Positions 1 to 64,000 of a stretch of DNA of 64,000 nucleotides are shown in pieces. The notes under the pieces were generated by a model. That model worked only from the letters and a program-made list of their open reading frames with translations. It did no database searches and was not told where the DNA came from. The stretch's first letter is position 1. Every line of letters begins with the position of its first letter. The DNA is from an uncultured Chloroflexia bacterium (GTDB lineage Bacteria; Chloroflexota; Dehalococcoidia; DSTF01; JACRBR01): positions 2,689,366 through 2,753,365 of the forward strand of contig OY969567.1 in assembly GCA_963701135.1 (NCBI GenBank), written 5' to 3'. The position numbers and the translations under genes were made by a program.

Positions 1-1
1 C

Positions 2-133
2 GCCGCCCGCCAGGCGGCGGGGCAGGACGTGCCGCAACTCGTGCGGTTCACGGAACACGGAACGTACGACCTGCGTATCGAGGCGCCGGGGCGGGAAGAT
101 CCGGTGCTGACGGTGACGGTCGAGGTGCGCTGA
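2..133 (+). CDS. 3' end of an unidentified CDS (ends TVTVEVR*), truncated by the window edge
   Basis: The frame is open from the window start with G/C-rich third positions. TGA is at 131-133 and a strong hairpin follows. Confidence 0.4.
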   Translation, partial: AARQAAGQDVPQLVRFTEHGTYDLRIEAPGREDPVLTVTVEVR

Positions 134-150
134 AGGAGCGAGGAATAGAT

Positions 151-196
151 AACGGCGCCGCGACCGGGGGAGCATGGTCGCGGCGCCGTTTACGTT
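151..196 (+). terminator. GC-rich hairpin, probable intrinsic terminator
   Basis: AACGGCGCCGCGACC (151-165) pairs perfectly with GGTCGCGGCGCCGTT (176-190) around a 10-nt loop. It is followed by TACGTT. Confidence 0.6.
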
Positions 197-264
197 GCCC
201 ATCATAGGCCGAGGCTGTTAAGGCGTTTCGGCCAAAATGTTAAACGTTTTGGGACGAGAGAGCC

Positions 265-304
265 GAGAACTTAGAACCTAGAACCTAAACCTGGAACCTG
301 GACC
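265..304. repeat. Heptamer tandem array (GAACCTA / GAACCTG units)
   Basis: gagaacttagaacctagaacctaaacctggaacctggacc has a 7-nt period over about 5.5 units. Confidence 0.85.
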
Positions 305-402
305 GCGCGCCGGCGCACGCAACAAGCCGCACGTGGGCGGCCGACTTACGACTTCTGGCCGCCGGCCCCCACCTCCGACCTCTCACCTCTCAGCGCCCCA
401 CC

Positions 403-981
403 TCAGAACGTCCACCACTCGTACCACTTGCCGAGCGGCAGGACCATGACGACGAGGTCGTGTTTGTGGCCGCGCTGGTCGCTGAAGTAGTCGGGGATGA
501 CGGCGCTGCGCAGGAAGCCCAGGCGCTCGGCGGCGGTGATCGCCTCCTGCTCGCGGTCGGCGACGGCCTCCATGATCACTTTCTCCAATTCGGCGTCGGC
601 GGCGATGTCGCAGAGCTGGCGGATCATGGCGCTGCCGAGGCCGCGGTTGCGCCAGTCCGGGTGCACGACGACGCGCACCTCGCCGTTGTGGGAGCGGGCG
701 CCGGTGCGGGAGCGGACGAGGACGGCATTGCCGACGACGTTTGGGCCGTCCCAGGCGAGCAGCGGCAGCGCGCGGTCGTAGTCCAGGCGTGCGGCCCAGC
801 TCTCGAGCACCCTCGGCGACGTGACGTCGTCCTTCAGGAAGTAGCGGTCGTCCTCCGGCACCTTCAGGAAGAACTCGAGCAGCTTGTCCTTGTCGCCGGG
901 TTCCATGGGCTTGAACACGACGGACGAGTTGCCGCGGAGTTGCACCGTGCGCGGGAACGCCTCGAGCTTGTAGATGGCCAT
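403..981 (-). CDS. GNAT family N-acetyltransferase
   Basis: ORF 403-1047 holds the acetyl-CoA binding motif HPDWRNRGLGSAM. The likely start is ATG 981 (MAIYKLEAF), preceded by AGGAG. Confidence 0.8.
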   Translation of the reverse strand: MAIYKLEAFPRTVQLRGNSSVVFKPMEPGDKDKLLEFFLKVPEDDRYFLKDDVTSPRVLESWAARLDYDRALPLLAWDGPNVVGNAVLVRSRTGARSHNGEVRVVVHPDWRNRGLGSAMIRQLCDIAADAELEKVIMEAVADREQEAITAAERLGFLRSAVIPDYFSDQRGHKHDLVVMVLPLGKWYEWWTF

Positions 982-1082
982 GTCGTCTCCTTTTTCGCTC
1001 TCTGCGATGGTATCGTAGTCGCGCCGCGCGCTAGCGACCACCGCCAATCGGCATCAGCGGGAGGTGCGAACTGACTCGAAAC

Positions 1083-2696
1083 GTGGCCGTGACGGTGGTG
1101 CTGGCGCTGGCGCTGATCGCTTGCAGCGGTAACGGAGGCGCGCACACGGCCACCCCGGCAGCGACCGGCGCGACGTCCGGCAACCCCGGAGCGACAGCTA
1201 CCGATACGGCCCCACCGGACGGCATAGCATCGACGCCCGCGCCGGGATCATCGAGCGCTCCCCCGGCCGCCACCGGAAGCACCGCGCGGTTCACATCGGG
1301 CGTGGCGAGCGGCGACGTCACGGCGACGAGCGCCGTGCTGTGGACGCGCGCGGAAGGCGGCGACAGCCTGGCGGTCGAGATCGCGACCGTGGCGTCGTTC
1401 GCCGGGGCGCGCGTCGAGCGGGCGGCAACGTCGGCCGCGCGCGACTTCACCGTAAAGGTGAAGGCCGGCGGGCTCTCGCCGGAGACGCGCTACTACTATC
1501 GATTCCACGCCGGCGACGCGGTGGGCGCGGCCGGCACGTTCGTCACCGCGCCCGACGCGTCGGCATCGCGGCCGCTGCGCTTCGTGTTCAGCGGCGACTC
1601 CGACGGCTCGCGGAGCCCTTCGGGCGCGCCGCCGTACAACAACTTCGAGGTGCTCGACGCGGCGGCGGCCGAAGACCCGGCGTTCTTCCTGTACTTCGGC
1701 GACACGATCTACGCCGACCGCGCGCCCGTCGCGACGACGCTCGACGGCTATCGCTCGAAGTACCGGGAAAACCGCGGCTATCCGGCGCTGGCGAACATCC
1801 TCGCGCGGACATCGACGTACAACACATGGGACGACCACGAGGTGGTCAACGATTTCGCGGGGACGACCGAGGACCGCGCGTTGCTCGAAGCCGGGCGGCA
1901 GGCGTTCCGCGAGTACCTGCCGATCGACGACAGCGGCGGCGCGGCGGTGATGTACCGGGCGTTTCGCTGGGGCAAGGACGTGGAGCTGATCGCGCTCGAC
2001 GAGCGCGGCTACCGCAGCGCCGAGGTGGACGCCGCGTGCGGCATCGGCAGCGGCCGCGACCCGCTGCCGCTCGCGCCGGGGCCGGGCGTGCCGGAGGCGC
2101 TCCGCGGCGGCCGCGCGCTGCTCGGACTGCCGCCGGAAGCGTCGCCGCAATGCCTCAACGCGCTCAACGACCCGTCGCGGACGATGCTCGGCGCGGCGCA
2201 GAAGCAGTTCCTGTTCGACCGGCTGCGGTCGTCGGACGCGACGTGGAAGGTGATCGTGAACGAGGTGCCGGTCCAGCAGATCGCGGTGGCGCCGTACGAC
2301 CGCTGGGAGGGGTACGCGGCGGAGCGGCGCGAGGTGCTGGCGTTCATCCGCGACAACGGCATCAAGAACGTGGTGTTCCTGACGACGGACCTGCACGGCA
2401 ACGTCTTTGGGCCGGTGCGCATCGACGTGTTCTCCGACCCCGCGCCAATCGCGTACGAAGCGATCGTCGGGCCGATCGCGACGGGGACGCTGCGCCGCGA
2501 CATCGCGGACGTGATCGGCGAGGCGGCGGCGGGCGTCTTCGCGCCGCTGCTGTCGGGCGTGATGAAGGTGGACTGCGCCGAGATCGACAGCTACTCGTAC
2601 GGCCTCGTCGAGGTCAACCCGGCGGGGACGATGACGATCACGGCGAAGGACGCGGCGGGCCGGGCGCTGTGCGCGAAGGTGCTGCGGCGGGAGTGA
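1083..2696 (+). CDS. PhoD-like alkaline phosphatase/phosphodiesterase, lipoprotein
   Basis: This is an intact 537-aa ORF with a GTG start and lipobox LALIACSG. The N-domain (FTSGVASGDVTATSAVLWTRA) and metallophosphatase core (FSGDSDG, WDDHEV) are PhoD-like. Confidence 0.85.
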   Translation: MAVTVVLALALIACSGNGGAHTATPAATGATSGNPGATATDTAPPDGIASTPAPGSSSAPPAATGSTARFTSGVASGDVTATSAVLWTRAEGGDSLAVEIATVASFAGARVERAATSAARDFTVKVKAGGLSPETRYYYRFHAGDAVGAAGTFVTAPDASASRPLRFVFSGDSDGSRSPSGAPPYNNFEVLDAAAAEDPAFFLYFGDTIYADRAPVATTLDGYRSKYRENRGYPALANILARTSTYNTWDDHEVVNDFAGTTEDRALLEAGRQAFREYLPIDDSGGAAVMYRAFRWGKDVELIALDERGYRSAEVDAACGIGSGRDPLPLAPGPGVPEALRGGRALLGLPPEASPQCLNALNDPSRTMLGAAQKQFLFDRLRSSDATWKVIVNEVPVQQIAVAPYDRWEGYAAERREVLAFIRDNGIKNVVFLTTDLHGNVFGPVRIDVFSDPAPIAYEAIVGPIATGTLRRDIADVIGEAAAGVFAPLLSGVMKVDCAEIDSYSYGLVEVNPAGTMTITAKDAAGRALCAKVLRRE

Positions 2697-2814
2697 CAGC
2701 AAACAGCAAACAGCAAAGGGCGACGGAGAACAGACAACAGACAACAGACAACAGACGACAGACGACAGAGAGCAGAGAGCAGAGAGCAGAGAGCAGAGAG
2801 CAGAGAGCAGAGAC
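2697..2814. repeat. Composite heptamer array (CAGCAAA, then ACAGACA/ACAGACG, then GAGAGCA)
   Basis: It starts on the base after the PhoD stop codon. Three successive unit families all have period 7. Confidence 0.9.
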
Positions 2815-2854
2815 ATCGTAGGGCACGGTGCGCCGCGCCGGCGGTGTCACGGTA

Positions 2855-2875
2855 GGGGCGCAGCCTGCTGCGCCC
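2855..2875. repeat. GGGGCGCAGC-N-GCTGCGCCC hairpin motif
   Basis: ggggcgcagcctgctgcgccc. The same palindromic motif recurs in each unit of the 46.5-kb tandem repeat. Confidence 0.6.
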
Positions 2876-2913
2876 GCGCGCACGACGCACGAACACGACA
2901 GAGGAGGATTCGC

Positions 2914-3399
2914 ATGGGGGCCGAGGCACGGATCGCGGAGCTGGGTGTGACGCTGCCGGAGGTGGCGAAGCCGCGGTGGGCGTATGTGCCGGCGGTGCGC
3001 ACGGGCAACCTGCTGTTCGTGTCGGGGCAGATCGGAACCGAGAACGGCCGCGTCATTCACCCGGGCAAGCTCGGGCGCGAGGTCAACGTCGAGCGCGGGC
3101 AAGAGGCGGCGCGGGCGTGCGCGATCTCGGCGCTGGCGATCGTGCGGAAGGAGCTGGGGTCGCTCGACAACGTGGCGCGCGTCGTGAAGCTGACGGTGTA
3201 CGTGGCATCGGCCGAGGGGTTTACGGACCAACCGACGGTCGCGAACGGCGCGTCGGATTTCCTGCGCGACGTGTTCGGCGAGGCGGGCCTCGGCGCGCGG
3301 GCGGCCGTCGGCGTGGCGGAGCTGCCGCTCGGCGCGAGCGTGGAGGCGGAGTTCGTGTTTGAGGCGGCGGCGGCTGGCGCCGAGAACAGAGAGCAGTGA
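2914..3399 (+). CDS. RidA/YjgF family protein
   Basis: This is an intact 161-aa ORF with GAGGAGG upstream of the ATG. It shows YjgF-type sequence (LLFVSGQIG and a C-terminal ELPLGASVEAEFVFE). The last codons (ENREQ*) are repeat-like. Confidence 0.8.
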   Translation: MGAEARIAELGVTLPEVAKPRWAYVPAVRTGNLLFVSGQIGTENGRVIHPGKLGREVNVERGQEAARACAISALAIVRKELGSLDNVARVVKLTVYVASAEGFTDQPTVANGASDFLRDVFGEAGLGARAAVGVAELPLGASVEAEFVFEAAAAGAENREQ

Positions 3400-3425
3400 G
3401 CAAAGAGCAGAGGGGCGAGCTACGG

Positions 3426-3655
3426 CAAACAGCAAACAGCAAACAGCAAAAGCGTCCGCGGACAACGATGGAACACAACAGACAACAGACAACAGACAAC
3501 AGACAACAGACAACAGACAACAGAGGTCAGTACAGCAAACAGCAAGCGGCAAACAGCAAAGGGTGCGGGCCGAAGCTGATAGCTGACAGCTGATAGCTGA
3601 TAGCTGATAGCTGATAGCTGACAGCTGACAGCTGATAGCTGATAGCTGACAGCTG
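3426..3655. repeat. Largest composite heptamer array (CAAACAG; ACAGACA; CAGCAAA; GCTGATA/GCTGACA)
   Basis: Four consecutive blocks with a 7-nt period fill the gap between convergent genes. The array ends on the base before the stop codon of the minus-strand gene at 3656. Confidence 0.9.
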
Positions 3656-5578
3656 TTACACCAACGGCGGGTTGTCGATGAGGGCGAGGTCTTCTTCGGT
3701 CAGCAAGTCGCGGAGGATGGCGGGGAACTTCGGGGGGTAGAGGTCGTAGAGGTACGCGTACATCTCTTCGATCATGCCCGCCGTGTCTTCGATGCACATC
3801 CACGCGCGCTGGATCTCGTTGATCGCGAGATACGCTTCCTTGCAATGCTCCTGCAACAGCGCGAGGATGCGGCCGATGGCGCGCGCATCGATGGTGCAGC
3901 TCGTGATGAACTTCGTGTTCTCGGCCTGGAGCTGACGCGCGAGGGCCGAGGCGCGGCGGCGGCGCTGCTCGGCGTTCCGGAGGCGCTGTTCCGCCTCCGC
4001 GCGCTTCTCCTCGCTCCCGGCGCGCGCGCCAAGATGCTCGATCCCCTGACGCAGGTACGCGACGCGCGTGTCGACGAAGATCTCGAGCACGCGGTCGAGG
4101 CCGCGGAGCGCGCGCTCCGGCAGCGGCCGGAATTCGCGTGACGCACGCCCGGCGCGCTCCGGCTGCTTCAGCTCGTCGCGCAGGATCTCGCAGATGGCGA
4201 GGCCGTGCATGTACGGCCACTTGTGGCGCGCCTCGTCCGGCTGCCAGCCGAAGTTGCAGGCGCGCTGCATGACACGCATGTGCATCGCGAGCTTTGCGTC
4301 GTCGTCGAGGCCGGTGAAGTCGTAACCGCGCTCATCGACCTGCGCGCCGGTGAGCGGGATCTCGAGCGGATGGCCGAAGCTCGCGAGCAGCGGCTTGAAC
4401 GCATCGGCGATGAAGCGGCCTGGCTCCCAGAAGATGAACGGCCAGCGGCGGAACACCTCGATGTCGTTGTCGATGCCGCGGAACGGGCCGGCGTGCAGCG
4501 GCGGGTAGTGGCCGTCGCTGCGGAGCACCAGGCGGATCTCCGGCGCCCATGAGACCTGGTGGAAGCGCATGTGCGGCAGCGGCGCGGCGCGCGCGCGCAG
4601 GTCGTCGATGTACTCGTCGGGCGTGACGAAGCGCACGTCCGCGATGCCCTCGTTGCGGACGGCGGTCCACGCATCGCCGAGGATGTCGAGCGCCTGTTCG
4701 CCGAAGTCCATCAGCTCCAGGTCCTGGATGTAGAGCAGCAGGCCGCCGCCGGGTGCGGCTTCGAGCGCGCGCGCGCAGCACCTGCGTGTACTCCGCGACG
4801 CCCTGCTCGCGCGTGATCGGGAAGGCGACCGGCCGGCCGTTGCGGTACTCCTCGTCGAGCACGTGGTATTTGCCGAGGATGTAGCCCTGCGGCGCGAGCG
4901 CGCTCCGGCTCGGCATTTCGTGATCGGCCGCCAGATCTCCTGCGAGATCGGGAAGTGGCGCGGCAGCGCAAGCAGGCCGTCATCGATCGTGAATGCGCCG
5001 TACGCGGGGTCGGCGCCTTCGGCGAGGCCGTCGAACTCGTAGCGCGCCTTCGCGGGGCTGAGGTTCGGGAAGATGACGTACTCCATGCCCGCGCGCTTGA
5101 AGCCGCCGAGCTTGTGCGCGTCGATCGAGCCCTCCATCGGGAACGCGCCGCGGTGGCGGGGCTCGGGCGCGCGCATCACGTCGCGCAGGAACTCGCGGTT
5201 GAGGCGCAGCTCGTCGGCGAGCTCATCGTCCGTGAGCATGGCGATGTGGGTGTGGAACGCGTTGCCGTAGACGGGGTAGAGGGCGCCGGAGCGGTACGCC
5301 GCGCCCAGGCGGTCGAAGGTGCGCGGCATGTAGCGGCGCACCTGCATCAGGATCTCGTTCGTCGCCTCCAGGCAGACGGGTGCGCCGAGCGCCTCGCCGA
5401 AGTCGATGAGGTTGGCGTAGATGTCGCGGCCGGCCTCGGCGCGCTTCTTCACCCAGTTATCGTTGCCGACGGCTTCGCGCCGCACCTCGTCATCGCGCAG
5501 CGTGTCGAGCACGCGCTCGGGCAGGTCCCAGAGCGGCTCCTGTGCGTGGAAGGCGAGGATGACGTGTACCGAGTTCAC
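3656..5578 (-). pseudogene. GH57-like glycoside hydrolase with a long C-terminal domain; two compensating frameshifts
   Basis: ORF 3656-5653 reads well except for about 4760-4925, where the plausible sequence (PSRSALAPQGYILGKYHVLDEEYRNGRPVAFPITREQG) sits in the frame of ORF 4332-4916. The start is uncertain (GTG 5578 or ATG 5653) because the 5' end runs into a heptamer array. Confidence 0.65.
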
Positions 5579-5693
5579 AGTTGACAGTTGACAGTTCACA
5601 GTCGACGGTTCGGGCGACGATGGCCGCGAGAGCGGCGCCCAGCTTCGGAGCAACCCGCCCTACAACCTACAACCTACCACCTACAACCTACGG
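5573..5693. repeat. Two heptamer arrays (TGACAGT-type 5573-5604; CTACAAC-type 5658-5693)
   Basis: The first is gttcacagttgacagttgacagttcacagtcgac. The second is ccctacaacctacaacctaccacctacaacctacgg and ends one base before the stop codon at 5694-5696. Confidence 0.85.
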
Positions 5694-7005
5694 TCAGTCC
5701 CAGAAGAGCTGGTCGTGGATCTTTGAGCGGATGTCGCGCGACGCGACGACCTTGTAGTAGGCGTCGCGCTTCACCTCTTCCGACGGCGGAGCTGAGGTTG
5801 ATGGCGCGGAATGCGTTGAGCACGACGCCGCCCTGCTGGTCGAGCCCGCGCGCGATCATGTTGACGTCCCAGTGCGGGCGCCGGCTGGCCCACCAGAACT
5901 GGCACGAGTGCAGCGCCGGGTCCATCAGCCCGCGCGCGATCTCCGCGTGGCGCTTGCTCACGGCGTTGTCGGCGACAGCGAGCGCGGTCTCGACGAGCTG
6001 GCCGATGAGGTCGACGTGCTCCCACTGCAGCTTGTGGATGTAGTTGCCGGGCGCCTGCCAGAGCGGATACGGCACGCCCGCGTCCAGGTCGTCGTGCGTC
6101 GTGCTCCACGACGACGGGCGCGGGTCGATCGACTTCGCCGCGCGGGAAGCGGTCCACGAGCTCGCTGATCGTCGATGAGATGACCAGGTCCTTCGTGTCC
6201 TCCTGCTCCATCATGGTGAGCAGCGAGCGCGTGCTGGCGGCGAGCGGCCGCGCCTGCACGACGGTCTCGTACGCCGGCGCGACGGCCTCGTACGCCTCGG
6301 CCAGGAAGAGCTGGTCCCAGTTCTCGATGTGGTGGCCGAACGTCTCGGCGTCCATGGCGGTGACGATGTACATGTCGCGGTCGTTGCCGTGGGCGGTGCG
6401 CAGATGCTCGACGAACGCCTTGCCGTCCATGTCCTGGAACGAGATCTTGTTGCTCAGCACGTCGTCGCGGAAGACGACGGCCACGCTGTGGCCGTCGTGC
6501 GACTTCGCGTCGTAGACCTGCGTCGTGGGCCAGGGCGCGGGGCAGCCGACGCCGCTCATGATCACCCAGTCGTGGCCGAAGTCGAGCATGGGGTCGAGGA
6601 ACGACGCGGTCGTAGCACATCTCCGGCGGGAAGAAGCCGCGGGGCTGGTAGAGCGTCGCCGAAGAAGTGCTTGTTCGTCAGGTGGTTGCGGCGGATCTGG
6701 CGGCGCTGCTCGTTCTCGTTGATCAGCGGCAGGATCGCGTGGTACTTGGCCGAGCCGACGAACTCGAGCTGTCCGCGCGCTGCCAGCTCCTTGCAGCCCG
6801 TCGATCACGTCGCTGGTAGCCGCTCTCGTACAGCATCTCCGTCAGCACGCCGTTGATGTTGACGCTGACCTTGCGCGTGCGGATGCTGCTTGAAGACTTC
6901 GATCAGCGGCCGGTACGACTCATCGACGACCTTCCGCAGCACCTCCGGGATCTGGATCGGCGGCTGGTAGAAGTGCAGCAGCGATGCCCAGTAGATCGTC
7001 GACAT
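5694..7005 (-). pseudogene. GH57 family glycoside hydrolase, multiply frameshifted
   Basis: It starts MSTIYWASLLHFYQPPIQ (ATG 7005). The core (MYIVTAMDAETFGHH) lies in ORF 5771-6808. Later parts lie in ORF 5674-6075 and an unlisted frame that ends KIHDQLFWD* at 5694. At least 4 frame changes are needed. Confidence 0.65.
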
Positions 7006-7075
7006 GCGTTCCCTCAGATCGCCGGACGGCGCGCTTCCGCGCGCCGGCTTGCCTCGCGGCACGTATGCCGTTTGC

Positions 7076-8772
7076 TCACGATAACGCGCGCTCCGGAGCC
7101 GAGGCTATGCCCTCGCGCTCGGCGAAATCCGCGAAGTCTATGTCAGCGAACAGCTTGTCCCGTTCGATGATGTCCGCGAGGAACGCCGTCGTCGACCTTG
7201 CCCGCCTCGATCTGGCCGGCGAGGCGGTTGAAGCGCTCGACGTGCTCGGCGAAGCGCAGCTCGGCGTACTGCGCGCGCCTGGCCGGTCGTGACCAGGAAC
7301 GGCCAGTCGCTGGATTCGAGCAGCAGGAGCTCGCGCGCGAGCTGCGCCAGCGCCGCGGCCATGGCGCCGTCGCGCCGCGTGGCGCGCGACGATCTCCTCC
7401 ATGCGGCGCTGGGCGTCGTTGATGACCGGCCACATCCACGCGGTGTCGGCGTTGTGCCAGGTGAAGTGCGTGCCCTGCTGGCCCCACGAGCCCTCGGGCA
7501 GCGCGACGACGTCCTCCGGCGGGTGCTCGCGCACGAACTGCGCGGCGCCCGTCAGGTCGACGACGTCGCTCTTCGCGAGGTGGCGCAGGACTTCCTGGAG
7601 CCACGTGACGCCCTCGAACCACCAGTGGCCGAACAGCTCGGTGTCGTACGCGGCGCTGACGATGCCGTAGCGTCCGCTCGACGCCGCGGTACTCGCGCTG
7701 ATCTGGTCCTCGACGAGCGAGGCGAAGTGGCGCGCGTGCTCGTGCACGCGTGTCGAACGCGACGCCGGGGTCGTAGAGCTCCTTGTCGCCGAGGTCGACG
7801 CCGGCGCCGGTGACGCGCCAGTAGTGCAGGCCGGACTCGCCGTCCTTCTTGTGGAACTCGCGGTAGGCGAAGTCGCCGGGGTAGCCGTGGTCGGCGGACC
7901 AGACCTGCAGCCCGGTGGTGACGTTGCGGCCGAGCGCGGCCACCCGCGGCTGCGCCACCCAGTACGGCTGGAACGTCGTCTTGTGCGTGGGCTCGCTGTG
8001 TGCCGTCAGCGGGCACGGTGTAGCGCTTCGGGATCTCGCCGTACGGGCCGATGGCGTCGCCGGCCGCCTTGCCGACGGGCTGGCCGCCGAGGATCGCGTG
8101 CGTCTCGACGAAGAACACCAGCAGCCCCTGCGCCGCGAGGAACTCCTCGAGCCCGGGCTTCCGCTGTGCCGTCGCCGGCGATGTACGCCGGCCGGTACGC
8201 GCACTCCGGCAGCCAGAACGACTCCGGCTTGCGGCCGAAGTGGCGCTCGTACGCGCGGACGCCGGTGCGCACCTGGCCGTAGATCGACGAGTCGCGCTCG
8301 AACAGCGGCAGGTAGCCGTGGGTCGCGGCGCTCGTCGCGATCTCGACGTAGCCCTTGTCCTGCAGCCAGCGGAAGGCGCCGATGATGTCGCGGCCGAAGC
8401 GGTGGCGGAACTGGTCGAGCAGCCACGCGAAGCGGTCGCGGTAGAACGCCGCGACGGCCGCGCGCGCCGGTCGCCGCCGCGCTCGAAGCGCGCGACGTCG
8501 CTCGACGCGCGCTCGTGCAGGTCTTCGAGATACGCCTCGAGGTTGGCGAGCACGTCGGCGTCGGCGAGCTGTTCGGCCAGCACTGGCGTGATGCTGAGCG
8601 TGAGCCGATAGCGCACGCCCTCGGCCGCGAGGTCGTGCAGCGCCGAGAGGAGCGGCAGGTACGTCTCGGTCGCTGCTTCGTGGATCCACTCCTCGCCGTG
8701 GGGCCAGCGGCCGGCCATGCGGGCGTAGGGCAGGTGGGAGTGCAGCACGAACGTGAATGCGCCCTGCTTCAT
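7076..8772 (-). pseudogene. GH57-type 1,4-alpha-glucan branching enzyme, multiply frameshifted
   Basis: The N-terminus MKQGAFTFVLHSHLPYARMAGRWPHGEEW is the GH57 branching-enzyme signature. Homologous stretches continue through ORFs 8006-8689, 7552-8772, 7143-8426, 7076-7747 and 7138-7362 in different frames. Confidence 0.7.
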
Positions 8773-8807
8773 GCGCTCTCCGTGCTGAAGTTGTTCATGC
8801 GCTCAGT

Positions 8808-10102
8808 TTACACCGTGTACGGGAAGTGCTTCTCCGTCGCGCGGATGGTGGTGCCGCTGGGGATGTAGCCGTCCTCCGTCTCCGCCTCCGCTGTGACGTT
8901 CGGGCCCGATGACGCAGTTCCGGCCGATGCGGACGTACGGCGGCAGCTTCGCGCGCTTGCCGATGATCGTGATGCCGCAGTTGACGATGTCCGGGCGCTC
9001 GTGGTTCGGCGACCAGTCGTCGCCGTAGCCGACGTACGCGTTCTTGCCGACGAGCACATCCTTGTCGATGATGGACCGCTCGACGATGGCGCCGGATTCG
9101 ATGCGGCAGTCGTCGAAGATGATGGAGTCGCGGACGACGGCGCCCTCTTCGACGTACACGCCCGGCGAGAGCACCGAGTGCTCGACGTGGCCGTTGATGA
9201 TGCAGCCGAGGTCGAGCAGCGAGCGCGACAGGTACGCGCGACGGCCGACCTTGGCCGGCGGGAAGCCGGTCACGCGCGAGCGGATACGCGTGTCGGGGTC
9301 GTACATGTTGAGCGCGGGCAGGTCTTCGAGCAGGTCCATGTTGCCTTCGTAGTAGGACTCGATCGTGCCGACGTCGCGCCAGTAGCCGTTGAACGCGTAG
9401 CCGAAGGCGCGCGCCTCGGGGTCCTCGACCATGGCCGGGATGATGTCGCGGCCGAAGTCGTGCGTTGAGTCGCGCCGCGAGTCGGCGACGAGCTGCTCGA
9501 TGAGCGTCTGGCGGTTGAACACGTAGATGCCCATGGAGATCAGGTTGGCCTTCGGGTGGTCCGGCTTCTCGTCGAACTCGACGATGCGGTCGTCGTCGTC
9601 GGTGGTGAGGACGCCGTAGCGGTGCGCCTCTTCCATCGGCACCTGGTAGAGCGGGCACGGTGACGTCGGCGCCCTTCGCCAGGTGGTAGGAGATGAGCTC
9701 GTCGTAGTTCATCTTGTACACGTGGTCGCCGGCGAGGATGAGCACGAGGTCGGCGCGCGTCTCCTCGAGGAAGTAGAGGTTCTGGAAGACGGCGTCGGCG
9801 GTGCCGCGGTACCAGTCGGAGCTTTCGCGGCCGAGGTACGGCTGGAGCAGCGTGACGCCGCCGCCCTGCCGGTCGAGGTCCCACGGCCGGCCGATGCCGA
9901 TGTGATCGTTGAGCGAGCGGGGCCGGTACTGCGTAAGCACGCCGACGCGCGTGATGCCGGAGTTGACGACGTTGCTGAGCGCGAAGTCGATGATGCGGTA
10001 GCGGCCGCCGAAGATGACCGCCGGCTTGGCGCGCTCCTCGCTCAGGACGCTCAGCCGGTCGCCCTGGCCTCCTGCCAGGATCAGTGCCACGACTCGCTTC
10101 AT
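8808..10102 (-). pseudogene. glgC: Glucose-1-phosphate adenylyltransferase with at least 2 frameshifts
   Basis: [29 protein letters not shown] starts at ATG 10102. The middle part lies in ORF 8803-9642 ([21 protein letters not shown]). The C-terminus lies in ORF 8808-9059. One shift sits at a CCC run near 9650. Confidence 0.8.
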
Positions 10103-10116
10103 AGGCAACCCTTGAT

Positions 10117-11419
10117 CTAGTGGCGCACGCGCTGGGTCTGCGGCCGGCGCTCTGCGCGGCAGCTCCCGTCCTGAGAGCCGACAGAAAATGTTCAGGTAGT
10201 CTCGAAGATAGCGCGTGGTGAGGAAGTTGTCCCGCACGAACTCCACCCCCCGGCCCCCATCTGGTCGGCCTCGTCCCGGTTGTGCAGCAGGAACAGGAGC
10301 TTCTCCAGCGCACTCGTCCGCGGTATTGACCAGGAATCCCGTCTTGCCGTTCGACGATCTGCAGCGGGATGCCGCCCACGTTGCCCGCGACCACTGGACG
10401 TCCCTTCCATAAGGCCTCCGAGACTACCAGTCCGAAGCCCTCGCGCACGCGACTTCTGGATGACCACGCGCGCCGCCGCTGGAACGCGTTCACCTCGACG
10501 TTTCCCACGCCGTTGAGGTTGGAGAGGATGTGGATGTCGAAGTCCTCGCCGGCACGGCGCACCGTGCGCTCGTACCAGTCCCAACCTTCCGGGTCGTCGC
10601 TGGCCATCGAGGCGATCATGCACGAGCTGCAGCTCCGGGAACTCGCGCTTGGCCGAGCGGTAGACGTCGATGACGCCGAGCGGGTCCTTCCACGGGTCGA
10701 AGCGCGAGATCTGCGTCGATCATCGGCCGCTGCGGGTCGACGCCGTAGCGCGCGAGGATCGCGCTCGACCGTCTCATCCGGCCAGGTCGACGTTCTTGGG
10801 GCTGAGCGGGTCGATCGCGGGCGGCACGCAGAAGATCTGCGGGCCGCGCAGGTCCTCCTTCACGTAGTCCGGCAGGGTGAAGATGGCGCCGTCGTACCGC
10901 TCGATGTGGGGACGCAGGAGGTCCCACACCTGCACCTGCGCGTCGGTCAGGTCGATGTGGCAGCGCCAGACCCACTTGCCGTCGCGGTGGCCGAGCCGCT
11001 CTTCGACGAACGTCGAGCATGGCCGCCGGCTGCGGGTCGTGGATGACGACGAAGTCGTACTCCTCGTCGAGCATGTCGGCGTTGAGCTGGTTGTAGTTGA
11101 GCCAGATGTCCCGCATCGCGGGCGTCCAGTCGTAGTACATGCCCTGGAGGCTGTTGTGCATGGACTTGGTGACGTTGAAGAACTCATCGGCGCCGCTGAT
11201 GACCTGCCAGTCGGCCCGGAGGCCGATGTCGTTCATGAGCGGGATCAGCGTGGCGAGGATCTCGGCGACGCCGCCGCCGAACGCGGTGGCGTTGACGTGC
11301 AGGACGCGCGCGCCCTTGAGCCGATCGGCGAGGCGCAGGATCTCCTCCGTGCGCTCATCGCCGATGACGCCGCGGTAGGCCTCGATGGACTTGGGCGTCG
11401 TGGGAACGGTTCCGAGCAC
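10117..11419 (-). pseudogene. treT: TreT-type trehalose glycosyltransferring synthase (GT4), at least 6 frameshifts
   Basis: IEAYRGVIGDERTEEILRLADRLKGARVLHVNATAFGGGVAEIL, FFNVTKSMHNSLQG, WRCHIDL and PPAIDPLSPKN match the archaeal TreT sequence as I recall it. The pieces are spread over ORFs 10616-11656, 10774-11187, 9540-10619, 10192-10623 and 8795-10246. In the last frame there is no stop before glgC. Confidence 0.65.
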
Positions 11420-12660
11420 TATGGCGCCGTCCTGTGCAACTCGTTCAGGATCTGAAGGTAATCCTTGAGATACCTCGTGATTAAGAAGTGATCCGCTACA
11501 TGGCGGCGGCCGTTTTCCCCTAATTTGCGGGCCGTCTCCCGGTCGGTGAGCAGCCGCTCGATGGCGGCGGCGAACTCCTCGGTCGTGGTCGCCGTGAGGC
11601 CGGTGACGCCATCGATCACCTGCTCGGTGAGCCCGCCGGCGGGGGCGACGACGCACGGGCGCTCCTTCCAGAGCGCGTCCGAGACCCAGATCCCGAAGCC
11701 CTTGCGGAGCCCCTTCTGCATGATCACCGCCGCCGCGCGCTGGAAGACGTTGAGCTCGACGTTGCCCAGCTCGCTGCCCACGGACACCACGTAGGCGCCC
11801 GGCTCGTCACGGCAGCGCTCGGCGAGCTGGTCGTAGCAGGCACGGCCCGAAGGGTCGAGCGGCTCCGTCGTAAGCACCATGGCGAGCTGCAACTCCGGAT
11901 GGCGATCGCGGACCATCGCCCAGGCGTCGACGGCGCCGCAGAGGTCGCTGGCGGTGTCGCAGGGCGAGATCTGGCACACCATGGGCCGGTCCGGGTCGAT
12001 GCCGTACTGCTCGAGCACGGTGCGCACGAGATTATCGGGCAGCGGCATGTTGCGCGCGCTGTTTGGATCGATCGCCGGCGCGACGATGTGCGTCGGGAGC
12101 GAGATGTCGCCGCGGGCGAAGTGCGGCGCCGAAAAGATCGCGCGGTCGTACTTCTCGACGTGCGTGCGCAGGAGCATCCACACATCCGCCTGGGCGGACG
12201 AGAGGTCGAGGTGGCAGTCCATCAGCCACTTCGCGCCGGAGTCCGGGACGAACGAGCGGATGGCGAGCGGCTGCGGGTCGTGCACGATGATGACATCGAA
12301 CGGCTCGGTGAGCAGAGCGGCGTTCATGGCGGCGTGGCTGAGCCACGTTTCGGTCATGTCGGGCGTCCACGGCACGAAGATGCCGCCGAGCGCCTGGTAC
12401 ATCGCGCGGTCCACGGCCGCCGCTTCTTCGGACGCGCGGACGAGCTGCCAGTGGACATCGATGCCGAGGTCGGCGAAGAGAGGCACGGAGGAGTTGAGCA
12501 GGTCGGCGGTGCCGGTACCGAAGCGCGTAAGGCTCAGGTTGAGCACGCGTAGGCCTTCGATCGGGTGGGCGAGCGCGCGCAACTCATCGATGGCCGGCTG
12601 GCCGGCGACATCGACGAGATCATCGAGCGCACGATGCGAAACCGCGAGTGTGCCGTACAT
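11419..12660 (-). CDS. TreT-like GT4 glycosyltransferase, intact paralogue
   Basis: It is 413 aa from ATG 12660, with GAGGAGG upstream. It shares the TreT-type architecture (VIIVHDPQP, CHLDLSS, APAIDPNS, NVFQRAA). Its stop overlaps the GTG start of the decayed copy (TAGTG). Confidence 0.75.
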   Translation of the reverse strand: MYGTLAVSHRALDDLVDVAGQPAIDELRALAHPIEGLRVLNLSLTRFGTGTADLLNSSVPLFADLGIDVHWQLVRASEEAAAVDRAMYQALGGIFVPWTPDMTETWLSHAAMNAALLTEPFDVIIVHDPQPLAIRSFVPDSGAKWLMDCHLDLSSAQADVWMLLRTHVEKYDRAIFSAPHFARGDISLPTHIVAPAIDPNSARNMPLPDNLVRTVLEQYGIDPDRPMVCQISPCDTASDLCGAVDAWAMVRDRHPELQLAMVLTTEPLDPSGRACYDQLAERCRDEPGAYVVSVGSELGNVELNVFQRAAAVIMQKGLRKGFGIWVSDALWKERPCVVAPAGGLTEQVIDGVTGLTATTTEEFAAAIERLLTDRETARKLGENGRRHVADHFLITRYLKDYLQILNELHRTAP

Positions 12661-12744
12661 ACGGACCTCCTCATGCGTGTGGGTGCGGAATAAGAAAAAG
12701 ATTCCCGAGGCATCGCCCGGACCATCGGCCTGGGGAGAGCCTCT

Positions 12745-12940
12745 CTCTGCGCCTACGGGGTTAGCTGCCGGGTTCGGGCTTGAGAGTGCCCTACTCGTCC
12801 GCTCGACGAGATTCACCCCGCCATCCCGAGCCTACCAAGCGGCTCCTTGCGGAACCGTTGCGGCGGCTGTGCCGCGGGCATCGGGACGGTAAACCTGGTT
12901 CCCCCGTTTCGCGTCCCTGACGGACGCGAATTCGGCATGC
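12745..12940 (-). promoter_or_regulatory. ydaO/yuaA-class (c-di-AMP) riboswitch in the 5' leader of the TreT-like gene
   Basis: The minus-strand RNA contains GCCGAAUUC, ACGGGGGAACC, GGGGUGAAUC, GUAGGGC and CCCGAACCCGGCAGCUAACCCCGUAGGCG in the order and spacing of the ydaO consensus. A U-rich stretch follows before the RBS. Confidence 0.7.
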
Positions 12941-12952
12941 TCCTTGAGTTTC

Positions 12953-12981
12953 ATGCTAATCGCACGTCATAAAGGTGTCAA
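12953..12981 (-). promoter_or_regulatory. Sigma70-like promoter for the riboswitch and TreT-like transcript
   Basis: On the minus strand, TTGACA (12981-12976) is followed by a 17-nt spacer and TAGCAT (12958-12953). Confidence 0.5.
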
Positions 12982-13121
12982 TCAATGGCTTCCATCAGTC
13001 TTACGTCATTCGTGAAAGGCATTCGGGAGATTCGGACTGTGGATGGTGCCGTTCGGCCCCTCGCTCGAACGGGAGTGATTGCTGATGATGCAACCAAGCT
13101 CAGTGCACTGGAGGAGGTCCA

Positions 13122-14249
13122 ATGAAACGCAAGTGGTTCATGGCTTCGTGGCTGGCGATCCTGCTGGGAGCGATCGTCGTGGCCGGGATCGCGTTCCGCG
13201 GCAACACCGGCCGTGCGACGGCGGCCGCGGAGCGCTTCGGGCCGAAGGAAGCGGAGGTGACGATCGAGGACGGCGACGTCAAGACGGTGCACCTCACCAG
13301 CTCGAAGTTCATGTGGCAGTTCCGCGACGACCAGCAGCCGGTCGAGGTCTGGGGCTACAACAACCAGATCCCCGGCCCGACGCTGCGTTTCAAGGCCGGC
13401 GAGAAGCTGCGGATCTACTACCGCAACGACCTCGATGAAGCATCGAGCGTGCACTGGCACGGGCTCGTCGTCCCGAACTCCATGGACGGCGTGGGGTTGC
13501 TGACGCAGCCGCCGGTGATGCCGGGCGAGACCTTCGTCTACGAGTTCACCATCCCGAACACGCCGGGCACGTTCATGTACCACGCGCACATGAACGACAT
13601 GGAGCAGGTCAGCAAGGGGCTGAGCGGCGCCTTCATCGTCGACCCGCGGGACGGCGGCACCGGCGGCTACGACCAGGACCGCATCATCGTGCTGAACAAC
13701 ATCGCCGGGCACTACCTGATCAACGGCAAGGAGTTCCCGAACATCGACCCGTGGCTGGTGAAGAAGGGCGACATGCTCCGCGTGCGGATGATCAACATCA
13801 GCCCGCTCGAAGGGCACCCGATGCACCTCCACGGCCACTTCACGAAGGAGATCGCGCGCGACGGGACGGACCTCGCGAACAGCAAGGACGCGCGCGTCGA
13901 GAACACGATCTGGATCGCGCCGGGCCAGACGATCGACGTGGAGGTGAAGATGAACGCGCCGGGCAAGGGCGCGTGGATCTTCCATTGCCACACGCTGTCG
14001 CACGTGATGGGGCCGGACGGCAAGGCGCTGAACCTGGCGCTGGCGAACGGGGGCATGGTGATCCCGGTCGTCTACACGGACAGCCTGAACTTCGACGCGC
14101 TCAAGCAGACGCTGGATACGGCCATCAAGAGCATTCAGCCCGGCGCGAAAGCGCAGGACTGGCCGAAGGACGGCACGGCGGTGCTGGGCCAGGCGATCAG
14201 CGACGCGGCGGCGGCGGCGCAGGCCGACACGGCGCACACGGTGCACTAG
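13122..14249 (+). CDS. Two-domain multicopper oxidase, membrane-anchored or secreted
   Basis: This is an intact 375-aa ORF with GGAGGAGG upstream and an N-terminal hydrophobic segment. Copper ligand motifs are HWHG, HAHMND, HPMHLHGH and FHCHTLSHVM. Confidence 0.85.
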   Translation: MKRKWFMASWLAILLGAIVVAGIAFRGNTGRATAAAERFGPKEAEVTIEDGDVKTVHLTSSKFMWQFRDDQQPVEVWGYNNQIPGPTLRFKAGEKLRIYYRNDLDEASSVHWHGLVVPNSMDGVGLLTQPPVMPGETFVYEFTIPNTPGTFMYHAHMNDMEQVSKGLSGAFIVDPRDGGTGGYDQDRIIVLNNIAGHYLINGKEFPNIDPWLVKKGDMLRVRMINISPLEGHPMHLHGHFTKEIARDGTDLANSKDARVENTIWIAPGQTIDVEVKMNAPGKGAWIFHCHTLSHVMGPDGKALNLALANGGMVIPVVYTDSLNFDALKQTLDTAIKSIQPGAKAQDWPKDGTAVLGQAISDAAAAAQADTAHTVH

Positions 14250-14250
14250 A

Positions 14251-14296
14251 AGCTATCAGCTGTCAGCTATCAGTCTGTCAGCTGTCAGCTATCAGG
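14251..14296. repeat. Heptamer array (GCTATCA / GCTGTCA)
   Basis: agctatcagctgtcagctatcagtctgtcagctgtcagctatcagg begins 2 nt after the oxidase stop codon. Confidence 0.85.
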
Positions 14297-14405
14297 TACG
14301 GCATGGGGCGAAGGGCGGCGGGATGTTCCCGCCGCCCTTCCTTCGTAAGTCGAGCGGCCGTACCTCACCTCCGGCCTTCGGCCACCTCCTCTCCGCCGGG
14401 CGGAT

Positions 14406-15203
14406 ATGAGGCTCAACCCACGACGGTGCGCGACATCACTCACCCCGCCGCGCGTCAGCCTTATGATGCAGGCGATGACATCGGCTGCCACGTTGCGGAT
14501 GATCGATGAGTTCTGGGCCGAGCGGCTGGGCTGCACGCCAGGCGAGTTGTACGCGCAAACGGTGATCGTGCGCGAGCATCACGGCAGTCTTGCGGGCTAC
14601 CACGGCGTGTACGCGTACCGGCGCGACGGCGGCGCATGCATTGTCTCTGCGCCGGCGGACTACGTGGCGCGGCTGCGCGGCGCTCTGGCGGCGCTGACGC
14701 CGGAGCGCGCGTTCGACGTCGAAGCGCTGGCGGGCGCGCTCGGGGATGAGGTCGAGCGCGTCGTCGGGCCAGCGCGCATCGCCTACGCGGACTCCGGCGA
14801 CTTCAGGCGCGCGGATGACGACGCGGTGCGGCTGCTCGTCGCGGGGGACGACGCCGCGCTCCGCGGCCTCGCGGCGTCGTGCGGCGAGACGGCGTGGGAG
14901 CACGGCGGCATCGAGTTCGGCCGCGCGCCAGTGTTCGGCGCGTTCGAGCGCGGCGGACTGCTGGCGGCGGCTTCATACACGCCGTGGGGCGACCACATCC
15001 TGCACGCAGGCGTGGTCGCGCATCCGGTGCATCGCGGCAGGGGGCTGGGGCGCGCGGTGGCGAGCGCGGCGTCCGCGCACGGGCTGGCATCTGGCCGCGT
15101 GATGCAGTGGCAGACGCTGGAATCGAATACCCCGTCGATGGCGATCGGGCGCGCGCTCGGCTACCAGCCCTACTGCCGGACGATCGCCGTGCGGCTGCGA
15201 TAG
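14406..15203 (+). CDS. GNAT-like acetyltransferase (start uncertain)
   Basis: This is an intact ORF. The C-terminal half carries HPVHRGRGLGRAVASAAS, typical of the GNAT acetyl-CoA site. Alternative in-frame ATGs exist downstream of 14406. Confidence 0.6.
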   Translation: MRLNPRRCATSLTPPRVSLMMQAMTSAATLRMIDEFWAERLGCTPGELYAQTVIVREHHGSLAGYHGVYAYRRDGGACIVSAPADYVARLRGALAALTPERAFDVEALAGALGDEVERVVGPARIAYADSGDFRRADDDAVRLLVAGDDAALRGLAASCGETAWEHGGIEFGRAPVFGAFERGGLLAAASYTPWGDHILHAGVVAHPVHRGRGLGRAVASAASAHGLASGRVMQWQTLESNTPSMAIGRALGYQPYCRTIAVRLR

Positions 15204-15211
15204 GTCGGCAG

Positions 15212-15372
15212 GAGACAACAGACAACAGACAACAGACAACAGACGGGGTGGCCACAGCAAACAGCAAACAGCAAACAGCAAGGGCGCCAGAGCCCTGATA
15301 GCTGACCGCTGATAGCTGATAGCTGATAGCTGATAGCTGATAGCTGATAGCTGACCGCTGAGAGGCTGACAG
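15212..15372. repeat. Composite heptamer array (GACAACA; CAGCAAA; GCTGATA/GCTGACC)
   Basis: It uses the same three unit families as at 2697 and 3426. It fills the gap between convergent genes and ends on the base before the stop at 15373. Confidence 0.9.
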
Positions 15373-15822
15373 CTACTCCCGCAGCGCCGCGGTCGCCGGC
15401 AGGCGGAGCAGGCGCGCGACGGCCATCGCGAGGGCCCAGACGATGAGCGCCGTGAGCGCGCCGGCGGTGACGCCGAGGAACAGCGTGTCGACGACGTTCA
15501 CCTCCGCATCGCTGCCGCGCGCGTTGAGCGCGGCCGTCAGCGCGAACGCCACGAACGGCGAGATGACGACGAGGAACGACGCGGTCGCGACGTCCGGCAG
15601 GTCGGCCTGGCGGACGAGCAGCAGCACGGTGACGGCCGACCAGGCGATGGACGCACCCCACATCGCGAACAGCACCGCCGCATCAGCGTTGCCTGTGCCG
15701 GTCGTGCGCGGCGCCACGGCGACGGCGCCGGCGAGCTGGGCCGCGAACATCGCGGCACCGGCCGCGAGGAGCACCTTCCTGAGCGGCGTGAGGGGGAGTT
15801 GCGGGCCGTCTTCGAGCTGCAT
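15373..15822 (-). CDS. Small integral membrane protein
   Basis: About 149 aa from ATG 15822 (MQLEDGPQLPL) with four hydrophobic segments. The start overlaps the upstream stop (TGATG). Confidence 0.5.
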   Translation of the reverse strand: MQLEDGPQLPLTPLRKVLLAAGAAMFAAQLAGAVAVAPRTTGTGNADAAVLFAMWGASIAWSAVTVLLLVRQADLPDVATASFLVVISPFVAFALTAALNARGSDAEVNVVDTLFLGVTAGALTALIVWALAMAVARLLRLPATAALRE

Positions 15823-16289
15823 CAGGCGCGCAGGCGGGCGCGCTGCCGTAAGAACCGTGCGTGCAGCATGAGCGCGGCGGCGATGCCCGTCGGCGCGCCG
15901 AGGAAGAGGCCGTGGGCGGCGATCAGGCCGGCCGCCTGCGACCACTGCGGGCCGAAACGCTCGGCGTGGAAGCGCTCGCCGGCGGCGACGTGGATGATCG
16001 CGTACACCGTCTCGGCCGCGGCCCAGGTGGCGGCGCCGATGGCCACCGTCGCGACGAACGGGCGCGGGCCCGTGCGGCCGCGCGTCACGGCGTACGACGT
16101 GCCGAGCACGCCGAAGCCCACCATCAGCAGCAGCGGCACACGCAGCGCGCGGAAGTCGAGCCACTCGGCGGCCATCCCGGCGAGCAGCGCGACAAGCGGG
16201 GCCGCGAGCAGCAGCAACCGGCCCGGCGCTTCGGACGAGAAGGCGGCGCGTGGCGAGCGCTTCGAGAGGGAGGCGGCCGGTGAGGTCAT
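15822..16289 (-). CDS. Small integral membrane protein
   Basis: This 155-aa ORF has multiple hydrophobic segments and is translationally coupled to the downstream gene. Confidence 0.5.
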   Translation of the reverse strand: MTSPAASLSKRSPRAAFSSEAPGRLLLLAAPLVALLAGMAAEWLDFRALRVPLLLMVGFGVLGTSYAVTRGRTGPRPFVATVAIGAATWAAAETVYAIIHVAAGERFHAERFGPQWSQAAGLIAAHGLFLGAPTGIAAALMLHARFLRQRARLRA

Positions 16290-16349
16290 GGCCCGGTCAT
16301 TATTCGGGAGGCCCTGCCGCCGGACAAGGAAGCGAATCTGGGCGAATCG

Positions 16350-17126
<777 letters not shown>

Positions 17127-17384
17127 TACTACCTGCCGCCCGGAGGCATCTGGAACAACATCCGTAACGCGCGGCTCTGGCGCATGCGGTCGCACTACCA
17201 CCGCGAGCGTGCCAGCGAAGGTGGCGCCGTCGAAATAACTCCCGAAACCGCGGAATTCGTGCGCGACCCCGCCCGGGTCCCGGGTTCAAAGTTCTAGGTT
17301 CTCGGAAGGCTTGACAAGTCCAAGAAGACAGCGCATTGTAAGCGCGCCGGTATCGTCGATCTCCATACTGATGATGGCGCTTTA

Positions 17385-17909
17385 ATGGACAATACTCTCT
17401 GTCACCGCCAAGTCTTCCTGCTACTCGCGCTGGTCAGCCTCCTTTCAGCGGCATGCGGCGAACTGCGAGAACAGGGCACTGACGCCGAAGTATCCGGTAC
17501 GTCGCAGCCGTCGGCCACGGCCGCCAGCAGCACACCAGCCGCGCTCTCGGCGACCGCGACAGCGACCACACCGCCGATGCCCTCCAGCGCTACTATCGGT
17601 CCAGGTGAGGCGTCAACCCCCGTACCAGTTGCCTCGCCGCAATCCTTGCGACCCGGGGACACAGCCAAGGCCGGCGGCTCGTACCGCGTGGGGCCGGTCG
17701 CGTTCCGAATTCCGCCTGACGCCGAGTTATCGATCACGATCACGTTGAGCGATCCAAGCGGAAACATTCTCGTCTTGTATGACCCGGCCAGCGGGTCTTC
17801 GTTGAAGCTTGACCCCGCTACAGGAAAGGAACTCGAGCGGTACATCACGGAACCGAAGTGGAACGCTGTGTTCGACCTCGTGGTGGCGTCCATTCAAGGC
17901 GCACCATAG
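17385..17909 (+). CDS. Hypothetical lipoprotein
   Basis: This 174-aa ORF has lipobox LLSAAC and a Ser/Thr/Ala/Pro-rich linker. G+C and third-position bias are lower than in the flanks. Confidence 0.5.
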
Positions 17910-17935
17910 CCCATCGTTAACTCACAGGGGGAGCC

Positions 17936-19402
17936 ATGCCAGGTAGAGTCGTCAGATTCGTCTTGACAGCCGCACTGGGCGTCTTGATTGCGATTACGAT
18001 TCCGACTCCCGCTCGCGCGGACCACGGGGACGGTCACCTCCAGGACTGGTATGCCGATCCCGGTTCGCAGGACGGCTTGCAGCAGGGGCTCATCGCTGGA
18101 ACGTCAATAACGGTATGTAGTTCCGAGTTTCCCTCCTCCACGCCCACAGCAGTTGCCCGTTGGAATGCTCCGTCGGCATTGAATTTCCAAGCGTTCACTT
18201 GGGTGACTTCTTGCCCGGGTGCCACTGTGAGTGTCACGACCAGCGGCTTTTACACGTTCTGCTTGTCGGGTGATCACGCATGTGTGCGCCCCACCGACCC
18301 GATCGTCACCGGCGATCCCGATTATGCGTTGGTCAACCCCACGCTCGTCTTGATGAATCCAACGGTGCATGTGGACGGCGGCGATCACACGACGAGAGAT
18401 GTAACACATGAATTGGGCCACGTCCTGGGTCATGCCGACTATACTGGTTGCCCGGCCGGAAACACGCTGATGGATACGAGCGAGACCTGCTGGTTCGAAA
18501 CCCCCCAGCCGCTCGACGTGAGTAATTACGCCGCGGCGTACTTGGCCGACGCTGTCGCCGGACTACAGGGCACATCGCCATCGCTGGGCACGGTGTCGCT
18601 CACGTGGGACGCGAGCAATGTGCACAACGAGGACGGGTTCGTGGTCCAGCGCGACGGCGTCCTCGTGGGAAGCGCACTCAAGAATGCGGCCGGCTGGCTA
18701 GGAACCAATCAACCGGGCGGGTCGCACACCTACACGGTGATCAGCCACACGAACGCGTGGTGCCTTGCATTCGGCGGCTACTGCGGATCCGTCTCCTACA
18801 ACGTGAATGTCCAGGGAACCGTAGACTACGAGCCGACCGGCTTCACGCCCAACCCGGCATGCGGTACGTGCAATGAGGGCGGCTCCAAGTCCTTCACCAT
18901 CACCGTCCGCAATAACGGGAATATGACCGCACCGGCGTCAACGGTCGTCATGAAGTTCAATGGACAGACGGCGCCCAACCCGTATGGCGGCGTCTGCAAC
19001 CTTCCGGAGATCCCGGCTGGGGCGACGCGCTCATGCACCAACATCAACCCAGTGTCTCTGACCTTCCAGGGAGGCCCCATCACCCTCCATGCGGACTACA
19101 ACAACGTCGTCCCAAACGAGTCGAATGAGGCGAACAACAACTCCCCTACCATGGGGAACATGTATGTCGTCCCGAACGCGCCCTCAAACCAGCGTGTCTG
19201 CCCTACTTGCGATCTCTACGGTTATAAAGACAACTCTGTCATCGAGACCGGCTTCACCATCAAGATTGAGCGCCGCTCGGGTGGGTGCGGCAGCTCGGGC
19301 TGGTTGACTGTGAGCACGATCAACCACGGCCCCAAGTCCGGGACGGATGATGTCTACTACTACAACTTTACATCGGGCTACTGCTGGCGCATCAAAGTCT
19401 AA
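17936..19402 (+). CDS. Secreted zinc metalloprotease-like protein with FN3-like and CARDB-like C-terminal domains
   Basis: This 488-aa ORF has a signal-like N-terminus. HELGHVLGHAD fits HExxHxxGxxD (the snapalysin M7 type). It also has the FN3-like stretch GTVSLTWDASNVHNEDGFVVQRDG and the CARDB-like stretches SFTITVRNNGNMTA and NESNEANN. Confidence 0.6.
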   Translation: MPGRVVRFVLTAALGVLIAITIPTPARADHGDGHLQDWYADPGSQDGLQQGLIAGTSITVCSSEFPSSTPTAVARWNAPSALNFQAFTWVTSCPGATVSVTTSGFYTFCLSGDHACVRPTDPIVTGDPDYALVNPTLVLMNPTVHVDGGDHTTRDVTHELGHVLGHADYTGCPAGNTLMDTSETCWFETPQPLDVSNYAAAYLADAVAGLQGTSPSLGTVSLTWDASNVHNEDGFVVQRDGVLVGSALKNAAGWLGTNQPGGSHTYTVISHTNAWCLAFGGYCGSVSYNVNVQGTVDYEPTGFTPNPACGTCNEGGSKSFTITVRNNGNMTAPASTVVMKFNGQTAPNPYGGVCNLPEIPAGATRSCTNINPVSLTFQGGPITLHADYNNVVPNESNEANNNSPTMGNMYVVPNAPSNQRVCPTCDLYGYKDNSVIETGFTIKIERRSGGCGSSGWLTVSTINHGPKSGTDDVYYYNFTSGYCWRIKV

Positions 19403-19559
19403 GGCGAAGACGCAGTTCACCCAGTCGAACGAGGTCACGAGTCCCGCGGTAAACTTCCCTTAGGGCCGGTCGGTGATCTCCCCGATAGCGGGCGGACAAC
19501 GCCCGGCTCGCCACCCCTCCGCCGTCGCGTGCACTTCCGGCACCACCGTCGATGCCAGC

Positions 19560-20000
19560 AGTTCGGGCGTCTCCGGCGCATCCACGCGGCATGTTCACGA
19601 TCACCTGCCAAGCGCCCACCTCCGCGAAGAAGTAACGGGCGACGTCATGCTCCTGCAGACGGTCGCGGTTCTTGGAGAATGTCGAGTGGTCGAAGACGGG
19701 GTCAGAATGTTGAGCCCAACGAACCACTTGAACAGCAGGTCGTACTGGAGACGCTCGCAGAGCTGGCGCTCGCTGCGGAGGGAGTAGAAGGCCTGGAGAA
19801 GCATCGCCTTCAGCAGATGCTCGGGCGGGATGGACGGCCGGCCGACCGTGGCGTACATCGCGTCGAACACCGGCGACAGCTCAGCTAGGGCACCGTCCAC
19901 GATGTTCCGGATCGCCCGGATCGGGTGCCCCTTCGGGACCAACGTGTCCGGCGTCACCGGACTGAGCATCTCCAGTTGCTGGGTCGACTCTCCGCGCGCA
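19560..20000 (-). mobile_element. IS5/IS1182-type transposase N-terminal remnant (frameshifted, no DDE domain)
   Basis: ORFs 19601-20056 and 19392-19727 together read PIRAIRNIVDGALAELSPVFDAMYATVGRPSIPPEHLLKAMLLQAFYSLRSERQLCERLQYDLLFKWFVGL then DPVFDHSTFSKNRDRL. This is the conserved N-terminal transposase domain only. Confidence 0.65.
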
Positions 20001-20388
20001 TCGGCCTCGCCTCCTTGCGTCCCGCCGATGCCATCGTACGCGCTCGGAGATCCCACGTCGATCCCTTCGCGGGTACTATACCCTGCTAGTAGACCACCGC
20101 TCGGTGTAACGCAGGTATCTGAACTTGTTCAGGGGCTTTCGAGCCAAACCGCGAAGCTCTCCGCGTGAGGCGTTTGGTCGAACATCCGAGACCTGCGTGG
20201 TTGGGGCCGAACGTGCACGAGTGCATGAACGAGACGACACATACGGCTTCGTTGGCATGCTTTGGGGGCGCCGCCGATGAAGGCGAAGGGTGCTCACCGA
20301 CGAGCGGCTTGGCCTCGCTCAGACGACGGTGGATGGCTCACGAGGACGTTGTCGAAACGCACGGTTGGACGCAGCTGAAGCTGCGCAG

Positions 20389-21663
20389 CTACATGGCTGC
20401 TGCGATCCGCGCGATGCCGCCCATGAACGGCAGCAGCACCTCGGGCACGTCGATCGATCCGTCGGGCTGCTGGTAATTCTCCATGATCGCGATCATCGTG
20501 CGGGGGAGCGCGAGGCCGGAGCCGTTGAGCGTGTGGACGAACTCCGGCTTCGCGGCGGGCTCGCGGCGGAAGCGGATGTTCGCGCGGCGCGCCTGGAAGT
20601 CGGTGCAGTTGCTGATGGAGCTGATCTCCAGCCACTCGCCGGCGCCCGGCGCCCACACCTCGATGTCGTACGTGCGCGCGGCGTTGAAGCCGAGATCGGC
20701 GGTGCAGATGTTGACGACGCGGTAGCGGAAGCCGAGCGCGCGGCAGACGTCGAGCGCGTCGTCGAGCATTGACTCCAGCTCTTCGGCGGATTTCTCCGGC
20801 TCGCAGAACTTGTACATCTCCACCTTGTCGAACTGGTGGCCGCGCTTGATGCCGCGGACGTCGCGGCCGGCGCTCATCTTTTCGCGGCGGAAGCAGGGGG
20901 TGTAGGCGACGTAGTGGATCGGCAGCGTGCCTGCCTCGATGATCTCGCCGCCGTGGATGTTCGTCAGCGGGACCTCGGCGGTGGGGACGAACCAGTAGTC
21001 CTCTTCGGCGTCGTGGTAGAGGTTGTCGCGGAACTTCGGCAACTGGCCGGAGTGCCACATCGTCTCTTCCTTGACCATCGCCGGCAGGTACATCTCCGTG
21101 TAGCCGTGCTTGTCGATGTGCAGCTCGAGCATGAAGGCGATGAGCGCGCGCTGGAGGCGGGCGCCTGCGCCCTTGAGCACGTAGAAGCGGCTGCCGGAGA
21201 GCTTCGCGCCGCGCTCGAAGTCGATGATGCCGAGCGCCTCGCCCAGCTCGTAGTGCGGCTTGCGCCACGGGTCGCTGTACTCCTCGCCCGACTGCTGGGC
21301 GACGCTGTTGTCGTCTTCGCCCTCGCCGTATGGCGTGGCCGGATCGGGGATGTTCGGGATCTCCATCAGCAGCGCATTGAGCCGCTCCTCGGTCTCGCGC
21401 AGCAGCGGCGTCAACTCGTCGATGCGCGACGATACGCCTTTCGTCGCGTCGATCATGCGCTGGCGCTCGGCGGGGTCTTTCGCGGCGCCGATCTTCTTGC
21501 CGGCGGCGTTCTGCTCGGCGCGCAGGCGCTCCGTCTCCGACAGCAGGTCGCGGCGGCGCACGTCGAGCGCGATGATCTCGTCGAGCGGCGCGAGCGTGTG
21601 GCGGTCGGCCAGCGCCTTGCGGACGGCGTCCGTGTGCTCGCGGATGAACTGCATGCTCAGCAT
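20389..21663 (-). CDS. serS: Seryl-tRNA synthetase, intact
   Basis: This 424-aa ORF has an N-terminal coiled-coil arm and class II core motifs ([43 protein letters not shown]). Confidence 0.95.
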
Positions 21664-21667
21664 GCCG

Positions 21668-21730
21668 GTAGGTTATAGGTTTTAGGGGCTAGGGGTTAGG
21701 GGATTGGAAGTTAGAGGTTAGAGGTTGGAG
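21668..21730. repeat. Heptamer array (GGTTAGG / GGTTAGA family)
   Basis: gtaggttataggttttaggggctaggggttaggggattggaagttagaggttagaggttggagg overlaps the last codons and stop of the NUDIX gene. Confidence 0.8.
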
Positions 21731-22208
21731 GCGCCAAGCGCACCAGCTCGATGGCCTGGAGGGCGAGGACGCGCACGTCCTCGGGCACGGGGATGTCGAC
21801 GCCGCAGGAGGCGACGGGCAGCGGGTCGTTGCGGCGCAGCTCGGCCTCCGTCACCCAGATGAAGCCGTGGTCACCGTCCGGGGCCTGGTGCGGCGCGCCG
21901 TCGACGGGGCGCAGGGCGTACGACATGTCGATGTGCTGGTGGGGCCCTTCGGGGACGTCGCCGCAGATGATGACGAGAGGCGGCGGGATTTGCGGGGGCT
22001 CGGCGAAGGGCAGCGGGGCGACGTGCGGCACGACCTCGGCGGTGATGCCGGTCTCCTCCAGCACCTCGCGCACGACGGCCTGCACGGGGTCCTCGTCGGG
22101 GTCGATGTGGCCGCCCGGGGGCAACCACAGCCGCACCTTCTTGTGCCAATGCAGCAGCGTGCGGTCGTCATCGACGAGGAAGCCTGTGACGGTGAAGTGG
22201 CGTTCCAT
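21711..22208 (-). CDS. NUDIX hydrolase
   Basis: It starts at ATG 22208 (MERHFTVTGFLV). The Nudix box is GGHIDPDEDPVQAVVREVLEETG. Confidence 0.8.
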   Translation of the reverse strand: MERHFTVTGFLVDDDRTLLHWHKKVRLWLPPGGHIDPDEDPVQAVVREVLEETGITAEVVPHVAPLPFAEPPQIPPPLVIICGDVPEGPHQHIDMSYALRPVDGAPHQAPDGDHGFIWVTEAELRRNDPLPVASCGVDIPVPEDVRVLALQAIELVRLAPPTSNL

Positions 22209-22315
22209 GTGGGGAGTGTAGCGGGTTGATCGTTGGTGGTTAATCGTTAGAGTGTCCTCCCCGGGCGCTGCGCTGGATGAGGACGGCATGCGGAGAGCAG
22301 TCCGGTCTGACGCGG

Positions 22316-23050
22316 TCAAGTGATGTCGAGCCTCGCACCGATGAAGCGCAGACCGAGACGCTGACTGACCCTCTGAGAGGACGCGTTTGCGCGCGACGTG
22401 CTGTAGAACAAGGTCCGGCCACGAAGTGCAGGGACCGATGCCCATCCGGCCGTTGCTGCCGCGGCGAAACCGCGCCCCCGAAGGGCCGGGAGCGTGTACA
22501 CACCCGTTTCGGCACTCTCCGGTCCGAGCCTGGCCGCAAAGGCGATGGAAGCGATGTCGTCCCCGTGGAATGCTATACACCAAGGCGCCCAGAACTCGCC
22601 AACGTCCACGAACCCCGCCGCGGCCAACGCCTCTGGCATCCCTTGCTCCGTGAGCCGGCCGAGCAAGTCGGCGCCTTCGGGTGTATCCGACGCTACGAGC
22701 TTTGCGGGATGTTCGCAGTCCAGCCTGTCCGGGAACGTCCAGATCAACCCCAATTCGTGATGCTCGACGGGCGCTTCTGTGCCAAGGAGCCGTAGGTAAT
22801 CCTCGAGATGGAACGGCGCACTATCGGGGTGGCGCAGCGGAGGCTCATCAGCCGCGAGCCTCTCTATCGCGGTTGCGATCTCCTGGGCGACGTTGTAGCG
22901 GATGCGGAGGACGTTTCCGGACGTGCAGCCCGCAAGGTAGAGGCGCGGCGGGGTTGCGCGATCCGGACTGTTGCAGCACAGGATCCCGCCGGACTCCGAT
23001 AGGACGAAGTTCGTGGCGGCCTGCAGTGCGAGCAGATCGAGATCGTTCAC
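22316..23050 (-). CDS. GNAT-like acetyltransferase (C-terminal domain)
   Basis: This is an intact 244-aa ORF. LPALRGRGFAAAATAGWA resembles a GNAT acetyl-CoA loop. G+C is somewhat lower than in its neighbours. Confidence 0.5.
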   Translation of the reverse strand: MNDLDLLALQAATNFVLSESGGILCCNSPDRATPPRLYLAGCTSGNVLRIRYNVAQEIATAIERLAADEPPLRHPDSAPFHLEDYLRLLGTEAPVEHHELGLIWTFPDRLDCEHPAKLVASDTPEGADLLGRLTEQGMPEALAAAGFVDVGEFWAPWCIAFHGDDIASIAFAARLGPESAETGVYTLPALRGRGFAAAATAGWASVPALRGRTLFYSTSRANASSQRVSQRLGLRFIGARLDIT

Positions 23051-24180
23051 CGCGCCGAAGCGGCTCGCGGCACTCGCGCGTTCCGGCCCGGCTTAGGCGT
23101 GGCCGCGGCGTCCTTCTCGCGGTCGAGGAGGGCGCGCTTGCGGTCGAGGCCATAGCGGTAGCCGCCGAGCGTGCCGTCTTCGCGCACGACGCGGTGGCAG
23201 GGGACGACGATGGGCGTGGGGTTGGCAGCGCAGGCGGAGCCGACGGCGCGGACGGCTTTCGGGCGGCCGACGGCGCGGGCGATGTCGCTGTAGGTGCGCG
23301 TTTCGCCGCGCGGTATGGCGCGGAGCGCCTCCCAGACGCGGATACGGAACGCCGTGGCGCGGACGTCGAGCGGCACGGGGTGGGGCGGCTCGCCGCCTGC
23401 GATGCCGACGATGATCGATTCGACGGCGGAGCGCAGCCCAGCATCGTCGCGGCGGATCTCGGCGGCGGCGAACTCGTGGTGCAGCGTGGTTTCGAGCTCG
23501 GCGTCGGAGGCGGCGAAGTCGATCGACGCGACGCCGCGCTCAGTGGCGGCGACGAGCATGCGGCCGAATTCGCACGAGACGATGGTGTATGAGATCGCGA
23601 TGCCTTCGCCGGAGCGGCGGTAACGCGCCGGCGTCATGCCGAGGGCGCGGGACGACTGCTCGTACAGGCGGCTGGAGGAGCCGAAGCCGGCGTCGTAGAT
23701 GGCGGCGGTGACATCGCGCGATGCGCGGAGCGACGTCCTGGCGCGCTGCAGGCGGCGTGCGGCGCCGTACTGGCGCGGCGTGACGCCCGTGATCCGCTTG
23801 AACGTGCGCTGGAGGTGGAACGGGCTCTTGCCGAAGCGCGCACCCAGCTCGGCGAGCGTGGGCGGCGCGTCACGCGCGGCGTCAAGCGCGCGGCAGACCT
23901 CGCGGATGAGCGCGAGGTCGGGCCGGCCGGCGTCGCGCGGGTGGCAGCGCTTGCAGGCGCGGTAGCCCGCAGCCTCGGCGAGGCGCGGGGTGGGGAAGAA
24001 CTCGACGTTCTCGCGCTTCGGCATGCGCGCGGGGCACCCGGGCCGGCAGTAGATGCCCGTCGTGCGCACGGCCACGACGAACAGGGCGCGCGCCGACGCG
24101 CGGCGCTCGGACACCGCCTGCCAGCAGGCGTCGGTGTCCATCGCGGCATCGGTCTCGGCGGGCATGGTTGCGGTCGTCAT
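23047..24180 (-). CDS. ada: Bifunctional Ada: methylphosphotriester-DNA methyltransferase/AraC regulator fused to O6-methylguanine-DNA methyltransferase
   Basis: This is an intact 377-aa ORF. It has an N-terminal Cys4 zinc site (CRPGCPARMP and CKRCHP), an AraC HTH (HLQRTFKRITGVTPRQY) and the MGMT active site VVPCHRVV. Confidence 0.85.
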   Translation of the reverse strand: MTTATMPAETDAAMDTDACWQAVSERRASARALFVVAVRTTGIYCRPGCPARMPKRENVEFFPTPRLAEAAGYRACKRCHPRDAGRPDLALIREVCRALDAARDAPPTLAELGARFGKSPFHLQRTFKRITGVTPRQYGAARRLQRARTSLRASRDVTAAIYDAGFGSSSRLYEQSSRALGMTPARYRRSGEGIAISYTIVSCEFGRMLVAATERGVASIDFAASDAELETTLHHEFAAAEIRRDDAGLRSAVESIIVGIAGGEPPHPVPLDVRATAFRIRVWEALRAIPRGETRTYSDIARAVGRPKAVRAVGSACAANPTPIVVPCHRVVREDGTLGGYRYGLDRKRALLDREKDAAATPKPGRNARVPRAASAR

Positions 24181-24253
24181 GGCATCACCTCCGGATTCGA
24201 TGCTACGCCCTCACGGAGCGGCGCATCTATCCGGATCTTGCGCTCAATGCCGG

Positions 24254-25536
24254 TTACGCCGCCGCGAGGATCTCGCGCAGGCGTTCGGCGTCGCCGCCGG
24301 GGCCGACGACGGCCATCGCGAAGCCGGCCGGCTGGAAGAGGCGCTGCGCGACGCGCTGCACCTCGGCGGGCGTCACGGCCGCGATCGCCGCCACCACGTC
24401 CTCGATCGGCTCGATCTCGCCGGTCATCAGCAGCGACTCGCCGGCGCGCTGCGCGAGCGCCATCGTCGACTCCAGGCCGAGGCGGAAGTTGCCGATCGAG
24501 AAGTCGCGCGCCTTCGTCGTCTCCTCTTCGCTGGCCGGCTCGTGGCGCCATCTTGAACAGCTCGTCGCGGATCACCTGCGTCGCTTCCTCCAGGTGGTCG
24601 AGCGTGACGCCGGCGCTGACGCTCATGACGCCGATGTCGTTGTAGCGCGAGACGCCGGAGCCGACGGAGTAGGCGAGGCCGCGCCGCTCGCGCACCTCCT
24701 TGAACAGCCGCGAGCTCATGCCGCGGCCGAGGACCGTGTTCAGCACCATCAGCGGGTAGCGGTCGGGGTCGTTGCGCGGCAGCGCGTGCAGCGCGATGCC
24801 CATGTTGCACTGCGCGATCTCGCGCGTCTCGACGACGACGCGGTCGAGCGCGAACTCGTACGCGGCGGGCGAGCGGCGCGGGCACCGGCGCGGTCCTCCA
24901 CGCCGCCGAAGAGCGTCTTCGGCGAGCCGCATGACCTCATCGTGCGTGGTGTTGCCGGCGACGCTGAGGACGGTGTTCGACGGCACGTAGTAGGTCGCGA
25001 CGTGCTGGACGAAGTCGTCGCGGTTCATCGCCTCGACCGTCTCGATGCGTGCCGGCGATCGGCCAGCCGATCGGCTGGTCGCCGAACGTCGCGCGCGACA
25101 GCAGCTCCGACGCCCAGGCGCCGGGCTGGTCGAAGGCGCGGCGGATCTCCTGCTGGACGACGGTGCGCTCGCGGTCGATCTCGGCCTGTTCGAGCAGCGA
25201 GTGCCGGTACATGTCGGCGAGCACGTCCATCGCCAGCGGCAGCTTGTCGAACGGCACCTGGTTCCAGTAGCAGGTCAGCTCCTTCGACGTGTAGGCGTTG
25301 AGCACGCCGCCCGCGCCCTCGATCGCCTCGGCGATGAGGATGGCGTCGGGGCGGCGCTGCGTGCCCTTGAAGAGCATGTGCTCCATGTAGTGCGAGAGGC
25401 CGTTCGTGCGGCGGTCTTCGCCGCGCGAGCCGATGCCGACGAAGACGTTGACGCTGACGGACTGCGCCGTCGGTACGGGCGTCGTGACGACGCGCATGCC
25501 GTTGCCCAGCTTCGAGATCTGCCATTCGATGCCCAA
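24254..25536 (-). pseudogene. M16 (pitrilysin) family zinc peptidase with at least 2-3 frameshifts
   Basis: It has a TTG start at 25536 and the HxxEH motif (SHYMEHMLFKG). It continues in ORF 24177-25028 (NRDDFVQHVATYYVPSNTVLSVAG) and ends in ORF 24254-24463 (ending ERLREILAAA*). Confidence 0.75.
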
Positions 25537-25681
25537 TCCGGATCCTTTCTCGATTCAGCGGTACGGACGAGTATAGCGGTGCGGCGCTTCGCGAGCGCTG
25601 CGGGCGACTAAGAAAGATAGGCGTTCCGCCGGGGCGGAAGCAGGGCCACGCATACCCGCCAGTCTCAAAAGCCAATCTGTA

Positions 25682-26872
25682 TTGGCCGATCATCGTCTGA
25701 CCACACCCGGCCACTGGCCGGCAGTCCGCACGTGCGAGCATGAAGCCGCCTGGCACCCGCGCATGAGCCTGTTCCCTTCTTCCCACGCATTCGACGAGCA
25801 CGTCAGCATCGCCCAGGGCGAGGCGGCCGAGCACCCGGCACGCCCGGAGGGCCACGCGCACAATGCGCGCGAGCACGCGCCGGGCGCCGATGCGGTCGAT
25901 CCCGGCTACTGGCCGCGGGCGATGGGGCTGCGGGTCCTCATCGCCGCGAGTTATGTCGTGTTGATTCCGGCGGGGCTGCTGCCCATGTCGCGGGCGTGGT
26001 GGGTGATCAGCGGCTGGTCGCTGCTCGTCTACGCCGTCGCCGCGCTCGCCACGTACTACCGATTCGGACTGTCGCGCATCCACATCGACGTCACGCCGTT
26101 CACGGACACGCTGATGGTGACGCTGGCGATCATCGCGCTCGCGCGGCCGGACTACCCGATCTGGATCGGGTACTTCCTGATCATCACGTCGCTCGCGACG
26201 TTCCACACCACGCGCTACATGGTGGCCTTCGCGCTGTGCACCATCGGCCTGTACTGGGGCGGGCTGCTCGTCCTCGATGCGACGGGCCGCGCGGCGGTCG
26301 ATTGGCAGTACGCGACGATCGTCTCGATCATGGCGATCTTCACGGCGCTCAACGCCGACGTGATCTCGACCAGCAACCGCAAGCTGCGCGACATGGTACG
26401 CAAGGCCTCGCTCACCGACCCGCTGACCGGGCTCGACAACCGCCGCCGTTTTCGCGAGATCCTCGACTCCCACAACGTCGCCGACACGCGGCCGCTCGCG
26501 GTGCTGATGTACGACCTCGACAACTTCAAGAACGTGAACGAAGAGTACGGCCACGTGCGCGCCGATGCGGTGCTCGTCGCCGTAGCCGACGAACTGCGCG
26601 CGGCGTTCCGCGAGGCGGACACGGTGGCGCGCTATGGCGGCGACGAGATCATCGTGCTGGCGCACGTGCTGTCGGTGGACCACGCCATGGGCATGGCGGA
26701 GCGCAGCCTGGCGCAGGTGAAGGAGTCCGCCGGCGTGACGTTGAGCGCCGGCCTCGCCGTGTATCCGCTGACATCGAGCACGCTCGAGGGCGCGCTGCGC
26801 GAGGCCGATGCGGCGCTCGGCGCGGCAAAGCGCGGCGGCAAGGCGCGCGTCGCCACGAGCAGCGCCGCGTAG
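25682..26872 (+). CDS. Membrane-bound diguanylate cyclase (GGDEF)
   Basis: This is an intact ORF with about 5 N-terminal TM segments, then DPLTGLDNRRRF and the active site RYGGDEIIVLA. The true start may be downstream of 25682. Confidence 0.8.
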   Translation: MADHRLTTPGHWPAVRTCEHEAAWHPRMSLFPSSHAFDEHVSIAQGEAAEHPARPEGHAHNAREHAPGADAVDPGYWPRAMGLRVLIAASYVVLIPAGLLPMSRAWWVISGWSLLVYAVAALATYYRFGLSRIHIDVTPFTDTLMVTLAIIALARPDYPIWIGYFLIITSLATFHTTRYMVAFALCTIGLYWGGLLVLDATGRAAVDWQYATIVSIMAIFTALNADVISTSNRKLRDMVRKASLTDPLTGLDNRRRFREILDSHNVADTRPLAVLMYDLDNFKNVNEEYGHVRADAVLVAVADELRAAFREADTVARYGGDEIIVLAHVLSVDHAMGMAERSLAQVKESAGVTLSAGLAVYPLTSSTLEGALREADAALGAAKRGGKARVATSSAA

Positions 26873-26972
26873 GCGGGCGTCAGGACTTCCCGCATCTCGT
26901 TCCTCGCTTGCCTCCCCTCCTCCGCCTCAGTTCCCACGATGGCGAGCCTCGCACAACGCGCGCTGCTACCAT

Positions 26973-27191
26973 ATGGCCGTGGCGCGGCTGTACTTCGAAA
27001 CTGACGCCGGGGAGGCGTGCCCCGTCGAGTTCGGCGGACCGAGCGATGTGCTGGTGTACTTCCTGTCGCTCGCGTTCTCGACGCGCTACGGCTCGCAGCA
27101 CGAGTCTGACGAAGCTCGCAAGAAGCACGGCCCAGCCACGCAGCGCGTCAGCAACGGCATGGGCGCATCAACGATCATCGACGCGATCTAG
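26973..27191 (+). pseudogene. Truncated 5' copy of the gene at 30835-31266
   Basis: MAVARLYFETDAGEACPVEFGGPSDVLVYFLSLAFSTRYGS is near-identical to the start of the downstream gene for about 120 nt (26975-27094 versus 30831-30950). It then diverges into low-GC sequence. Confidence 0.75.
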
Positions 27192-27326
27192 CAGTTCCTC
27201 ATGGCGCGTTGGCGCCACCCCCGCGAATGAAAATGAACTGGCGCGGCGGACCGAACACCTCACCCCCGGCCCCTCTCCACGCCGTGGAGAGGGGAGCTCC
27301 AGTCGGACTTTGAAGCTATTTTCAAG

Positions 27327-27450
27327 GCAGGGTGCTGAAAAAGTCCGCTCAACTCGTAGCGCGGGCTTTTTAGCCCGCGCGATGCAGCTTCGCGTCGCGA
27401 ACATCAGATTAGGCGACTACAGTCACTTTGAGCCTTTTTCAGCACCCTGC
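27327..27450. mobile_element. MITE-like element: 17-bp terminal inverted repeats around a REP-type hairpin
   Basis: GCAGGGTGCTGAAAAAG (27327-27343) is the exact reverse complement of CTTTTTCAGCACCCTGC (27434-27450). The interior carries GCGCGGGCTTTTTAGCCCGCGC (27359-27380). No ORF is present. Confidence 0.5.
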
Positions 27451-27465
27451 TAGAGTGCCGCTGCC

Positions 27466-28656
27466 CTATGGCGGCGCGGCGCAGCTATGACCGACCTGGG
27501 CGTTCATCGCGATAACGTCCGACGTGATGCCGATGCCGCCGTCGGGCGGGCCTGAGCGCCAGGGCTTCGCCGGATCAGCGCTCCGAGTACGGTCGTACTG
27601 CAGGCCGTCCCACTGGCCGTTGCCGTCAAGATCCACATAGTAGGCCAGTTGCGATGTGGTGAGGCCGACGTACTTCAACAACGCCGTGACATCGGTTGTG
27701 GTGCCGATCGCCTTGTCGCGTGTACCTGCGGGGTTAACGATCAGCGCCGGGACTGGCACGTCGTAGAAGTCCCACGGGTTCGCGGGGTCGCGGTCGCCGC
27801 CCAAGCTCGGTGTTGGCCCGCTCTCCTCGACGTCCGCGCAGCCGTCGCCGTCGGTGTCGGCGTTGAGCGCGCCGAAGCCGTAGTCCGGCGAGATCGAATA
27901 GATGTACGCGAGCCCGCCGGCGTTGGCGATGTTGCAGACCCAGGGGCCCCGTGCGTCCTCCCGCGTGGGAAGCAGCGAAGCCGGCCATTGCGTGCTCCAT
28001 GGAAGATAGTTGTACGCCATGATTGAGTCGTATCCAGTATTGGAGCACGGGCCATAGACGTCATTCGTGATAAACGCCGGATGGTTCAGGCCGAGGGCAT
28101 GTCCGAGCTCGTGTGCGATGGTGCCTTTGTTGTTGGGTTGTGCGGGGTTGAGACAGACCGTCGCGCGACGGAACGGCTGGCCCGGTTCTTTGATCCAGAA
28201 TCCGTTCCCGTCTGCCTTACGACCACTATCGTCATCAGAAACAATGGTCACGGCATAGAACTTAGCGTTTGCCGGATCGCCAAAGGTGATGTTGCAGACG
28301 AAGAAGTGGTCGTCCCACAGCGAGAGGCCATATGCTGCCCCCGAGTCCAACACCTGGACGTGCGCGAATCCTACCGTCGTGTACTCCAGCCAGGGTAGAT
28401 CGCCGCCCATGTTGCCGACCATGCGTTGGGCACGCCAGCCGTTGATCGCGTCCATCGCCTCCTGTGTTCGAGTGGTGGCGCCGGTGTAGACGTACAAAAA
28501 GCCGGAGTCCGGCCCGATCCCGTCGAACCCGATCCCGTCGCTGTGCAGGTACGCGTTGTTAGCGAGCGCGCGGTTTGGGCCGGAGAGGTCGGACACCACG
28601 AAGAGCGCGACGACAAACGCGAACAGGAGGGTGCGCTTCGGCCACAGCAGCTTCAT
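27466..28656 (-). CDS. Secreted metzincin-type zinc metalloprotease
   Basis: This is an intact 396-aa ORF with a signal-like N-terminus. AHELGHALGLNH fits HExxHxxGxxH. Asp-rich calcium-binding-type repeats are present (DTDGDGCAD, DLDGNGQWD). G+C is lower than in the flanking core genes. Confidence 0.7.
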   Translation of the reverse strand: MKLLWPKRTLLFAFVVALFVVSDLSGPNRALANNAYLHSDGIGFDGIGPDSGFLYVYTGATTRTQEAMDAINGWRAQRMVGNMGGDLPWLEYTTVGFAHVQVLDSGAAYGLSLWDDHFFVCNITFGDPANAKFYAVTIVSDDDSGRKADGNGFWIKEPGQPFRRATVCLNPAQPNNKGTIAHELGHALGLNHPAFITNDVYGPCSNTGYDSIMAYNYLPWSTQWPASLLPTREDARGPWVCNIANAGGLAYIYSISPDYGFGALNADTDGDGCADVEESGPTPSLGGDRDPANPWDFYDVPVPALIVNPAGTRDKAIGTTTDVTALLKYVGLTTSQLAYYVDLDGNGQWDGLQYDRTRSADPAKPWRSGPPDGGIGITSDVIAMNAQVGHSCAAPP

Positions 28657-28690
28657 GTCCCCTCCTCAGCCGCATCCGCTCGCGCGCTTC

Positions 28691-29564
28691 TCACGGTTGC
28701 GGCGCCGTTGGCGTGACCGGCATCCCGGCCGGAGGAAGCTCCACGACCGGGCCCGTCTGCCAGGACGCGCTCGGGAAGGTAAACGGGGCCGCGGCAGGCG
28801 CTCCGGCGGAAGGGGCGAACCGGAAGGTGACGGTTGCGCCGGGCCGGCCGCAGCCGGGGCGGAGGCTATCGGGGTTGACGACCACCAGGTAATCAAATGC
28901 AGGCCCCTCGCCCTGCCGCGGATTGAGCTGAACCCCGCAGACCACGCCGTCGATCAAGGGTTCTACCGTGCGAGGAGGGAACTCGGAGGTGGTGAATGTT
29001 CCGCTGTACAGAGCGAACGCTGGCCCCACGGTCAGTGTGATTGACCCCGAATACGCACCTGGCTGCCAGGCGACCGTCTCGTCGTCGAGCGCGCCATCCA
29101 CGGTGAACTGGACTTGCGCCCCGGGTACGCCGCAGCCCGGTTCGCTCGTTCGCGGAGGGAATCATCATGAAAAAGAAGGAACCGGGCCCATCCATCAGGC
29201 CCCCAGACTTCCCAGCAGCGCATTCTGTGCCGTTTATGAGTGCCCGCACCGTGACCCGTGCCGGCCGGGCGTTGACCCACACGCTCCCAGCCAGCCACAT
29301 CTGCCCAGAAGTCTGCTCAGCGGATAGTATGGGTGCCGGCGTGGGCGTCGAAGTTCCTGCAGGCTCCGTCGGTGTACTGGCGTCCGGCGTACTCGTGCCC
29401 GCAGGTGCGGTCGCCGTTTGTACCGGCGTCTCGGCCGCGACTTGCGGCTCGCCTTCGTCAGATTGCGTAGAAGCGACGACGTAGATGCCGCCCGCGCCGC
29501 CCGCCATCAAGGCGCCGATGGCGACAACCTTCGCGAGTCCGAATACGAACGGCGACGTGATCAT
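28691..29564 (-). pseudogene. Secreted or membrane-anchored hypothetical protein, one frameshift
   Basis: It starts at ATG 29564 (MITSPFVFGLAKVVAIGALMAG), preceded by AGGGAG. It has a Thr/Pro-rich linker. The C-terminal half lies in the frame of ORF 28691-29101, with a shift near 29140. Confidence 0.5.
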
Positions 29565-29591
29565 GGGTGCTCCCTGCCGCGACGCCGAAGT

Positions 29592-29641
29592 ACATTGCGC
29601 CGTCGCCATGCGAAGTTCGCATGGCGACGGCGCAATGTCAA
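29592..29641 (-). promoter_or_regulatory. TTGACA box fused to a 23+23-nt perfect palindrome upstream of 28691-29564
   Basis: ACATTGCGCCGTCGCCATGCGAA-G-TTCGCATGGCGACGGCGCAATGT spans 29592-29638. On the minus strand TTGACA (29641-29636) overlaps its first bases. An AT-rich tract lies just upstream. Confidence 0.55.
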
Positions 29642-29873
29642 CTAGTAAGAGGAATTTTCTTTTGTACCGGGGCGTCCGCCGCTACTCCGACGCCAGCCTC
29701 GCGACGTAGTCGCCGACCTCGCGCGTGCCCATGCCCATCTTGCCCGCCGACAGCGACTTGATCTCGCCCGAAGCGAGCGCCTTCATGACGGCGCTCGATG
29801 CGCTCCGCCGTCGCCGCCTCGCCAACGATGAATCCAAACGTGAATCGGACAATAACAGAAGACACCGGGCGCA

Positions 29874-30610
29874 TCATTCTCCGGAACCCGTGAGAATCGG
29901 TTCGGCGGTACCTGATCCTGGCATCGGAGTAACCGCCGCCCTGAACCGTTCGAACGCAGGAGCGAGCTCTGGCGCAACCTGCGAGCCCTCACGAACGATA
30001 ATGGCGCCCGTGGATTCATCCAGGTACAGGTACATGATCGATGAGCCGTAACGGAGGTACGCGGAAGTACAGCCTGGTTCGAGGCAGTATCCGATGAGGC
30101 CCCCAAAGAGCAGCCCGGATTCTCGCGATGGCTCGGGAAAACTCAATCCGGCGAGGGTCGGCCGCCGCGCGGGCGGTACGGGTCCATCGACAAAGGGCCA
30201 GACCTTTGGCAGGCCGGTCTCCAGCGTGAGGGACGAGAGGATGGCCCGCGCATCGGTATTTTGCGCCGACAGCGTATCGGAGAGGACTTCACCGCTTTCG
30301 GCATCGATGACTGCCGTTGGCCACACTGGTTCCGATCCATCCGCCGGGAAGCCAACGTCAACGTAGAGGTTGACGGTGTAGCGATGGCTAAAGGTCGAGT
30401 TTGGCGTACCGGTAACGGGAATACCAGTTGACAATTGGACCGCAGAGCCTTCCGGCGGAGCATCGATGCTCACGTTGACCCAACGGATCCTACTTCCCGG
30501 CGCGGTCGCATCCGTCTGCTGGCCGCCGGCCGACCGGCGACACCAGCAATACCGCCAATGACCACGGCCGCAGTCAAGATTCCGGCGATCACTGGCAAGA
30601 GCTTCTTCAT
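29874..30610 (-). pseudogene. Secreted or membrane-anchored hypothetical protein, one frameshift
   Basis: It starts at ATG 30610 (MKKLLPVIAGILTAAVVIGGIAG, in ORF 30470-30715). The remainder lies in ORF 29874-30644, with a shift near 30530. Confidence 0.5.
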
Positions 30611-30666
30611 GGCAAGCTCCACTTCTATGTCGGCGCTGCCCCAAGGGCGGTCAGCACTACGAGATC

Positions 30667-30715
30667 CATTGCGCAGTTGCAGAACGATAATCGTTCTGCG
30701 ACGGCGCAATGTCAA
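30667..30715 (-). promoter_or_regulatory. Second copy of the TTGACA-plus-palindrome module, upstream of 29874-30610
   Basis: CATTGCGCAGTTGCAGAACGAT-A-ATCGTTCTGCGACGGCGCAATG spans 30667-30711. On the minus strand TTGACA lies at 30715-30710. The outer arms match the first copy. The inner 8 bp differ but remain self-complementary. Confidence 0.55.
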
Positions 30716-30834
30716 CAGAAACGAGGAATTTTATTTTGTACCGGGCCGTCCGGACTACTCCCAGGCGAGCCTTCGCCGGCGCAGCCGCCCGGCTTCCGCA
30801 CTCCGCGGATGGGATCGGGTGCTAGTATGCGGCC

Positions 30835-31266
30835 GTGGCGCGGCTGTACTTCGAGACTGACGGCGGGGAGGCGTGCCCCGTCGAGTTCGGCGGACCGAGC
30901 GATGTGCTCGTGTACTTCCTGTCGCTCGCGTTCTCGACGCGCTACGGCTCCGTGCACCCGCTGTCGCGTTTCGCGCTGCTGCTGCGCGGCCAGTACAAGA
31001 TCAACATGACGCCGCTCACGACCTTCGCCAGCCGCGACGTGGAGGTGGAGGCCGACCAGATCGAGCTCGACCGCGTCTGGCAGGACGCGCAGCCGCTCGC
31101 CGAGAACGTGCGCGCCGTCGCCGCGGCGCTCGCAAGCGGCGACGCGCGCATCGACGAGCTGACGGCGGAGTCGCCGGACCTGCGCGCGCGGCTCGAAGAC
31201 CTGGGCCGCATGGTGGAGTGGGCGGCGGAGCGCGGGGCGCGCGTGCGGCTGACGTTCGAGCTGTGA
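30835..31266 (+). CDS. Hypothetical protein, translationally coupled to the downstream GT-C glycosyltransferase
   Basis: This 143-aa ORF starts at GTG 30835. An ATG at 30827 is out of frame by 2 nt relative to the truncated copy at 26973. Its stop overlaps the next start (GTGA). Confidence 0.55.
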   Translation: MARLYFETDGGEACPVEFGGPSDVLVYFLSLAFSTRYGSVHPLSRFALLLRGQYKINMTPLTTFASRDVEVEADQIELDRVWQDAQPLAENVRAVAAALASGDARIDELTAESPDLRARLEDLGRMVEWAAERGARVRLTFEL

Positions 31267-32873
31267 TCGCAAGCGCGGCGGACCGCATCGACGCGTACGT
31301 GCGCGCACACCCGTGGGTCATCGATGCGGCGCTGATTGTGCTGGTGACGGCGTGCGCGGCGGCGCTGCGTCTGGCGCTGCTCGGCGGCATACCGTACGGC
31401 GTGCACAGCGACGAGGCGCAGGCCGGCACGGACGCCCATCGCGTCCTGCGCGACGGCTGGATCGGCGTGTACACGCCGGCGGCGCTCGGGCAGCCCGCCG
31501 GTCACGCGTATCTGACGACGCCATCGATCTGGCTGCTGGGCGACACGGCGCTGGCGCTGCGGCTGCCGCTCGCGCTCGTCGGGCTCGCGGCGGTGCCGCT
31601 GCTGTACCTGCTGGTGCGCGTGCTGTCCGAGCGGCTGGAGGCGTTTCTCGCGTCGGCAATGCTGGCGGTGTCGTACTGGCACCTGTTCTACAGCCGCGTC
31701 GCCCACTGGTCGATCTCGTACGGCACGGTGCTGCTCGGCGTGCTGCTCTGTCTCGCGCTCGGCATGCGCACGGAGCGGCGCGCGTGGTTCGCCGCGGCGG
31801 GCGTGCTGCTGGGGCTGGGCGTCTACACCTACAACATCTATCCGATCGCGATCGCGGCGGTCGTCGTGTTCCTCGCGATGATGACGTGGACGCGGTACCG
31901 GCGCGCGCCGCGGCCCTGGCTGGCGTCGCTCGCGCTGATGGCGGGCGCGGCGATCATCGTCATGCTGCCGATAATCTGGTACGTGGCCGACCCGGACGCG
32001 TATTACTGGAAACACGTCAACAACTACTCGGAGGTCGACGTCACGCGCTCGCCCGAGTTCCGGGACGCGGACGCCTGGGGGAAAGTGAAACTCGTCGGCG
32101 CGCAGGTGCGGACGTTCGCGGAGGCGTACACGGCCGACGGCAAGCTCGACAGCGTCAACGGCAACGGGCTGCGGCCGGTGTTCGACGTGCCGACGCTGCT
32201 GCTGCTCGCGGGGGGCATCGTGATCGCCGCGCGGCGGCGGCGCGAGCCGATGGTGATCGCGGCGCTGTGCTGCTTTATCATCATCCCGCTGCCGGCGGTG
32301 CTGCAGCGCGGGTCGATCATGCGCCAGCCCGTGGCCGCGGCGCCGTTCGCGATGTACCTGGCGGCGCTGCCGCTCGCGGCGGCGGTGCGGTGGTCGCGGC
32401 GCCATTCGCCCGGTACGGCAGCGCTCGCCGTGGCGGGCGTGACGTCGATGCTGGCGCTGGTCGCGACGATCACGGTGCACGATTACTTCTGGACGTGGCG
32501 CAAGGATCCGTGGCCGCGCGCGATCTACTTTTCGCAGATGACGTCGGCGAGCGACTACATGCGCGGACTGCCACCGGACACGTACGTGATGTTCTTCAGC
32601 GATCGCGCGCCGTTGCGGCTCGAGACGCGGCAGTACCTGGCGCCGGACGTGCGCGGCGAGGACCGGTCGTACGAGTTCAGCCCGTACGGCGGGATCATCG
32701 ACGTGCCGCGGCACACCGGGGCGACGGCGTTCGTGCTGCTCGGCGAATACCTCTCGCTGCTGCCGTCGATCGAGGCGCGCTACCCCGGCGGCCGGCCGCG
32801 CATGTTCGAGCGCGACGGAAAGACGGAGTTCTACGCGTACGAACTCCCGGCCGCGGACGCGCCCGCCCGATGA
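31263..32873 (+). CDS. GT-C fold membrane glycosyltransferase (GT39/ArnT-like)
   Basis: It is 536 aa from GTG 31263. It has about 12 predicted TM segments, an acidic first-loop motif (PYGVHSDEAQAGTD) and a soluble C-terminal domain. Confidence 0.6.
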   Translation: MIASAADRIDAYVRAHPWVIDAALIVLVTACAAALRLALLGGIPYGVHSDEAQAGTDAHRVLRDGWIGVYTPAALGQPAGHAYLTTPSIWLLGDTALALRLPLALVGLAAVPLLYLLVRVLSERLEAFLASAMLAVSYWHLFYSRVAHWSISYGTVLLGVLLCLALGMRTERRAWFAAAGVLLGLGVYTYNIYPIAIAAVVVFLAMMTWTRYRRAPRPWLASLALMAGAAIIVMLPIIWYVADPDAYYWKHVNNYSEVDVTRSPEFRDADAWGKVKLVGAQVRTFAEAYTADGKLDSVNGNGLRPVFDVPTLLLLAGGIVIAARRRREPMVIAALCCFIIIPLPAVLQRGSIMRQPVAAAPFAMYLAALPLAAAVRWSRRHSPGTAALAVAGVTSMLALVATITVHDYFWTWRKDPWPRAIYFSQMTSASDYMRGLPPDTYVMFFSDRAPLRLETRQYLAPDVRGEDRSYEFSPYGGIIDVPRHTGATAFVLLGEYLSLLPSIEARYPGGRPRMFERDGKTEFYAYELPAADAPAR

Positions 32874-34492
32874 CACGCCGGACGCGCGATGCGGCGCGGC
32901 GGTTGTCGGCGTGGTACGGCGAGCGGCCGCTCGCGCTCGATGCCACACTGATCGTTTCGGCGACGCTCGTCGCGGCGGTGCTGCGGCTCGTGAAGCTCGG
33001 CGACATCCCGTACGGCGTCCACCCGGACGAGGCGCAGATCGGCACCGACGCGTTCCGCATCAGCGCCGACAGGTGGATCGGCGTCTACTCCCACGCGGCG
33101 CTCGGCGTGCCGACGCTCAACGCGTACCTGACGTGGCCCGGCATCTGGCTGTTGGGGCACACCGCGTTCTCGCTGCGGCTGCCGCTCGCGCTCGTCGGGC
33201 TCGCGGCCGTGCCGCTGCTGTATGCGCTGGTGCGCGTGTCCTACGGCCGCATCGAGGCGTTCTTTGCGGCGCTGCTGCTCGCGATCTCGTACTGGCACGT
33301 GTTCTACAGCCGCGTGGCGCACTCCTCGATCTCGTACCCGACGGTCATGCTGGCGGCGCTGCTGTGCATCATGCTCGGGCTGCGGCGCGGCCTGCGCTGG
33401 CCGTGGTTCGCGGCGGGCGGCGCGCTGCTGGGGCTCGGCATCTACGCGTACAACGTCGATGCGATCGTGATCGCGGCGGTGGCGGCGTTCCTCGCCATCA
33501 TGACGGCGCTGCGGTGGCGCCGCCGCGAGCCGATGCGGCGATGGAGCGCGGCGATGGCCGTCACGGGCGCGGCGGCGCTCGTCGTCGCGCTGCCGTTCCT
33601 GTGGTACGTCAGCGACCCGGACGCGTACTACTGGAAGCACATCGACGATTATCGCGACACCGGCGTCACGCGGACGCAGGAGTATCGCGACGCCGGCCTC
33701 GGCGGCCGTGTGCGGATCATCGGCGACCAGTTGCGCGACTTCGCGTCGTCGTACGCGTGGGACGGGCACCCGGACATCATCGACGCGAACGGCCTGCGGC
33801 CGATGTTCGACCCGCTGTTCCTGGTGCTGCTCGCCACCGGCGCGGTCATCGCCTACCGCCGGCGCCGCGAGCCGATGGTGATCCTGGCGGTCTGCTGCAT
33901 CGCGATCGTGCCGCTGCCGGCGCTGCTGCAGCGCGGGTCGATGATGCGCGAACCGCTGGGGGCGGCGCCGTTCGTGATGTTCATCGCGGCGCTGCCGCTG
34001 GCGGCGCTGTGGCGCTCGGTGCTCGATGCGGACGCCGACCCCGGCGTGCGGTCGATCGCGGCGGGCCTGGCGGTGGCGTGCGTCGGCATCGTCCTGGAGC
34101 TGACGGTGCGCGACTACTTCTGGACGTGGCGACAGGCGGAGTTGACGCGCTACGTCTACCACTCGGAGATGACGTCGGCGAGCGTGTACATGGCGACGCT
34201 GCCGAAGGACGAGTACGTGTACTTCTACAGCGAGCGCCACCCGTTGTACCTCGAAACGCGGACGTTCCTGGCGCCCGGAGTGGAGGGCGAGGACCGCTCG
34301 CGCGAGTTCAGCGACCGCGGTGCGTCGATCGAAGACATCGACGGCGGCCGGCGGGCCGTGTTCGTGCTGATGGGCGACTACCTGCCGCTGCTGTCCGCGA
34401 TCGAGCAGCGCTACCCGGGCGGCATCGAGCGCAAGGTGACGCGCGGCGGCAGCACGGAGTTCGTGGCGTACGAGGTAGGTGGTAGGGAGTAG
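32870..34492 (+). CDS. GT-C fold membrane glycosyltransferase (GT39/ArnT-like), tandem paralogue
   Basis: It is 540 aa from ATG 32870 (ATGA overlap) and is colinear with the upstream gene (PYGVHPDEAQIGTD, YWHVFYSRVAH, DPDAYYWKH). The last codons, EVGGRE*, lie inside a heptamer array. Confidence 0.6.
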   Translation: MTRRTRDAARRLSAWYGERPLALDATLIVSATLVAAVLRLVKLGDIPYGVHPDEAQIGTDAFRISADRWIGVYSHAALGVPTLNAYLTWPGIWLLGHTAFSLRLPLALVGLAAVPLLYALVRVSYGRIEAFFAALLLAISYWHVFYSRVAHSSISYPTVMLAALLCIMLGLRRGLRWPWFAAGGALLGLGIYAYNVDAIVIAAVAAFLAIMTALRWRRREPMRRWSAAMAVTGAAALVVALPFLWYVSDPDAYYWKHIDDYRDTGVTRTQEYRDAGLGGRVRIIGDQLRDFASSYAWDGHPDIIDANGLRPMFDPLFLVLLATGAVIAYRRRREPMVILAVCCIAIVPLPALLQRGSMMREPLGAAPFVMFIAALPLAALWRSVLDADADPGVRSIAAGLAVACVGIVLELTVRDYFWTWRQAELTRYVYHSEMTSASVYMATLPKDEYVYFYSERHPLYLETRTFLAPGVEGEDRSREFSDRGASIEDIDGGRRAVFVLMGDYLPLLSAIEQRYPGGIERKVTRGGSTEFVAYEVGGRE

Positions 34493-34605
34493 GTTGTAGG
34501 GAGTAGGTTGTAGGTTGTAGAGAACAGCAAACAGCAAACAGCAAGTGCCAACGCCACGTGATGGCGCGGCGGCGGCCCTACAACCTACCCCCTGCCACCT
34601 ACAAC

Positions 34606-34611
<6 letters not shown>
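34476..34611. repeat. Heptamer arrays (GGTTGTA/GGGAGTA; AACAGCA; inverted CTACAAC)
   Basis: The arrays are taggtggtagggagtaggttgtagggagtaggttgtaggttgtagag, then aacagcaaacagcaaacagc, and after a gap ccctacaacctaccccctgccacctacaacctacgg. They overlap the stop codons of both convergent genes. Confidence 0.85.
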
Positions 34612-35892
<1,281 letters not shown>

Positions 35893-36208
35893 CTACGGCC
35901 GCTCGACCGTCTCGCGCAGCCAGTTGCCGTCCGGGAACGGCGCGGTCGGGAAGAACGCGTCGAGCCAGGTGGCGGCCATGGCGGCGGCGCCGTTGCGCAG
36001 GTAGGCGCGGCAGTCGTCCGGCCGTCCGCCACGACGTCGTTTCGACCATGCCGCCGCGCGTCGCCGTCGCGGCGCAGTTCGTGCGAGACGAAGCCGGGCT
36101 GACGCTGTAGGTGCGGCAGCAGCCGCCCGGCGAGCGCCTGGCCTGCGCTTGTCGAACTCCGCCGGCGTCGGTGACGGTGCAGATGCGCGTGAGCGTCGAT
36201 TCGACCAT
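35893..36208 (-). pseudogene. Small ABM/Dabb-like protein, apparently frameshifted
   Basis: ATG 36208 (MVESTLTRICTVTD) and the end LRETVERP* (35893) are in different frames. QRQPGFVSHEL is reminiscent of antibiotic-biosynthesis-monooxygenase-like domains. The assignment is weak. Confidence 0.3.
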
Positions 36209-36525
36209 GGCTGATGGCCTTTCTATCGCCAGTATCGGCAGGTGTAGCTTGCCGCCGCGCGCGCCTGTGGCGCAATAGCGGCGGTAGAGGTAAAGCGGCG
36301 GCCGGGGGCGAGATCGCCACGGGTCCGGCTGCGCCGGGCGTGGACAGCCGGGGGCGGCCGGGCGCGAGCTCGCCCGCCGCTGATCCGGCTGCGCCGGATG
36401 GACAGCCGGGGGCGGCTGTCCTACACGATTCGCGTCTCCAACGTTGCTGCGTGGGGAGAGACAGCACGGGCGGATGCGTCCTCAGGGCCGCATCCGCCCG
36501 CATGTACACGGTATGTATCGGCGCG

Positions 36526-38046
36526 TCAGTGCGGGGCCATCACCTGCTCGGCGGGCACGGGGCGCAGGCCGTCGGCGGTGAACTCCAGGAACAGCGCCTT
36601 ATCCGTCTTCGGCGGGTCGGCCGCGTACGACGCGCGCGGCAGGTCGAACGCGGCGGCGTCGCCGTAGACGGCGCGGGCGACGGACGGCACCCAGGTGTAC
36701 TGCTCCATGGGGTTCGTCCACGGGCCATCGACGATGTAGATGGTCGTGCCGGGCGGGACGCTCTGGTAGTTGGCGGCGCAGCTCGTTGACCAGCAGTTGC
36801 CAGCGGTCGGTCTCGCGTCCGGAGCGCGAGTCCTGCGCGTACGATCTGCCAGCCGTAGAGCGCGGCGACCGTGGCGACGAGCGCGAGGCCGAGCGACGGT
36901 CGCCGGCACGCGCACGAGCCGGTGCGTCCGGCGCACGCGGTCGTACGCGCCGTAGGCGGCGATGGCGGCGAGCGGCGCGAAGAACGCGACGGCGCCGTAC
37001 GTGTAGCGCGACGCGGTCCAGATCTTCACCGGCGCGAACGGCAGCAGCGCGAGCACCATGCCGAGCACGGCGACGCGCGCGAGTGTGCGGGCCGCGGACG
37101 GCGAAGCCGAGCGACGACGGCGGCGAGCATGCCGGCGATCATCCAGCGCACCGCGTCGGGCGTTGAGCGGGATGCTGCGCGCCGGGTACGCGACCCACGA
37201 CAGCGTACACGGCGTAGTTCGTGAGCACGTGGCTTCCCCAGTAGTAGCCATCGAACTTGAGCTGCTCGCAGCGAGCACGACTCGTAGAACGACAGCCATC
37301 CCGCGGCGAGCGCGACGAACGGCGCCGCGTGCAGCACCAGGCGCAGCGGCGCGCGCTGCCATCGCCGCGCGAACAGCGCGTACGCGCCGACGATGACCGG
37401 CGCGTACACGAACGCGCCTTCGTTGGAGAGGAAGCCGAGGGCGAACAGGCCGAACGCCAGCCAGAACGCGCCGGCGTTGCGCTCGCCGTCCTGCGCGTAG
37501 GTGATGATCGCGAGAAGCGACGACAGCATGAAGAGCGTCGCCATGACGTGCGGCAGCGCGGTGATGTAGGTGACGGTGTCGAAGTGCGCGCCCGACACGC
37601 CGAAGATGAGCGCGGCGATCGCGCCGGCGGCCGGCCGCTTCGTCACGCGCGCGACGAGCACGTACATGACGCCGACAGACGACAGGTGCAGGGCGAGGTT
37701 GACGGAGCGCCACGCCATGGCGTTGAGGCCGAAAGCGTTCCACTCGGCCGCGTAGACGAGCGCCGTGAGCGGCCGCCAGTTCGGCACGATGTCCCGCATG
37801 CGGAAGCGTGTCGAGCAGGTACTGCCCCGTGCCGCTGTAGCGGATGCTGCCGGCTACGACGAAGTCATCTCCGTCGAAGAAGTAACGGAGCGTCGGCGCG
37901 TGGACGATGAACGTGATCGCGAGCGCGGCGAGCAGGCCCCAGTGCCGGACGGCGAATCGCCATACGTCGCTGACGATCAGAGACGCGGCGACCCGAGGCC
38001 GACGGAGGGCGAACCCGTCCGCGGTGACGGTGATCGGGTATTTCAC
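36526..38046 (-). pseudogene. GT-C/PMT_2-like polytopic membrane protein, at least 3 frameshifts
   Basis: The N-terminus lies in ORF 36526-38046 (HAPTLRYFFDGDDFVVAGS). A long TM-rich middle lies in ORF 37026-37799. The C-terminal soluble part returns to the first frame (TIYIVDGPWTNPMEQYTWVPS). Confidence 0.5.
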
Positions 38047-38271
38047 TATTCAGTTTTCAGCCAATAAAGAACTGTGGCGGGGGACACCACACCAGGACGT
38101 GGGGCATTGTAAAGGCGATGATCGCTTAGCCGATAGTGATAAGCGGTCAACCTGCCGAGATTTTATGTCGGCTGCGAGGCGAGTATTTAGCGCTTCGGAC
38201 AGGCTCGCTGAAGTCGCGGCACCTGCCCGAAGCAATCACGCGGTCCCGATGCGCTCTTCAGCGCGTGCGGG

Positions 38272-38568
38272 CTACATGCTGTGGATCTCGCGCGACGGCC
38301 GCAACTGCTTGGAGAACAGCGCGAGGTTGAGGAGCGTCGGCGGCCACAGCCCGACGAACAGGCTCAGGTTCCGCTTCCCCATCATCATCAGCAGCGCGGA
38401 GACGATGATCGAGCCGATGACGCCGCCGTAATAGACGTTGGCCGGGATCCCTTCGACCTGCTCCATGGCGCTCTTCGCCTGACCGCGTCCCTGCTCCATC
38501 GCGCCCCTGGCCTGCTCTTCGCCGCGCTCCATCCCCTGGTGCATGCGTTGTTCCGTGTCGTTGACCAT
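38272..38568 (-). CDS. Small membrane protein
   Basis: It starts at ATG 38568 (MVNDTEQRMHQG), preceded by GGAGG. A charged repeat-rich N-terminus is followed by two hydrophobic segments. Confidence 0.5.
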   Translation of the reverse strand: MVNDTEQRMHQGMERGEEQARGAMEQGRGQAKSAMEQVEGIPANVYYGGVIGSIIVSALLMMMGKRNLSLFVGLWPPTLLNLALFSKQLRPSREIHSM

Positions 38569-38652
38569 AGCTGCCTCCGTGAATCTGACGTTCTTCCATG
38601 TCAGTATCACGAGCGGCGGCACAACTCCGCATACGGAAGCCGGCCGAAGGAG

Positions 38653-38677
38653 TAGCTATCAGCTATCAGCTGTCAGG
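38653..38677. repeat. Short heptamer array (GCTATCA/GCTGTCA)
   Basis: tagctatcagctatcagctgtcagg contains the folK stop codon (38666-38668). Confidence 0.7.
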
Positions 38678-39190
38678 CACGGGTTCGCCGCTCGCCCACT
38701 CAGGCCCCGCCACGTGCTCGAGCCCGGCGAAGTCGACGTCCTCCGCGAGCTCGCCGACCGCCTTTCCGAGCACCGGGTGCACGGCCTCCGGCGCGAGCTC
38801 CGCGAGCGGCGCCATGACGAAGTTGCGCCCGGCGAGCAGCGGATGCGGGATCGCGAGATCATCGGCGTCCACGACCGCGTCGCCGTAGAGCAGGATGTCG
38901 ATGTCGATCGGGCGCGGCGACCATCGCGGCGCCGGCCGGCGGCCGATCGCGTGCTCGATCTCCTTCACGAAGCACAAAAGATCGTGCGGCAAAAGGTCCG
39001 TCGCGACCTCGCAGGCGGCATTGAGGTAATCCGGCCCCGGCGGCGCGCCTTCCGGCACCACCGCTTCGGAGCGATAGAGCGACGAGACGGCGATGACGTG
39101 GCATTGCGGCTCGAGCCAGCGGAGCGCGAGCCGCAGATTTTCGCGGCGGTTCCCGACGTTCGACCCGAGCCCCAGGAACACGCGCGCCAT
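38666..39190 (-). CDS. folK: 2-amino-4-hydroxy-6-hydroxymethyldihydropteridine pyrophosphokinase
   Basis: It starts at ATG 39190 (MARVFLGLGSNVGNR). It also has RPIDIDILLYG and PHPLLAGRNFV. An ATGA overlap links it to folP. Confidence 0.85.
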   Translation of the reverse strand: MARVFLGLGSNVGNRRENLRLALRWLEPQCHVIAVSSLYRSEAVVPEGAPPGPDYLNAACEVATDLLPHDLLCFVKEIEHAIGRRPAPRWSPRPIDIDILLYGDAVVDADDLAIPHPLLAGRNFVMAPLAELAPEAVHPVLGKAVGELAEDVDFAGLEHVAGPEWASGEPVPDS

Positions 39191-40071
39191 CACCGCTCCT
39201 CGCGCGGCCAGCCGCGGACGACGGCGTCGGCGACGAGCGCCACCTGCTTCATCGCCGCCACGTCGTGCACCCGCACGATGTCGGCGCCGCCGGCGATCGC
39301 GAGCGCGACGGTGGCGGCGGTGCCGAACGCGCGCTCTTCGACCGCGGCCCCGCCGAGTACGGCGCCGATCGTCGACTTGCGGGACGTGCCGATCAGCAGC
39401 GGCAGGCGCAGCGCTTGCAGCTCGCGAAGCCGCCGCAGCATCTCGATGTTCTGCTCTTCCTTCCAACCGAACCCGAATCCCGGGTCGGCGATCAGCCGCT
39501 CCGGCGGCACGCCCGCCGATTCGGCGATACGCATCGACGCGCGCAAGCCGTCGAGCACGCCGTCGATCACATCGCGCTGCTCGCGGCCGCGCTGGTTGTG
39601 CATGATGACGGCGGGGACGCCGGCCGCGGCGGCGATGCGCGCGAGCGCCGGGTCGCCGCGGAAGCCGTAGATGTCGTTCAGCAGGTGCGCGCCCGCGGCG
39701 AGCGCGGCCTCGGCGACGGCCGGCTTGTACGTATCGACGCTGATCGGCATGCCGGGCAGCTCCGCGTGCAGACGCTCGATCACCGGCACGACGCGCGCGC
39801 ACTCCTCGTCCGGCGCGATCTCGTCGAAGCCGGCCTGGGTCTTGTTCGCGCCAGGCCGCGTCGACTGGCCGCCGACATCGAGGATGTCGGCGCCGTCCGC
39901 CACGAAGCGATGCGCGAGCGCGACGGCGTCCTCGGCACGCGCAACGCCGTCGCCGGAAAACGATTCCGGCGACACGTTGATCACCGCCATGACGTAGGTG
40001 CGCGCGCCCCAGGCGAACGTGCGCGGGCCGATGCGCATCGATGGCGCGGCGAGGTTGCGTTCGGGGTCCAT
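39190..40071 (-). CDS. folP: Dihydropteroate synthase
   Basis: This is an intact 293-aa ORF with VMAVINVSPESFSGDG, DILDVGGQSTRPG, ISVDTYKP and LLIGTSRKS. Confidence 0.9.
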   Translation of the reverse strand: MDPERNLAAPSMRIGPRTFAWGARTYVMAVINVSPESFSGDGVARAEDAVALAHRFVADGADILDVGGQSTRPGANKTQAGFDEIAPDEECARVVPVIERLHAELPGMPISVDTYKPAVAEAALAAGAHLLNDIYGFRGDPALARIAAAAGVPAVIMHNQRGREQRDVIDGVLDGLRASMRIAESAGVPPERLIADPGFGFGWKEEQNIEMLRRLRELQALRLPLLIGTSRKSTIGAVLGGAAVEERAFGTAATVALAIAGGADIVRVHDVAAMKQVALVADAVVRGWPREER

Positions 40072-40116
40072 GGCTCTCCGGCTCTCAGTCCCGCAGGGAG
40101 ATCGTAGCGCGCCGCG

Positions 40117-41100
40117 TCACAGCACGTAGCGCGTGCCGGTGCTCGCCTGCGAGAACGCGTCCGGCATCGCCAGCGAGATCGCGCGCGTCGCCGCGAAGCC
40201 GGTGCAGTGCCCGGGCACGATGATCGTCGGATGGAACTCGGCGAGCGCGGCGACGGTCGGCTCGATGTTCGCGGCGAAGGCCGGGCCGCTGAGGTGGAAG
40301 CCGCCGATGAGCGCGTGCAGCCGCGGCTCGCCCGTCAGCTTCCGCGCGTAGCGGACGATGTTGACGGCGCCGGAGTGGCCGCAGCCGGTGATCACGACGA
40401 GGCCGCGGTCGCGCACGTTCACGATGATCGCCTGGTCGTCGAGGATCAGCGGGTCCGGCTCCCACTCGCCGTGGCGGTGCGCCTGGTGCACGGGGAAGCC
40501 GCGCTCGAAGTCCGTCGTGCGGTCGACCTCGCCGGTGATCAGCACGGAGTCGTCGAGCAGCAGCGACGGCTGGCGGTCTTCGATGACCTCGAAGCCCGCT
40601 GCCTCGATCGCGGCGCGGCTCGACGTCGGCAGCTCGAACGGCGTCGCCTTCGGCGGTGCGATGCGGCGGCGCAACCAGAAGTCCGGGTGCAGCAGCAGCG
40701 GCATGCGGCGCTTGCCGAGCCGCTTCATCAGCCCGTTGAGCCCGCCGACGTGGTCGAAATGGCCGTGGCTCATCGCGATCGCTTCGACGTCCGCGACGTC
40801 GATCTGCAATGCATCGAGGTTGTGCGTGAGTCCGTCGACACTCAGGCCGCCGTCGAACATGAGGTGCCTGGTGCTGCCGGCTTTCGTGACGCTGACGAGC
40901 GCGGAGAAGCCGTGCTCGGCGACGAGCATCTGGGGCAGGCGCGGGTCGAGCAGCAGCGGCGCCTCGACGTTGACGGCCGAGCCGGCGAACGTCGGCCGCT
41001 TGACGTGCGTCTCATCGCGCAGCAGCAGGTCGATCTGGTTGTCGACCAGCACGCGGATCTCGACGCCGTCCACGGGTTCCAGAGAGATGGTCTGACCCAT
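40117..41100 (-). CDS. MBL-fold metallo-hydrolase
   Basis: This is an intact 327-aa ORF with the SHGHFDHVGG metal-binding motif. TGCGHSG and PGHCTG lie downstream. Confidence 0.8.
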   Translation of the reverse strand: MGQTISLEPVDGVEIRVLVDNQIDLLLRDETHVKRPTFAGSAVNVEAPLLLDPRLPQMLVAEHGFSALVSVTKAGSTRHLMFDGGLSVDGLTHNLDALQIDVADVEAIAMSHGHFDHVGGLNGLMKRLGKRRMPLLLHPDFWLRRRIAPPKATPFELPTSSRAAIEAAGFEVIEDRQPSLLLDDSVLITGEVDRTTDFERGFPVHQAHRHGEWEPDPLILDDQAIIVNVRDRGLVVITGCGHSGAVNIVRYARKLTGEPRLHALIGGFHLSGPAFAANIEPTVAALAEFHPTIIVPGHCTGFAATRAISLAMPDAFSQASTGTRYVL

Positions 41101-41127
41101 GGTGGGAGTGTAGGGGACGGAGGGCGG

Positions 41128-41189
41128 AGAACCTAGAACCTGGAACCTAGAACCTGACCGGCTGACAGACTGAGCGACTGACCGACTCC
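41128..41189. repeat. Heptamer arrays (GAACCTA/GAACCTG; then CTGACNG-type)
   Basis: The sequence is gaacctagaacctggaacctagaacctgaccggctgacagactgagcgactgaccgactcc. Confidence 0.8.
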
Positions 41190-41196
41190 TACCCCG

Positions 41197-41436
41197 CTAC
41201 CACACGGCAAAGACGATGGCGTCGGTGTGGTTGGTGGGGTCGAAGAGGGCGACGGCGACTTTGCGGCCGGTCACCATCTCGACGGCGGCGATCGAGCGGC
41301 TGACGGGGACGTTCGTGAGCCAGACCTGGAGCGAGCCGGTGAGTTGCACCGTCGCCAGCCAGTTCACGTTGTCGAACGCCTTGAGCACGCCCTGGTGGAG
41401 TAGTTCGTAGTTCGTGGTTTGTAGTGGGTAGTTCAT
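41197..41436 (-). CDS. Small hypothetical protein, last gene of the phage-like structural run
   Basis: This is a 79-aa ORF. Its first 15 codons (MNYPLQTTNYELLHQ) are encoded by a heptamer array (GTAGTTC units), so the true start may be the internal GTG. Confidence 0.35.
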   Translation of the reverse strand: MNYPLQTTNYELLHQGVLKAFDNVNWLATVQLTGSLQVWLTNVPVSRSIAAVEMVTGRKVAVALFDPTNHTDAIVFAVW

Positions 41437-41448
41437 TGGTCCTCCGTC

Positions 41449-43428
41449 CTACAGCGGGCCCAGGTCGAGGTGCTGCTCGCAGACGCCGCGATGCGCGTCG
41501 TAGCGCCAGCGGACGCGGCGTACGCGGCGCTTTACGGCCGAAGGCGCGATCATCGGCTCCGTGACGTCGATCACGTCAAACAGCTCCTGGCCGCAGTTCG
41601 GCGCAATGATGATGGAGCCGCCGCCGGCCTCGATCGCGCGGCGGCGCAGGCGCGCGCCAGCCGTCGCGGCGGCGGCGGCGCCCGTCGCGCTGGTGATGTC
41701 GCGCTGCTGCTCGCGCGTCCCGCGCGCCGCGGCCGCCTGCGCGTAGTCGATCGCTTCGCCGAACGCGCCGGCGCCGAAAGCCTGCGCCTCGCTCACGGGC
41801 GGCGACTCGGTGCGAAGGCGCAGGTCGCGCAGCGGGTGTGCCGTGCCGTAGCTGTATGTGGCGGCGTCGCCGGCGAGCGGCTCCGTCATGGTGCAGCCGG
41901 CCACGGGGGTCATGCGGATGCGGTCGGTGAGGAACGAGAGCGCCTGCTCCACCGCGTCGAAGCCCGACGTCTGCGTGTGGATCGTGAACTTCGGTGCGAC
42001 GCTGCCCGCGCGCGACGACGTGCCGGACAGCACCAGGCAGAGTCCCGCCCGCGACATGATGCGCACCAGCACATGCTGGTACGTCTCGCCGCCCGTGTGC
42101 ACGATCTGCGTGCGCTGCCGGCTCCGGCGCAGCCACTCCCACCCGCCTTCGACGTGCAGCCGCAGCACGGAGCGGCCGCCCGCGCGGCGATACTCGTAGC
42201 CGGCGATCCAGAGGTCGGCCATCCGCGATGTCTGAAGGCCGCTCGCCGTACGATAGCCCCACGCCACGCCGAGCAGATTGCCGATGACGATCGGCGGCGG
42301 CGGGCCGCTGTGCGCGCCGGCCGCGTTGTCGATGTCGACGTAGCCCGACGTCGCGCCGTCGCGCTCGTCGATCTCGGCGGCGATGACATCGGCCGTGAGC
42401 GTCGTCCGCACTTGCGACTGCGGCGCGCGATAGACGGCGTCGGGCGCGCTTTCATATACGTAGCCGGTGGCGCCGGCATCGGCGGCGAGCGCCAGGCCCT
42501 CGGCGCCGGCGTAGTTCACCGGCAGCGGCGATCGCAGCGTGTTCGCGCCGATCACGTACGTCATGAGCGGGTGCAGGCTCGTGCGATAGACGCGCGTGTT
42601 GCCGCCGGTGAACGTATCGCTCTCGACGAACGTGAAGCGGAAGGTGTCGGTGAACACGACGAACGGCGCGGCGTAGGCGACGGCGCTGTCCGCTTCGGCC
42701 TGCTGCTGCACGAGCAGCGTGCTCCAGGTGTTGGGCGGCGCGTCGTTGTTGTCGCCGTAGACGATCGTCCACAGCGTGCGCCGCAGCGTCGTGGCCTCGA
42801 CGCCGGTGAGCACGATGTCCCAGTCGAAGCCGTAGCACATGCCGATGCCGTTGAGGCTGCTCGCGGTGATCCCCGCGTTCGAAGCGGCGCCGAACGCGCC
42901 GGCCGTGCGCTTGATGATGTTGAGGGCGCTCGCCGTGACCCACGCGATGGCGAGGTCGCCGCTGCTGTTCTTGTACGCGACTGCCAGGCCCACGACCGCG
43001 GCCGCCGCCGTGACGACGGCGACCTCGGCGGCGTACGTCTGGCCGTTGTCGAGCGACTCGCGCAGCTTGATGCCGGTGCCCGCACCATCGACGTAGATCA
43101 CGACGACGCGCGCGCCCTTCGCGGCGCAGGCGACGACGGGCCCCTTGCCCGCCGGCGTGAGCGCGGACCATGAGTTCCACGGGCCGGCGCCCGGGTTGGC
43201 GACGCGTTGCGACATGATCGTGCCCGCGCCGTCCGACCGCGCACGCGTCACCGAGCCGTCGCCCGCGACGGCGACGCCGTGCTTCGCGATCGTCTGCGCC
43301 GTGTTGTCGAGCAGCATGAAGTCGAGCCGCCGCATGCCGCCGAGCAGGTTCTCGACCGTCACCTCCACGCGCGGCTCGGACGATGCGCTCCGTTGCGCGG
43401 CCAGCAGGTCGGCGGACAGGGTGCGCAT
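41449..43428 (-). CDS. Large phage-like structural protein (tail or host-interaction candidate) with a BNR/Asp-box-like motif
   Basis: It is 659 aa from ATG 43428 (MRTLSADLLAAQRS) with an ATGA overlap to the upstream gene. SLDNGQTY resembles an Asp-box. It sits in a co-oriented run of overlapping genes. No enzyme motifs were recognised. Confidence 0.45.
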   Translation of the reverse strand: MRTLSADLLAAQRSASSEPRVEVTVENLLGGMRRLDFMLLDNTAQTIAKHGVAVAGDGSVTRARSDGAGTIMSQRVANPGAGPWNSWSALTPAGKGPVVACAAKGARVVVIYVDGAGTGIKLRESLDNGQTYAAEVAVVTAAAAVVGLAVAYKNSSGDLAIAWVTASALNIIKRTAGAFGAASNAGITASSLNGIGMCYGFDWDIVLTGVEATTLRRTLWTIVYGDNNDAPPNTWSTLLVQQQAEADSAVAYAAPFVVFTDTFRFTFVESDTFTGGNTRVYRTSLHPLMTYVIGANTLRSPLPVNYAGAEGLALAADAGATGYVYESAPDAVYRAPQSQVRTTLTADVIAAEIDERDGATSGYVDIDNAAGAHSGPPPPIVIGNLLGVAWGYRTASGLQTSRMADLWIAGYEYRRAGGRSVLRLHVEGGWEWLRRSRQRTQIVHTGGETYQHVLVRIMSRAGLCLVLSGTSSRAGSVAPKFTIHTQTSGFDAVEQALSFLTDRIRMTPVAGCTMTEPLAGDAATYSYGTAHPLRDLRLRTESPPVSEAQAFGAGAFGEAIDYAQAAAARGTREQQRDITSATGAAAAATAGARLRRRAIEAGGGSIIIAPNCGQELFDVIDVTEPMIAPSAVKRRVRRVRWRYDAHRGVCEQHLDLGPL

Positions 43429-44069
43429 CAGAACTTCACCCGGTCCTGCTCGAAGGCCGAGGGCGCATCGGCGGTGTACATGCGGCGCTGACGCACGGCG
43501 TTGGCGCGGCCCATGCGCTTGAGTTCGGCGCGGAAGTAGCGCAGGCGCTCGTCGCCGAACGCCTTGTAGCGGCCCCACACGTCGTCGCCGCCGGTGTTGA
43601 TGCGGTTCGCGGCATACGACGTCCAGTCGAGCGCCGCGTACGCCGCCGCCCCGGCGGCGACGATGTCCTCGTGCGGCACGGGCACCGTCGACGATGATGC
43701 GTCGAGCGTGTGCATCCGCGTCCAGTACACGTACACGTTCTCGGCGGCCGCTGGCGCGTTGACGGCATCGATCGTGATCGTGTTCTGCCACTCGCTCCAG
43801 CCGACGCGGCGCGGCGGAAACTCCCCAACGGGCCATTCCACCGCCTCGATGTCGATGAGGCTGGTAAGCGACGATACGGAGACGTCGCGCGAGCCCGGCG
43901 TCGTCGTCAGCGTCGTCTTCTGCTCGAGCGGCGCGTGCAGGCTGTACTCGTTGACGGCGCGGCCGATGTGGCGGTCGAGCACGGCGTCGGTCCAGCGATA
44001 GGCGGCGGAGTCCTCGTCGTGCAGGTCCTGGCGCACGCGCGCGCGGATCGTGGCGATGGTCGTGGGCAT
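43428..44069 (-). CDS. Phage-like structural protein (adaptor/connector candidate)
   Basis: It is 213 aa from ATG 44069 (MPTTIATIRARVRQDLHDEDSAAYRWTD). It is tightly packed against its neighbours. The function is inferred only from context. Confidence 0.35.
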   Translation of the reverse strand: MPTTIATIRARVRQDLHDEDSAAYRWTDAVLDRHIGRAVNEYSLHAPLEQKTTLTTTPGSRDVSVSSLTSLIDIEAVEWPVGEFPPRRVGWSEWQNTITIDAVNAPAAAENVYVYWTRMHTLDASSSTVPVPHEDIVAAGAAAYAALDWTSYAANRINTGGDDVWGRYKAFGDERLRYFRAELKRMGRANAVRQRRMYTADAPSAFEQDRVKF

Positions 44070-44070
44070 G

Positions 44071-44778
44071 TCATCGGCCTCCTGCTGGTTGTTCGGGCTG
44101 TGCCGGCTTTGCGGATGGGATGGCGCGCGCCGGACGCGACGCCGCTTCGGGCGCGGTACCAGCGTCTCCGGCACGCGGGCGGTCGATCGGCGACGGCTCG
44201 GCGGACTCGTACGCCACCCTCAGCCGGATGCGGTCGCTCCGCGTGGGCGAGGCGGCGAGCGCGAAGTAGTGGCCGGTGACCTCGTCGGCGGCCTTGTGGC
44301 GAAGGTGCACCATGCCGCCGCGGTTCGCGACGGCGTCGGCGACGAACGGCAGCACGCCGGGGATCACGAACGCGCCCATCGCCAGCGGCGATGCGTACGC
44401 GACCGCGGGCGGTGTCGCGCCAACGTCGCCGCCGGGCGAGGTCCAGGCCGTGGCGACGCGGTAGTGGTTCCACTCCGCCGTCACGTAATCCCAGTCGAGC
44501 CGCGAGATCCGTTCGAGCGAGCACGCGAACCCCGCCGGACCGCTCATGCCGATGACCTCGCACTCCAGCCGCGCGTCCAACAGCACGTCATCGGCGAGCA
44601 GCGGCCGGCCCTCGGCCGCCACGCCGAACACGTCGAACAACGTCAGGCTGCGCCGCATCACGGCCTTGGTCTGGCCGATGAGCAACATGCCGGTGTTGAA
44701 ATTGCCGGGGAGCATCGTGGCCGGGTTGACGGCATCGATCGCGGTCGCGCCGCAGACGTAGAAGCTAGACGAGAGCAT
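44071..44778 (-). CDS. Hypothetical protein in the phage-like run
   Basis: This is an intact 235-aa ORF with a Pro/Ala-rich C-terminal tail. It overlaps the upstream gene by 14 nt. Confidence 0.4.
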   Translation of the reverse strand: MLSSSFYVCGATAIDAVNPATMLPGNFNTGMLLIGQTKAVMRRSLTLFDVFGVAAEGRPLLADDVLLDARLECEVIGMSGPAGFACSLERISRLDWDYVTAEWNHYRVATAWTSPGGDVGATPPAVAYASPLAMGAFVIPGVLPFVADAVANRGGMVHLRHKAADEVTGHYFALAASPTRSDRIRLRVAYESAEPSPIDRPRAGDAGTAPEAASRPARAIPSAKPAQPEQPAGGR

Positions 44779-45211
44779 CGGCCGCTCCTGGCTCGCTGCC
44801 GTTCAGGTTGCCGTCGGCGTCGCTCGCGTCGAGCGCGGCGCTGCGCATCGCGTGCACCTGGCCGCGGAACAGCATGCGGCCGCCGTGGGCGTCGCCGGGC
44901 AGGCCGCACATGCGCGAGGCGAACGCGGCCATGCGCGGAGGCGCCTCCGTGTGCGCGCCGACGACGCCGATGGCGGCGGCGTGGCGTAGCGCCTCGCGCA
45001 CGATCAGCACGAGCGCGCGCTGCCGCTGTCTCGGCGAGCCGCCGGCGTCGATGATCCGCATCTCGCCGAAGACGCCGTATCCGGCGGCGGCGTTGTGGGC
45101 GCAGAGCACGCGCGCTACAGGCGTGCCATCGGCCACGCTGGCGGTGACGGCGACGGTCCAGGGGTCGATGTCGCTCGCTGCCGCGGATAGTGGTTCGGGC
45201 CAGGCCGCCAT
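44765..45211 (-). CDS. Hypothetical protein, first gene of the phage-like run
   Basis: This is an intact 148-aa ORF with typical codon bias. No motif was recognised. Confidence 0.4.
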   Translation of the reverse strand: MAAWPEPLSAAASDIDPWTVAVTASVADGTPVARVLCAHNAAAGYGVFGEMRIIDAGGSPRQRQRALVLIVREALRHAAAIGVVGAHTEAPPRMAAFASRMCGLPGDAHGGRMLFRGQVHAMRSAALDASDADGNLNGSEPGAADALV

Positions 45212-45350
45212 GCCGTTCGTCTCTCCGTCAACTTGACAAGCGGCCGGCCGGCCGCTCGATCGCCGTCACCCAGGCGCGTACGATCGCCCGGAGCACGGGC
45301 GAACTCCAAGCGGAGGGGATCACCGGCAAGCGGCGACGGAGGCGGGCCCG

Positions 45351-46031
45351 GTGATACAGGCAGGCGGCGGCGCCGTTCGATCAGGTGTGATTGCGCTTTC
45401 GACGCCCAACCATCCGTTGCGGCTCGCGGGCTTCCTTGCCGCGAGCGTGGCGTTCTTCGCGATCGTCGGCGCGGCCGCGTACTCGGTGATGTACATCGTG
45501 CGGGACCAGCGCTCGGGGCGCGTGAGCGAGGTGCTGGGCGCCGCCGTCGTACCGAAGCAGTCCGACCTGCACCTGCCGGCGGGCGTGCTGGCCGTGCAGC
45601 GCGTCGCGAGCGAGGGCGAGTTCAGGCAGCTCGCCGGCTTCAAGCCGTTCATTCCCGGCGACCTGCCGGAACACACACAGGACGACCTGTCGCTCGCCGT
45701 GGCGCTGCCCGATGACAACGGCGTGCGCAGCGGCCGCGTCGGCTTTTCGGCGAAAGACGGCGCAACGGCGGCTGACGGCACGACGGGGCCGATGGTGGTG
45801 CTGTTCGAAGTGCAGGGTCAGCCCGGCGAAGGGGTGGACGGCGAACTGAAGCGCGTGACGGGCGGCAACGGCCGGGCGCTCATCGCGACGATCGGCTGCC
45901 GCGGCCTGGTGATCGACGTACAGCTCTTCTTCGGGCCGGATCCACAGCCAGGCGAGGCGTTCCTCACGCCGTACATGACCGACACCGCGCGGAGGTTCCT
46001 CGACGGCGTGAAGCGCCAGTGCGGGGAGTAG
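45351..46031 (+). CDS. Membrane-anchored hypothetical protein
   Basis: This 226-aa ORF has one N-terminal TM segment (LAGFLAASVAFFAIVGAAAY). Its stop lies at the start of a heptamer array. Confidence 0.45.
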   Translation: MIQAGGGAVRSGVIALSTPNHPLRLAGFLAASVAFFAIVGAAAYSVMYIVRDQRSGRVSEVLGAAVVPKQSDLHLPAGVLAVQRVASEGEFRQLAGFKPFIPGDLPEHTQDDLSLAVALPDDNGVRSGRVGFSAKDGATAADGTTGPMVVLFEVQGQPGEGVDGELKRVTGGNGRALIATIGCRGLVIDVQLFFGPDPQPGEAFLTPYMTDTARRFLDGVKRQCGE

Positions 46032-46063
46032 TTCGTAGTTGGTGGTTGGTAGTTGGTGGTACG
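46026..46063. repeat. Heptamer array (GTAGTTG/GTGGTTG)
   Basis: The sequence is gagtagttcgtagttggtggttggtagttggtggtacg. The same unit family covers the 5' end of ORF 41197-41436. Confidence 0.8.
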
Positions 46064-46089
46064 CCGGCGCAGACCGTAGCGCGGGCTTT

Positions 46090-46437
46090 TCAGCCCGCGC
46101 GGATCACCGAGCTGCGAGCGCACATTGCGTGCACAATCGGCTTCACGAGATCGTTTGGGTGCACATTGGCGTGCAGTTCGATGTTCTCGGGCATGGCATG
46201 GAGCACGCGTATGCCGCGTTCGCGGAAGACGCGCTCCTGCTCGCCGAGGTCGGCGATCGTCTCGAGATAGAGGTCCGTCGCCTCGCGCGCATTCGCGATC
46301 GCTTCTTCCGGTGAATCGCCCTGGCTGGCGATCTGGAGTTCGACGCATTCGGAGACGAACACGCCGTCTTCCTCGAACGCGCGAAGCGTGAGGACGATGT
46401 AGCGCGTGTCTTTAGTTTGCCGTGGTGCGATCGTCAT
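46090..46437 (-). CDS. HicB-like antitoxin-fold protein with no adjacent toxin
   Basis: This is a 115-aa ORF. YIVLTLRAFEEDGVFVSECVELQIASQGDSPEEAIANAREATDLYLE is HicB/UPF0150-like. GGAGGG lies upstream. The last codons and stop fall inside a REP-type hairpin (46079-46100). Confidence 0.55.
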   Translation of the reverse strand: MTIAPRQTKDTRYIVLTLRAFEEDGVFVSECVELQIASQGDSPEEAIANAREATDLYLETIADLGEQERVFRERGIRVLHAMPENIELHANVHPNDLVKPIVHAMCARSSVIRAG

Positions 46438-46510
46438 GCGCCCTCCACTTCAACGACATGTGAGTGTAGCATTCCGTCACGACGCGCCGTCGGCGATACG
46501 GCCAAAGGCC

Positions 46511-46950
46511 GGGCGCAGCGGGCTGCGCCCCTACAAACGGCGGCAACGCGAACGCCAGCGTGCGCCACGCGCGCGATGTGCGCGATGTGCGAGCCGTGCG
46601 CGAATGATCCGCGCGGGCTGAAAAGCCCGCGCTACGGAAGGTGTTGACGGGCGCAGCGGGCTGCGCCCCTACAAACGGCGGCGACGCGAACGCCAGTGTG
46701 CGCCACGCGCGCGATGTGCGCGATGCGCGAGCCGTGCGCGAATGATCCGCGCGGGCTGAAAAAGCCCGCGCTACGGAAGGCGCCGGCGGGCGCAGCGGGC
46801 TGCGCCCCTACAACGGCGGCGACGCGAACGCCAGTGTGCGCGACGCGCGCGATGTGCGCGATGTGCGAGCCGTGCGCGAATGATCCGCGCGGGCTGAAAA
46901 GCCCGCGCTACGGAAGGCGCCGGCGGGCGCAGCGGGCGGCACCCCTACCG
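46511..46950. repeat. Tandem repeat of about 138 bp, 3 full copies plus a partial one
   Basis: Units start at 46511, 46649, 46788 and 46925. Each contains GGGCGCAGCGGGCTGCGCCC and GCGCGGGCTGAAAAGCCCGCGC hairpins, separated by a CGCGATGTGCGCGATGTGCGAGCCGTGCGCG stretch. Confidence 0.9.
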
Positions 46951-46951
46951 C

Positions 46952-46993
46952 GGCTGACCGCTGACATCCTGACTGACCGACTGACCGACTACC
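46952..46993. repeat. Heptamer array (CTGACCG/CTGACTG)
   Basis: ggctgaccgctgacatcctgactgaccgactgaccgactacc contains the stop of the epimerase gene (46989-46991). Confidence 0.75.
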
Positions 46994-47903
46994 TGGTGCG
47001 GAACCACTCCACGGTGCGTTCGAGACCTTCGCGCAGCGGGACCTGCGCTCGCCAGCCGGTGGCGGCGGCGAGCTTTTCCGACCAGGCGTAGGTGGCGGCG
47101 ACGTCGCCCGCGCGTTCGCCGAGATCTTCGACGGGCACGTCGTAGCCGACAATGTCGATGATCTCGTTGACGACGTCGATGATCTTCGTGCCGGTGTCGG
47201 AGCCGACGTTGTAGTAGTCCAGCCCCTTCAGCCCGAGCACGGCGGTGTGCGCGCGCGCCAGGTCGTCGACGTAGAAGAAGTCGCGCACCTGCTCGCCCTT
47301 CCAGTAGAGCGGGATGGTGCGCTTTTCGAGCGCGGCGCGGATGAAGTTGGGGATGGCGTGCGTTTCCGGCTCGTGCAGCTCGTTCGGGCCGTACGGGTTG
47401 AAGTAGCGCAGGATGATCGCGTCCATGCCGTAGAGCTGGTTGTAGGTCGCGACGAACGCCTCGGTCGAGACCTTTGACGCGCCGTAGGGGTTCGACTGCA
47501 CGCCGAGCGGGTCCGTCTCGCGGATCGGCAGGCTCTTCGGCGTGCCGTAGACGGTGGCGCTCGACGAGAACACGATCTTCGGCACGCCGGCGCGGTGCAT
47601 CGCTTCGAGCAGGCGGACCGAGTTGAGGATGTTGTTCTCGGCGAAGACGAGCGGCTCCTGCACGGAGCGTCCGACCTCGATGAACGCGGCCATGTGGATC
47701 ACGGCGTCGTGGGCGCGCAGCCATTCCGGCAGCCGCTCCTCGTCGCGCAGGTCGCCCTCGATGAAGCGCGCGTCCGGCGGCACGAGCTTGCGGAAGCCTT
47801 TCGACAGGTTGTCGACGACGGTGACGTCGTGCTGCTCGGCGAGCAGGACGCGCGTGACCGCGGACCCGATGAAGCCGGCGCCGCCGGTTACGAGTACGCG
47901 CAT
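46989..47903 (-). CDS. NAD-dependent epimerase/dehydratase (UDP-glucose 4-epimerase-like)
   Basis: It is 304 aa from ATG 47903 (MRVLVTGGAGFIGS). It has the YGASK catalytic motif. A TAATG overlap links it to fabF. Confidence 0.8.
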   Translation of the reverse strand: MRVLVTGGAGFIGSAVTRVLLAEQHDVTVVDNLSKGFRKLVPPDARFIEGDLRDEERLPEWLRAHDAVIHMAAFIEVGRSVQEPLVFAENNILNSVRLLEAMHRAGVPKIVFSSSATVYGTPKSLPIRETDPLGVQSNPYGASKVSTEAFVATYNQLYGMDAIILRYFNPYGPNELHEPETHAIPNFIRAALEKRTIPLYWKGEQVRDFFYVDDLARAHTAVLGLKGLDYYNVGSDTGTKIIDVVNEIIDIVGYDVPVEDLGERAGDVAATYAWSEKLAAATGWRAQVPLREGLERTVEWFRTR

Positions 47904-49168
47904 TAGCCTTCGAACTTCTTGAACACCAGGCAGGCGTTCTGGCCGCCGAAACCGAAGCTGTTCTTCAGCACGACGTTCACCTCCGCCTGGCGCGCCTTGT
48001 TCGGCACGTAATCCAGGTCGCAGTCCGGGTCCGGGTACTCCTGGTTGATCGTCGGGTGCACCCAGCCGGTGAGGATGGATTGCACGCACGCGATCGCCTC
48101 GATCGCCGCGGACGCGCCGAGCGTGTGGCCGATGAGCGACTTCGTCGAGCTGGTCGGGATCTGGTACGCGAGCTCGCCGAGCGCGCGCTTGAGCGCGACC
48201 GTCTCGTACTTGTCGTTCATCTGCGTCGAGGTGCCGTGCGCGTTCACGTAGTCGATGTCCTCCGGCGTCATGCCGGCGTCGGCGAGCGCGAGCGTCATGC
48301 ACGCGGCCGTCGTCTCGCCGTCTTCCACCGGTACGACGACGTGGTGCGCGTCCGACGTGCAGCCGTAGCCCGCCAGTTCGGCGAGGATCGGCACGCCGCG
48401 CTGCTTCGCGTGATCGAGCGCCTCGACGATGAAGACGCCGGCGCCTTCGGACGACACGAAGCCGTCGCGCTTCGCATCGAACGGGCGGCTCGCGCCGGAA
48501 GGCGGGTCGTTGTTCGTGGAGAGCGCCTTCATCACCTGGAAGGCGGCGAGCCCCAGCTCCGAGAGGCCGGCCTCGGTGCCGCCGGTGATCATCACGTCGG
48601 CGCGGCCGGTGCGGATCATCTCCAGCGCCTCGCCCATGGCGTTGCCGGCGGAGGCGCAGGCGGTGGAGATGGTGGCGTTGTAGCCCTTCGCGCCGTACCG
48701 CATGGCCACCTGTGCGGCGGCCATGTTCGGCAGCATCTTCACCATGTAGAAGGGGTCCATCCGCCGCACGCCCTTCTGGACGATGTCCTTCACGGCGCGG
48801 TCGGTGTCCGGGTAGCCGCCCATCCCGTTGCCGAAGAGCACGCCGACGCGGTACGGGTCCTCCTTCGAGATGTCGAGGCCGGACATCGTGAACGCCTCGC
48901 GCGCGGCGGCGAGCGCCAGTTGCGAGAAGCGCGCCATGCGCCGCGCCTCCTTGCGATCGATGTACTCCTCGGGCACGAAGTTCTTGACCTCGCCGGCGAT
49001 GTGGATGTCGTAGCCGGTCGAATCCACCTGCGTCAGCCAGTCGACGCCCGACTTGCCGGCGACGGCGTTCTCCCAGAACTCGGCGACGGTGTTGCCGAGC
49101 GGATTGAGCGTACCCATGCCGGTGATCACGACGCGCCGGCGGCCGTCGCCGTTGGTGCCGTTGCTCAT
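47903..49168 (-). CDS. fabF: Beta-ketoacyl-ACP synthase II
   Basis: This is an intact 421-aa ORF with the active-site context ISTACASAGNAMG plus HGTSTQMND and SLIGHTLGASAAIE. Confidence 0.9.
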   Translation of the reverse strand: MSNGTNGDGRRRVVITGMGTLNPLGNTVAEFWENAVAGKSGVDWLTQVDSTGYDIHIAGEVKNFVPEEYIDRKEARRMARFSQLALAAAREAFTMSGLDISKEDPYRVGVLFGNGMGGYPDTDRAVKDIVQKGVRRMDPFYMVKMLPNMAAAQVAMRYGAKGYNATISTACASAGNAMGEALEMIRTGRADVMITGGTEAGLSELGLAAFQVMKALSTNNDPPSGASRPFDAKRDGFVSSEGAGVFIVEALDHAKQRGVPILAELAGYGCTSDAHHVVVPVEDGETTAACMTLALADAGMTPEDIDYVNAHGTSTQMNDKYETVALKRALGELAYQIPTSSTKSLIGHTLGASAAIEAIACVQSILTGWVHPTINQEYPDPDCDLDYVPNKARQAEVNVVLKNSFGFGGQNACLVFKKFEG

Positions 49169-49180
49169 GCCTTGTCCCGC

Positions 49181-50557
49181 CTACGATGCGTCCGGACGGC
49201 TTGCCGGCGGATGTAGCGTTTCCAACCGGATCATATCTGATTCGATTCCGAGAAGGTATTCGCGAAGCGCCGCCGCGAACGCCAGCGAGCCGAATGCAAC
49301 GACGGCGCCGCGCGCGCCCGCTTCGGCGACGGCGGCCTCGAATGCGGACGAAAGGTCGCCGAACGCCGTGACTGGCACGCCGAGCGGGCGAAAGGCATCG
49401 GCGAGCACGCGCAGGTCTGGGCGCGGGCGTGGTGCCACGCGGGCGCGAAGACGTGATCGGCGATGGGCGCGACGGCCTGGGCCATGGCCTGCACGTCCTT
49501 GCCGGCGAGCGTGCCGAACAACAACACGGCGTGCGACACGCCGAAGTACTCGCGCAGGGCCACGACCATGCGTTTCGCCGAATCGCCATTGTGCGCGCCA
49601 TCGATGATCACGAGCGGGCTGCGCTTCAGCACTTCGAGCCGCGCGGGCCACGTGACTGCGGCCAGTCCCGTGCGCACGTGTTGCGGCGTCAGGTCGAACC
49701 CGCGGCGCTGCGCAAGCGCCTCGCACGCCAGGACCGCGGTGGCGGCGTTGTCGAGCTGGTGGCGGCCGGCGAGCGGCAGCCGGGCGGCGTACGTGGCGCG
49801 CGGCGTCTTGAGCTTGAACTCCTGCCCGTCGGCCGAGGCGCTGGTGCGCGTCATCTGGCACGCGGCGGCGACCTCGACCATCGAAGCGCCGCGCGCCGCC
49901 GCGGTCTCACGAAAGACGTCGATCGCCGACTCGCGCTGCGGCGCCACGATGACCGCCGCGCCCGGCGTGATGATGCCGGCCTTCTGCGCCGCGATCTCGC
50001 CGATCGTCGAGCCGAGGATGGCCGTGTGCTCGAGGCTGATCGGCGTCAGCACGACAACGTCCGTCGCGTCGAAGACGTTGGTCGAGTCAAGCGCGCCGCC
50101 CAGGCCGACCTCGACGACCTGCGCCGCGACGCCGGCGTCGCGGAACGCGACGAACGCGGCGGCCGTGAGCGCATCGAACGCGAGGAAGCGGCGCTCCGGA
50201 AAGCGCGGCTCGACGGCGTCCATCGCGTCGCGCACGGCCGACATGGCGGCGGCGAAGGTGTCGCGCTCGACGGGCTTGCCGTCGATGCGGATCCGTTCGT
50301 TGTAGCGGTGCAGGTGCGGGCTGACGTAGCAGCCTGTGCGGACGCCGGCGGCGGCGAGCATCGACTGCGATCATGACGGCCGTGCTGCCCTTGCCCTTCG
50401 ACCCGGCGACGTGCACCGTCGCCCGGCCGAGGTGCGGGCCGCCCAGCGCGGCGAGCAGCGCGCGCATGGGCGCCAGGTCCGGGCGCTCGGCGAACTCGCC
50501 GGTGCGCTCGAAGTCAGGGCGTGTGAGGAGCCAGCGCAGCGCGTCGTCGTAGCCCAT
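49181..50557 (-). pseudogene. folC: Folylpolyglutamate synthase/dihydrofolate synthase with 2 frameshifts
   Basis: It starts at ATG 50557 (MGYDDALRWL, with P-loop HVAGSKGKGST). The main body lies in ORF 49231-50361. The C-terminus lies in ORF 49181-49861. Shifts fall near 50365 and 49440. Confidence 0.8.
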
Positions 50558-50569
50558 GTGGTGTGTAAC

Positions 50570-50603
50570 GGAGAGCAGAGAACAGACAACAGACAACAGA
50601 GCA
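50570..50603. repeat. Heptamer array (GAGAGCA, then ACAGACA)
   Basis: ggagagcagagaacagacaacagacaacagagc lies just upstream of folC. Confidence 0.75.
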
Positions 50604-50843
50604 TACCGCGTGGCTGGTCGCCTCGTTGCTGGGTGCCGGTTGCTGGTGGTGGTTCTCGCCGGGGCTGGTGATTGAGTGGCGGCGGTTCTCGCCGGGGCTG
50701 GTGGAGTGGTGGTGCTTTTGGCCGGGGCGTTGATTGCGAGCAGCGGGGCACGTGGGGTAGCCGCCCTCGGCTGCCCATCCGGCGAAGCCGGATCACGTTG
50801 CCGATCCTCACCGACCACCGGCCAGACCACCAGATCAGTGGCA

Positions 50844-50872
50844 TTGACAGCTTCCGGGCCGCGGCATATGAT
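50844..50872 (+). promoter_or_regulatory. Near-consensus sigma70-type promoter
   Basis: TTGACA (50844-50849) is followed by a 17-nt spacer and TATGAT (50867-50872). Confidence 0.6.
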
Positions 50873-50878
50873 GCGCCA

Positions 50879-51097
50879 CAAGGCCCGTAGCCTGAACTAA
50901 TCAGTAATGGCAGGCACACAGATGCAGAGCATCAACCTTAGCGGAATCTTCCGCCCGCGACGCACCCTTAACGGTGTGGGCGCGAGTGTGGGTCGGATGA
51001 GTGTGCCCAGTGCGAGGCGTGAGTATTGAGTAGCTGACCGCGCGGCCCGGGCGAGTTCATCCACCCACTACAACGATTGGGCGTAGTGGGTTTTTTG
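50879..51097 (+). ncRNA. Leader or small RNA of about 220 nt between the promoter and an intrinsic terminator, upstream of the ABC exporter; unidentified class
   Basis: It lies in a lower-GC intergenic region. It contains a 40-codon ORF (50907-51029, MAGTQMQSINLSGIFRPRRTLNGVGASVGRMSVPSARREY) with a weak RBS. It ends in CCCACTAC-N11-GTAGTGGG-TTTTTT (51064-51096). Confidence 0.4.
51064..51096 (+). terminator. Intrinsic terminator or attenuator
   Basis: It has an 8-bp GC-rich stem (CCCACTAC/GTAGTGGG), an 11-nt loop and a T6 tract. It lies 50 nt upstream of the ABC ATPase start. Confidence 0.7.
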
Positions 51098-51146
51098 TCG
51101 CCCGGCCGCGAACACGGCCCGGGCATCCGGACGAAGGAGCAACGGC

Positions 51147-52040
51147 ATGGACCAGGTGATTGACCGGAACACGCGCGCCACGGCAGCCGATGACCTGGCG
51201 CTGCGGGCGATGCATGTCAGCAAATCGTTCGGCGGCGGCATCGACCTGGTGCGGCTGCTGCCGTGGCATCGCGATGGACAGGCGGCCGGGCCGCGGCGCG
51301 TCGTCGACGACGTGTTGTTCGAGATCCGGCGCGGCGAGATCTTCGGCGTCATCGGCGCCAACGGGTCGGGCAAGTCGACGCTGATCCGCATCGTCAGCAC
51401 GCTGCTGCTGCCGGACGGCGGCGACGTGCGCGTCTTCGGCCTCGACGTCGTGCGCGACTCGATGCGGGTACGGTCGCTGATCAACCGCGTGTCGGCCGAC
51501 CCGTCGTTCTTCCGCAACATGACGGCGCTGGAGAATCTGATGTTCTTCGGCCGCGTATACGGGCTGACGCCGCGCGAGGTGAAGCAGCGGACGCCGCAAA
51601 TCCTGGAGCGGCTCGGCTTCGAGTGGGCGCGCGCGCTGGAGCCGATGAGCCACCTGTCGCGCGGGCAGCAGCAGAAGGTGGCGGTCGCGCGCGCGTTCCT
51701 GACGTCGCCCGTGCTGATGCTGCTCGATGAGCCGACGACCGGGCTCGACCCGCGCAGCAAGCGCGACGTGCAGGCGTTCATCCGCGAGGCGCAACGCGAG
51801 CACGACGCGACGATCCTGCTGACGACGCACGACATGGAGGAGGCGGAGCTGCTCTGCGACCGCATCTCCTTCCTGGCAGGCGGGCGGATCGTCGCCGAGG
51901 GCACGCCGCTGGCGCTGCGGCAGATGGTCGCGGGCGGGCGGCCGATCGAGAGCATCACGATGGAGACGGTGTTCATGGAGTTGACCGGCCACCGCGTCGA
52001 GGAAGACGAGGAGCCGGCGGAGGTGACGGCGTATGGCTAA
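51147..52040 (+). CDS. ABC transporter ATP-binding protein (DrrA-like)
   Basis: This is an intact 297-aa ORF with AAGGAG upstream. Motifs are Walker A GANGSGKST, signature LSRGQQQKV and Walker B LLDEPTTGLD. Confidence 0.9.
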   Translation: MDQVIDRNTRATAADDLALRAMHVSKSFGGGIDLVRLLPWHRDGQAAGPRRVVDDVLFEIRRGEIFGVIGANGSGKSTLIRIVSTLLLPDGGDVRVFGLDVVRDSMRVRSLINRVSADPSFFRNMTALENLMFFGRVYGLTPREVKQRTPQILERLGFEWARALEPMSHLSRGQQQKVAVARAFLTSPVLMLLDEPTTGLDPRSKRDVQAFIREAQREHDATILLTTHDMEEAELLCDRISFLAGGRIVAEGTPLALRQMVAGGRPIESITMETVFMELTGHRVEEDEEPAEVTAYG

Positions 52041-52887
52041 CATGGCAAGGCCGCTGAAGTTACCCGCGACCGCCGGCCGGACAGCGCTGGCGTGGGCGTT
52101 CATCGAGCGGCAGACCAACCTGTGGAAGCGCTACTGGGCGTGGGAGCTGGTGTGGCTCGTGTACGGCGCCGTGAACACGCTCGCGGTCACGTTCATCGCC
52201 AACCAGGTGGGCGAATCGGGGATCGTCGACAAGGCCGACATCCAGAAGCTGGTGCTGTTCCTGCTGATCGGCACGCTCGTCTGGGCGTACCTGTCGGCTG
52301 TGCTCGACGACATCAGCCTGGTGATCTCGTGGGAGCGCTGGGAAGGGACGATCGAGCACACGTTGATGGCGCCGGTGGAGCGATGGCTGCACCTGGCGGG
52401 CATGGTGCTGTTCGGGATCATGCACGCGGTGCTGCGGACGCTGCTCATCTTCGCGATCGCCGCGCCGTTCTTCAGCATCGACCTCGGCAGCGCCGACTGG
52501 CCGGCCGCCGCGATGGTGCTGCTCGTCGGCAGCTTCAGCGTCGCCGGACTCGCGATCTTCGCCGGCATCTTGCCGATGCTCTACCCGGAGCGCGGGCAGC
52601 AGATGTCGATGATGATCCAGGCGTTCGTGCTGCTCGTCTCCGGCGTGTACTACCAGGTCGAAGTGCTGCCCGCGTGGCTGCGCGCGTTCTCGTACGTCTC
52701 GCCGGCGACGTACATCCTCGACGGCATCCGCGGCGCGATCATCGATGGCAAGAGCGTGATCGACGTGTGGGAGCAGCTCGCGGCGCTTGTGGCGTTCGGC
52801 GTCACGCTGATCCCGGGCGGCATGGTGGTGTTCGGGATCGCGGAGCGCTGGGCGAAGAAGACGGGCCGGCTGAAGCGTCAGGGGTGA
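52033..52887 (+). CDS. ABC-2 type transporter permease
   Basis: This is an intact 284-aa ORF that overlaps the ATPase gene by 8 nt. It has six hydrophobic segments. Confidence 0.8.
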   Translation: MANMARPLKLPATAGRTALAWAFIERQTNLWKRYWAWELVWLVYGAVNTLAVTFIANQVGESGIVDKADIQKLVLFLLIGTLVWAYLSAVLDDISLVISWERWEGTIEHTLMAPVERWLHLAGMVLFGIMHAVLRTLLIFAIAAPFFSIDLGSADWPAAAMVLLVGSFSVAGLAIFAGILPMLYPERGQQMSMMIQAFVLLVSGVYYQVEVLPAWLRAFSYVSPATYILDGIRGAIIDGKSVIDVWEQLAALVAFGVTLIPGGMVVFGIAERWAKKTGRLKRQG

Positions 52888-52889
52888 CG

Positions 52890-52925
52890 GGGGAGGTTGT
52901 AGGTGGTGGGTTGTAGGTTGTAGGG
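52890..52925. repeat. Heptamer array (GGTTGTA/GGTGGTA)
   Basis: gggggaggttgtaggtggtgggttgtaggttgtagggg is repeated in diverged form at 53195-53225. Confidence 0.8.
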
Positions 52926-52957
52926 GACGCCGGCTCGCTTTCCGGCGGTGGTAGACT

Positions 52958-53158
52958 GTGGGCGCTATGGCGATACGCAAACCGGCGAAACGGACTGCCG
53001 CGACGAAGGCGAGACGCTCGACGAAGCGGGCGGCGTCCATATGGGACAAAGTCATCGAGATGGGCGCACGCATACCTGACGCAGAGTTGGGACGGCTGCC
53101 ACGCGACGGCGCGCAGCAGGTCGACCATTACCTGTACGGCACTCCGAAACAAGACTGA
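52958..53158 (+). CDS. Small antitoxin-like protein (paralogue of 53256-53459), now without an intact toxin
   Basis: It is 66 aa. The likely start is ATG 52967 (MAIRKPAKR). It shares MAIRKPAKR, LPRD and DHY with the downstream copy. Confidence 0.5.
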   Translation: MGAMAIRKPAKRTAATKARRSTKRAASIWDKVIEMGARIPDAELGRLPRDGAQQVDHYLYGTPKQD

Positions 53159-53194
53159 GTGCGCAAGGTCTTCGCGGACACTGCCCAGGGGTGA
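53159..53194 (+). pseudogene. 11-codon remnant of a PIN-domain (vapC-like) gene
   Basis: GTGCGCAAGGTCTTCGCGGACACTGCC parallels the start of the intact gene (TTGCGAGAGGTCTTCGCCGACACTGCC). It then reads CAGGGGTGA. Confidence 0.6.
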
Positions 53195-53255
53195 CGGGAG
53201 GTGGTAGGTGGTAGGTTGTAGGGGGCGGCGGCTCGCTTTCCGCCAGTGTTAGACT

Positions 53256-53459
53256 GTGGATGCCATGGCGATACGAAAACCGGCGAAACGCAAGCCCGCT
53301 ACAGCGGCCGCCACGCGGCGGCCCAAGCGCGGGTCGAGTATCTTCGAGCGGCTCGCTGAGATCGGCCGCAGCGTGCCCGCCGAAGAGTGGGACAGACTGC
53401 CGCGCGACCTTTCGAAGAACTTCGATCACTACGCCCACGGCTCACCGCGGGAGTCGTAG
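53256..53459 (+). CDS. Antitoxin-like protein upstream of the PIN toxin
   Basis: It is 67 aa. The likely start is ATG 53265. Its stop lies directly before the PIN gene start (TAGTTG). Confidence 0.55.
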   Translation: MDAMAIRKPAKRKPATAAATRRPKRGSSIFERLAEIGRSVPAEEWDRLPRDLSKNFDHYAHGSPRES

Positions 53460-53891
53460 TTGCGAGAGGTCTTCGCCGACACTGCCTACCACGTGGCGGT
53501 CATCGACACACGAGACCAACATCACGAGATCGCTGTCGCGATCGGCGAGTCACTTCGTCGCGAAGGCGCCGCATTCGTAACGACGGCTGCGGTGCTTGTC
53601 GAATTCCTCACCTTCCTGTCAGCGCACGGAGAGCGCATCCGGATTGCGGCCACCCGGTACGTTGACACGATACGGGCCGAACGATCGTTCACGGTGCTGC
53701 CTCAAACCCCGGAAATGTTCGACGCGGCCCTCGATCTCTACCGGATGCGGCCTGACAAGACGTACAGCATGACGGACTGCATTTCGATGGTCGTTTGCGG
53801 TGGACGAGGCATCTCAGACGTACTCACGTATGACCACGACTTCGAGCAGGAAGGTTTTCGCGCCCTGCTGAGAAGTGACGCGGGCGCATAG
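53460..53891 (+). CDS. vapC: PIN-domain ribonuclease toxin (VapC-like)
   Basis: This 143-aa ORF has a TTG start. It has an N-terminal acidic residue context (FADTAYHVAVID) and a C-terminal TYDHDFEQ, typical of PIN domains. Confidence 0.7.
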   Translation: MREVFADTAYHVAVIDTRDQHHEIAVAIGESLRREGAAFVTTAAVLVEFLTFLSAHGERIRIAATRYVDTIRAERSFTVLPQTPEMFDAALDLYRMRPDKTYSMTDCISMVVCGGRGISDVLTYDHDFEQEGFRALLRSDAGA

Positions 53892-53920
53892 GCTGCCGCA
53901 CCGACTGCCGCCGGTGACCC

Positions 53921-54388
53921 TCACCGCCTGCGGCGTCTCGGCGGCGGTGCGGCGCGCGTAGGCGCCATCTCGCCCGGCGGCGTGTTGCGGAGGACGGCGG
54001 CCGCGGGTACGGCGCCGATCGCGGCGCCGGCGACGTTGGCCGTCCAGTCGCGGGCCGACGGGTCGCGGCCGGGCACAAAGCGCTGGTGGACTTCGTCGGT
54101 GGCGCCGTAGAGCGCGGCGGCGGCGACCGCCGCCGCCACGGCAATCGCCGCGCGCGCGGCCGCGCCTCGCCGGCCGGCGTAGCGCAGGCCGATGCCGGCG
54201 AGCAGGACGCCGAGCACCGCGTACTCCCCGAAGTGCGCGACCTTGTCGAAGGGGATGGGGTCCGGCGTCGCCGGCGCGATCTCGTTCGGGATGGACGAGA
54301 GCGCGAAGATGACGGCCATCCATGCGAGCAGGACAGGCCATCGCGACAGGCGGCGGGCGAGCGTCGTGAGGTCCGGCAACGGCTGCAT
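53921..54388 (-). CDS. VanZ family membrane protein
   Basis: The ORF is 53921-54415, with a probable start at MQPLPDL (54388). Motifs are FALSSIP, DKVAHFGEY and TDEVHQRFVPGRDPS. Confidence 0.7.
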   Translation of the reverse strand: MQPLPDLTTLARRLSRWPVLLAWMAVIFALSSIPNEIAPATPDPIPFDKVAHFGEYAVLGVLLAGIGLRYAGRRGAAARAAIAVAAAVAAAALYGATDEVHQRFVPGRDPSARDWTANVAGAAIGAVPAAAVLRNTPPGEMAPTRAAPPPRRRRR

Positions 54389-54448
54389 CTCAGCACGGAC
54401 GAAGGCCGGCGGCAACCGCCAGGGCGCCGATGTTGCACTTTTTAGATA

Positions 54449-54476
54449 TTGACAAGCATACCGGCGGGTGTATAAT
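54449..54476 (+). promoter_or_regulatory. Consensus sigma70 promoter with no downstream plus-strand gene
   Basis: TTGACA (54449-54454) is followed by a 16-nt spacer and TATAAT (54471-54476), with an AT-rich tract upstream. Confidence 0.55.
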
Positions 54477-54724
54477 CGGCCTTCTCACCGCAGGCGGCGA
54501 ACTTCACCCCTGCGGACGCCTTTGTCCGACGCCCGCGTACGGTGCACACCGCCCCGGCGTATGGTCAGGATTACCTTTCCCGCAAGGACTGCGGGATATC
54601 CGGGCTGGAGGCGGCGAAGGACAGCGAGTTTCTCAGGGGCCACCAGAACCTCTCCACCACCGCTGTCCCTCACGCCTCCAGCCGCCCCACTTCGAACCGG
54701 CTCCCCCGCGTCACCCACCCGGCG

Positions 54725-56081
54725 TCAGCCGGGCGGCGTCGCGCTGCTCCGCGAGCCAGCGGCGAAACTCCGCCTCCGGGTCCTCGACGCCCAGCTCGTC
54801 GGCCGCGCGGCGGCGGCTGTGGATGCCCGACGCCACCAGCGCGCGCTCGTCCTCGACGAGCCGGCTGCGGTCGAGCGGCAGCACGCTGCCCCCAGACGAT
54901 GCGCGAGCGGTACGGCGCGTAGCTCACCGCCGGCTGCGCGTACTGCTCCAGCAGGCGCAGGATCATCTCGTTGCGGCGCCGGTACGCGGCCGCGCGGATC
55001 AGCCGCTTGCGCTGCACCTTCTTCAGCAGCGGGTCCAGCTCGATGTTGAGCGCGACGCCCGAGAGGCCCGGCGCGGTTCTCGCCGAAGGCCGTGCGCGGC
55101 GACTCGCCGAGGTCGTGCAGCGTGCGGTAGATCAGGTCGACGTAGTCGGCGTGCAGCTTGACGCCGCCGCCCTGCAGCAGGTCGAGCAGGTAGGCGCGCG
55201 CCCGCTCCGGCAGCTCCCACACCGCGCCCGGCTGCACGGCGATGTCCGGCGACTCGGTGACGTTCTCCAGCACGGCGATCGGGTTGCCGCGACAGCTCCA
55301 GGATCATCGAGAGCTGCGAGAGCGCGCGGTTCAGCTCGCGCACCGGCTCCTTGATCACCGGCATGTCGCGACACGCCCCAGAACTGCTTCGGCTCGCGCA
55401 GGTTCGGGTAGATGACGAACGGGATGAAGCCGTACGGGTTCGCGCGCTGCCTCGATGCAGCGCGCCGTCGGCCCACAGCTCGAACTCGCGCGCCGTCCAC
55501 ACCTCGACGATCTCGACGCCGGGCTGCTTCGCGCCGGCGCGCGAGGCGCGCGCCCTTCGGCTGGGCGACGCCGTACATCGCCTTCGCCGCGTCGGCATCG
55601 ATGCGTGTAGCGGCTGGCGACGCGCCAGATGCGCGACACGTCGTCGCCCAGCCACCAGGCGAACAGCCCCTGCACGTCCGGCGCCGACACGCGCACGCGC
55701 CGCTCCGTCGGCGTCCCACGTCACCTTGTACGCGCCGTCGCCGAGCACCGCCGCGTCGATCTCGGTGTCGAAGTCGAGCTGGGCGAGGTGGTTCGCGTCG
55801 TACACCTCGCGCAGCGCGCGTTCGGCGGCGCGGGCGCGCTCCGCCGCCTCCGGCGTGTCGTCGCGGCGTCGACGGCGAAGTTGAGGCCGGACATCAGGTA
55901 CGACGCCGTCTTGTCGACGATCGCCTTCGCGTAGTTGAAGACGAGGCGGCGGTTCTTCTGGCGCAGCGTCGATGCCGGGCCACTGGTCGCCGCCGTAGAA
56001 CGCCAGGTTCTCGGCGTAGCGGCGCAGGCGGTCGGCATCCATCTGGCGGATCTGCTGCGGGATGGTCATGGCGTCGCTCAT
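54725..56081 (-). pseudogene. Phage portal protein (SPP1 Gp6-like), at least 6 frameshifts
   Basis: It starts at ATG 56081, preceded by GGAGG (MSDAMTIPQQIRQMDADRLRRYAENLAFYGGDQW). NRRLVFNYAKAIVDKTASYLM, NPYGFIPFVIYPN, PVIKEPVRELNRALSQLS and VLENVTESPDIAVQPGAVWELP lie in different frames. It ends EQRDAARL* at 54725. Confidence 0.65.
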
Positions 56082-56109
56082 CGTGTGCCTCCATTGAATA
56101 CGGCGGGCG

Positions 56110-56447
56110 TCATCGTGTGTCGCGCAGGATGCGGAAGATGCTGCGGCGCGAGAGGCCGTAGGTGCCGGCGAGCATGTCGACCGGCACGCCGTGGCGGTGC
56201 CGCAGCGTGACGATCTCGCGGTCGCGCGCCAGGACCGCCGGACGGCGCGCGGCTCGTCGTACCGGCAGCGCCGCAGCGGGCAGCGCAGGCAGCTCGGGGC
56301 GAGGTCGCAGCCGGTATCGCGATAGTCGGCGTGCTCCGGCAGCGCGTCGCGGCGTACGCGCGGCAGCACGCCGCCCGCGATGAGCCGCAGCCGCGTCCTC
56401 CGCACCGGCTTCGCTCCAAGGTCGTGTCGCAGTGCCACCATCGTCAT
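56110..56447 (-). pseudogene. Small HTH protein in the packaging module, one frameshift
   Basis: The N-terminus lies in ORF 55023-56447 (MTMVALRHDLGAK). The C-terminus lies in ORF 56110-56451 (REIVTLRHRHGVPVDMLAGTYGLSRRSIFRILRDTR), which resembles sigma70 region 4 or a terminase small subunit. Confidence 0.45.
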
Positions 56448-56473
56448 CCACCTCCCGTCCCGCCGCGATCGCT

Positions 56474-57899
56474 TACGCGCGCACGCGGCCGGTCGCCACG
56501 CGCCGCTTCTGTCCGAGCGACGCGCGCACGAGCAGCGCGGCGCTCATCAGGTAGTCGTCGTGGCCGTCCGCCGGCTCGACGAAGAAGTTCATCGTGCGGT
56601 TCGCGCGATAAGCCACGCGCGCGAGCTCCGGCCTGCCGCCAGAACTCGCGATGCTCCGGCGAGCCGTCGCCGCGATACGCCTTCAGACGGCCGCCGTTGA
56701 CCGCCGCGAGCAGCGCGAAGCCGAGCCGCGACTTGCTTTCGGCCGTGAACTTCACGCGTTCGACGCGCGTCTCGCCGAGCGCGGCCGCGAGCAGCGCCGC
56801 CATCGTCTCGCCGAGGCCGCGTGGCGTCGACGGCGACGCGCTGGACGCGCCAGACGTTGCGCAGCAGGTCGAGCAGACGCGGCAGCAGCGTCTCGTGCGG
56901 CTCGCCGGTCCAGGCGTAGTGCTCGACGATCTCGACGAGCGGCTCGGCCACGAGCGCATCCGCGGCGGGATAGACGAGGCGGCCGATTGTGAGCACCGTG
57001 GCGTCGCGGCCGCCGGTTCGCGCGTCGTGCGCGTCTTCGCTCTCGCCGCCGGCGAGGTCGAGGCCGGCGACGTACGCCTCGCCGGGCGCGGGCTGCGACC
57101 GGCGCTCGTGCGCGCCGGCGAGCTGCGCGCGCTGCGACGCCGTCAGCAGACGGCCGCCGCCGGACACCGGCTTCAGGCAGTACTGCGTGAGGAACAGCGG
57201 GTGCGTCTCGCCCAGGCGCTCGCGCTCCGCCTCGACGAAGCGCCCGTACGCGGGGTTCCAGCGCGCGACGGTCTGCCAGTCGTACTCGAAGTGGCGGCGC
57301 ACGCCGTCGCGGCGCTCCGCCTCCAGGTGCGCCTGCTTCGCGCGCTCGAGCAGCGTCGAGTCGTCCCAGGCGGTGCCGTAGAAGACGGTCGTCGTGTTGC
57401 CCGTCGCGGCCATCGGCCGGAACTCGCGGTCGAACTTGTCGATGTCGACGTCCTGCGCCTCGTCGACCTCGAGCAGCAGGCCGGCGGTGTGGCCGACGAC
57501 GTTCGCGTTCGGCTCCGCCGACAGGAAGACGACGCGCGCCCGGCCGAGGCGGACGATGTTGCCGCGCATCGCCGCGACGTTGGCGAGCCGCGCCTGCGCG
57601 ATGCGCGCCCAGAGCCGCCGCATGCTGACCTGGAGCTGCGGGCGGAACGTCGGCGCGCACTTGATCGCGTCGACCTCGCGGCCGGCGGCGAGCGCCAGCA
57701 GCAGCAGCTCGACCTGCGCCGACAGCTCGTTCTTGCCGCCCTGGCGCGCGATCTCGATGCTGATCGTGCGGCCGAGGCGGCCGCGCACCGACTCGATGAC
57801 GGCGCGGCCGGCCTCGCGCTGGTACGGGCGCAGGACCGGCATGGCGCCGGCCGCCGGGGCATCGATGGGTGCGTCGCTCGTCATTGTCTCTCTCATCAC
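56474..57899 (-). pseudogene. Phage terminase large subunit, frameshifted near the 3' end
   Basis: ORF 56589-57899 has the Walker A-like ARQGGKNE and the Walker B-like LLLEVDEAQD. The C-terminal nuclease part continues in ORF 56444-56959 and a third frame that ends at TAA 56474. Confidence 0.7.
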
Positions 57900-57905
57900 T
57901 CGCGC

Positions 57906-58163
57906 TCAGCCGAACAGGCGCAGCACGACCTGCGTCACCACCGCGCCCGCGACGACGAACAGCAGCCCGTTGACGCGTGCCCGCATTTCGCCGACGTCGC
58001 GTTCGAGCGCGCGGAGGCGCTCGGCGACGATGTTGCGGAAGGCGGGCGCGCTCATCGATTCCAGCGGCTCGGGTTGCGTGCGGCGGGCCGCGTCGCGCCG
58101 CCGCACGAGGCCGCGGATCGCGCGCTCCAGCTCGCCCGCGCGCCGCGGCCGCCGCTCAGACAT
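57906..58163 (-). CDS. Small coiled-coil protein with a C-terminal TM helix (XhlA-like architecture)
   Basis: It starts at ATG 58163 (MSERRPRRAGELERAIRG) and ends in the hydrophobic stretch LLFVVAGAVVTQVVLRLFG. Confidence 0.35.
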   Translation of the reverse strand: MSERRPRRAGELERAIRGLVRRRDAARRTQPEPLESMSAPAFRNIVAERLRALERDVGEMRARVNGLLFVVAGAVVTQVVLRLFG

Positions 58164-58479
58164 CGCCGTCCTCCCCGGGGAAGAGCTGCACGCCGACGCC
58201 GCGCACCACATCGACCACCGCGTCCATCAGGTCGTCCTTGCTCTTCGCGCCGATGCGGTAGCGGGTGCCGGCGGCGCGGACGATCATCTGCATGCCCTTG
58301 AGCATCAGCTCGAAGTCGTCCGGCCGCTCCTTGAGCAACGCCCTCAGGTGCACGCGGAGCGCGGCCAGCTCCTCGTCGACGCCCTCGACCTCGAGCGCGG
58401 CCATCAGCTCCGCTTCATCGAGCACGGAGGCGTAGAAATTGGTCGGCACTTTTCGGTGATCAGCGTTGCGGCGGGGCAT
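58156..58479 (-). CDS. Hypothetical protein in the packaging module
   Basis: This is an intact 107-aa ORF. It overlaps both neighbours by a few nt. Confidence 0.4.
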   Translation of the reverse strand: MPRRNADHRKVPTNFYASVLDEAELMAALEVEGVDEELAALRVHLRALLKERPDDFELMLKGMQMIVRAAGTRYRIGAKSKDDLMDAVVDVVRGVGVQLFPGEDGDV

Positions 58480-58636
58480 CGCCAGCCTCCGTGTCCGAGA
58501 GCATCGCGAGCACGTCGTCGATCGTGCCGGGCGGGGCCTTGCGGGCGGCCGCGGCGACGCCGAGCAGCAGGAGCAGCGCGACGCGCTCCCACTCGTTGCG
58601 GCGCACCGAGACGGCGATCGTCCGTGATTGCGTCAT
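58460..58636 (-). CDS. Small hypothetical protein
   Basis: It is 58 aa from ATG 58636 (MTQSRTIAVSVRRNEWERV). It overlaps its neighbours. Support is weak. Confidence 0.3.
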   Translation of the reverse strand: MTQSRTIAVSVRRNEWERVALLLLLGVAAAARKAPPGTIDDVLAMLSDTEAGDAPPQR

Positions 58637-59025
58637 CGCACCCTCCTGAGGATCAGCGCCGAGAGCAGCAGCGTGCCGGCGAGCAGCGGCAGCCGGGCGG
58701 CGAGCCACGACCCGGGCGCGAAGAACGGCTCGACGGGCAGGCCGAAGCGGTGCGCGGAGAACATCGCCTGCGCGAACGTCGCCTGGACGGCGATGCCGGC
58801 GTTGACGAGCGCAAGCGTGACGGCGGCGAGGCGGCGCACCGGCGCGGGGCGATGCAGCCAGTGCGCGGCGAGCCACGCCGTGTTGAAGCCGGCGGCGGCC
58901 GCGGTCGCGCCATCGGCGAAGAAGATGAGTGCGGGTGCGGCGTCCACGTTGGGGGAGCCTTTCGCTTGCGGCTGGGGGCCTGTGGCGGATGCGAGCAGAG
59001 TAGAACATCTGTTCGCTTTTCGCAA
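58633..59025 (-). CDS. Small polytopic membrane protein
   Basis: This is a 130-aa ORF with an uncertain start. It has three or four hydrophobic segments and is the first gene of the co-oriented run. Confidence 0.35.
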   Translation of the reverse strand: MRKANRCSTLLASATGPQPQAKGSPNVDAAPALIFFADGATAAAAGFNTAWLAAHWLHRPAPVRRLAAVTLALVNAGIAVQATFAQAMFSAHRFGLPVEPFFAPGSWLAARLPLLAGTLLLSALILRRVR

Positions 59026-59099
59026 GTGTGGGATGTCACTGACGGGTCAGACTCTCTCTGGCCTTGGATGATGATATTGCATGTGATATCATCTGATTC

Positions 59100-59344
59100 A
59101 TGGGGAAGGATCTCCGTGACCAGATTGCCGCCCTCCGCCGACGCGCGGCCAACGTCAAGCCGGCGGAGATTGAGGGCCAGCGTTGGACGCGGGGTTCGTG
59201 CATCAAGGAACTACAGGGAGCCACGCCGTTTACGCAAAAGGCGGGTATCCGCCAAATCTTTCCATCAAGTTGCACGACCTGGGGAAGGGACTGGTGTTCA
59301 AGTATCTAAAGCTGATCGAAGACTCGCTGTGGGAGGAACAGTAA
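59100..59344 (+). pseudogene. hicA: HicA-like toxin, one frameshift at a G run
   Basis: Frame 1 reads MGKDLRDQIAALRRRAANVKPAEIEGQRWTRG. After GGGG (59191-59194) the plausible continuation FVHQGTTGSHAVYAKGGYPPNLSIKLHDLGKGLVFKYLKLIEDSLWEEQ* lies in the +2 frame. Confidence 0.45.
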
Positions 59345-59824
59345 TGAGCACAGAGCTCGACTAGACGGCGTGAGACCAACGTTTCCGTCGAGGCCTATCT
59401 GGAGGCTCCGTACGTTCGGATGCTGGTGCCGGATGCCGAAGACGGCACGTTCATCGCCGAGGTTCTGGAACTTCCCGGTTGTCTCAGCTCGGGACGAAGC
59501 CCTGCTGAGGCATACGAGAATCTTCAAGATGCCATGAAGGGCTGGATCGCGGCGTCACGCAAGAACAACAAGCCGATTCCCGAGCCCGTGGGAGACAGGG
59601 AATTTAGCGGCCATTTCGCGCTGAGAATGGCGCCCAGCCTTCATCGAGCAGCGGCCCTTCGTTCGGCGTACGAAGGAGTGAGCGTTAACCAGTGGATCAT
59701 CGGCGCGATAGTCGCCCAAGTCACTCGACAGGACTTGGCCGATCAAGTCGCTGACAAGGTCGCTGCGAGGCTGAATCCGAGTGGTGAAGCACCTGGTGAG
59801 CAGCGGTTACGGTCATCGCGCTAA
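59344..59824 (+). pseudogene. hicB: HicB family antitoxin, frameshift in the first codons
   Basis: ORF 59420-59824 (GTFIAEVLELPGCLSSGRSPAEAYENLQDAMKGWI, with a C-terminal RHH-like part) is open upstream to 59348. The only start is ATG 59344 (TAATG overlap), in another frame. Confidence 0.6.
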
Positions 59825-59913
59825 GCGCAGCGCCAGCCGTTCGCCCAGGCGCCGCGCGAGCGCAAGCAAGAGGGCGAGCAAGCGGGACTCGAACTGTAAG
59901 CGCATGCTGCATC

Positions 59914-59933
59914 GCGCGGGCTGAAAAGCCCGC
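59914..59933. repeat. REP-type hairpin (GCGCGGGCTGAAAAGCCCGC)
   Basis: It uses the same motif as at 27359, 46079 and in each 138-bp repeat unit. Confidence 0.6.
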
Positions 59934-59952
59934 TCTACGGTGGAGTGAGCGG

Positions 59953-60390
59953 CTATGCCTGGGCGTGGCGGCGCTTTGCGACGGGGATGAACGTCGTGAG
60001 GCGGGCCTGCATCTCCCGCAGGGTGCGCTGGAACGCGGCGAGCTTTTCGTCATCGGCGCCGGTGACCGCGGCGGGGTCGGAGAAGCTCCAGTGGATGCGC
60101 TCGGGGGCGCCGGGGAACACCGGGCACTGCTCCGCGGCCGCATCGCAGACGGTGATCACGTAGTCGAACGACTGGCCGTCGAACTCCGAGACGTGCTTCG
60201 AGCGCTCGCCGGCGAGGCCGATGCCGGCGCCGGACAGCACGCGCACGGTGTAGGGGTTGATGCCCTTCGGCTCGGTGCCGGCGCTGTGCACGTCGAACGC
60301 ATCGCCGGCCATCTGGCGCAGCAGCGCCGCGCCGATGATGCTGCGCGCGGAGTTGCCGGTGCAGAGGAAGAGCACGCGGATCGCGTTCAT
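59953..60390 (-). CDS. arsC: Arsenate reductase, LMW-PTP type
   Basis: It starts at ATG 60390 (MNAIRVLFLCTGNSARS), which gives a CX5R P-loop. Downstream cysteines are present (VCDAAAEQCP). Confidence 0.85.
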   Translation of the reverse strand: MNAIRVLFLCTGNSARSIIGAALLRQMAGDAFDVHSAGTEPKGINPYTVRVLSGAGIGLAGERSKHVSEFDGQSFDYVITVCDAAAEQCPVFPGAPERIHWSFSDPAAVTGADDEKLAAFQRTLREMQARLTTFIPVAKRRHAQA

Positions 60391-60398
60391 GTCGCACC

Positions 60399-61529
60399 TC
60401 ACGCAGGTAACTCTGGCGACGCCGCGCGCCGTCCTCGCCCGAACTGGAGCCTGCGCCCCCACCAGAGCGCCACATACACCAGCGCCACGAGCGCCGGCAC
60501 TTCGATCAGCGGCCCGACGACGGAGGCAAGCGCCTGTCCGCTGTCGATGCCGAATGTACCGACGGCCACGGCGATTGCCAGCTCAAAGTTGTTCCCCGCT
60601 GCCGTAAACGACATGGCGGCGGTCTCCTCGTAGGAGAACCGGCTTCGCCAGCCGAGCCAGAACGCGGTGAAGAACATCACCGCGAAATACGCCGCCAGCG
60701 GCAGGGCGATGCGGACGACGTCGCCCGGCGCGTGCACGATCACGTCGCCTTTGAGGCTGAACATGACGACGATCGTGAACAGCAGCGCGATCAGCGACGT
60801 CGGCGCCAGACGTGGCATGAACTGATCCTCGTACCACGCGCGGCCCCGCGCCTTGATGCCCCAAACGCGCGTCAGCATCCCGAGCGCGAGCGGCAGCCCG
60901 AGGAAGATGAGCACGCTGCGCGCCACCTCCCAGAAGCCAATGTGGACGTCCTGTGTGTCAAGACCGAAGACCCGCGGCAGGATGGCCAGGAACAGCCAGG
61001 CGTACAGGGAATAGGCGAGCACCTGAAACACGCTGTTGAGCGCCACGAGCGCCGCCGCGTCCTCCCGGTCGCCGCCGGCGAGGTCGTTCCAAACGAGCAC
61101 CATCGCGATGCAGCGCGCCAGCCCGACGAGGATGAGCCCGGTACGGTACTCCGGCTGGTCCGGCAGGAATATCCAGGCAAGTCCGAACATCACGAGCGGC
61201 CCAACGACCCAGTTGAGCGCCAGCGACATGCTGAAGAGCTTCCAGGCACGCCCGACGCGCGAAAGCTCCTCGTACTTCACGCGGGCGAGCACCGGGTACA
61301 TCATCCACAGCAGGCCCAGCGCGATCGGAAACGAGATCGTGCCGACGCGCGCCGCATCGAGCCCGTCGGCGACGCCCGGGGCGACGGCGCCCAGGCCGAT
61401 ACCAAGCGCCATGGCGAGGAAGATCCAAACCGGTAAGAGACGATTGAGAAGCGAGAGCCGCTCGATGATCTGGCCGGTCCGCACGGGTTGGACGACCAGC
61501 GTTGTCGTCTGGCTCATCGGTGCGGCCAC
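60399..61529 (-). CDS. acr3: ACR3 family arsenite efflux transporter
   Basis: This is an intact 376-aa polytopic ORF. LPVWIFLAMALGIGLG, the GLARCIAMV context and its position between arsR and arsC support the call. Confidence 0.85.
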   Translation of the reverse strand: MAAPMSQTTTLVVQPVRTGQIIERLSLLNRLLPVWIFLAMALGIGLGAVAPGVADGLDAARVGTISFPIALGLLWMMYPVLARVKYEELSRVGRAWKLFSMSLALNWVVGPLVMFGLAWIFLPDQPEYRTGLILVGLARCIAMVLVWNDLAGGDREDAAALVALNSVFQVLAYSLYAWLFLAILPRVFGLDTQDVHIGFWEVARSVLIFLGLPLALGMLTRVWGIKARGRAWYEDQFMPRLAPTSLIALLFTIVVMFSLKGDVIVHAPGDVVRIALPLAAYFAVMFFTAFWLGWRSRFSYEETAAMSFTAAGNNFELAIAVAVGTFGIDSGQALASVVGPLIEVPALVALVYVALWWGRRLQFGRGRRAASPELPA

Positions 61530-61599
61530 GCCATGATTCGCTCGGCAATCATCGATGTGTACTCAGGCCACCGGCGACTTGCCGGCGACGAAGGCGCGC

Positions 61600-61881
61600 T
61601 CACAGCGCGACGATCATTTGCTTCAGCCACAGCATTCCCTCGCGGTTGATGCAGTAGCCGGAGCGCGGCCCCGGCCCGCATTGCTCGATGAGCCCCGCGT
61701 CCTTCAGCACGCGCAGATGCTCCGAAACCGTGGACTGCGCCAGGCCGGCGTGCCGCGTCAGGTTGACGCAGGTCTGGTCGCCGCTGTCCGCGAGCGTGCG
61801 TAGGATCTCGATCCGGGCCGCGTTCGAGAGCGCCCGGGACATCGCCGCGAGCCGATTCACGTCAATCCATGCCTGGCTCAT
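61600..61881 (-). CDS. arsR: ArsR/SmtB family transcriptional regulator
   Basis: This 93-aa ORF has a winged HTH (RIEILRTLADSGDQTCVNLTRHAGLAQSTVSEHLRVLKDAGLI). Confidence 0.85.
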   Translation of the reverse strand: MSQAWIDVNRLAAMSRALSNAARIEILRTLADSGDQTCVNLTRHAGLAQSTVSEHLRVLKDAGLIEQCGPGPRSGYCINREGMLWLKQMIVAL

Positions 61882-62074
61882 ATCATCGTCACAGTACGAT
61901 GGTTAGAGGGTGGCGCGCAAGGCCGCTGGACACGGCAGGAAGGGCGCGCCGGCGGTCGTCGCGAAATCGCGTGCACGAAATGTGCCTGTAACATCGATCC
62001 TGTACAGTGCGGTCGCAAACGATCAGGAAGGACGGCGGGGCGACCGCCAACAGCGACACTGGGAGCAGCGAGGA

Positions 62075-63079
62075 ATGGGTTCGTACAAGGCGGAATACAT
62101 CTGGATCGACGGCACGAAGCCGACGGCCAAGCTCAGGTCAAAGACGAAGATCGTCCCGGAGGGACAGGAGCCGCCGATCTGGGGATTCGACGGATCGAGC
62201 ACCAACCAGGCGCCGGGGTCGAACTCCGACTGCGTGCTGAAGCCGGTGTTCGTGTGCCCGGACCCGCTGCGCGGCGGCGACAACAAGCTCGTGCTCAACG
62301 AGGTGCTGCTCACGGACATGAAGCCGCACCCATCGAACACGCGCTCGGCGTGCGTGAAGACGGCGAAGAAGTACGCGAAGCACGACACCTGGTTCGGCAT
62401 CGAGCAGGAGTACACGTTCTTCGAGGGCGCGAAGCCGCTGGGCTGGCCGGACAACGGCTTCCCCGCGCCACAGGGCGGCTACTACTGCGGCGTCGGCGCC
62501 GATGAGGTGTTCGGCCGGGAGATCGTCGAAGCGCACACGGACGCGTGCATGGCCGCGGGCATCGCCATCTCCGGCACCAACGGCGAGGTGATGCCGGGGC
62601 AGTGGGAGTTCCAGGTCGGCCCCGTCGGCCCGGTCGAAGCATCGGACGAGCTGTGGGTCGCGCGCTGGCTGCTCTACCGCATCGCGGAGGACTTCGGCGC
62701 GACGGCGACGCTCTATCCGAAGCCGGTGAAGGGCGACTGGAACGGCGCGGGCGCGCACACCAACTTCTCGACGAAGGAGATGCGCTCCGGATACGACGCG
62801 TGCGTGAAGGCGGCGCAGGCGCTCAGCAAGAAGCACGATCTGCACATCGCCAACTACGGCTACGCGATCGAGGAGCGCCTCACGGGCCTGCACGAAACGT
62901 GCTCGTACAAGGAGTTCCGCTACGGCGTCTCCGACCGCGGCGCATCGGTGCGCATCCCGTGGCAGGTGGCGATCGACCGCAAGGGCTACATCGAAGACCG
63001 GCGCCCGAACGCGAACATGGACCCGTACGTCGTAACGCGCCTGATCACGGACACGGTGTGCAGCTCGTTCGAGCGGTAG
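62075..63079 (+). CDS. glnII: Glutamine synthetase type II
   Basis: It starts at ATG 62075 (MGSYKAEYIWIDG). Motifs are GFDGSSTNQA, EVMPGQWEFQVGP and WNGAGAHTNFS. It is 334 aa. The upstream part of ORF 61910 is unlikely to be coding. Confidence 0.9.
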   Translation: MGSYKAEYIWIDGTKPTAKLRSKTKIVPEGQEPPIWGFDGSSTNQAPGSNSDCVLKPVFVCPDPLRGGDNKLVLNEVLLTDMKPHPSNTRSACVKTAKKYAKHDTWFGIEQEYTFFEGAKPLGWPDNGFPAPQGGYYCGVGADEVFGREIVEAHTDACMAAGIAISGTNGEVMPGQWEFQVGPVGPVEASDELWVARWLLYRIAEDFGATATLYPKPVKGDWNGAGAHTNFSTKEMRSGYDACVKAAQALSKKHDLHIANYGYAIEERLTGLHETCSYKEFRYGVSDRGASVRIPWQVAIDRKGYIEDRRPNANMDPYVVTRLITDTVCSSFER

Positions 63080-63115
63080 GGGTTAGGTGTTAGGTTCTAG
63101 GTTCTAGGTTCTAGG
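63078..63115. repeat. Heptamer array (GGTTAGG/GGTTCTA)
   Basis: aggggttaggtgttaggttctaggttctaggttctagg starts within the glnII stop codon. Confidence 0.85.
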
Positions 63116-63149
63116 AAGAAGCGCCGCGGGTTCCCCGCGGCGCTTCTTC
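63115..63149. terminator. Bidirectional hairpin terminator between convergent genes
   Basis: GAAGAAGCGCCGCGG pairs with CCGCGGCGCTTCTTC, giving a stem of about 15 bp and a short loop. Confidence 0.65.
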
Positions 63150-63185
63150 TTCGTCCCTACAAACTACAAGCCACGAACTCTAACC

Positions 63186-63987
63186 TCACCGGCCCTCGAA
63201 GTGGGGCTCGCGGCGCTCGATGAACGCCTTGACGCCTTCGGCGAAGTCCTTCGAGCCGAAGAGCGGCAGCAGTTGCAGGTACACGTGGTGGACGTTCGCC
63301 TCGAACGTCTCGTCGAGCGAGAGGCGCATCATGCGTTTGGTCGCCTGGACGGCGAGCGGCGCGTTGGCGGCGATCTCGGCGGCGAGCGCGTGCGCCTCGG
63401 GCATGAGCTGATCGGCGGGCACGACCTTCGACACGAGGCCGAGCTCGAGCGACTGCTGCGCGTTGAGGATGCGTCCCGTGAACGCCAGCTCGGCGGCCTT
63501 CGACCAGCCGAGCAAGCCGCGGCAAAAGCCAGGTGCCGCCGCTCTCCGGCAGCACGCCGCGCTTCGTGAACACGGCGGCGAGCTTCGCGTTCTCGGACGC
63601 GATGCGGATGTCGCAACCGAGCGCGAGGTCGAGGCCGTAGCCGGCGGCGGCGCCGTTGAGCGCGCAGATCACCGGCTTGTCAGTCTGGTGCAGGACGATC
63701 GGCGGCGCATCGGCCAAATCGAACTTGGCCGGCAGGCCGCCCGCGCCGTTGATGCTGTTGTCGTTGGCGTTCGCGCCCTGCTCCTTGAGGTCGAGCCCGG
63801 AGCAAAAGCCCTTGCCCGCGCCCGTGAGGATGATGGCGCGCACGTTGCGGTCGCGGTCGGCCTCGCGGAACGCGGCCGAGAACGACGCGAGCATGCCGCC
63901 GCTGATCGCGTTGAGCCGCTCCGGCCGGTTGAGCGTGATGGTGGCGACGTTGTCGCTGACGTCGTAGAGCAGGTCGCGGTACGTCAT
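63186..63987 (-). pseudogene. Enoyl-CoA hydratase/isomerase family protein, one frameshift
   Basis: It starts at ATG 63987 (MTYRDLLYDVSDNVATITLNRPERLNA, GKGFCSGLDL). The C-terminal 109 aa lie in ORF 63186-63515. An extra G near 63520 separates the frames. Confidence 0.8.
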
Positions 63988-64000
63988 GTTGGCGCCCCTT

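Follow-up and report, generated by a model that had tools for sequence, protein, structure and literature searches.

The gap between the RidA gene and a glycoside-hydrolase-like gene in this stretch of DNA (the window; 64 kb, 68% G+C) is occupied by tandem arrays of several units, all of them 7 nt long. This raises the question of what kind of element these arrays are and which process makes and keeps repeats of this one length. The original prediction held that strictly heptameric arrays, reusing a small set of units, fill intergenic gaps throughout the window, and that a common mechanism rather than independent slippage lies behind them. It also took the host not to be a cyanobacterium, which was borne out: the relatives found through SerRS are Chloroflexota MAGs, and relatives carry labels of Chloroflexi or Dehalococcoidia MAGs. 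An exact look-up found no record of the multicopper oxidase or the SerRS of the window.

Period and units of the arrays

TRF and the sequence itself confirmed a tandem array at every locus that had been listed. The flagged span held four of them: (GCAAACA)x3.7 of the CAGCAAA family (3425-3450, T-free), a perfect, T-free (ACAACAG)x7.1 (3475-3524), a partly degenerate (ACAGCAA)x4.1 (3532-3560) and (AGCTGAT/AGCTGAC)x11.7 (3574-3655), units being given on the forward strand unless a gene sense is stated. Across the 64-kb window, ~30 tandem arrays with 7-nt units were found in ~20 gaps, a very high density of approximately one array per 2-3 kb. TRF returned 29 period-7 rows with 2.7-11.7 copies each; exact copy numbers may be imprecise, because the window genes carry many frameshifts relative to relatives, as is typical of unpolished long-read assembly.

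The excess of period 7 on which the original prediction depended was present. A custom tandem counter found 22 period-7 arrays in the window (705 nt in total, 12 canonical units) versus none of period 5 or 8-15, eight of period 6 and ten of period 3, and first-order Markov simulations of the window gave a chance expectation of 0.3 period-7 arrays. The excess was assessed on the window and ~130 kb from relatives. It was seen again in 840 kb from other phyla, chosen solely for containing one (AGCTGAT)n array, where 451 arrays had period 7, 12 period 8, 39 period 6 and 7 period 5; AGCTGAT aside, the units were lineage-specific. The word "strictly" did not hold. TRF showed period-8 arrays at 41154-41187, (CTGACCGA)x4.2, located 9 nt past the stop of ORF 41197-41436(-), and at 46971-46990, formed by GACTGACC; the latter belongs to a stretch of GACTGACC and CTGACCG units of period 8/7 (46952-46990, GGTCAGT in the gene sense) overlapping the stop of gene 46989-47903(-). 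A relative carries an octamer array as well, (GCTGACCC)n.

The chaining of unit families was also confirmed, with CAGCAAA, ACAGACA and GAGAGCA found jointly at 2696, 3382 and 15213 and AGCTGAT next at 3574 and 15295. The first block, whose arrays are all T-free, begins at the final base of the PhoD stop codon with (ACAGCAA)x3.1 (2696-2717), followed by (AACAGAC)x5.9 (2729-2769), whose intermediate units lead into (CAGAGAG)x6.9 (2766-2813); over 2729-2813 the units grade from AACAGAC through GACAGAC and GACAGAG to AGCAGAG. A degenerate (GAGAGCA)x4.4 (3382-3412) overlaps the RidA stop codon (3397-3399), a decayed array that coexists with the perfect 3475-3524. The third block consists of T-free (AGACAAC)x4.6 (15213-15244), 9 nt past the stop of the GNAT gene 14463-15203(+), T-free (ACAGCAA)x4.0 (15254-15281) and (CTGATAG)x11.3 (15295-15374), which abuts the stop of gene 15373-15822(-).

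A restriction to three letters was rejected as a special property of the units: those with three letters or fewer make up 50-60% of the distinct units, and random 7-mers give ~49% by our own calculation. A common CAG/CTG or GCTGA core was enriched (z = 4.1, 2.2 and 3.5), which is a tentative lead, as mutational kinship with the units used for selection confounds the result.

The arrays belong to the bacterial heptanucleotide long SSR/STRR class, already described, and are not a new kind of element, since they combine tandem 7-nt units, an excess of that period, non-coding location, several unit families and variation between relatives. Other classes did not fit. The units are contiguous and without spacers, which excludes a CRISPR array; they are 7 nt long and head-to-tail, and the linkers of the composites shared by self-BLAST align poorly, unlike REP/BIME elements or MITEs. 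AGCTATC, CAGCAAA, ACAGACA and GAGAGCA lack G runs and GTAGGTT has only GG, as opposed to G-quadruplex repeats. Phase-variable contingency loci are not matched either: the neighbouring genes are housekeeping or metabolic (SerRS, GDH, PhoD, RidA, multicopper oxidase, ABC-2, glycoside hydrolase), most arrays follow stops and only 41400-41434 lies inside an ORF. In Rfam, the sole match of the window was a c-di-AMP riboswitch, with none at the arrays, and Pfam gave no informative matches for the small ORF adjoining arrays or for the unassigned ORFs. Separate from the arrays, a REP-like hairpin (CGCGGGCTGAAAAGCCCGCG) occurs in 6 copies in the window. AGCTGAT arrays are predicted to form hairpins (-45 kcal/mol), with 3574-3655 giving a long hairpin on either strand, and the T-free and G-free arrays are predicted to be unstructured; such heterogeneity speaks against a single function, in RNA or DNA, common to all arrays.

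Position relative to genes and polarity

Most arrays lie in gaps, as proposed, and all but one are in non-coding DNA or limit their overlap to a stop or start codon. Stop codons are overlapped by 3382-3412, 34475-34520 and the arrays starting at 46028 and 63077, and a start codon by 5572-5610. The exception to the intergenic location is (GTAGTTC)x5 (41400-41434) inside the 5' end of ORF 41197-41436(-), which reads GAACTAC in sense and codes residues 2-13, with GGAGG 5 nt ahead of the ATG. The arrays in the window adjoin stop codons mostly and start codons less often. By our own count, they are present in 6 of 8 convergent and 1 of 8 divergent gaps of the window, and two cross-phylum counts gave 20 vs 8 and 20 vs 3 arrays in convergent and divergent gaps, respectively; taken by themselves, the annotated relatives show no significant difference (5/15 vs 3/17 gaps).

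Downstream of the GNAT gene 403-1047(-), (CACCTCT)x3.3 (370-392; AGAGGTG in the gene sense) lies 10 nt and (AGAACCT)x5 (266-302; AGGTTCT) ~100 nt past the stop. The (CCTACAA)x4.7 array at 5659-5691 reads GTAGGTT directly past the TGA of the upstream minus-strand gene. C-free (GTAGGTT/GTAGGGA)x6.6 (34475-34520) extends over the TAG stop of gene 32903-34492(+), which it provides; beyond T-free (AACAGCA)x3.1 (34523-34544), it faces (CCTACAA)x4.7 (34577-34609), which reads GTAGGTT in the sense of the minus-strand glutamate dehydrogenase (GDH) gene and overlaps its stop, and the two facing arrays are predicted to pair into a long stem. The TAG stop of gene 45387-46031(+) is overlapped by (GTAGTTG/GTTGGTG)x4.3 (46028-46060), followed by a GC hairpin at 46080-46099, and C-free (AGGTTGT)x4.4 (52894-52924) lies 6 nt past the ABC-2 permease stop. 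At 63077-63115, (TAGGTGT)x2.7 and then (TAGGTTC)x3.6 overlap the TAG stop of gene 62075-63079(+) and precede a bidirectional terminator hairpin (63116-63152), around which they are predicted to pair with degenerate CTACAAA-type units (63160-63185) that are G/T-rich in the sense of gene 63186-63515(-) and abut its stop. Within the AGCTATC family, array 3574-3655 reads AGCTATC in the sense of the glycoside-hydrolase-like gene 3656-5578(-), at whose stop it ends; (AGCTATC/AGCTGTC)x6.3 (14251-14295) lies 1 nt past the multicopper-oxidase stop and is followed by a GC hairpin terminator (~14310-14343); and (AGCTATC)x3.3 (38654-38676) occupies a co-directional gap of 43 nt, where it provides gene 38666-39193(-) with its TGA stop.

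At start codons, (AGTTGAC/AGTTCAC)x5.6 (5572-5610) overlaps the start of gene 3656-5578(-). TAGGGG and TTAGAGG units (21668-21731) occupy the gap from the NUDIX stop to the SerRS ATG (21663); this leader is G-free in the gene sense (CCTCTAA, CCCCTAA, AACCTAT), has no Shine-Dalgarno and is predicted to be unstructured as RNA. Between (AGAACCT)x4 (41128-41155; AGGTTCT in the gene sense) and the ATG at 41100 there is likewise a G-free leader without Shine-Dalgarno. The sole array of the window in a divergent gap, T-free (AACAGAG/AACAGAC)x5 (50567-50601), lies antisense to a minus-strand FolC-like gene, 10 nt ahead of its ATG (50557).

These arrays show a polarity: one strand per family points 5' to 3' away from the nearest ORF, namely the G>C strand for skewed units and the AGCTATC strand for the AGCTATC family. 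Read in the gene sense, 11 arrays past stops in the window are G/T-rich, and those ahead of starts (SerRS) have no G; in the relatives, 9 arrays fit the rule, 3 are ties and none is against it. Almost all skewed arrays in the window and relatives thus conform, and the T-free CAGCAAA/ACAGACA family departs from the G>C version. Across many phyla, (AGCTATC)n was oriented accordingly in 67 vs 18 cases overall and in 40 vs 10 at stop codons, and for other skewed units the split was 64 vs 33 next to stops and 37 vs 16 next to starts, all of these cross-phylum tests using crude ORF calls.

The polarity is not a G-quadruplex property because GTAGGTT, AGCTATC, CAGCAAA and ACAGACA cannot form such structures. 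Transcription direction was rejected for AGCTGAT (28 vs 29 in co-directional gaps), and so was replication direction, as the G/T-rich arrays number 7 vs 6 per strand in the window and follow the gene strand. GTAGGTT supplies stop codons in all frames; this fails as a general role because the preferred sense of AGCTATC (40 vs 10) lacks stops and the T-free units fail too.

Turnover in relatives and origin of the arrays

The same gaps in relatives hold arrays with altered units or copy numbers, decayed arrays or none. The flagged gap has 256 nt of arrays here, versus 144 nt with a different array in relative L247, whereas in L249 it measures 82 nt and is array-free; its arrays are lineage-specific. 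The 2696-2813 block is missing from the orthologous PhoD-RidA gap of L244, which measures 38 nt as compared with 217 nt here and has the same Shine-Dalgarno; both gaps suggest that the arrays are dispensable. Array 15295-15374 has an ortholog with identical flanks in L122, with 11 units here versus ~4.6 there, the expansion being distal to conserved ORF-proximal units. Elsewhere the units were replaced and the position kept, as at the GH-640, SerRS and NUDIX starts and the GDH and ABC-2 stops. In L244, the start that array 5572-5610 overlaps here carries the homologous (AACTGTG)x7.6, and 5659-5691 has a homologue, (GGTTGTA)n, in L247; 34577-34609 is orthologous to (GTAGTTC)x4.9 in L122, and the position orthologous to 52894-52924 holds (GTTGGAT)n in L249. 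Upstream of SerRS, L122 retains a decayed remnant only. Between two strains 99.87% identical, the sole indel was one unit of the sister (GCTGACCC)n array, and no heptamer copy-number change was seen between strains 99.6-99.9% identical, so the heptamer arrays are not extremely unstable.

Two apparent cases of copying were seen within the window. Composite 3475-3655 can be aligned with 15213-15374 for 166 nt (85%), with the same module order, copy numbers and variant-unit positions, and the two look like copies of each other. By self-BLAST, 52901-52992 (array and start of a small ORF) is duplicated at 53199-53290 with 88% identity, and (AGGTGGT)x3.4 (53199-53222) belongs to the second copy. Judged from these alignments, copying between gaps would explain the recurrent unit chains better than convergent generation.

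We consider the arrays to be microsatellites that arise and perpetuate themselves by slippage with an inherent preference for 7 nt, that spread through ectopic recombination and that are filtered according to their position and orientation (probability approximately 0.55). Strand slippage in replication or repair would create the arrays and keep them repetitive, with the 7-nt register strongly favoured. Point mutations in a unit would be amplified in place, so that unit families drift and replace each other, and ectopic recombination or gene conversion would occasionally carry copies of whole composites from one gap to another, producing the recurring unit chains. Arrays would survive only where a gain of 7-nt multiples is harmless, mainly in the untranslated stretch from stop to terminator and sometimes in the leader just ahead of a start without Shine-Dalgarno. 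A strand filter would then retain those whose G>C or AGCTATC strand runs 5' to 3' away from the adjoining ORF. The units themselves would need no sequence-specific function, and any effects would stem from composition, as in G-free leaders and arms of terminator stems. Slippage agrees with the gradual change of units inside arrays, with copy numbers that differ among relatives and with the decay of arrays. The claim of a common process therefore stands in part: the period is shared by unrelated units, with 451 period-7 arrays in the 840-kb set, but "rather than independent slippage" was too strong because the common mechanism proposed in the literature is slippage of just this kind, biased towards 7 nt. 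Slippage alone leaves unexplained the ~40-fold fall from period 7 to 8 and a polarity set by ORF ends, not by replication or transcription direction. The absence of heptamer copy-number change between the near-identical strains, the non-significant difference between gap types in the annotated relatives and the crude ORF calls of the cross-phylum tests also count against this reading.

Some gaps hold an array in every lineage sampled (GH-640 start, 4/4) or nearly so (SerRS, 3/4) with completely different units, which could mean selection for the presence of an array there and weighs against the reading above. The arrays might be selected cis-elements acting in the transcript, an explanation that we regard as unlikely on the whole. 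They could form a lattice for a single-strand binder with a ~7-nt footprint, such as a cold-shock domain protein or ribosomal protein S1, or, in a weaker version, composition-defined spacers, with G-free leaders serving initiation without Shine-Dalgarno and 3' spacers or arms tuning termination or the processing by RNase III; the number of units would set the level of expression, as it does for Haemophilus hmw. The five positions kept despite full unit turnover speak for this, as do the array-abutted starts (SerRS, NUDIX and GH-640 among them), which lack a Shine-Dalgarno where other genes have GAGGAGG, the unstructured SerRS leader and the facing arrays, predicted to lengthen terminator stems to -62 to -77 kcal/mol. 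However, many arrays are missing from orthologous gaps with the same genes and the same Shine-Dalgarno, arrays decay, more than 12 unrelated units of opposite structural properties coexist, and most arrays are past stops, including convergent gaps with no downstream gene. We also know of no array-binding protein in any organism. Precedents exist in the hmw 5'-UTR, where (ATCTTTC)n works via a long hairpin and RNase III (PMC12721329), in the proposal of S1, Csp and CsrA as TAACTGA binders (PMC4679880) and in reporter effects in Nostoc (bioRxiv 10.1101/2022.06.06.494920). The polarity shared by several phyla (also PMC4692102) speaks for this explanation too.

The combination of a 7-nt register and ORF-end polarity, with unrelated units in at least ten phyla, may instead point to a dedicated, undescribed molecular process and not to generic slippage plus selection. 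We hold this to be improbable; candidates could be a conserved protein or polymerase step measuring seven nucleotides, or directional growth outward from ORF ends.

It is quite improbable that the arrays are polar transcription insulators, in which C-rich, G-poor RNA entering an ORF would load Rho and halt antisense or untranslated transcripts, the exiting RNA being G-rich. The G-C skew per 40 nt is +4.6 past stops with arrays and -11.3 ahead of starts with arrays, as this explanation would have it; it is ~0 without arrays, and a polarity inherited from a general skew of leaders and trailers was thereby rejected. Rho loading fails as a single rule for the T-free families, which are C>G in sense past stops, and for AGCTATC, with its opposite G/C polarity. 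A terminator scan showed no enrichment of terminator-like sites (12 vs 8.0 +/- 3.3), and the arrays lie upstream of ordinary hairpin terminators, not in their place; on the same grounds the arrays were rejected as intrinsic terminators. To our knowledge, cyanobacteria lack Rho, which counts against insulation given the polarity of the Nostoc arrays. In favour of insulation, the G>C strand leaves the ORF at both ends in the window, in relatives and in the published arrays, Nostoc included (PMC4692102). Neither G-quadruplex structure nor Rho loading, stop-codon content or replication direction holds up as a general account.

A dedicated enzyme adding heptamers, templated or reiterative, to 3' ends at breaks or nicks beside ORFs has slightly less to recommend it and is very doubtful. 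The favoured strand would always point off the ORF and pairs would face 3'-to-3', as found in 6 of 7 inverted neighbour pairs and likewise at 34475/34577 and 63077/63160. A polarity that follows the ORF end whatever the orientation of the gene (also PMC4692102), the sharply specific period and the distal expansion relative to L122 are in keeping with it. No such gene was found near arrays in the window, dozens of units per genome would require many templates, and the gradual in-situ drift of units fits slippage better. Furthermore, we know of no heptamer-adding enzyme in bacteria. Assembly or sequencing artefacts, which the frameshift-split window genes might suggest, can be dismissed, as relatives assembled independently from short reads (NCBI, ENA, JGI) have homologous arrays in shared flanks, and comparable arrays occur in isolate genomes such as those of Moorena, Trichodesmium, Vibrio and Pseudoalteromonas.

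Comparison with known repeat systems

REP/BIME elements are imperfect palindromes of 20-40 nt mobilised by RAYT transposases. The arrays resemble them in many dispersed copies, preference for 3' ends and convergent gaps and dependence on orientation, but consist of head-to-tail heptamers. The STRR of cyanobacteria (Calothrix/Nostoc) comprise several tandem heptamer families dispersed in the non-coding DNA of one genome. The resemblance to STRR that had been noted was upheld, both in these features and in (AGCTGAT)n, which is also present in Moorena, Okeania and Trichodesmium; the host here is a Chloroflexota bacterium of 68% G+C and not a filamentous cyanobacterium. STRR are not the only comparable system, as had been thought, since heptanucleotide SSRs are known from many bacteria, including Xanthomonas, Nostoc, Beggiatoaceae and Chloroflexus aurantiacus; STRR themselves are cited in PMC4692102.

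In Haemophilus influenzae, the (ATCTTTC)n of hmw1A/hmw2A is a phase-variable SSR in the transcribed leader (PMC12721329, PMC8262952). It pairs with a complementary arm rich in G to give a long hairpin, which the predicted stem of the facing arrays 34475/34577 resembles, but hmw is a single adhesin contingency locus of a pathogen, whereas the arrays here are found throughout, adjoin housekeeping genes and mostly lie at 3' ends. The TAACTGA arrays of marine Beggiatoaceae lie a few nt upstream of starts without canonical ribosome-binding sites (MacGregor 2015, PMC4679880), like the arrays ahead of the SerRS, NUDIX and GH-640 starts; there, a single unit dominates and is found mostly before starts, and here many units mostly after stops. 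In the same phylum, Chloroflexus aurantiacus has (GATAGRA)n satellites, one unit family being reported (Subirana & Messeguer 2019, PMC6749651). They are heptamer-derived and resemble GATAGCT, the complement of AGCTATC; that report is without position or polarity analysis.

According to the summaries of Mrazek (2007), heptanucleotide SSRs are the dominant long-SSR class in many bacteria (PMC4679880, PMC4692102), the commonest among repeats of 5-11 nt and scattered in taxonomic distribution, with polymerase slippage and a 7-nt contact length proposed as the cause (PMC4679880). The dominance of period 7 is the same here, and the local density in the window is very high. Heptanucleotide arrays are among the commonest unexplained repeats in bacterial genomes, and the window adds a very dense example from an uncultured Chloroflexota bacterium of high G+C. 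Arrays mark gene ends, can supply stop codons or N-terminal residues and seem to mediate duplications and insertions, effects which matter for annotation and assembly of such genomes.

The closest description is that of Rehm et al. (2015), in which Xanthomonas (GGGAATC) and Nostoc (GGGGAYT) have hundreds of intergenic heptamer arrays per genome (PMC4692102). The G-rich strand is coding 0-50 bp past stops, often overlapping the stop, and non-coding just ahead of starts; the arrays are depleted between divergent ORFs, and the same gaps in related species hold arrays of other length or sequence (PMC4692102). Polarity rules and a polymerase-slippage proposal are given in PMC4692102 and PMC4679880. 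The arrays of the window are alike in their tandem 7-nt units, intergenic location, G-rich coding strand past stops, depletion in divergent gaps and gap-wise turnover. They differ in that most units are not of the G4 type, many unit families share one genome and the phylum is another. The window thus adds evidence that the published polarity rule extends to units incapable of forming G-quadruplexes and, across many phyla, to (AGCTATC)n.

Period, composition and position of the arrays

Tandem Repeats Finder reported 29 period-7 rows across the 64-kb window, and every array locus named in the original prediction was present among them. With a uniform counter, the window contained 22 arrays of period 7 (705 nt), 8 of period 6, 10 of period 3, and none of period 5 or of periods 8 to 15; first-order Markov simulations gave 0.3 period-7 arrays per window as the chance expectation. 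The description of the arrays as strictly heptameric and intergenic needed correction, since two have period 8 (41154-41187 and 46971-46990), several run into a stop or start codon, and one is internal to ORF 41197-41436. Direct reading of the span 3426-3655 gave (GCAAACA)x3.7 at 3425-3450, (ACAACAG)x7.1 at 3475-3524, (ACAGCAA)x4.1 at 3532-3560, and (AGCTGAT/AGCTGAC)x11.7 at 3574-3655. Compared with the genome, the units are richer in A+T (window G+C, 68.2%), and they grade into each other inside arrays, as at 2729-2813.

The window, whose contig is 3.6 Mb long, encodes a seryl-tRNA synthetase (SerRS) with homologues, 82-91% identical, from MAGs labelled Chloroflexi, Chloroflexota, or Dehalococcoidia. 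Relatives' proteins (GH57, NTP-transferase, a glycosyltransferase, peptidase M16, and glutamate dehydrogenase [GDH]) mapped to the window in 2-5 frames. Split genes, intact in relatives, lie at 7085-8784, 8811-10102, 10120-11419, 24269-25536, 34612-35851, and 36535-38046. This points to indel errors of a long-read assembly or to many genes being pseudogenes, which makes the exact copy numbers in the window uncertain. The arrays themselves are genuine: homologous arrays with shared flanks were present in independent short-read assemblies.

Arrays in the window adjoin ORF ends, at a distance of -4 to +10 nt from the stop codon at 15 stops: 403(-), 2696(+), 3399(+), 3656(-), 14249(+), 15203(+), 15373(-), 34492(+), 34606(-), 41197(-), 46031(+), 46989(-), 52887(+), 63079(+), and 63186(-). 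Wherever a GC hairpin terminator exists (14310-14343, 46080-46099, and 63116-63152), the order is stop codon, array, hairpin. By our own count, arrays occupy 6 of 8 convergent gaps versus 1 of 8 divergent gaps; in the latter, 10 nt separate the array (50567-50601) from the ATG of its FolC-like neighbour. The few starts preceded by arrays, among them that of SerRS (ATG at 21663) and the one with its leader at 41100, are without Shine-Dalgarno sequences; other genes have GAGGAGG. A G-free leader, also without a Shine-Dalgarno sequence, CTACACTCCC(C)AC(C)ATG in the sense of these (-) genes, is common to a NUDIX gene (22209-22225) and a metallo-beta-lactamase-fold gene (41101-41120); an orthologue in a relative (L121) carries CTACACTCACCACGATG. 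Also observed were a c-di-AMP riboswitch (RF00379, 78.7 bits, 12736-12947(-)) upstream of a glycosyltransferase/trehalose-synthase-like operon (11419-12660(-)) and a HicB-family antitoxin gene (59420-59824(+); Pfam PF05534, E = 4e-12).

Polarity and predicted structure

For the GTAGGTT, AGGTTCT, GTAGTTG, and AGAGGTG families, the G/T-rich strand was the sense strand in 11 arrays following stops in the window, distributed over both DNA strands, and the opposite orientation was found in two G/C-skewed arrays, both beside start codons. G-C skew per 40 nt was +4.6 after array-bearing stops and -11.3 before array-bearing starts; it was approximately 0 in array-free flanks, indicating that the skew belongs to the arrays. 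Where gene calls for relatives were available from databases (ten loci), 9 arrays had the G>C strand's 5′ end towards the closest ORF boundary, 3 were ties, and none was against. Exactly this rule has been published for GGGAATC and GGGGAYT arrays of Xanthomonas and Nostoc, which are also depleted between divergent ORFs (PMC4692102).

Based on crude ORF calls, this rule extends across phyla, including (AGCTATC)n, the opposite-strand reading of AGCTGAT arrays. Among the loci listed, 67 of 85 such arrays had their nearer ORF 5′ of the AGCTATC strand (p = 8e-8), and stop-codon ends alone, which are free of ORF-calling artefact, gave the same direction (40 vs 10). Across phyla, inverted neighbour pairs were arranged 3′-to-3′ in 6 of 7, and in all remaining skewed units the strand with G>C exited the ORF in 64 versus 33 at stops and 37 versus 16 at starts. 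The T-free family (CAGCAAA/ACAGACA-type units) differs in that the T-free strand is mostly sense (20 vs 7 in co-directional gaps among the cross-phylum loci listed). Polarity as a G-quadruplex property was ruled out, since neither AGCTATC nor GTAGGTT can form one.

Folding predicted T-free arrays and the SerRS leader to be unstructured and (AGCTGAT)n to form hairpins of -45 and -40 kcal/mol on the two strands; thus, the families share period, position, and polarity, and by these predictions do not share a fold. Facing arrays in convergent gaps were predicted to pair and lengthen the terminator stem to -59 to -77 kcal/mol. In L244, another relative, (AACAGAC)x3.9 (21479-21505) after a phosphoribosyltransferase stop is followed, after 15 nt, by its reverse complement (TCTGTTG)x2.6 (21521-21538), and the pair would form a perfect hairpin.

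Turnover and probable copying between gaps

Orthologous gaps showed four behaviours: copy-number change, unit replacement, decay, and absence. After a 149-aa gene, identical flanks (TAGCTGTC...AGCGGTCAGCTATC) enclose 11 units in the window versus approximately 4.6 in L122. The unit is replaced after the GDH stop (GTAGGTT in the window, GTAGTTC in L122), after the ABC-2 stop (GGTTGTA in the window, GTTGGAT in L249), and at the start of the glycoside-hydrolase-like gene GH-640 (AACTGTC in the window, AACTGTG x7.6 in L244, AGGTTCT x13 in L247, and CCGACGA x5 in L249). Upstream of SerRS, L122 keeps only a remnant. The GH-640/RidA gap, to which the span 3426-3655 belongs, holds 256 nt of arrays in the window; in L247 it measures 144 nt and has a different array, and in L249 it measures 82 nt and has none. 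Between PhoD and RidA, the gap measures 217 nt in the window versus 38 nt in L244, with the Shine-Dalgarno sequence unchanged. Heptamer arrays did not change between strains 99.6-100% identical. Between L247 and L248 (99.87% identical), the sole indel in 9 kb was one unit of an octamer array, (GCTGACCC)n (L247 5305-5397), which abuts an AhpC/TSA gene start.

The composite at 3475-3655 (ACAGACA, CAGCAAA, then GCTGATA) aligns with 15213-15374 over 166 nt (85%): the modules follow in the same order, copy numbers are similar, and variant units sit at matching positions, but alignment of the linkers is poor. Region 2696-2802 is similar to 3429-3544, and 52901-52992, comprising an array and a small-ORF start, is duplicated at 53199-53290. 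From these shared composites and the duplicate, the recurring unit chains are best explained by copying between gaps.

Several other repeats were observed. A conserved 62-aa small ORF (MAIRKP...DHYLYGTPK), which gave no Pfam hit, is found next to arrays in the window (52968-53155(+)), L122 (~9216-9400), and L123 (~8780-8900). A truncated frame (MRKVFADT..., by eye perhaps a PIN-like start) follows the ORF in the window, where the ORF is flanked by duplicated junctions of stop plus GGTTGTA array. A 138-nt unit (x3.2, 95% identity, 46510-46948) contains in each copy the hairpin CGCGGGCTGAAAAGCCCGCG, which occurs 6 times in the window (further sites at 27360, 46080, and 59916) and at 2003 in L121, and resembles a REP-like element or a terminator. 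Two direct copies of a 120-nt sequence (97.5% identity, 26975-27094 and 30831-30950), which is the 5′ part of a small gene, bracket ~3.7 kb of poorly coding sequence, an arrangement that resembles an insertion with target duplication or else a fault of assembly. A partial SerRS copy (residues 158-423; 16356-17154(-)), 95.9% identical in nucleotides to 20395-21190(-) of the full gene, brackets with it a ~3.2-kb insert carrying a CARDB-domain gene (17936-19402). PMT_2-type glycosyltransferase paralogues in tandem (31263-32873 and 32903-34492(+); 74% nucleotide identity over 1.5 kb) correspond to a single gene in L122 and L123. Among unit sequences of the window and the collected loci (L001-L243), CAG/CTG and, more loosely, a GCTGA/TCAGC core were enriched (z = 4.1, 2.2, and 3.5 vs letter-shuffled units), an enrichment confounded by kinship with the units on which the choice of loci was based.

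Origin and generality

The shared period, position, and polarity point to a common generating process with a positional and orientational filter rather than a unit-specific function. We favour, at a probability of roughly 55%, slippage combined with drift and recombination: slippage with an intrinsic 7-nt bias would create and keep up arrays, concerted drift would alter units through time, ectopic recombination would carry composites from gap to gap, and arrays would survive in the unconstrained stretch beside ORF ends. The common mechanism originally proposed is thus retained as a common process, but its opposition to slippage is not. The main rival, to which we give about half that credence, is that selection maintains the arrays, either as leaders or spacers defined by their composition or as a lattice on which a protein with a 7-nt footprint would bind; array position is kept despite unit turnover and Haemophilus hmw offers a precedent (PMC12721329), but many arrays are absent from relatives. 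Rho-type transcription insulation is improbable, failing for the T-free and AGCTATC families and being inapplicable to Nostoc if cyanobacteria, as far as we know, are without Rho. A dedicated directional enzyme, also improbable, would account neatly for polarity but has no support beyond it.

The 7-nt period is found well outside this lineage. The exact (AGCTGAT)x3.9 pattern occurred at no fewer than 120 loci (at least 120) in species-representative genomes, those listed including Cyanobacteria, Gemmatimonadota, Acidobacteriota, Chloroflexota, Bacteroidota, Vibrio, Pseudoalteromonas, Myxococcales, and Planctomycetota. Among the matches listed, at loci chosen for one (AGCTGAT)n array each, 451 arrays had period 7, compared with 12 at period 8, 39 at period 6, and 7 at period 5, with lineage-specific co-occurring units, which bears out the prediction of one period common to unrelated units. 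Metagenomic contigs with (CAGMMAA)x4 span 20-70% G+C among the matches listed. The 7-nt specificity is therefore a cross-phylum phenomenon, in agreement with the literature: according to PMC4679880 and PMC4692102, Mrazek 2007 reported heptanucleotides to be the commonest long SSRs, and there are descriptions from Xanthomonas and Nostoc (PMC4692102), from Beggiatoaceae (PMC4679880), and from Chloroflexus aurantiacus (PMC6749651). The window adds a new host lineage to a known class, of which its arrays are a real, dense, and well-behaved example.
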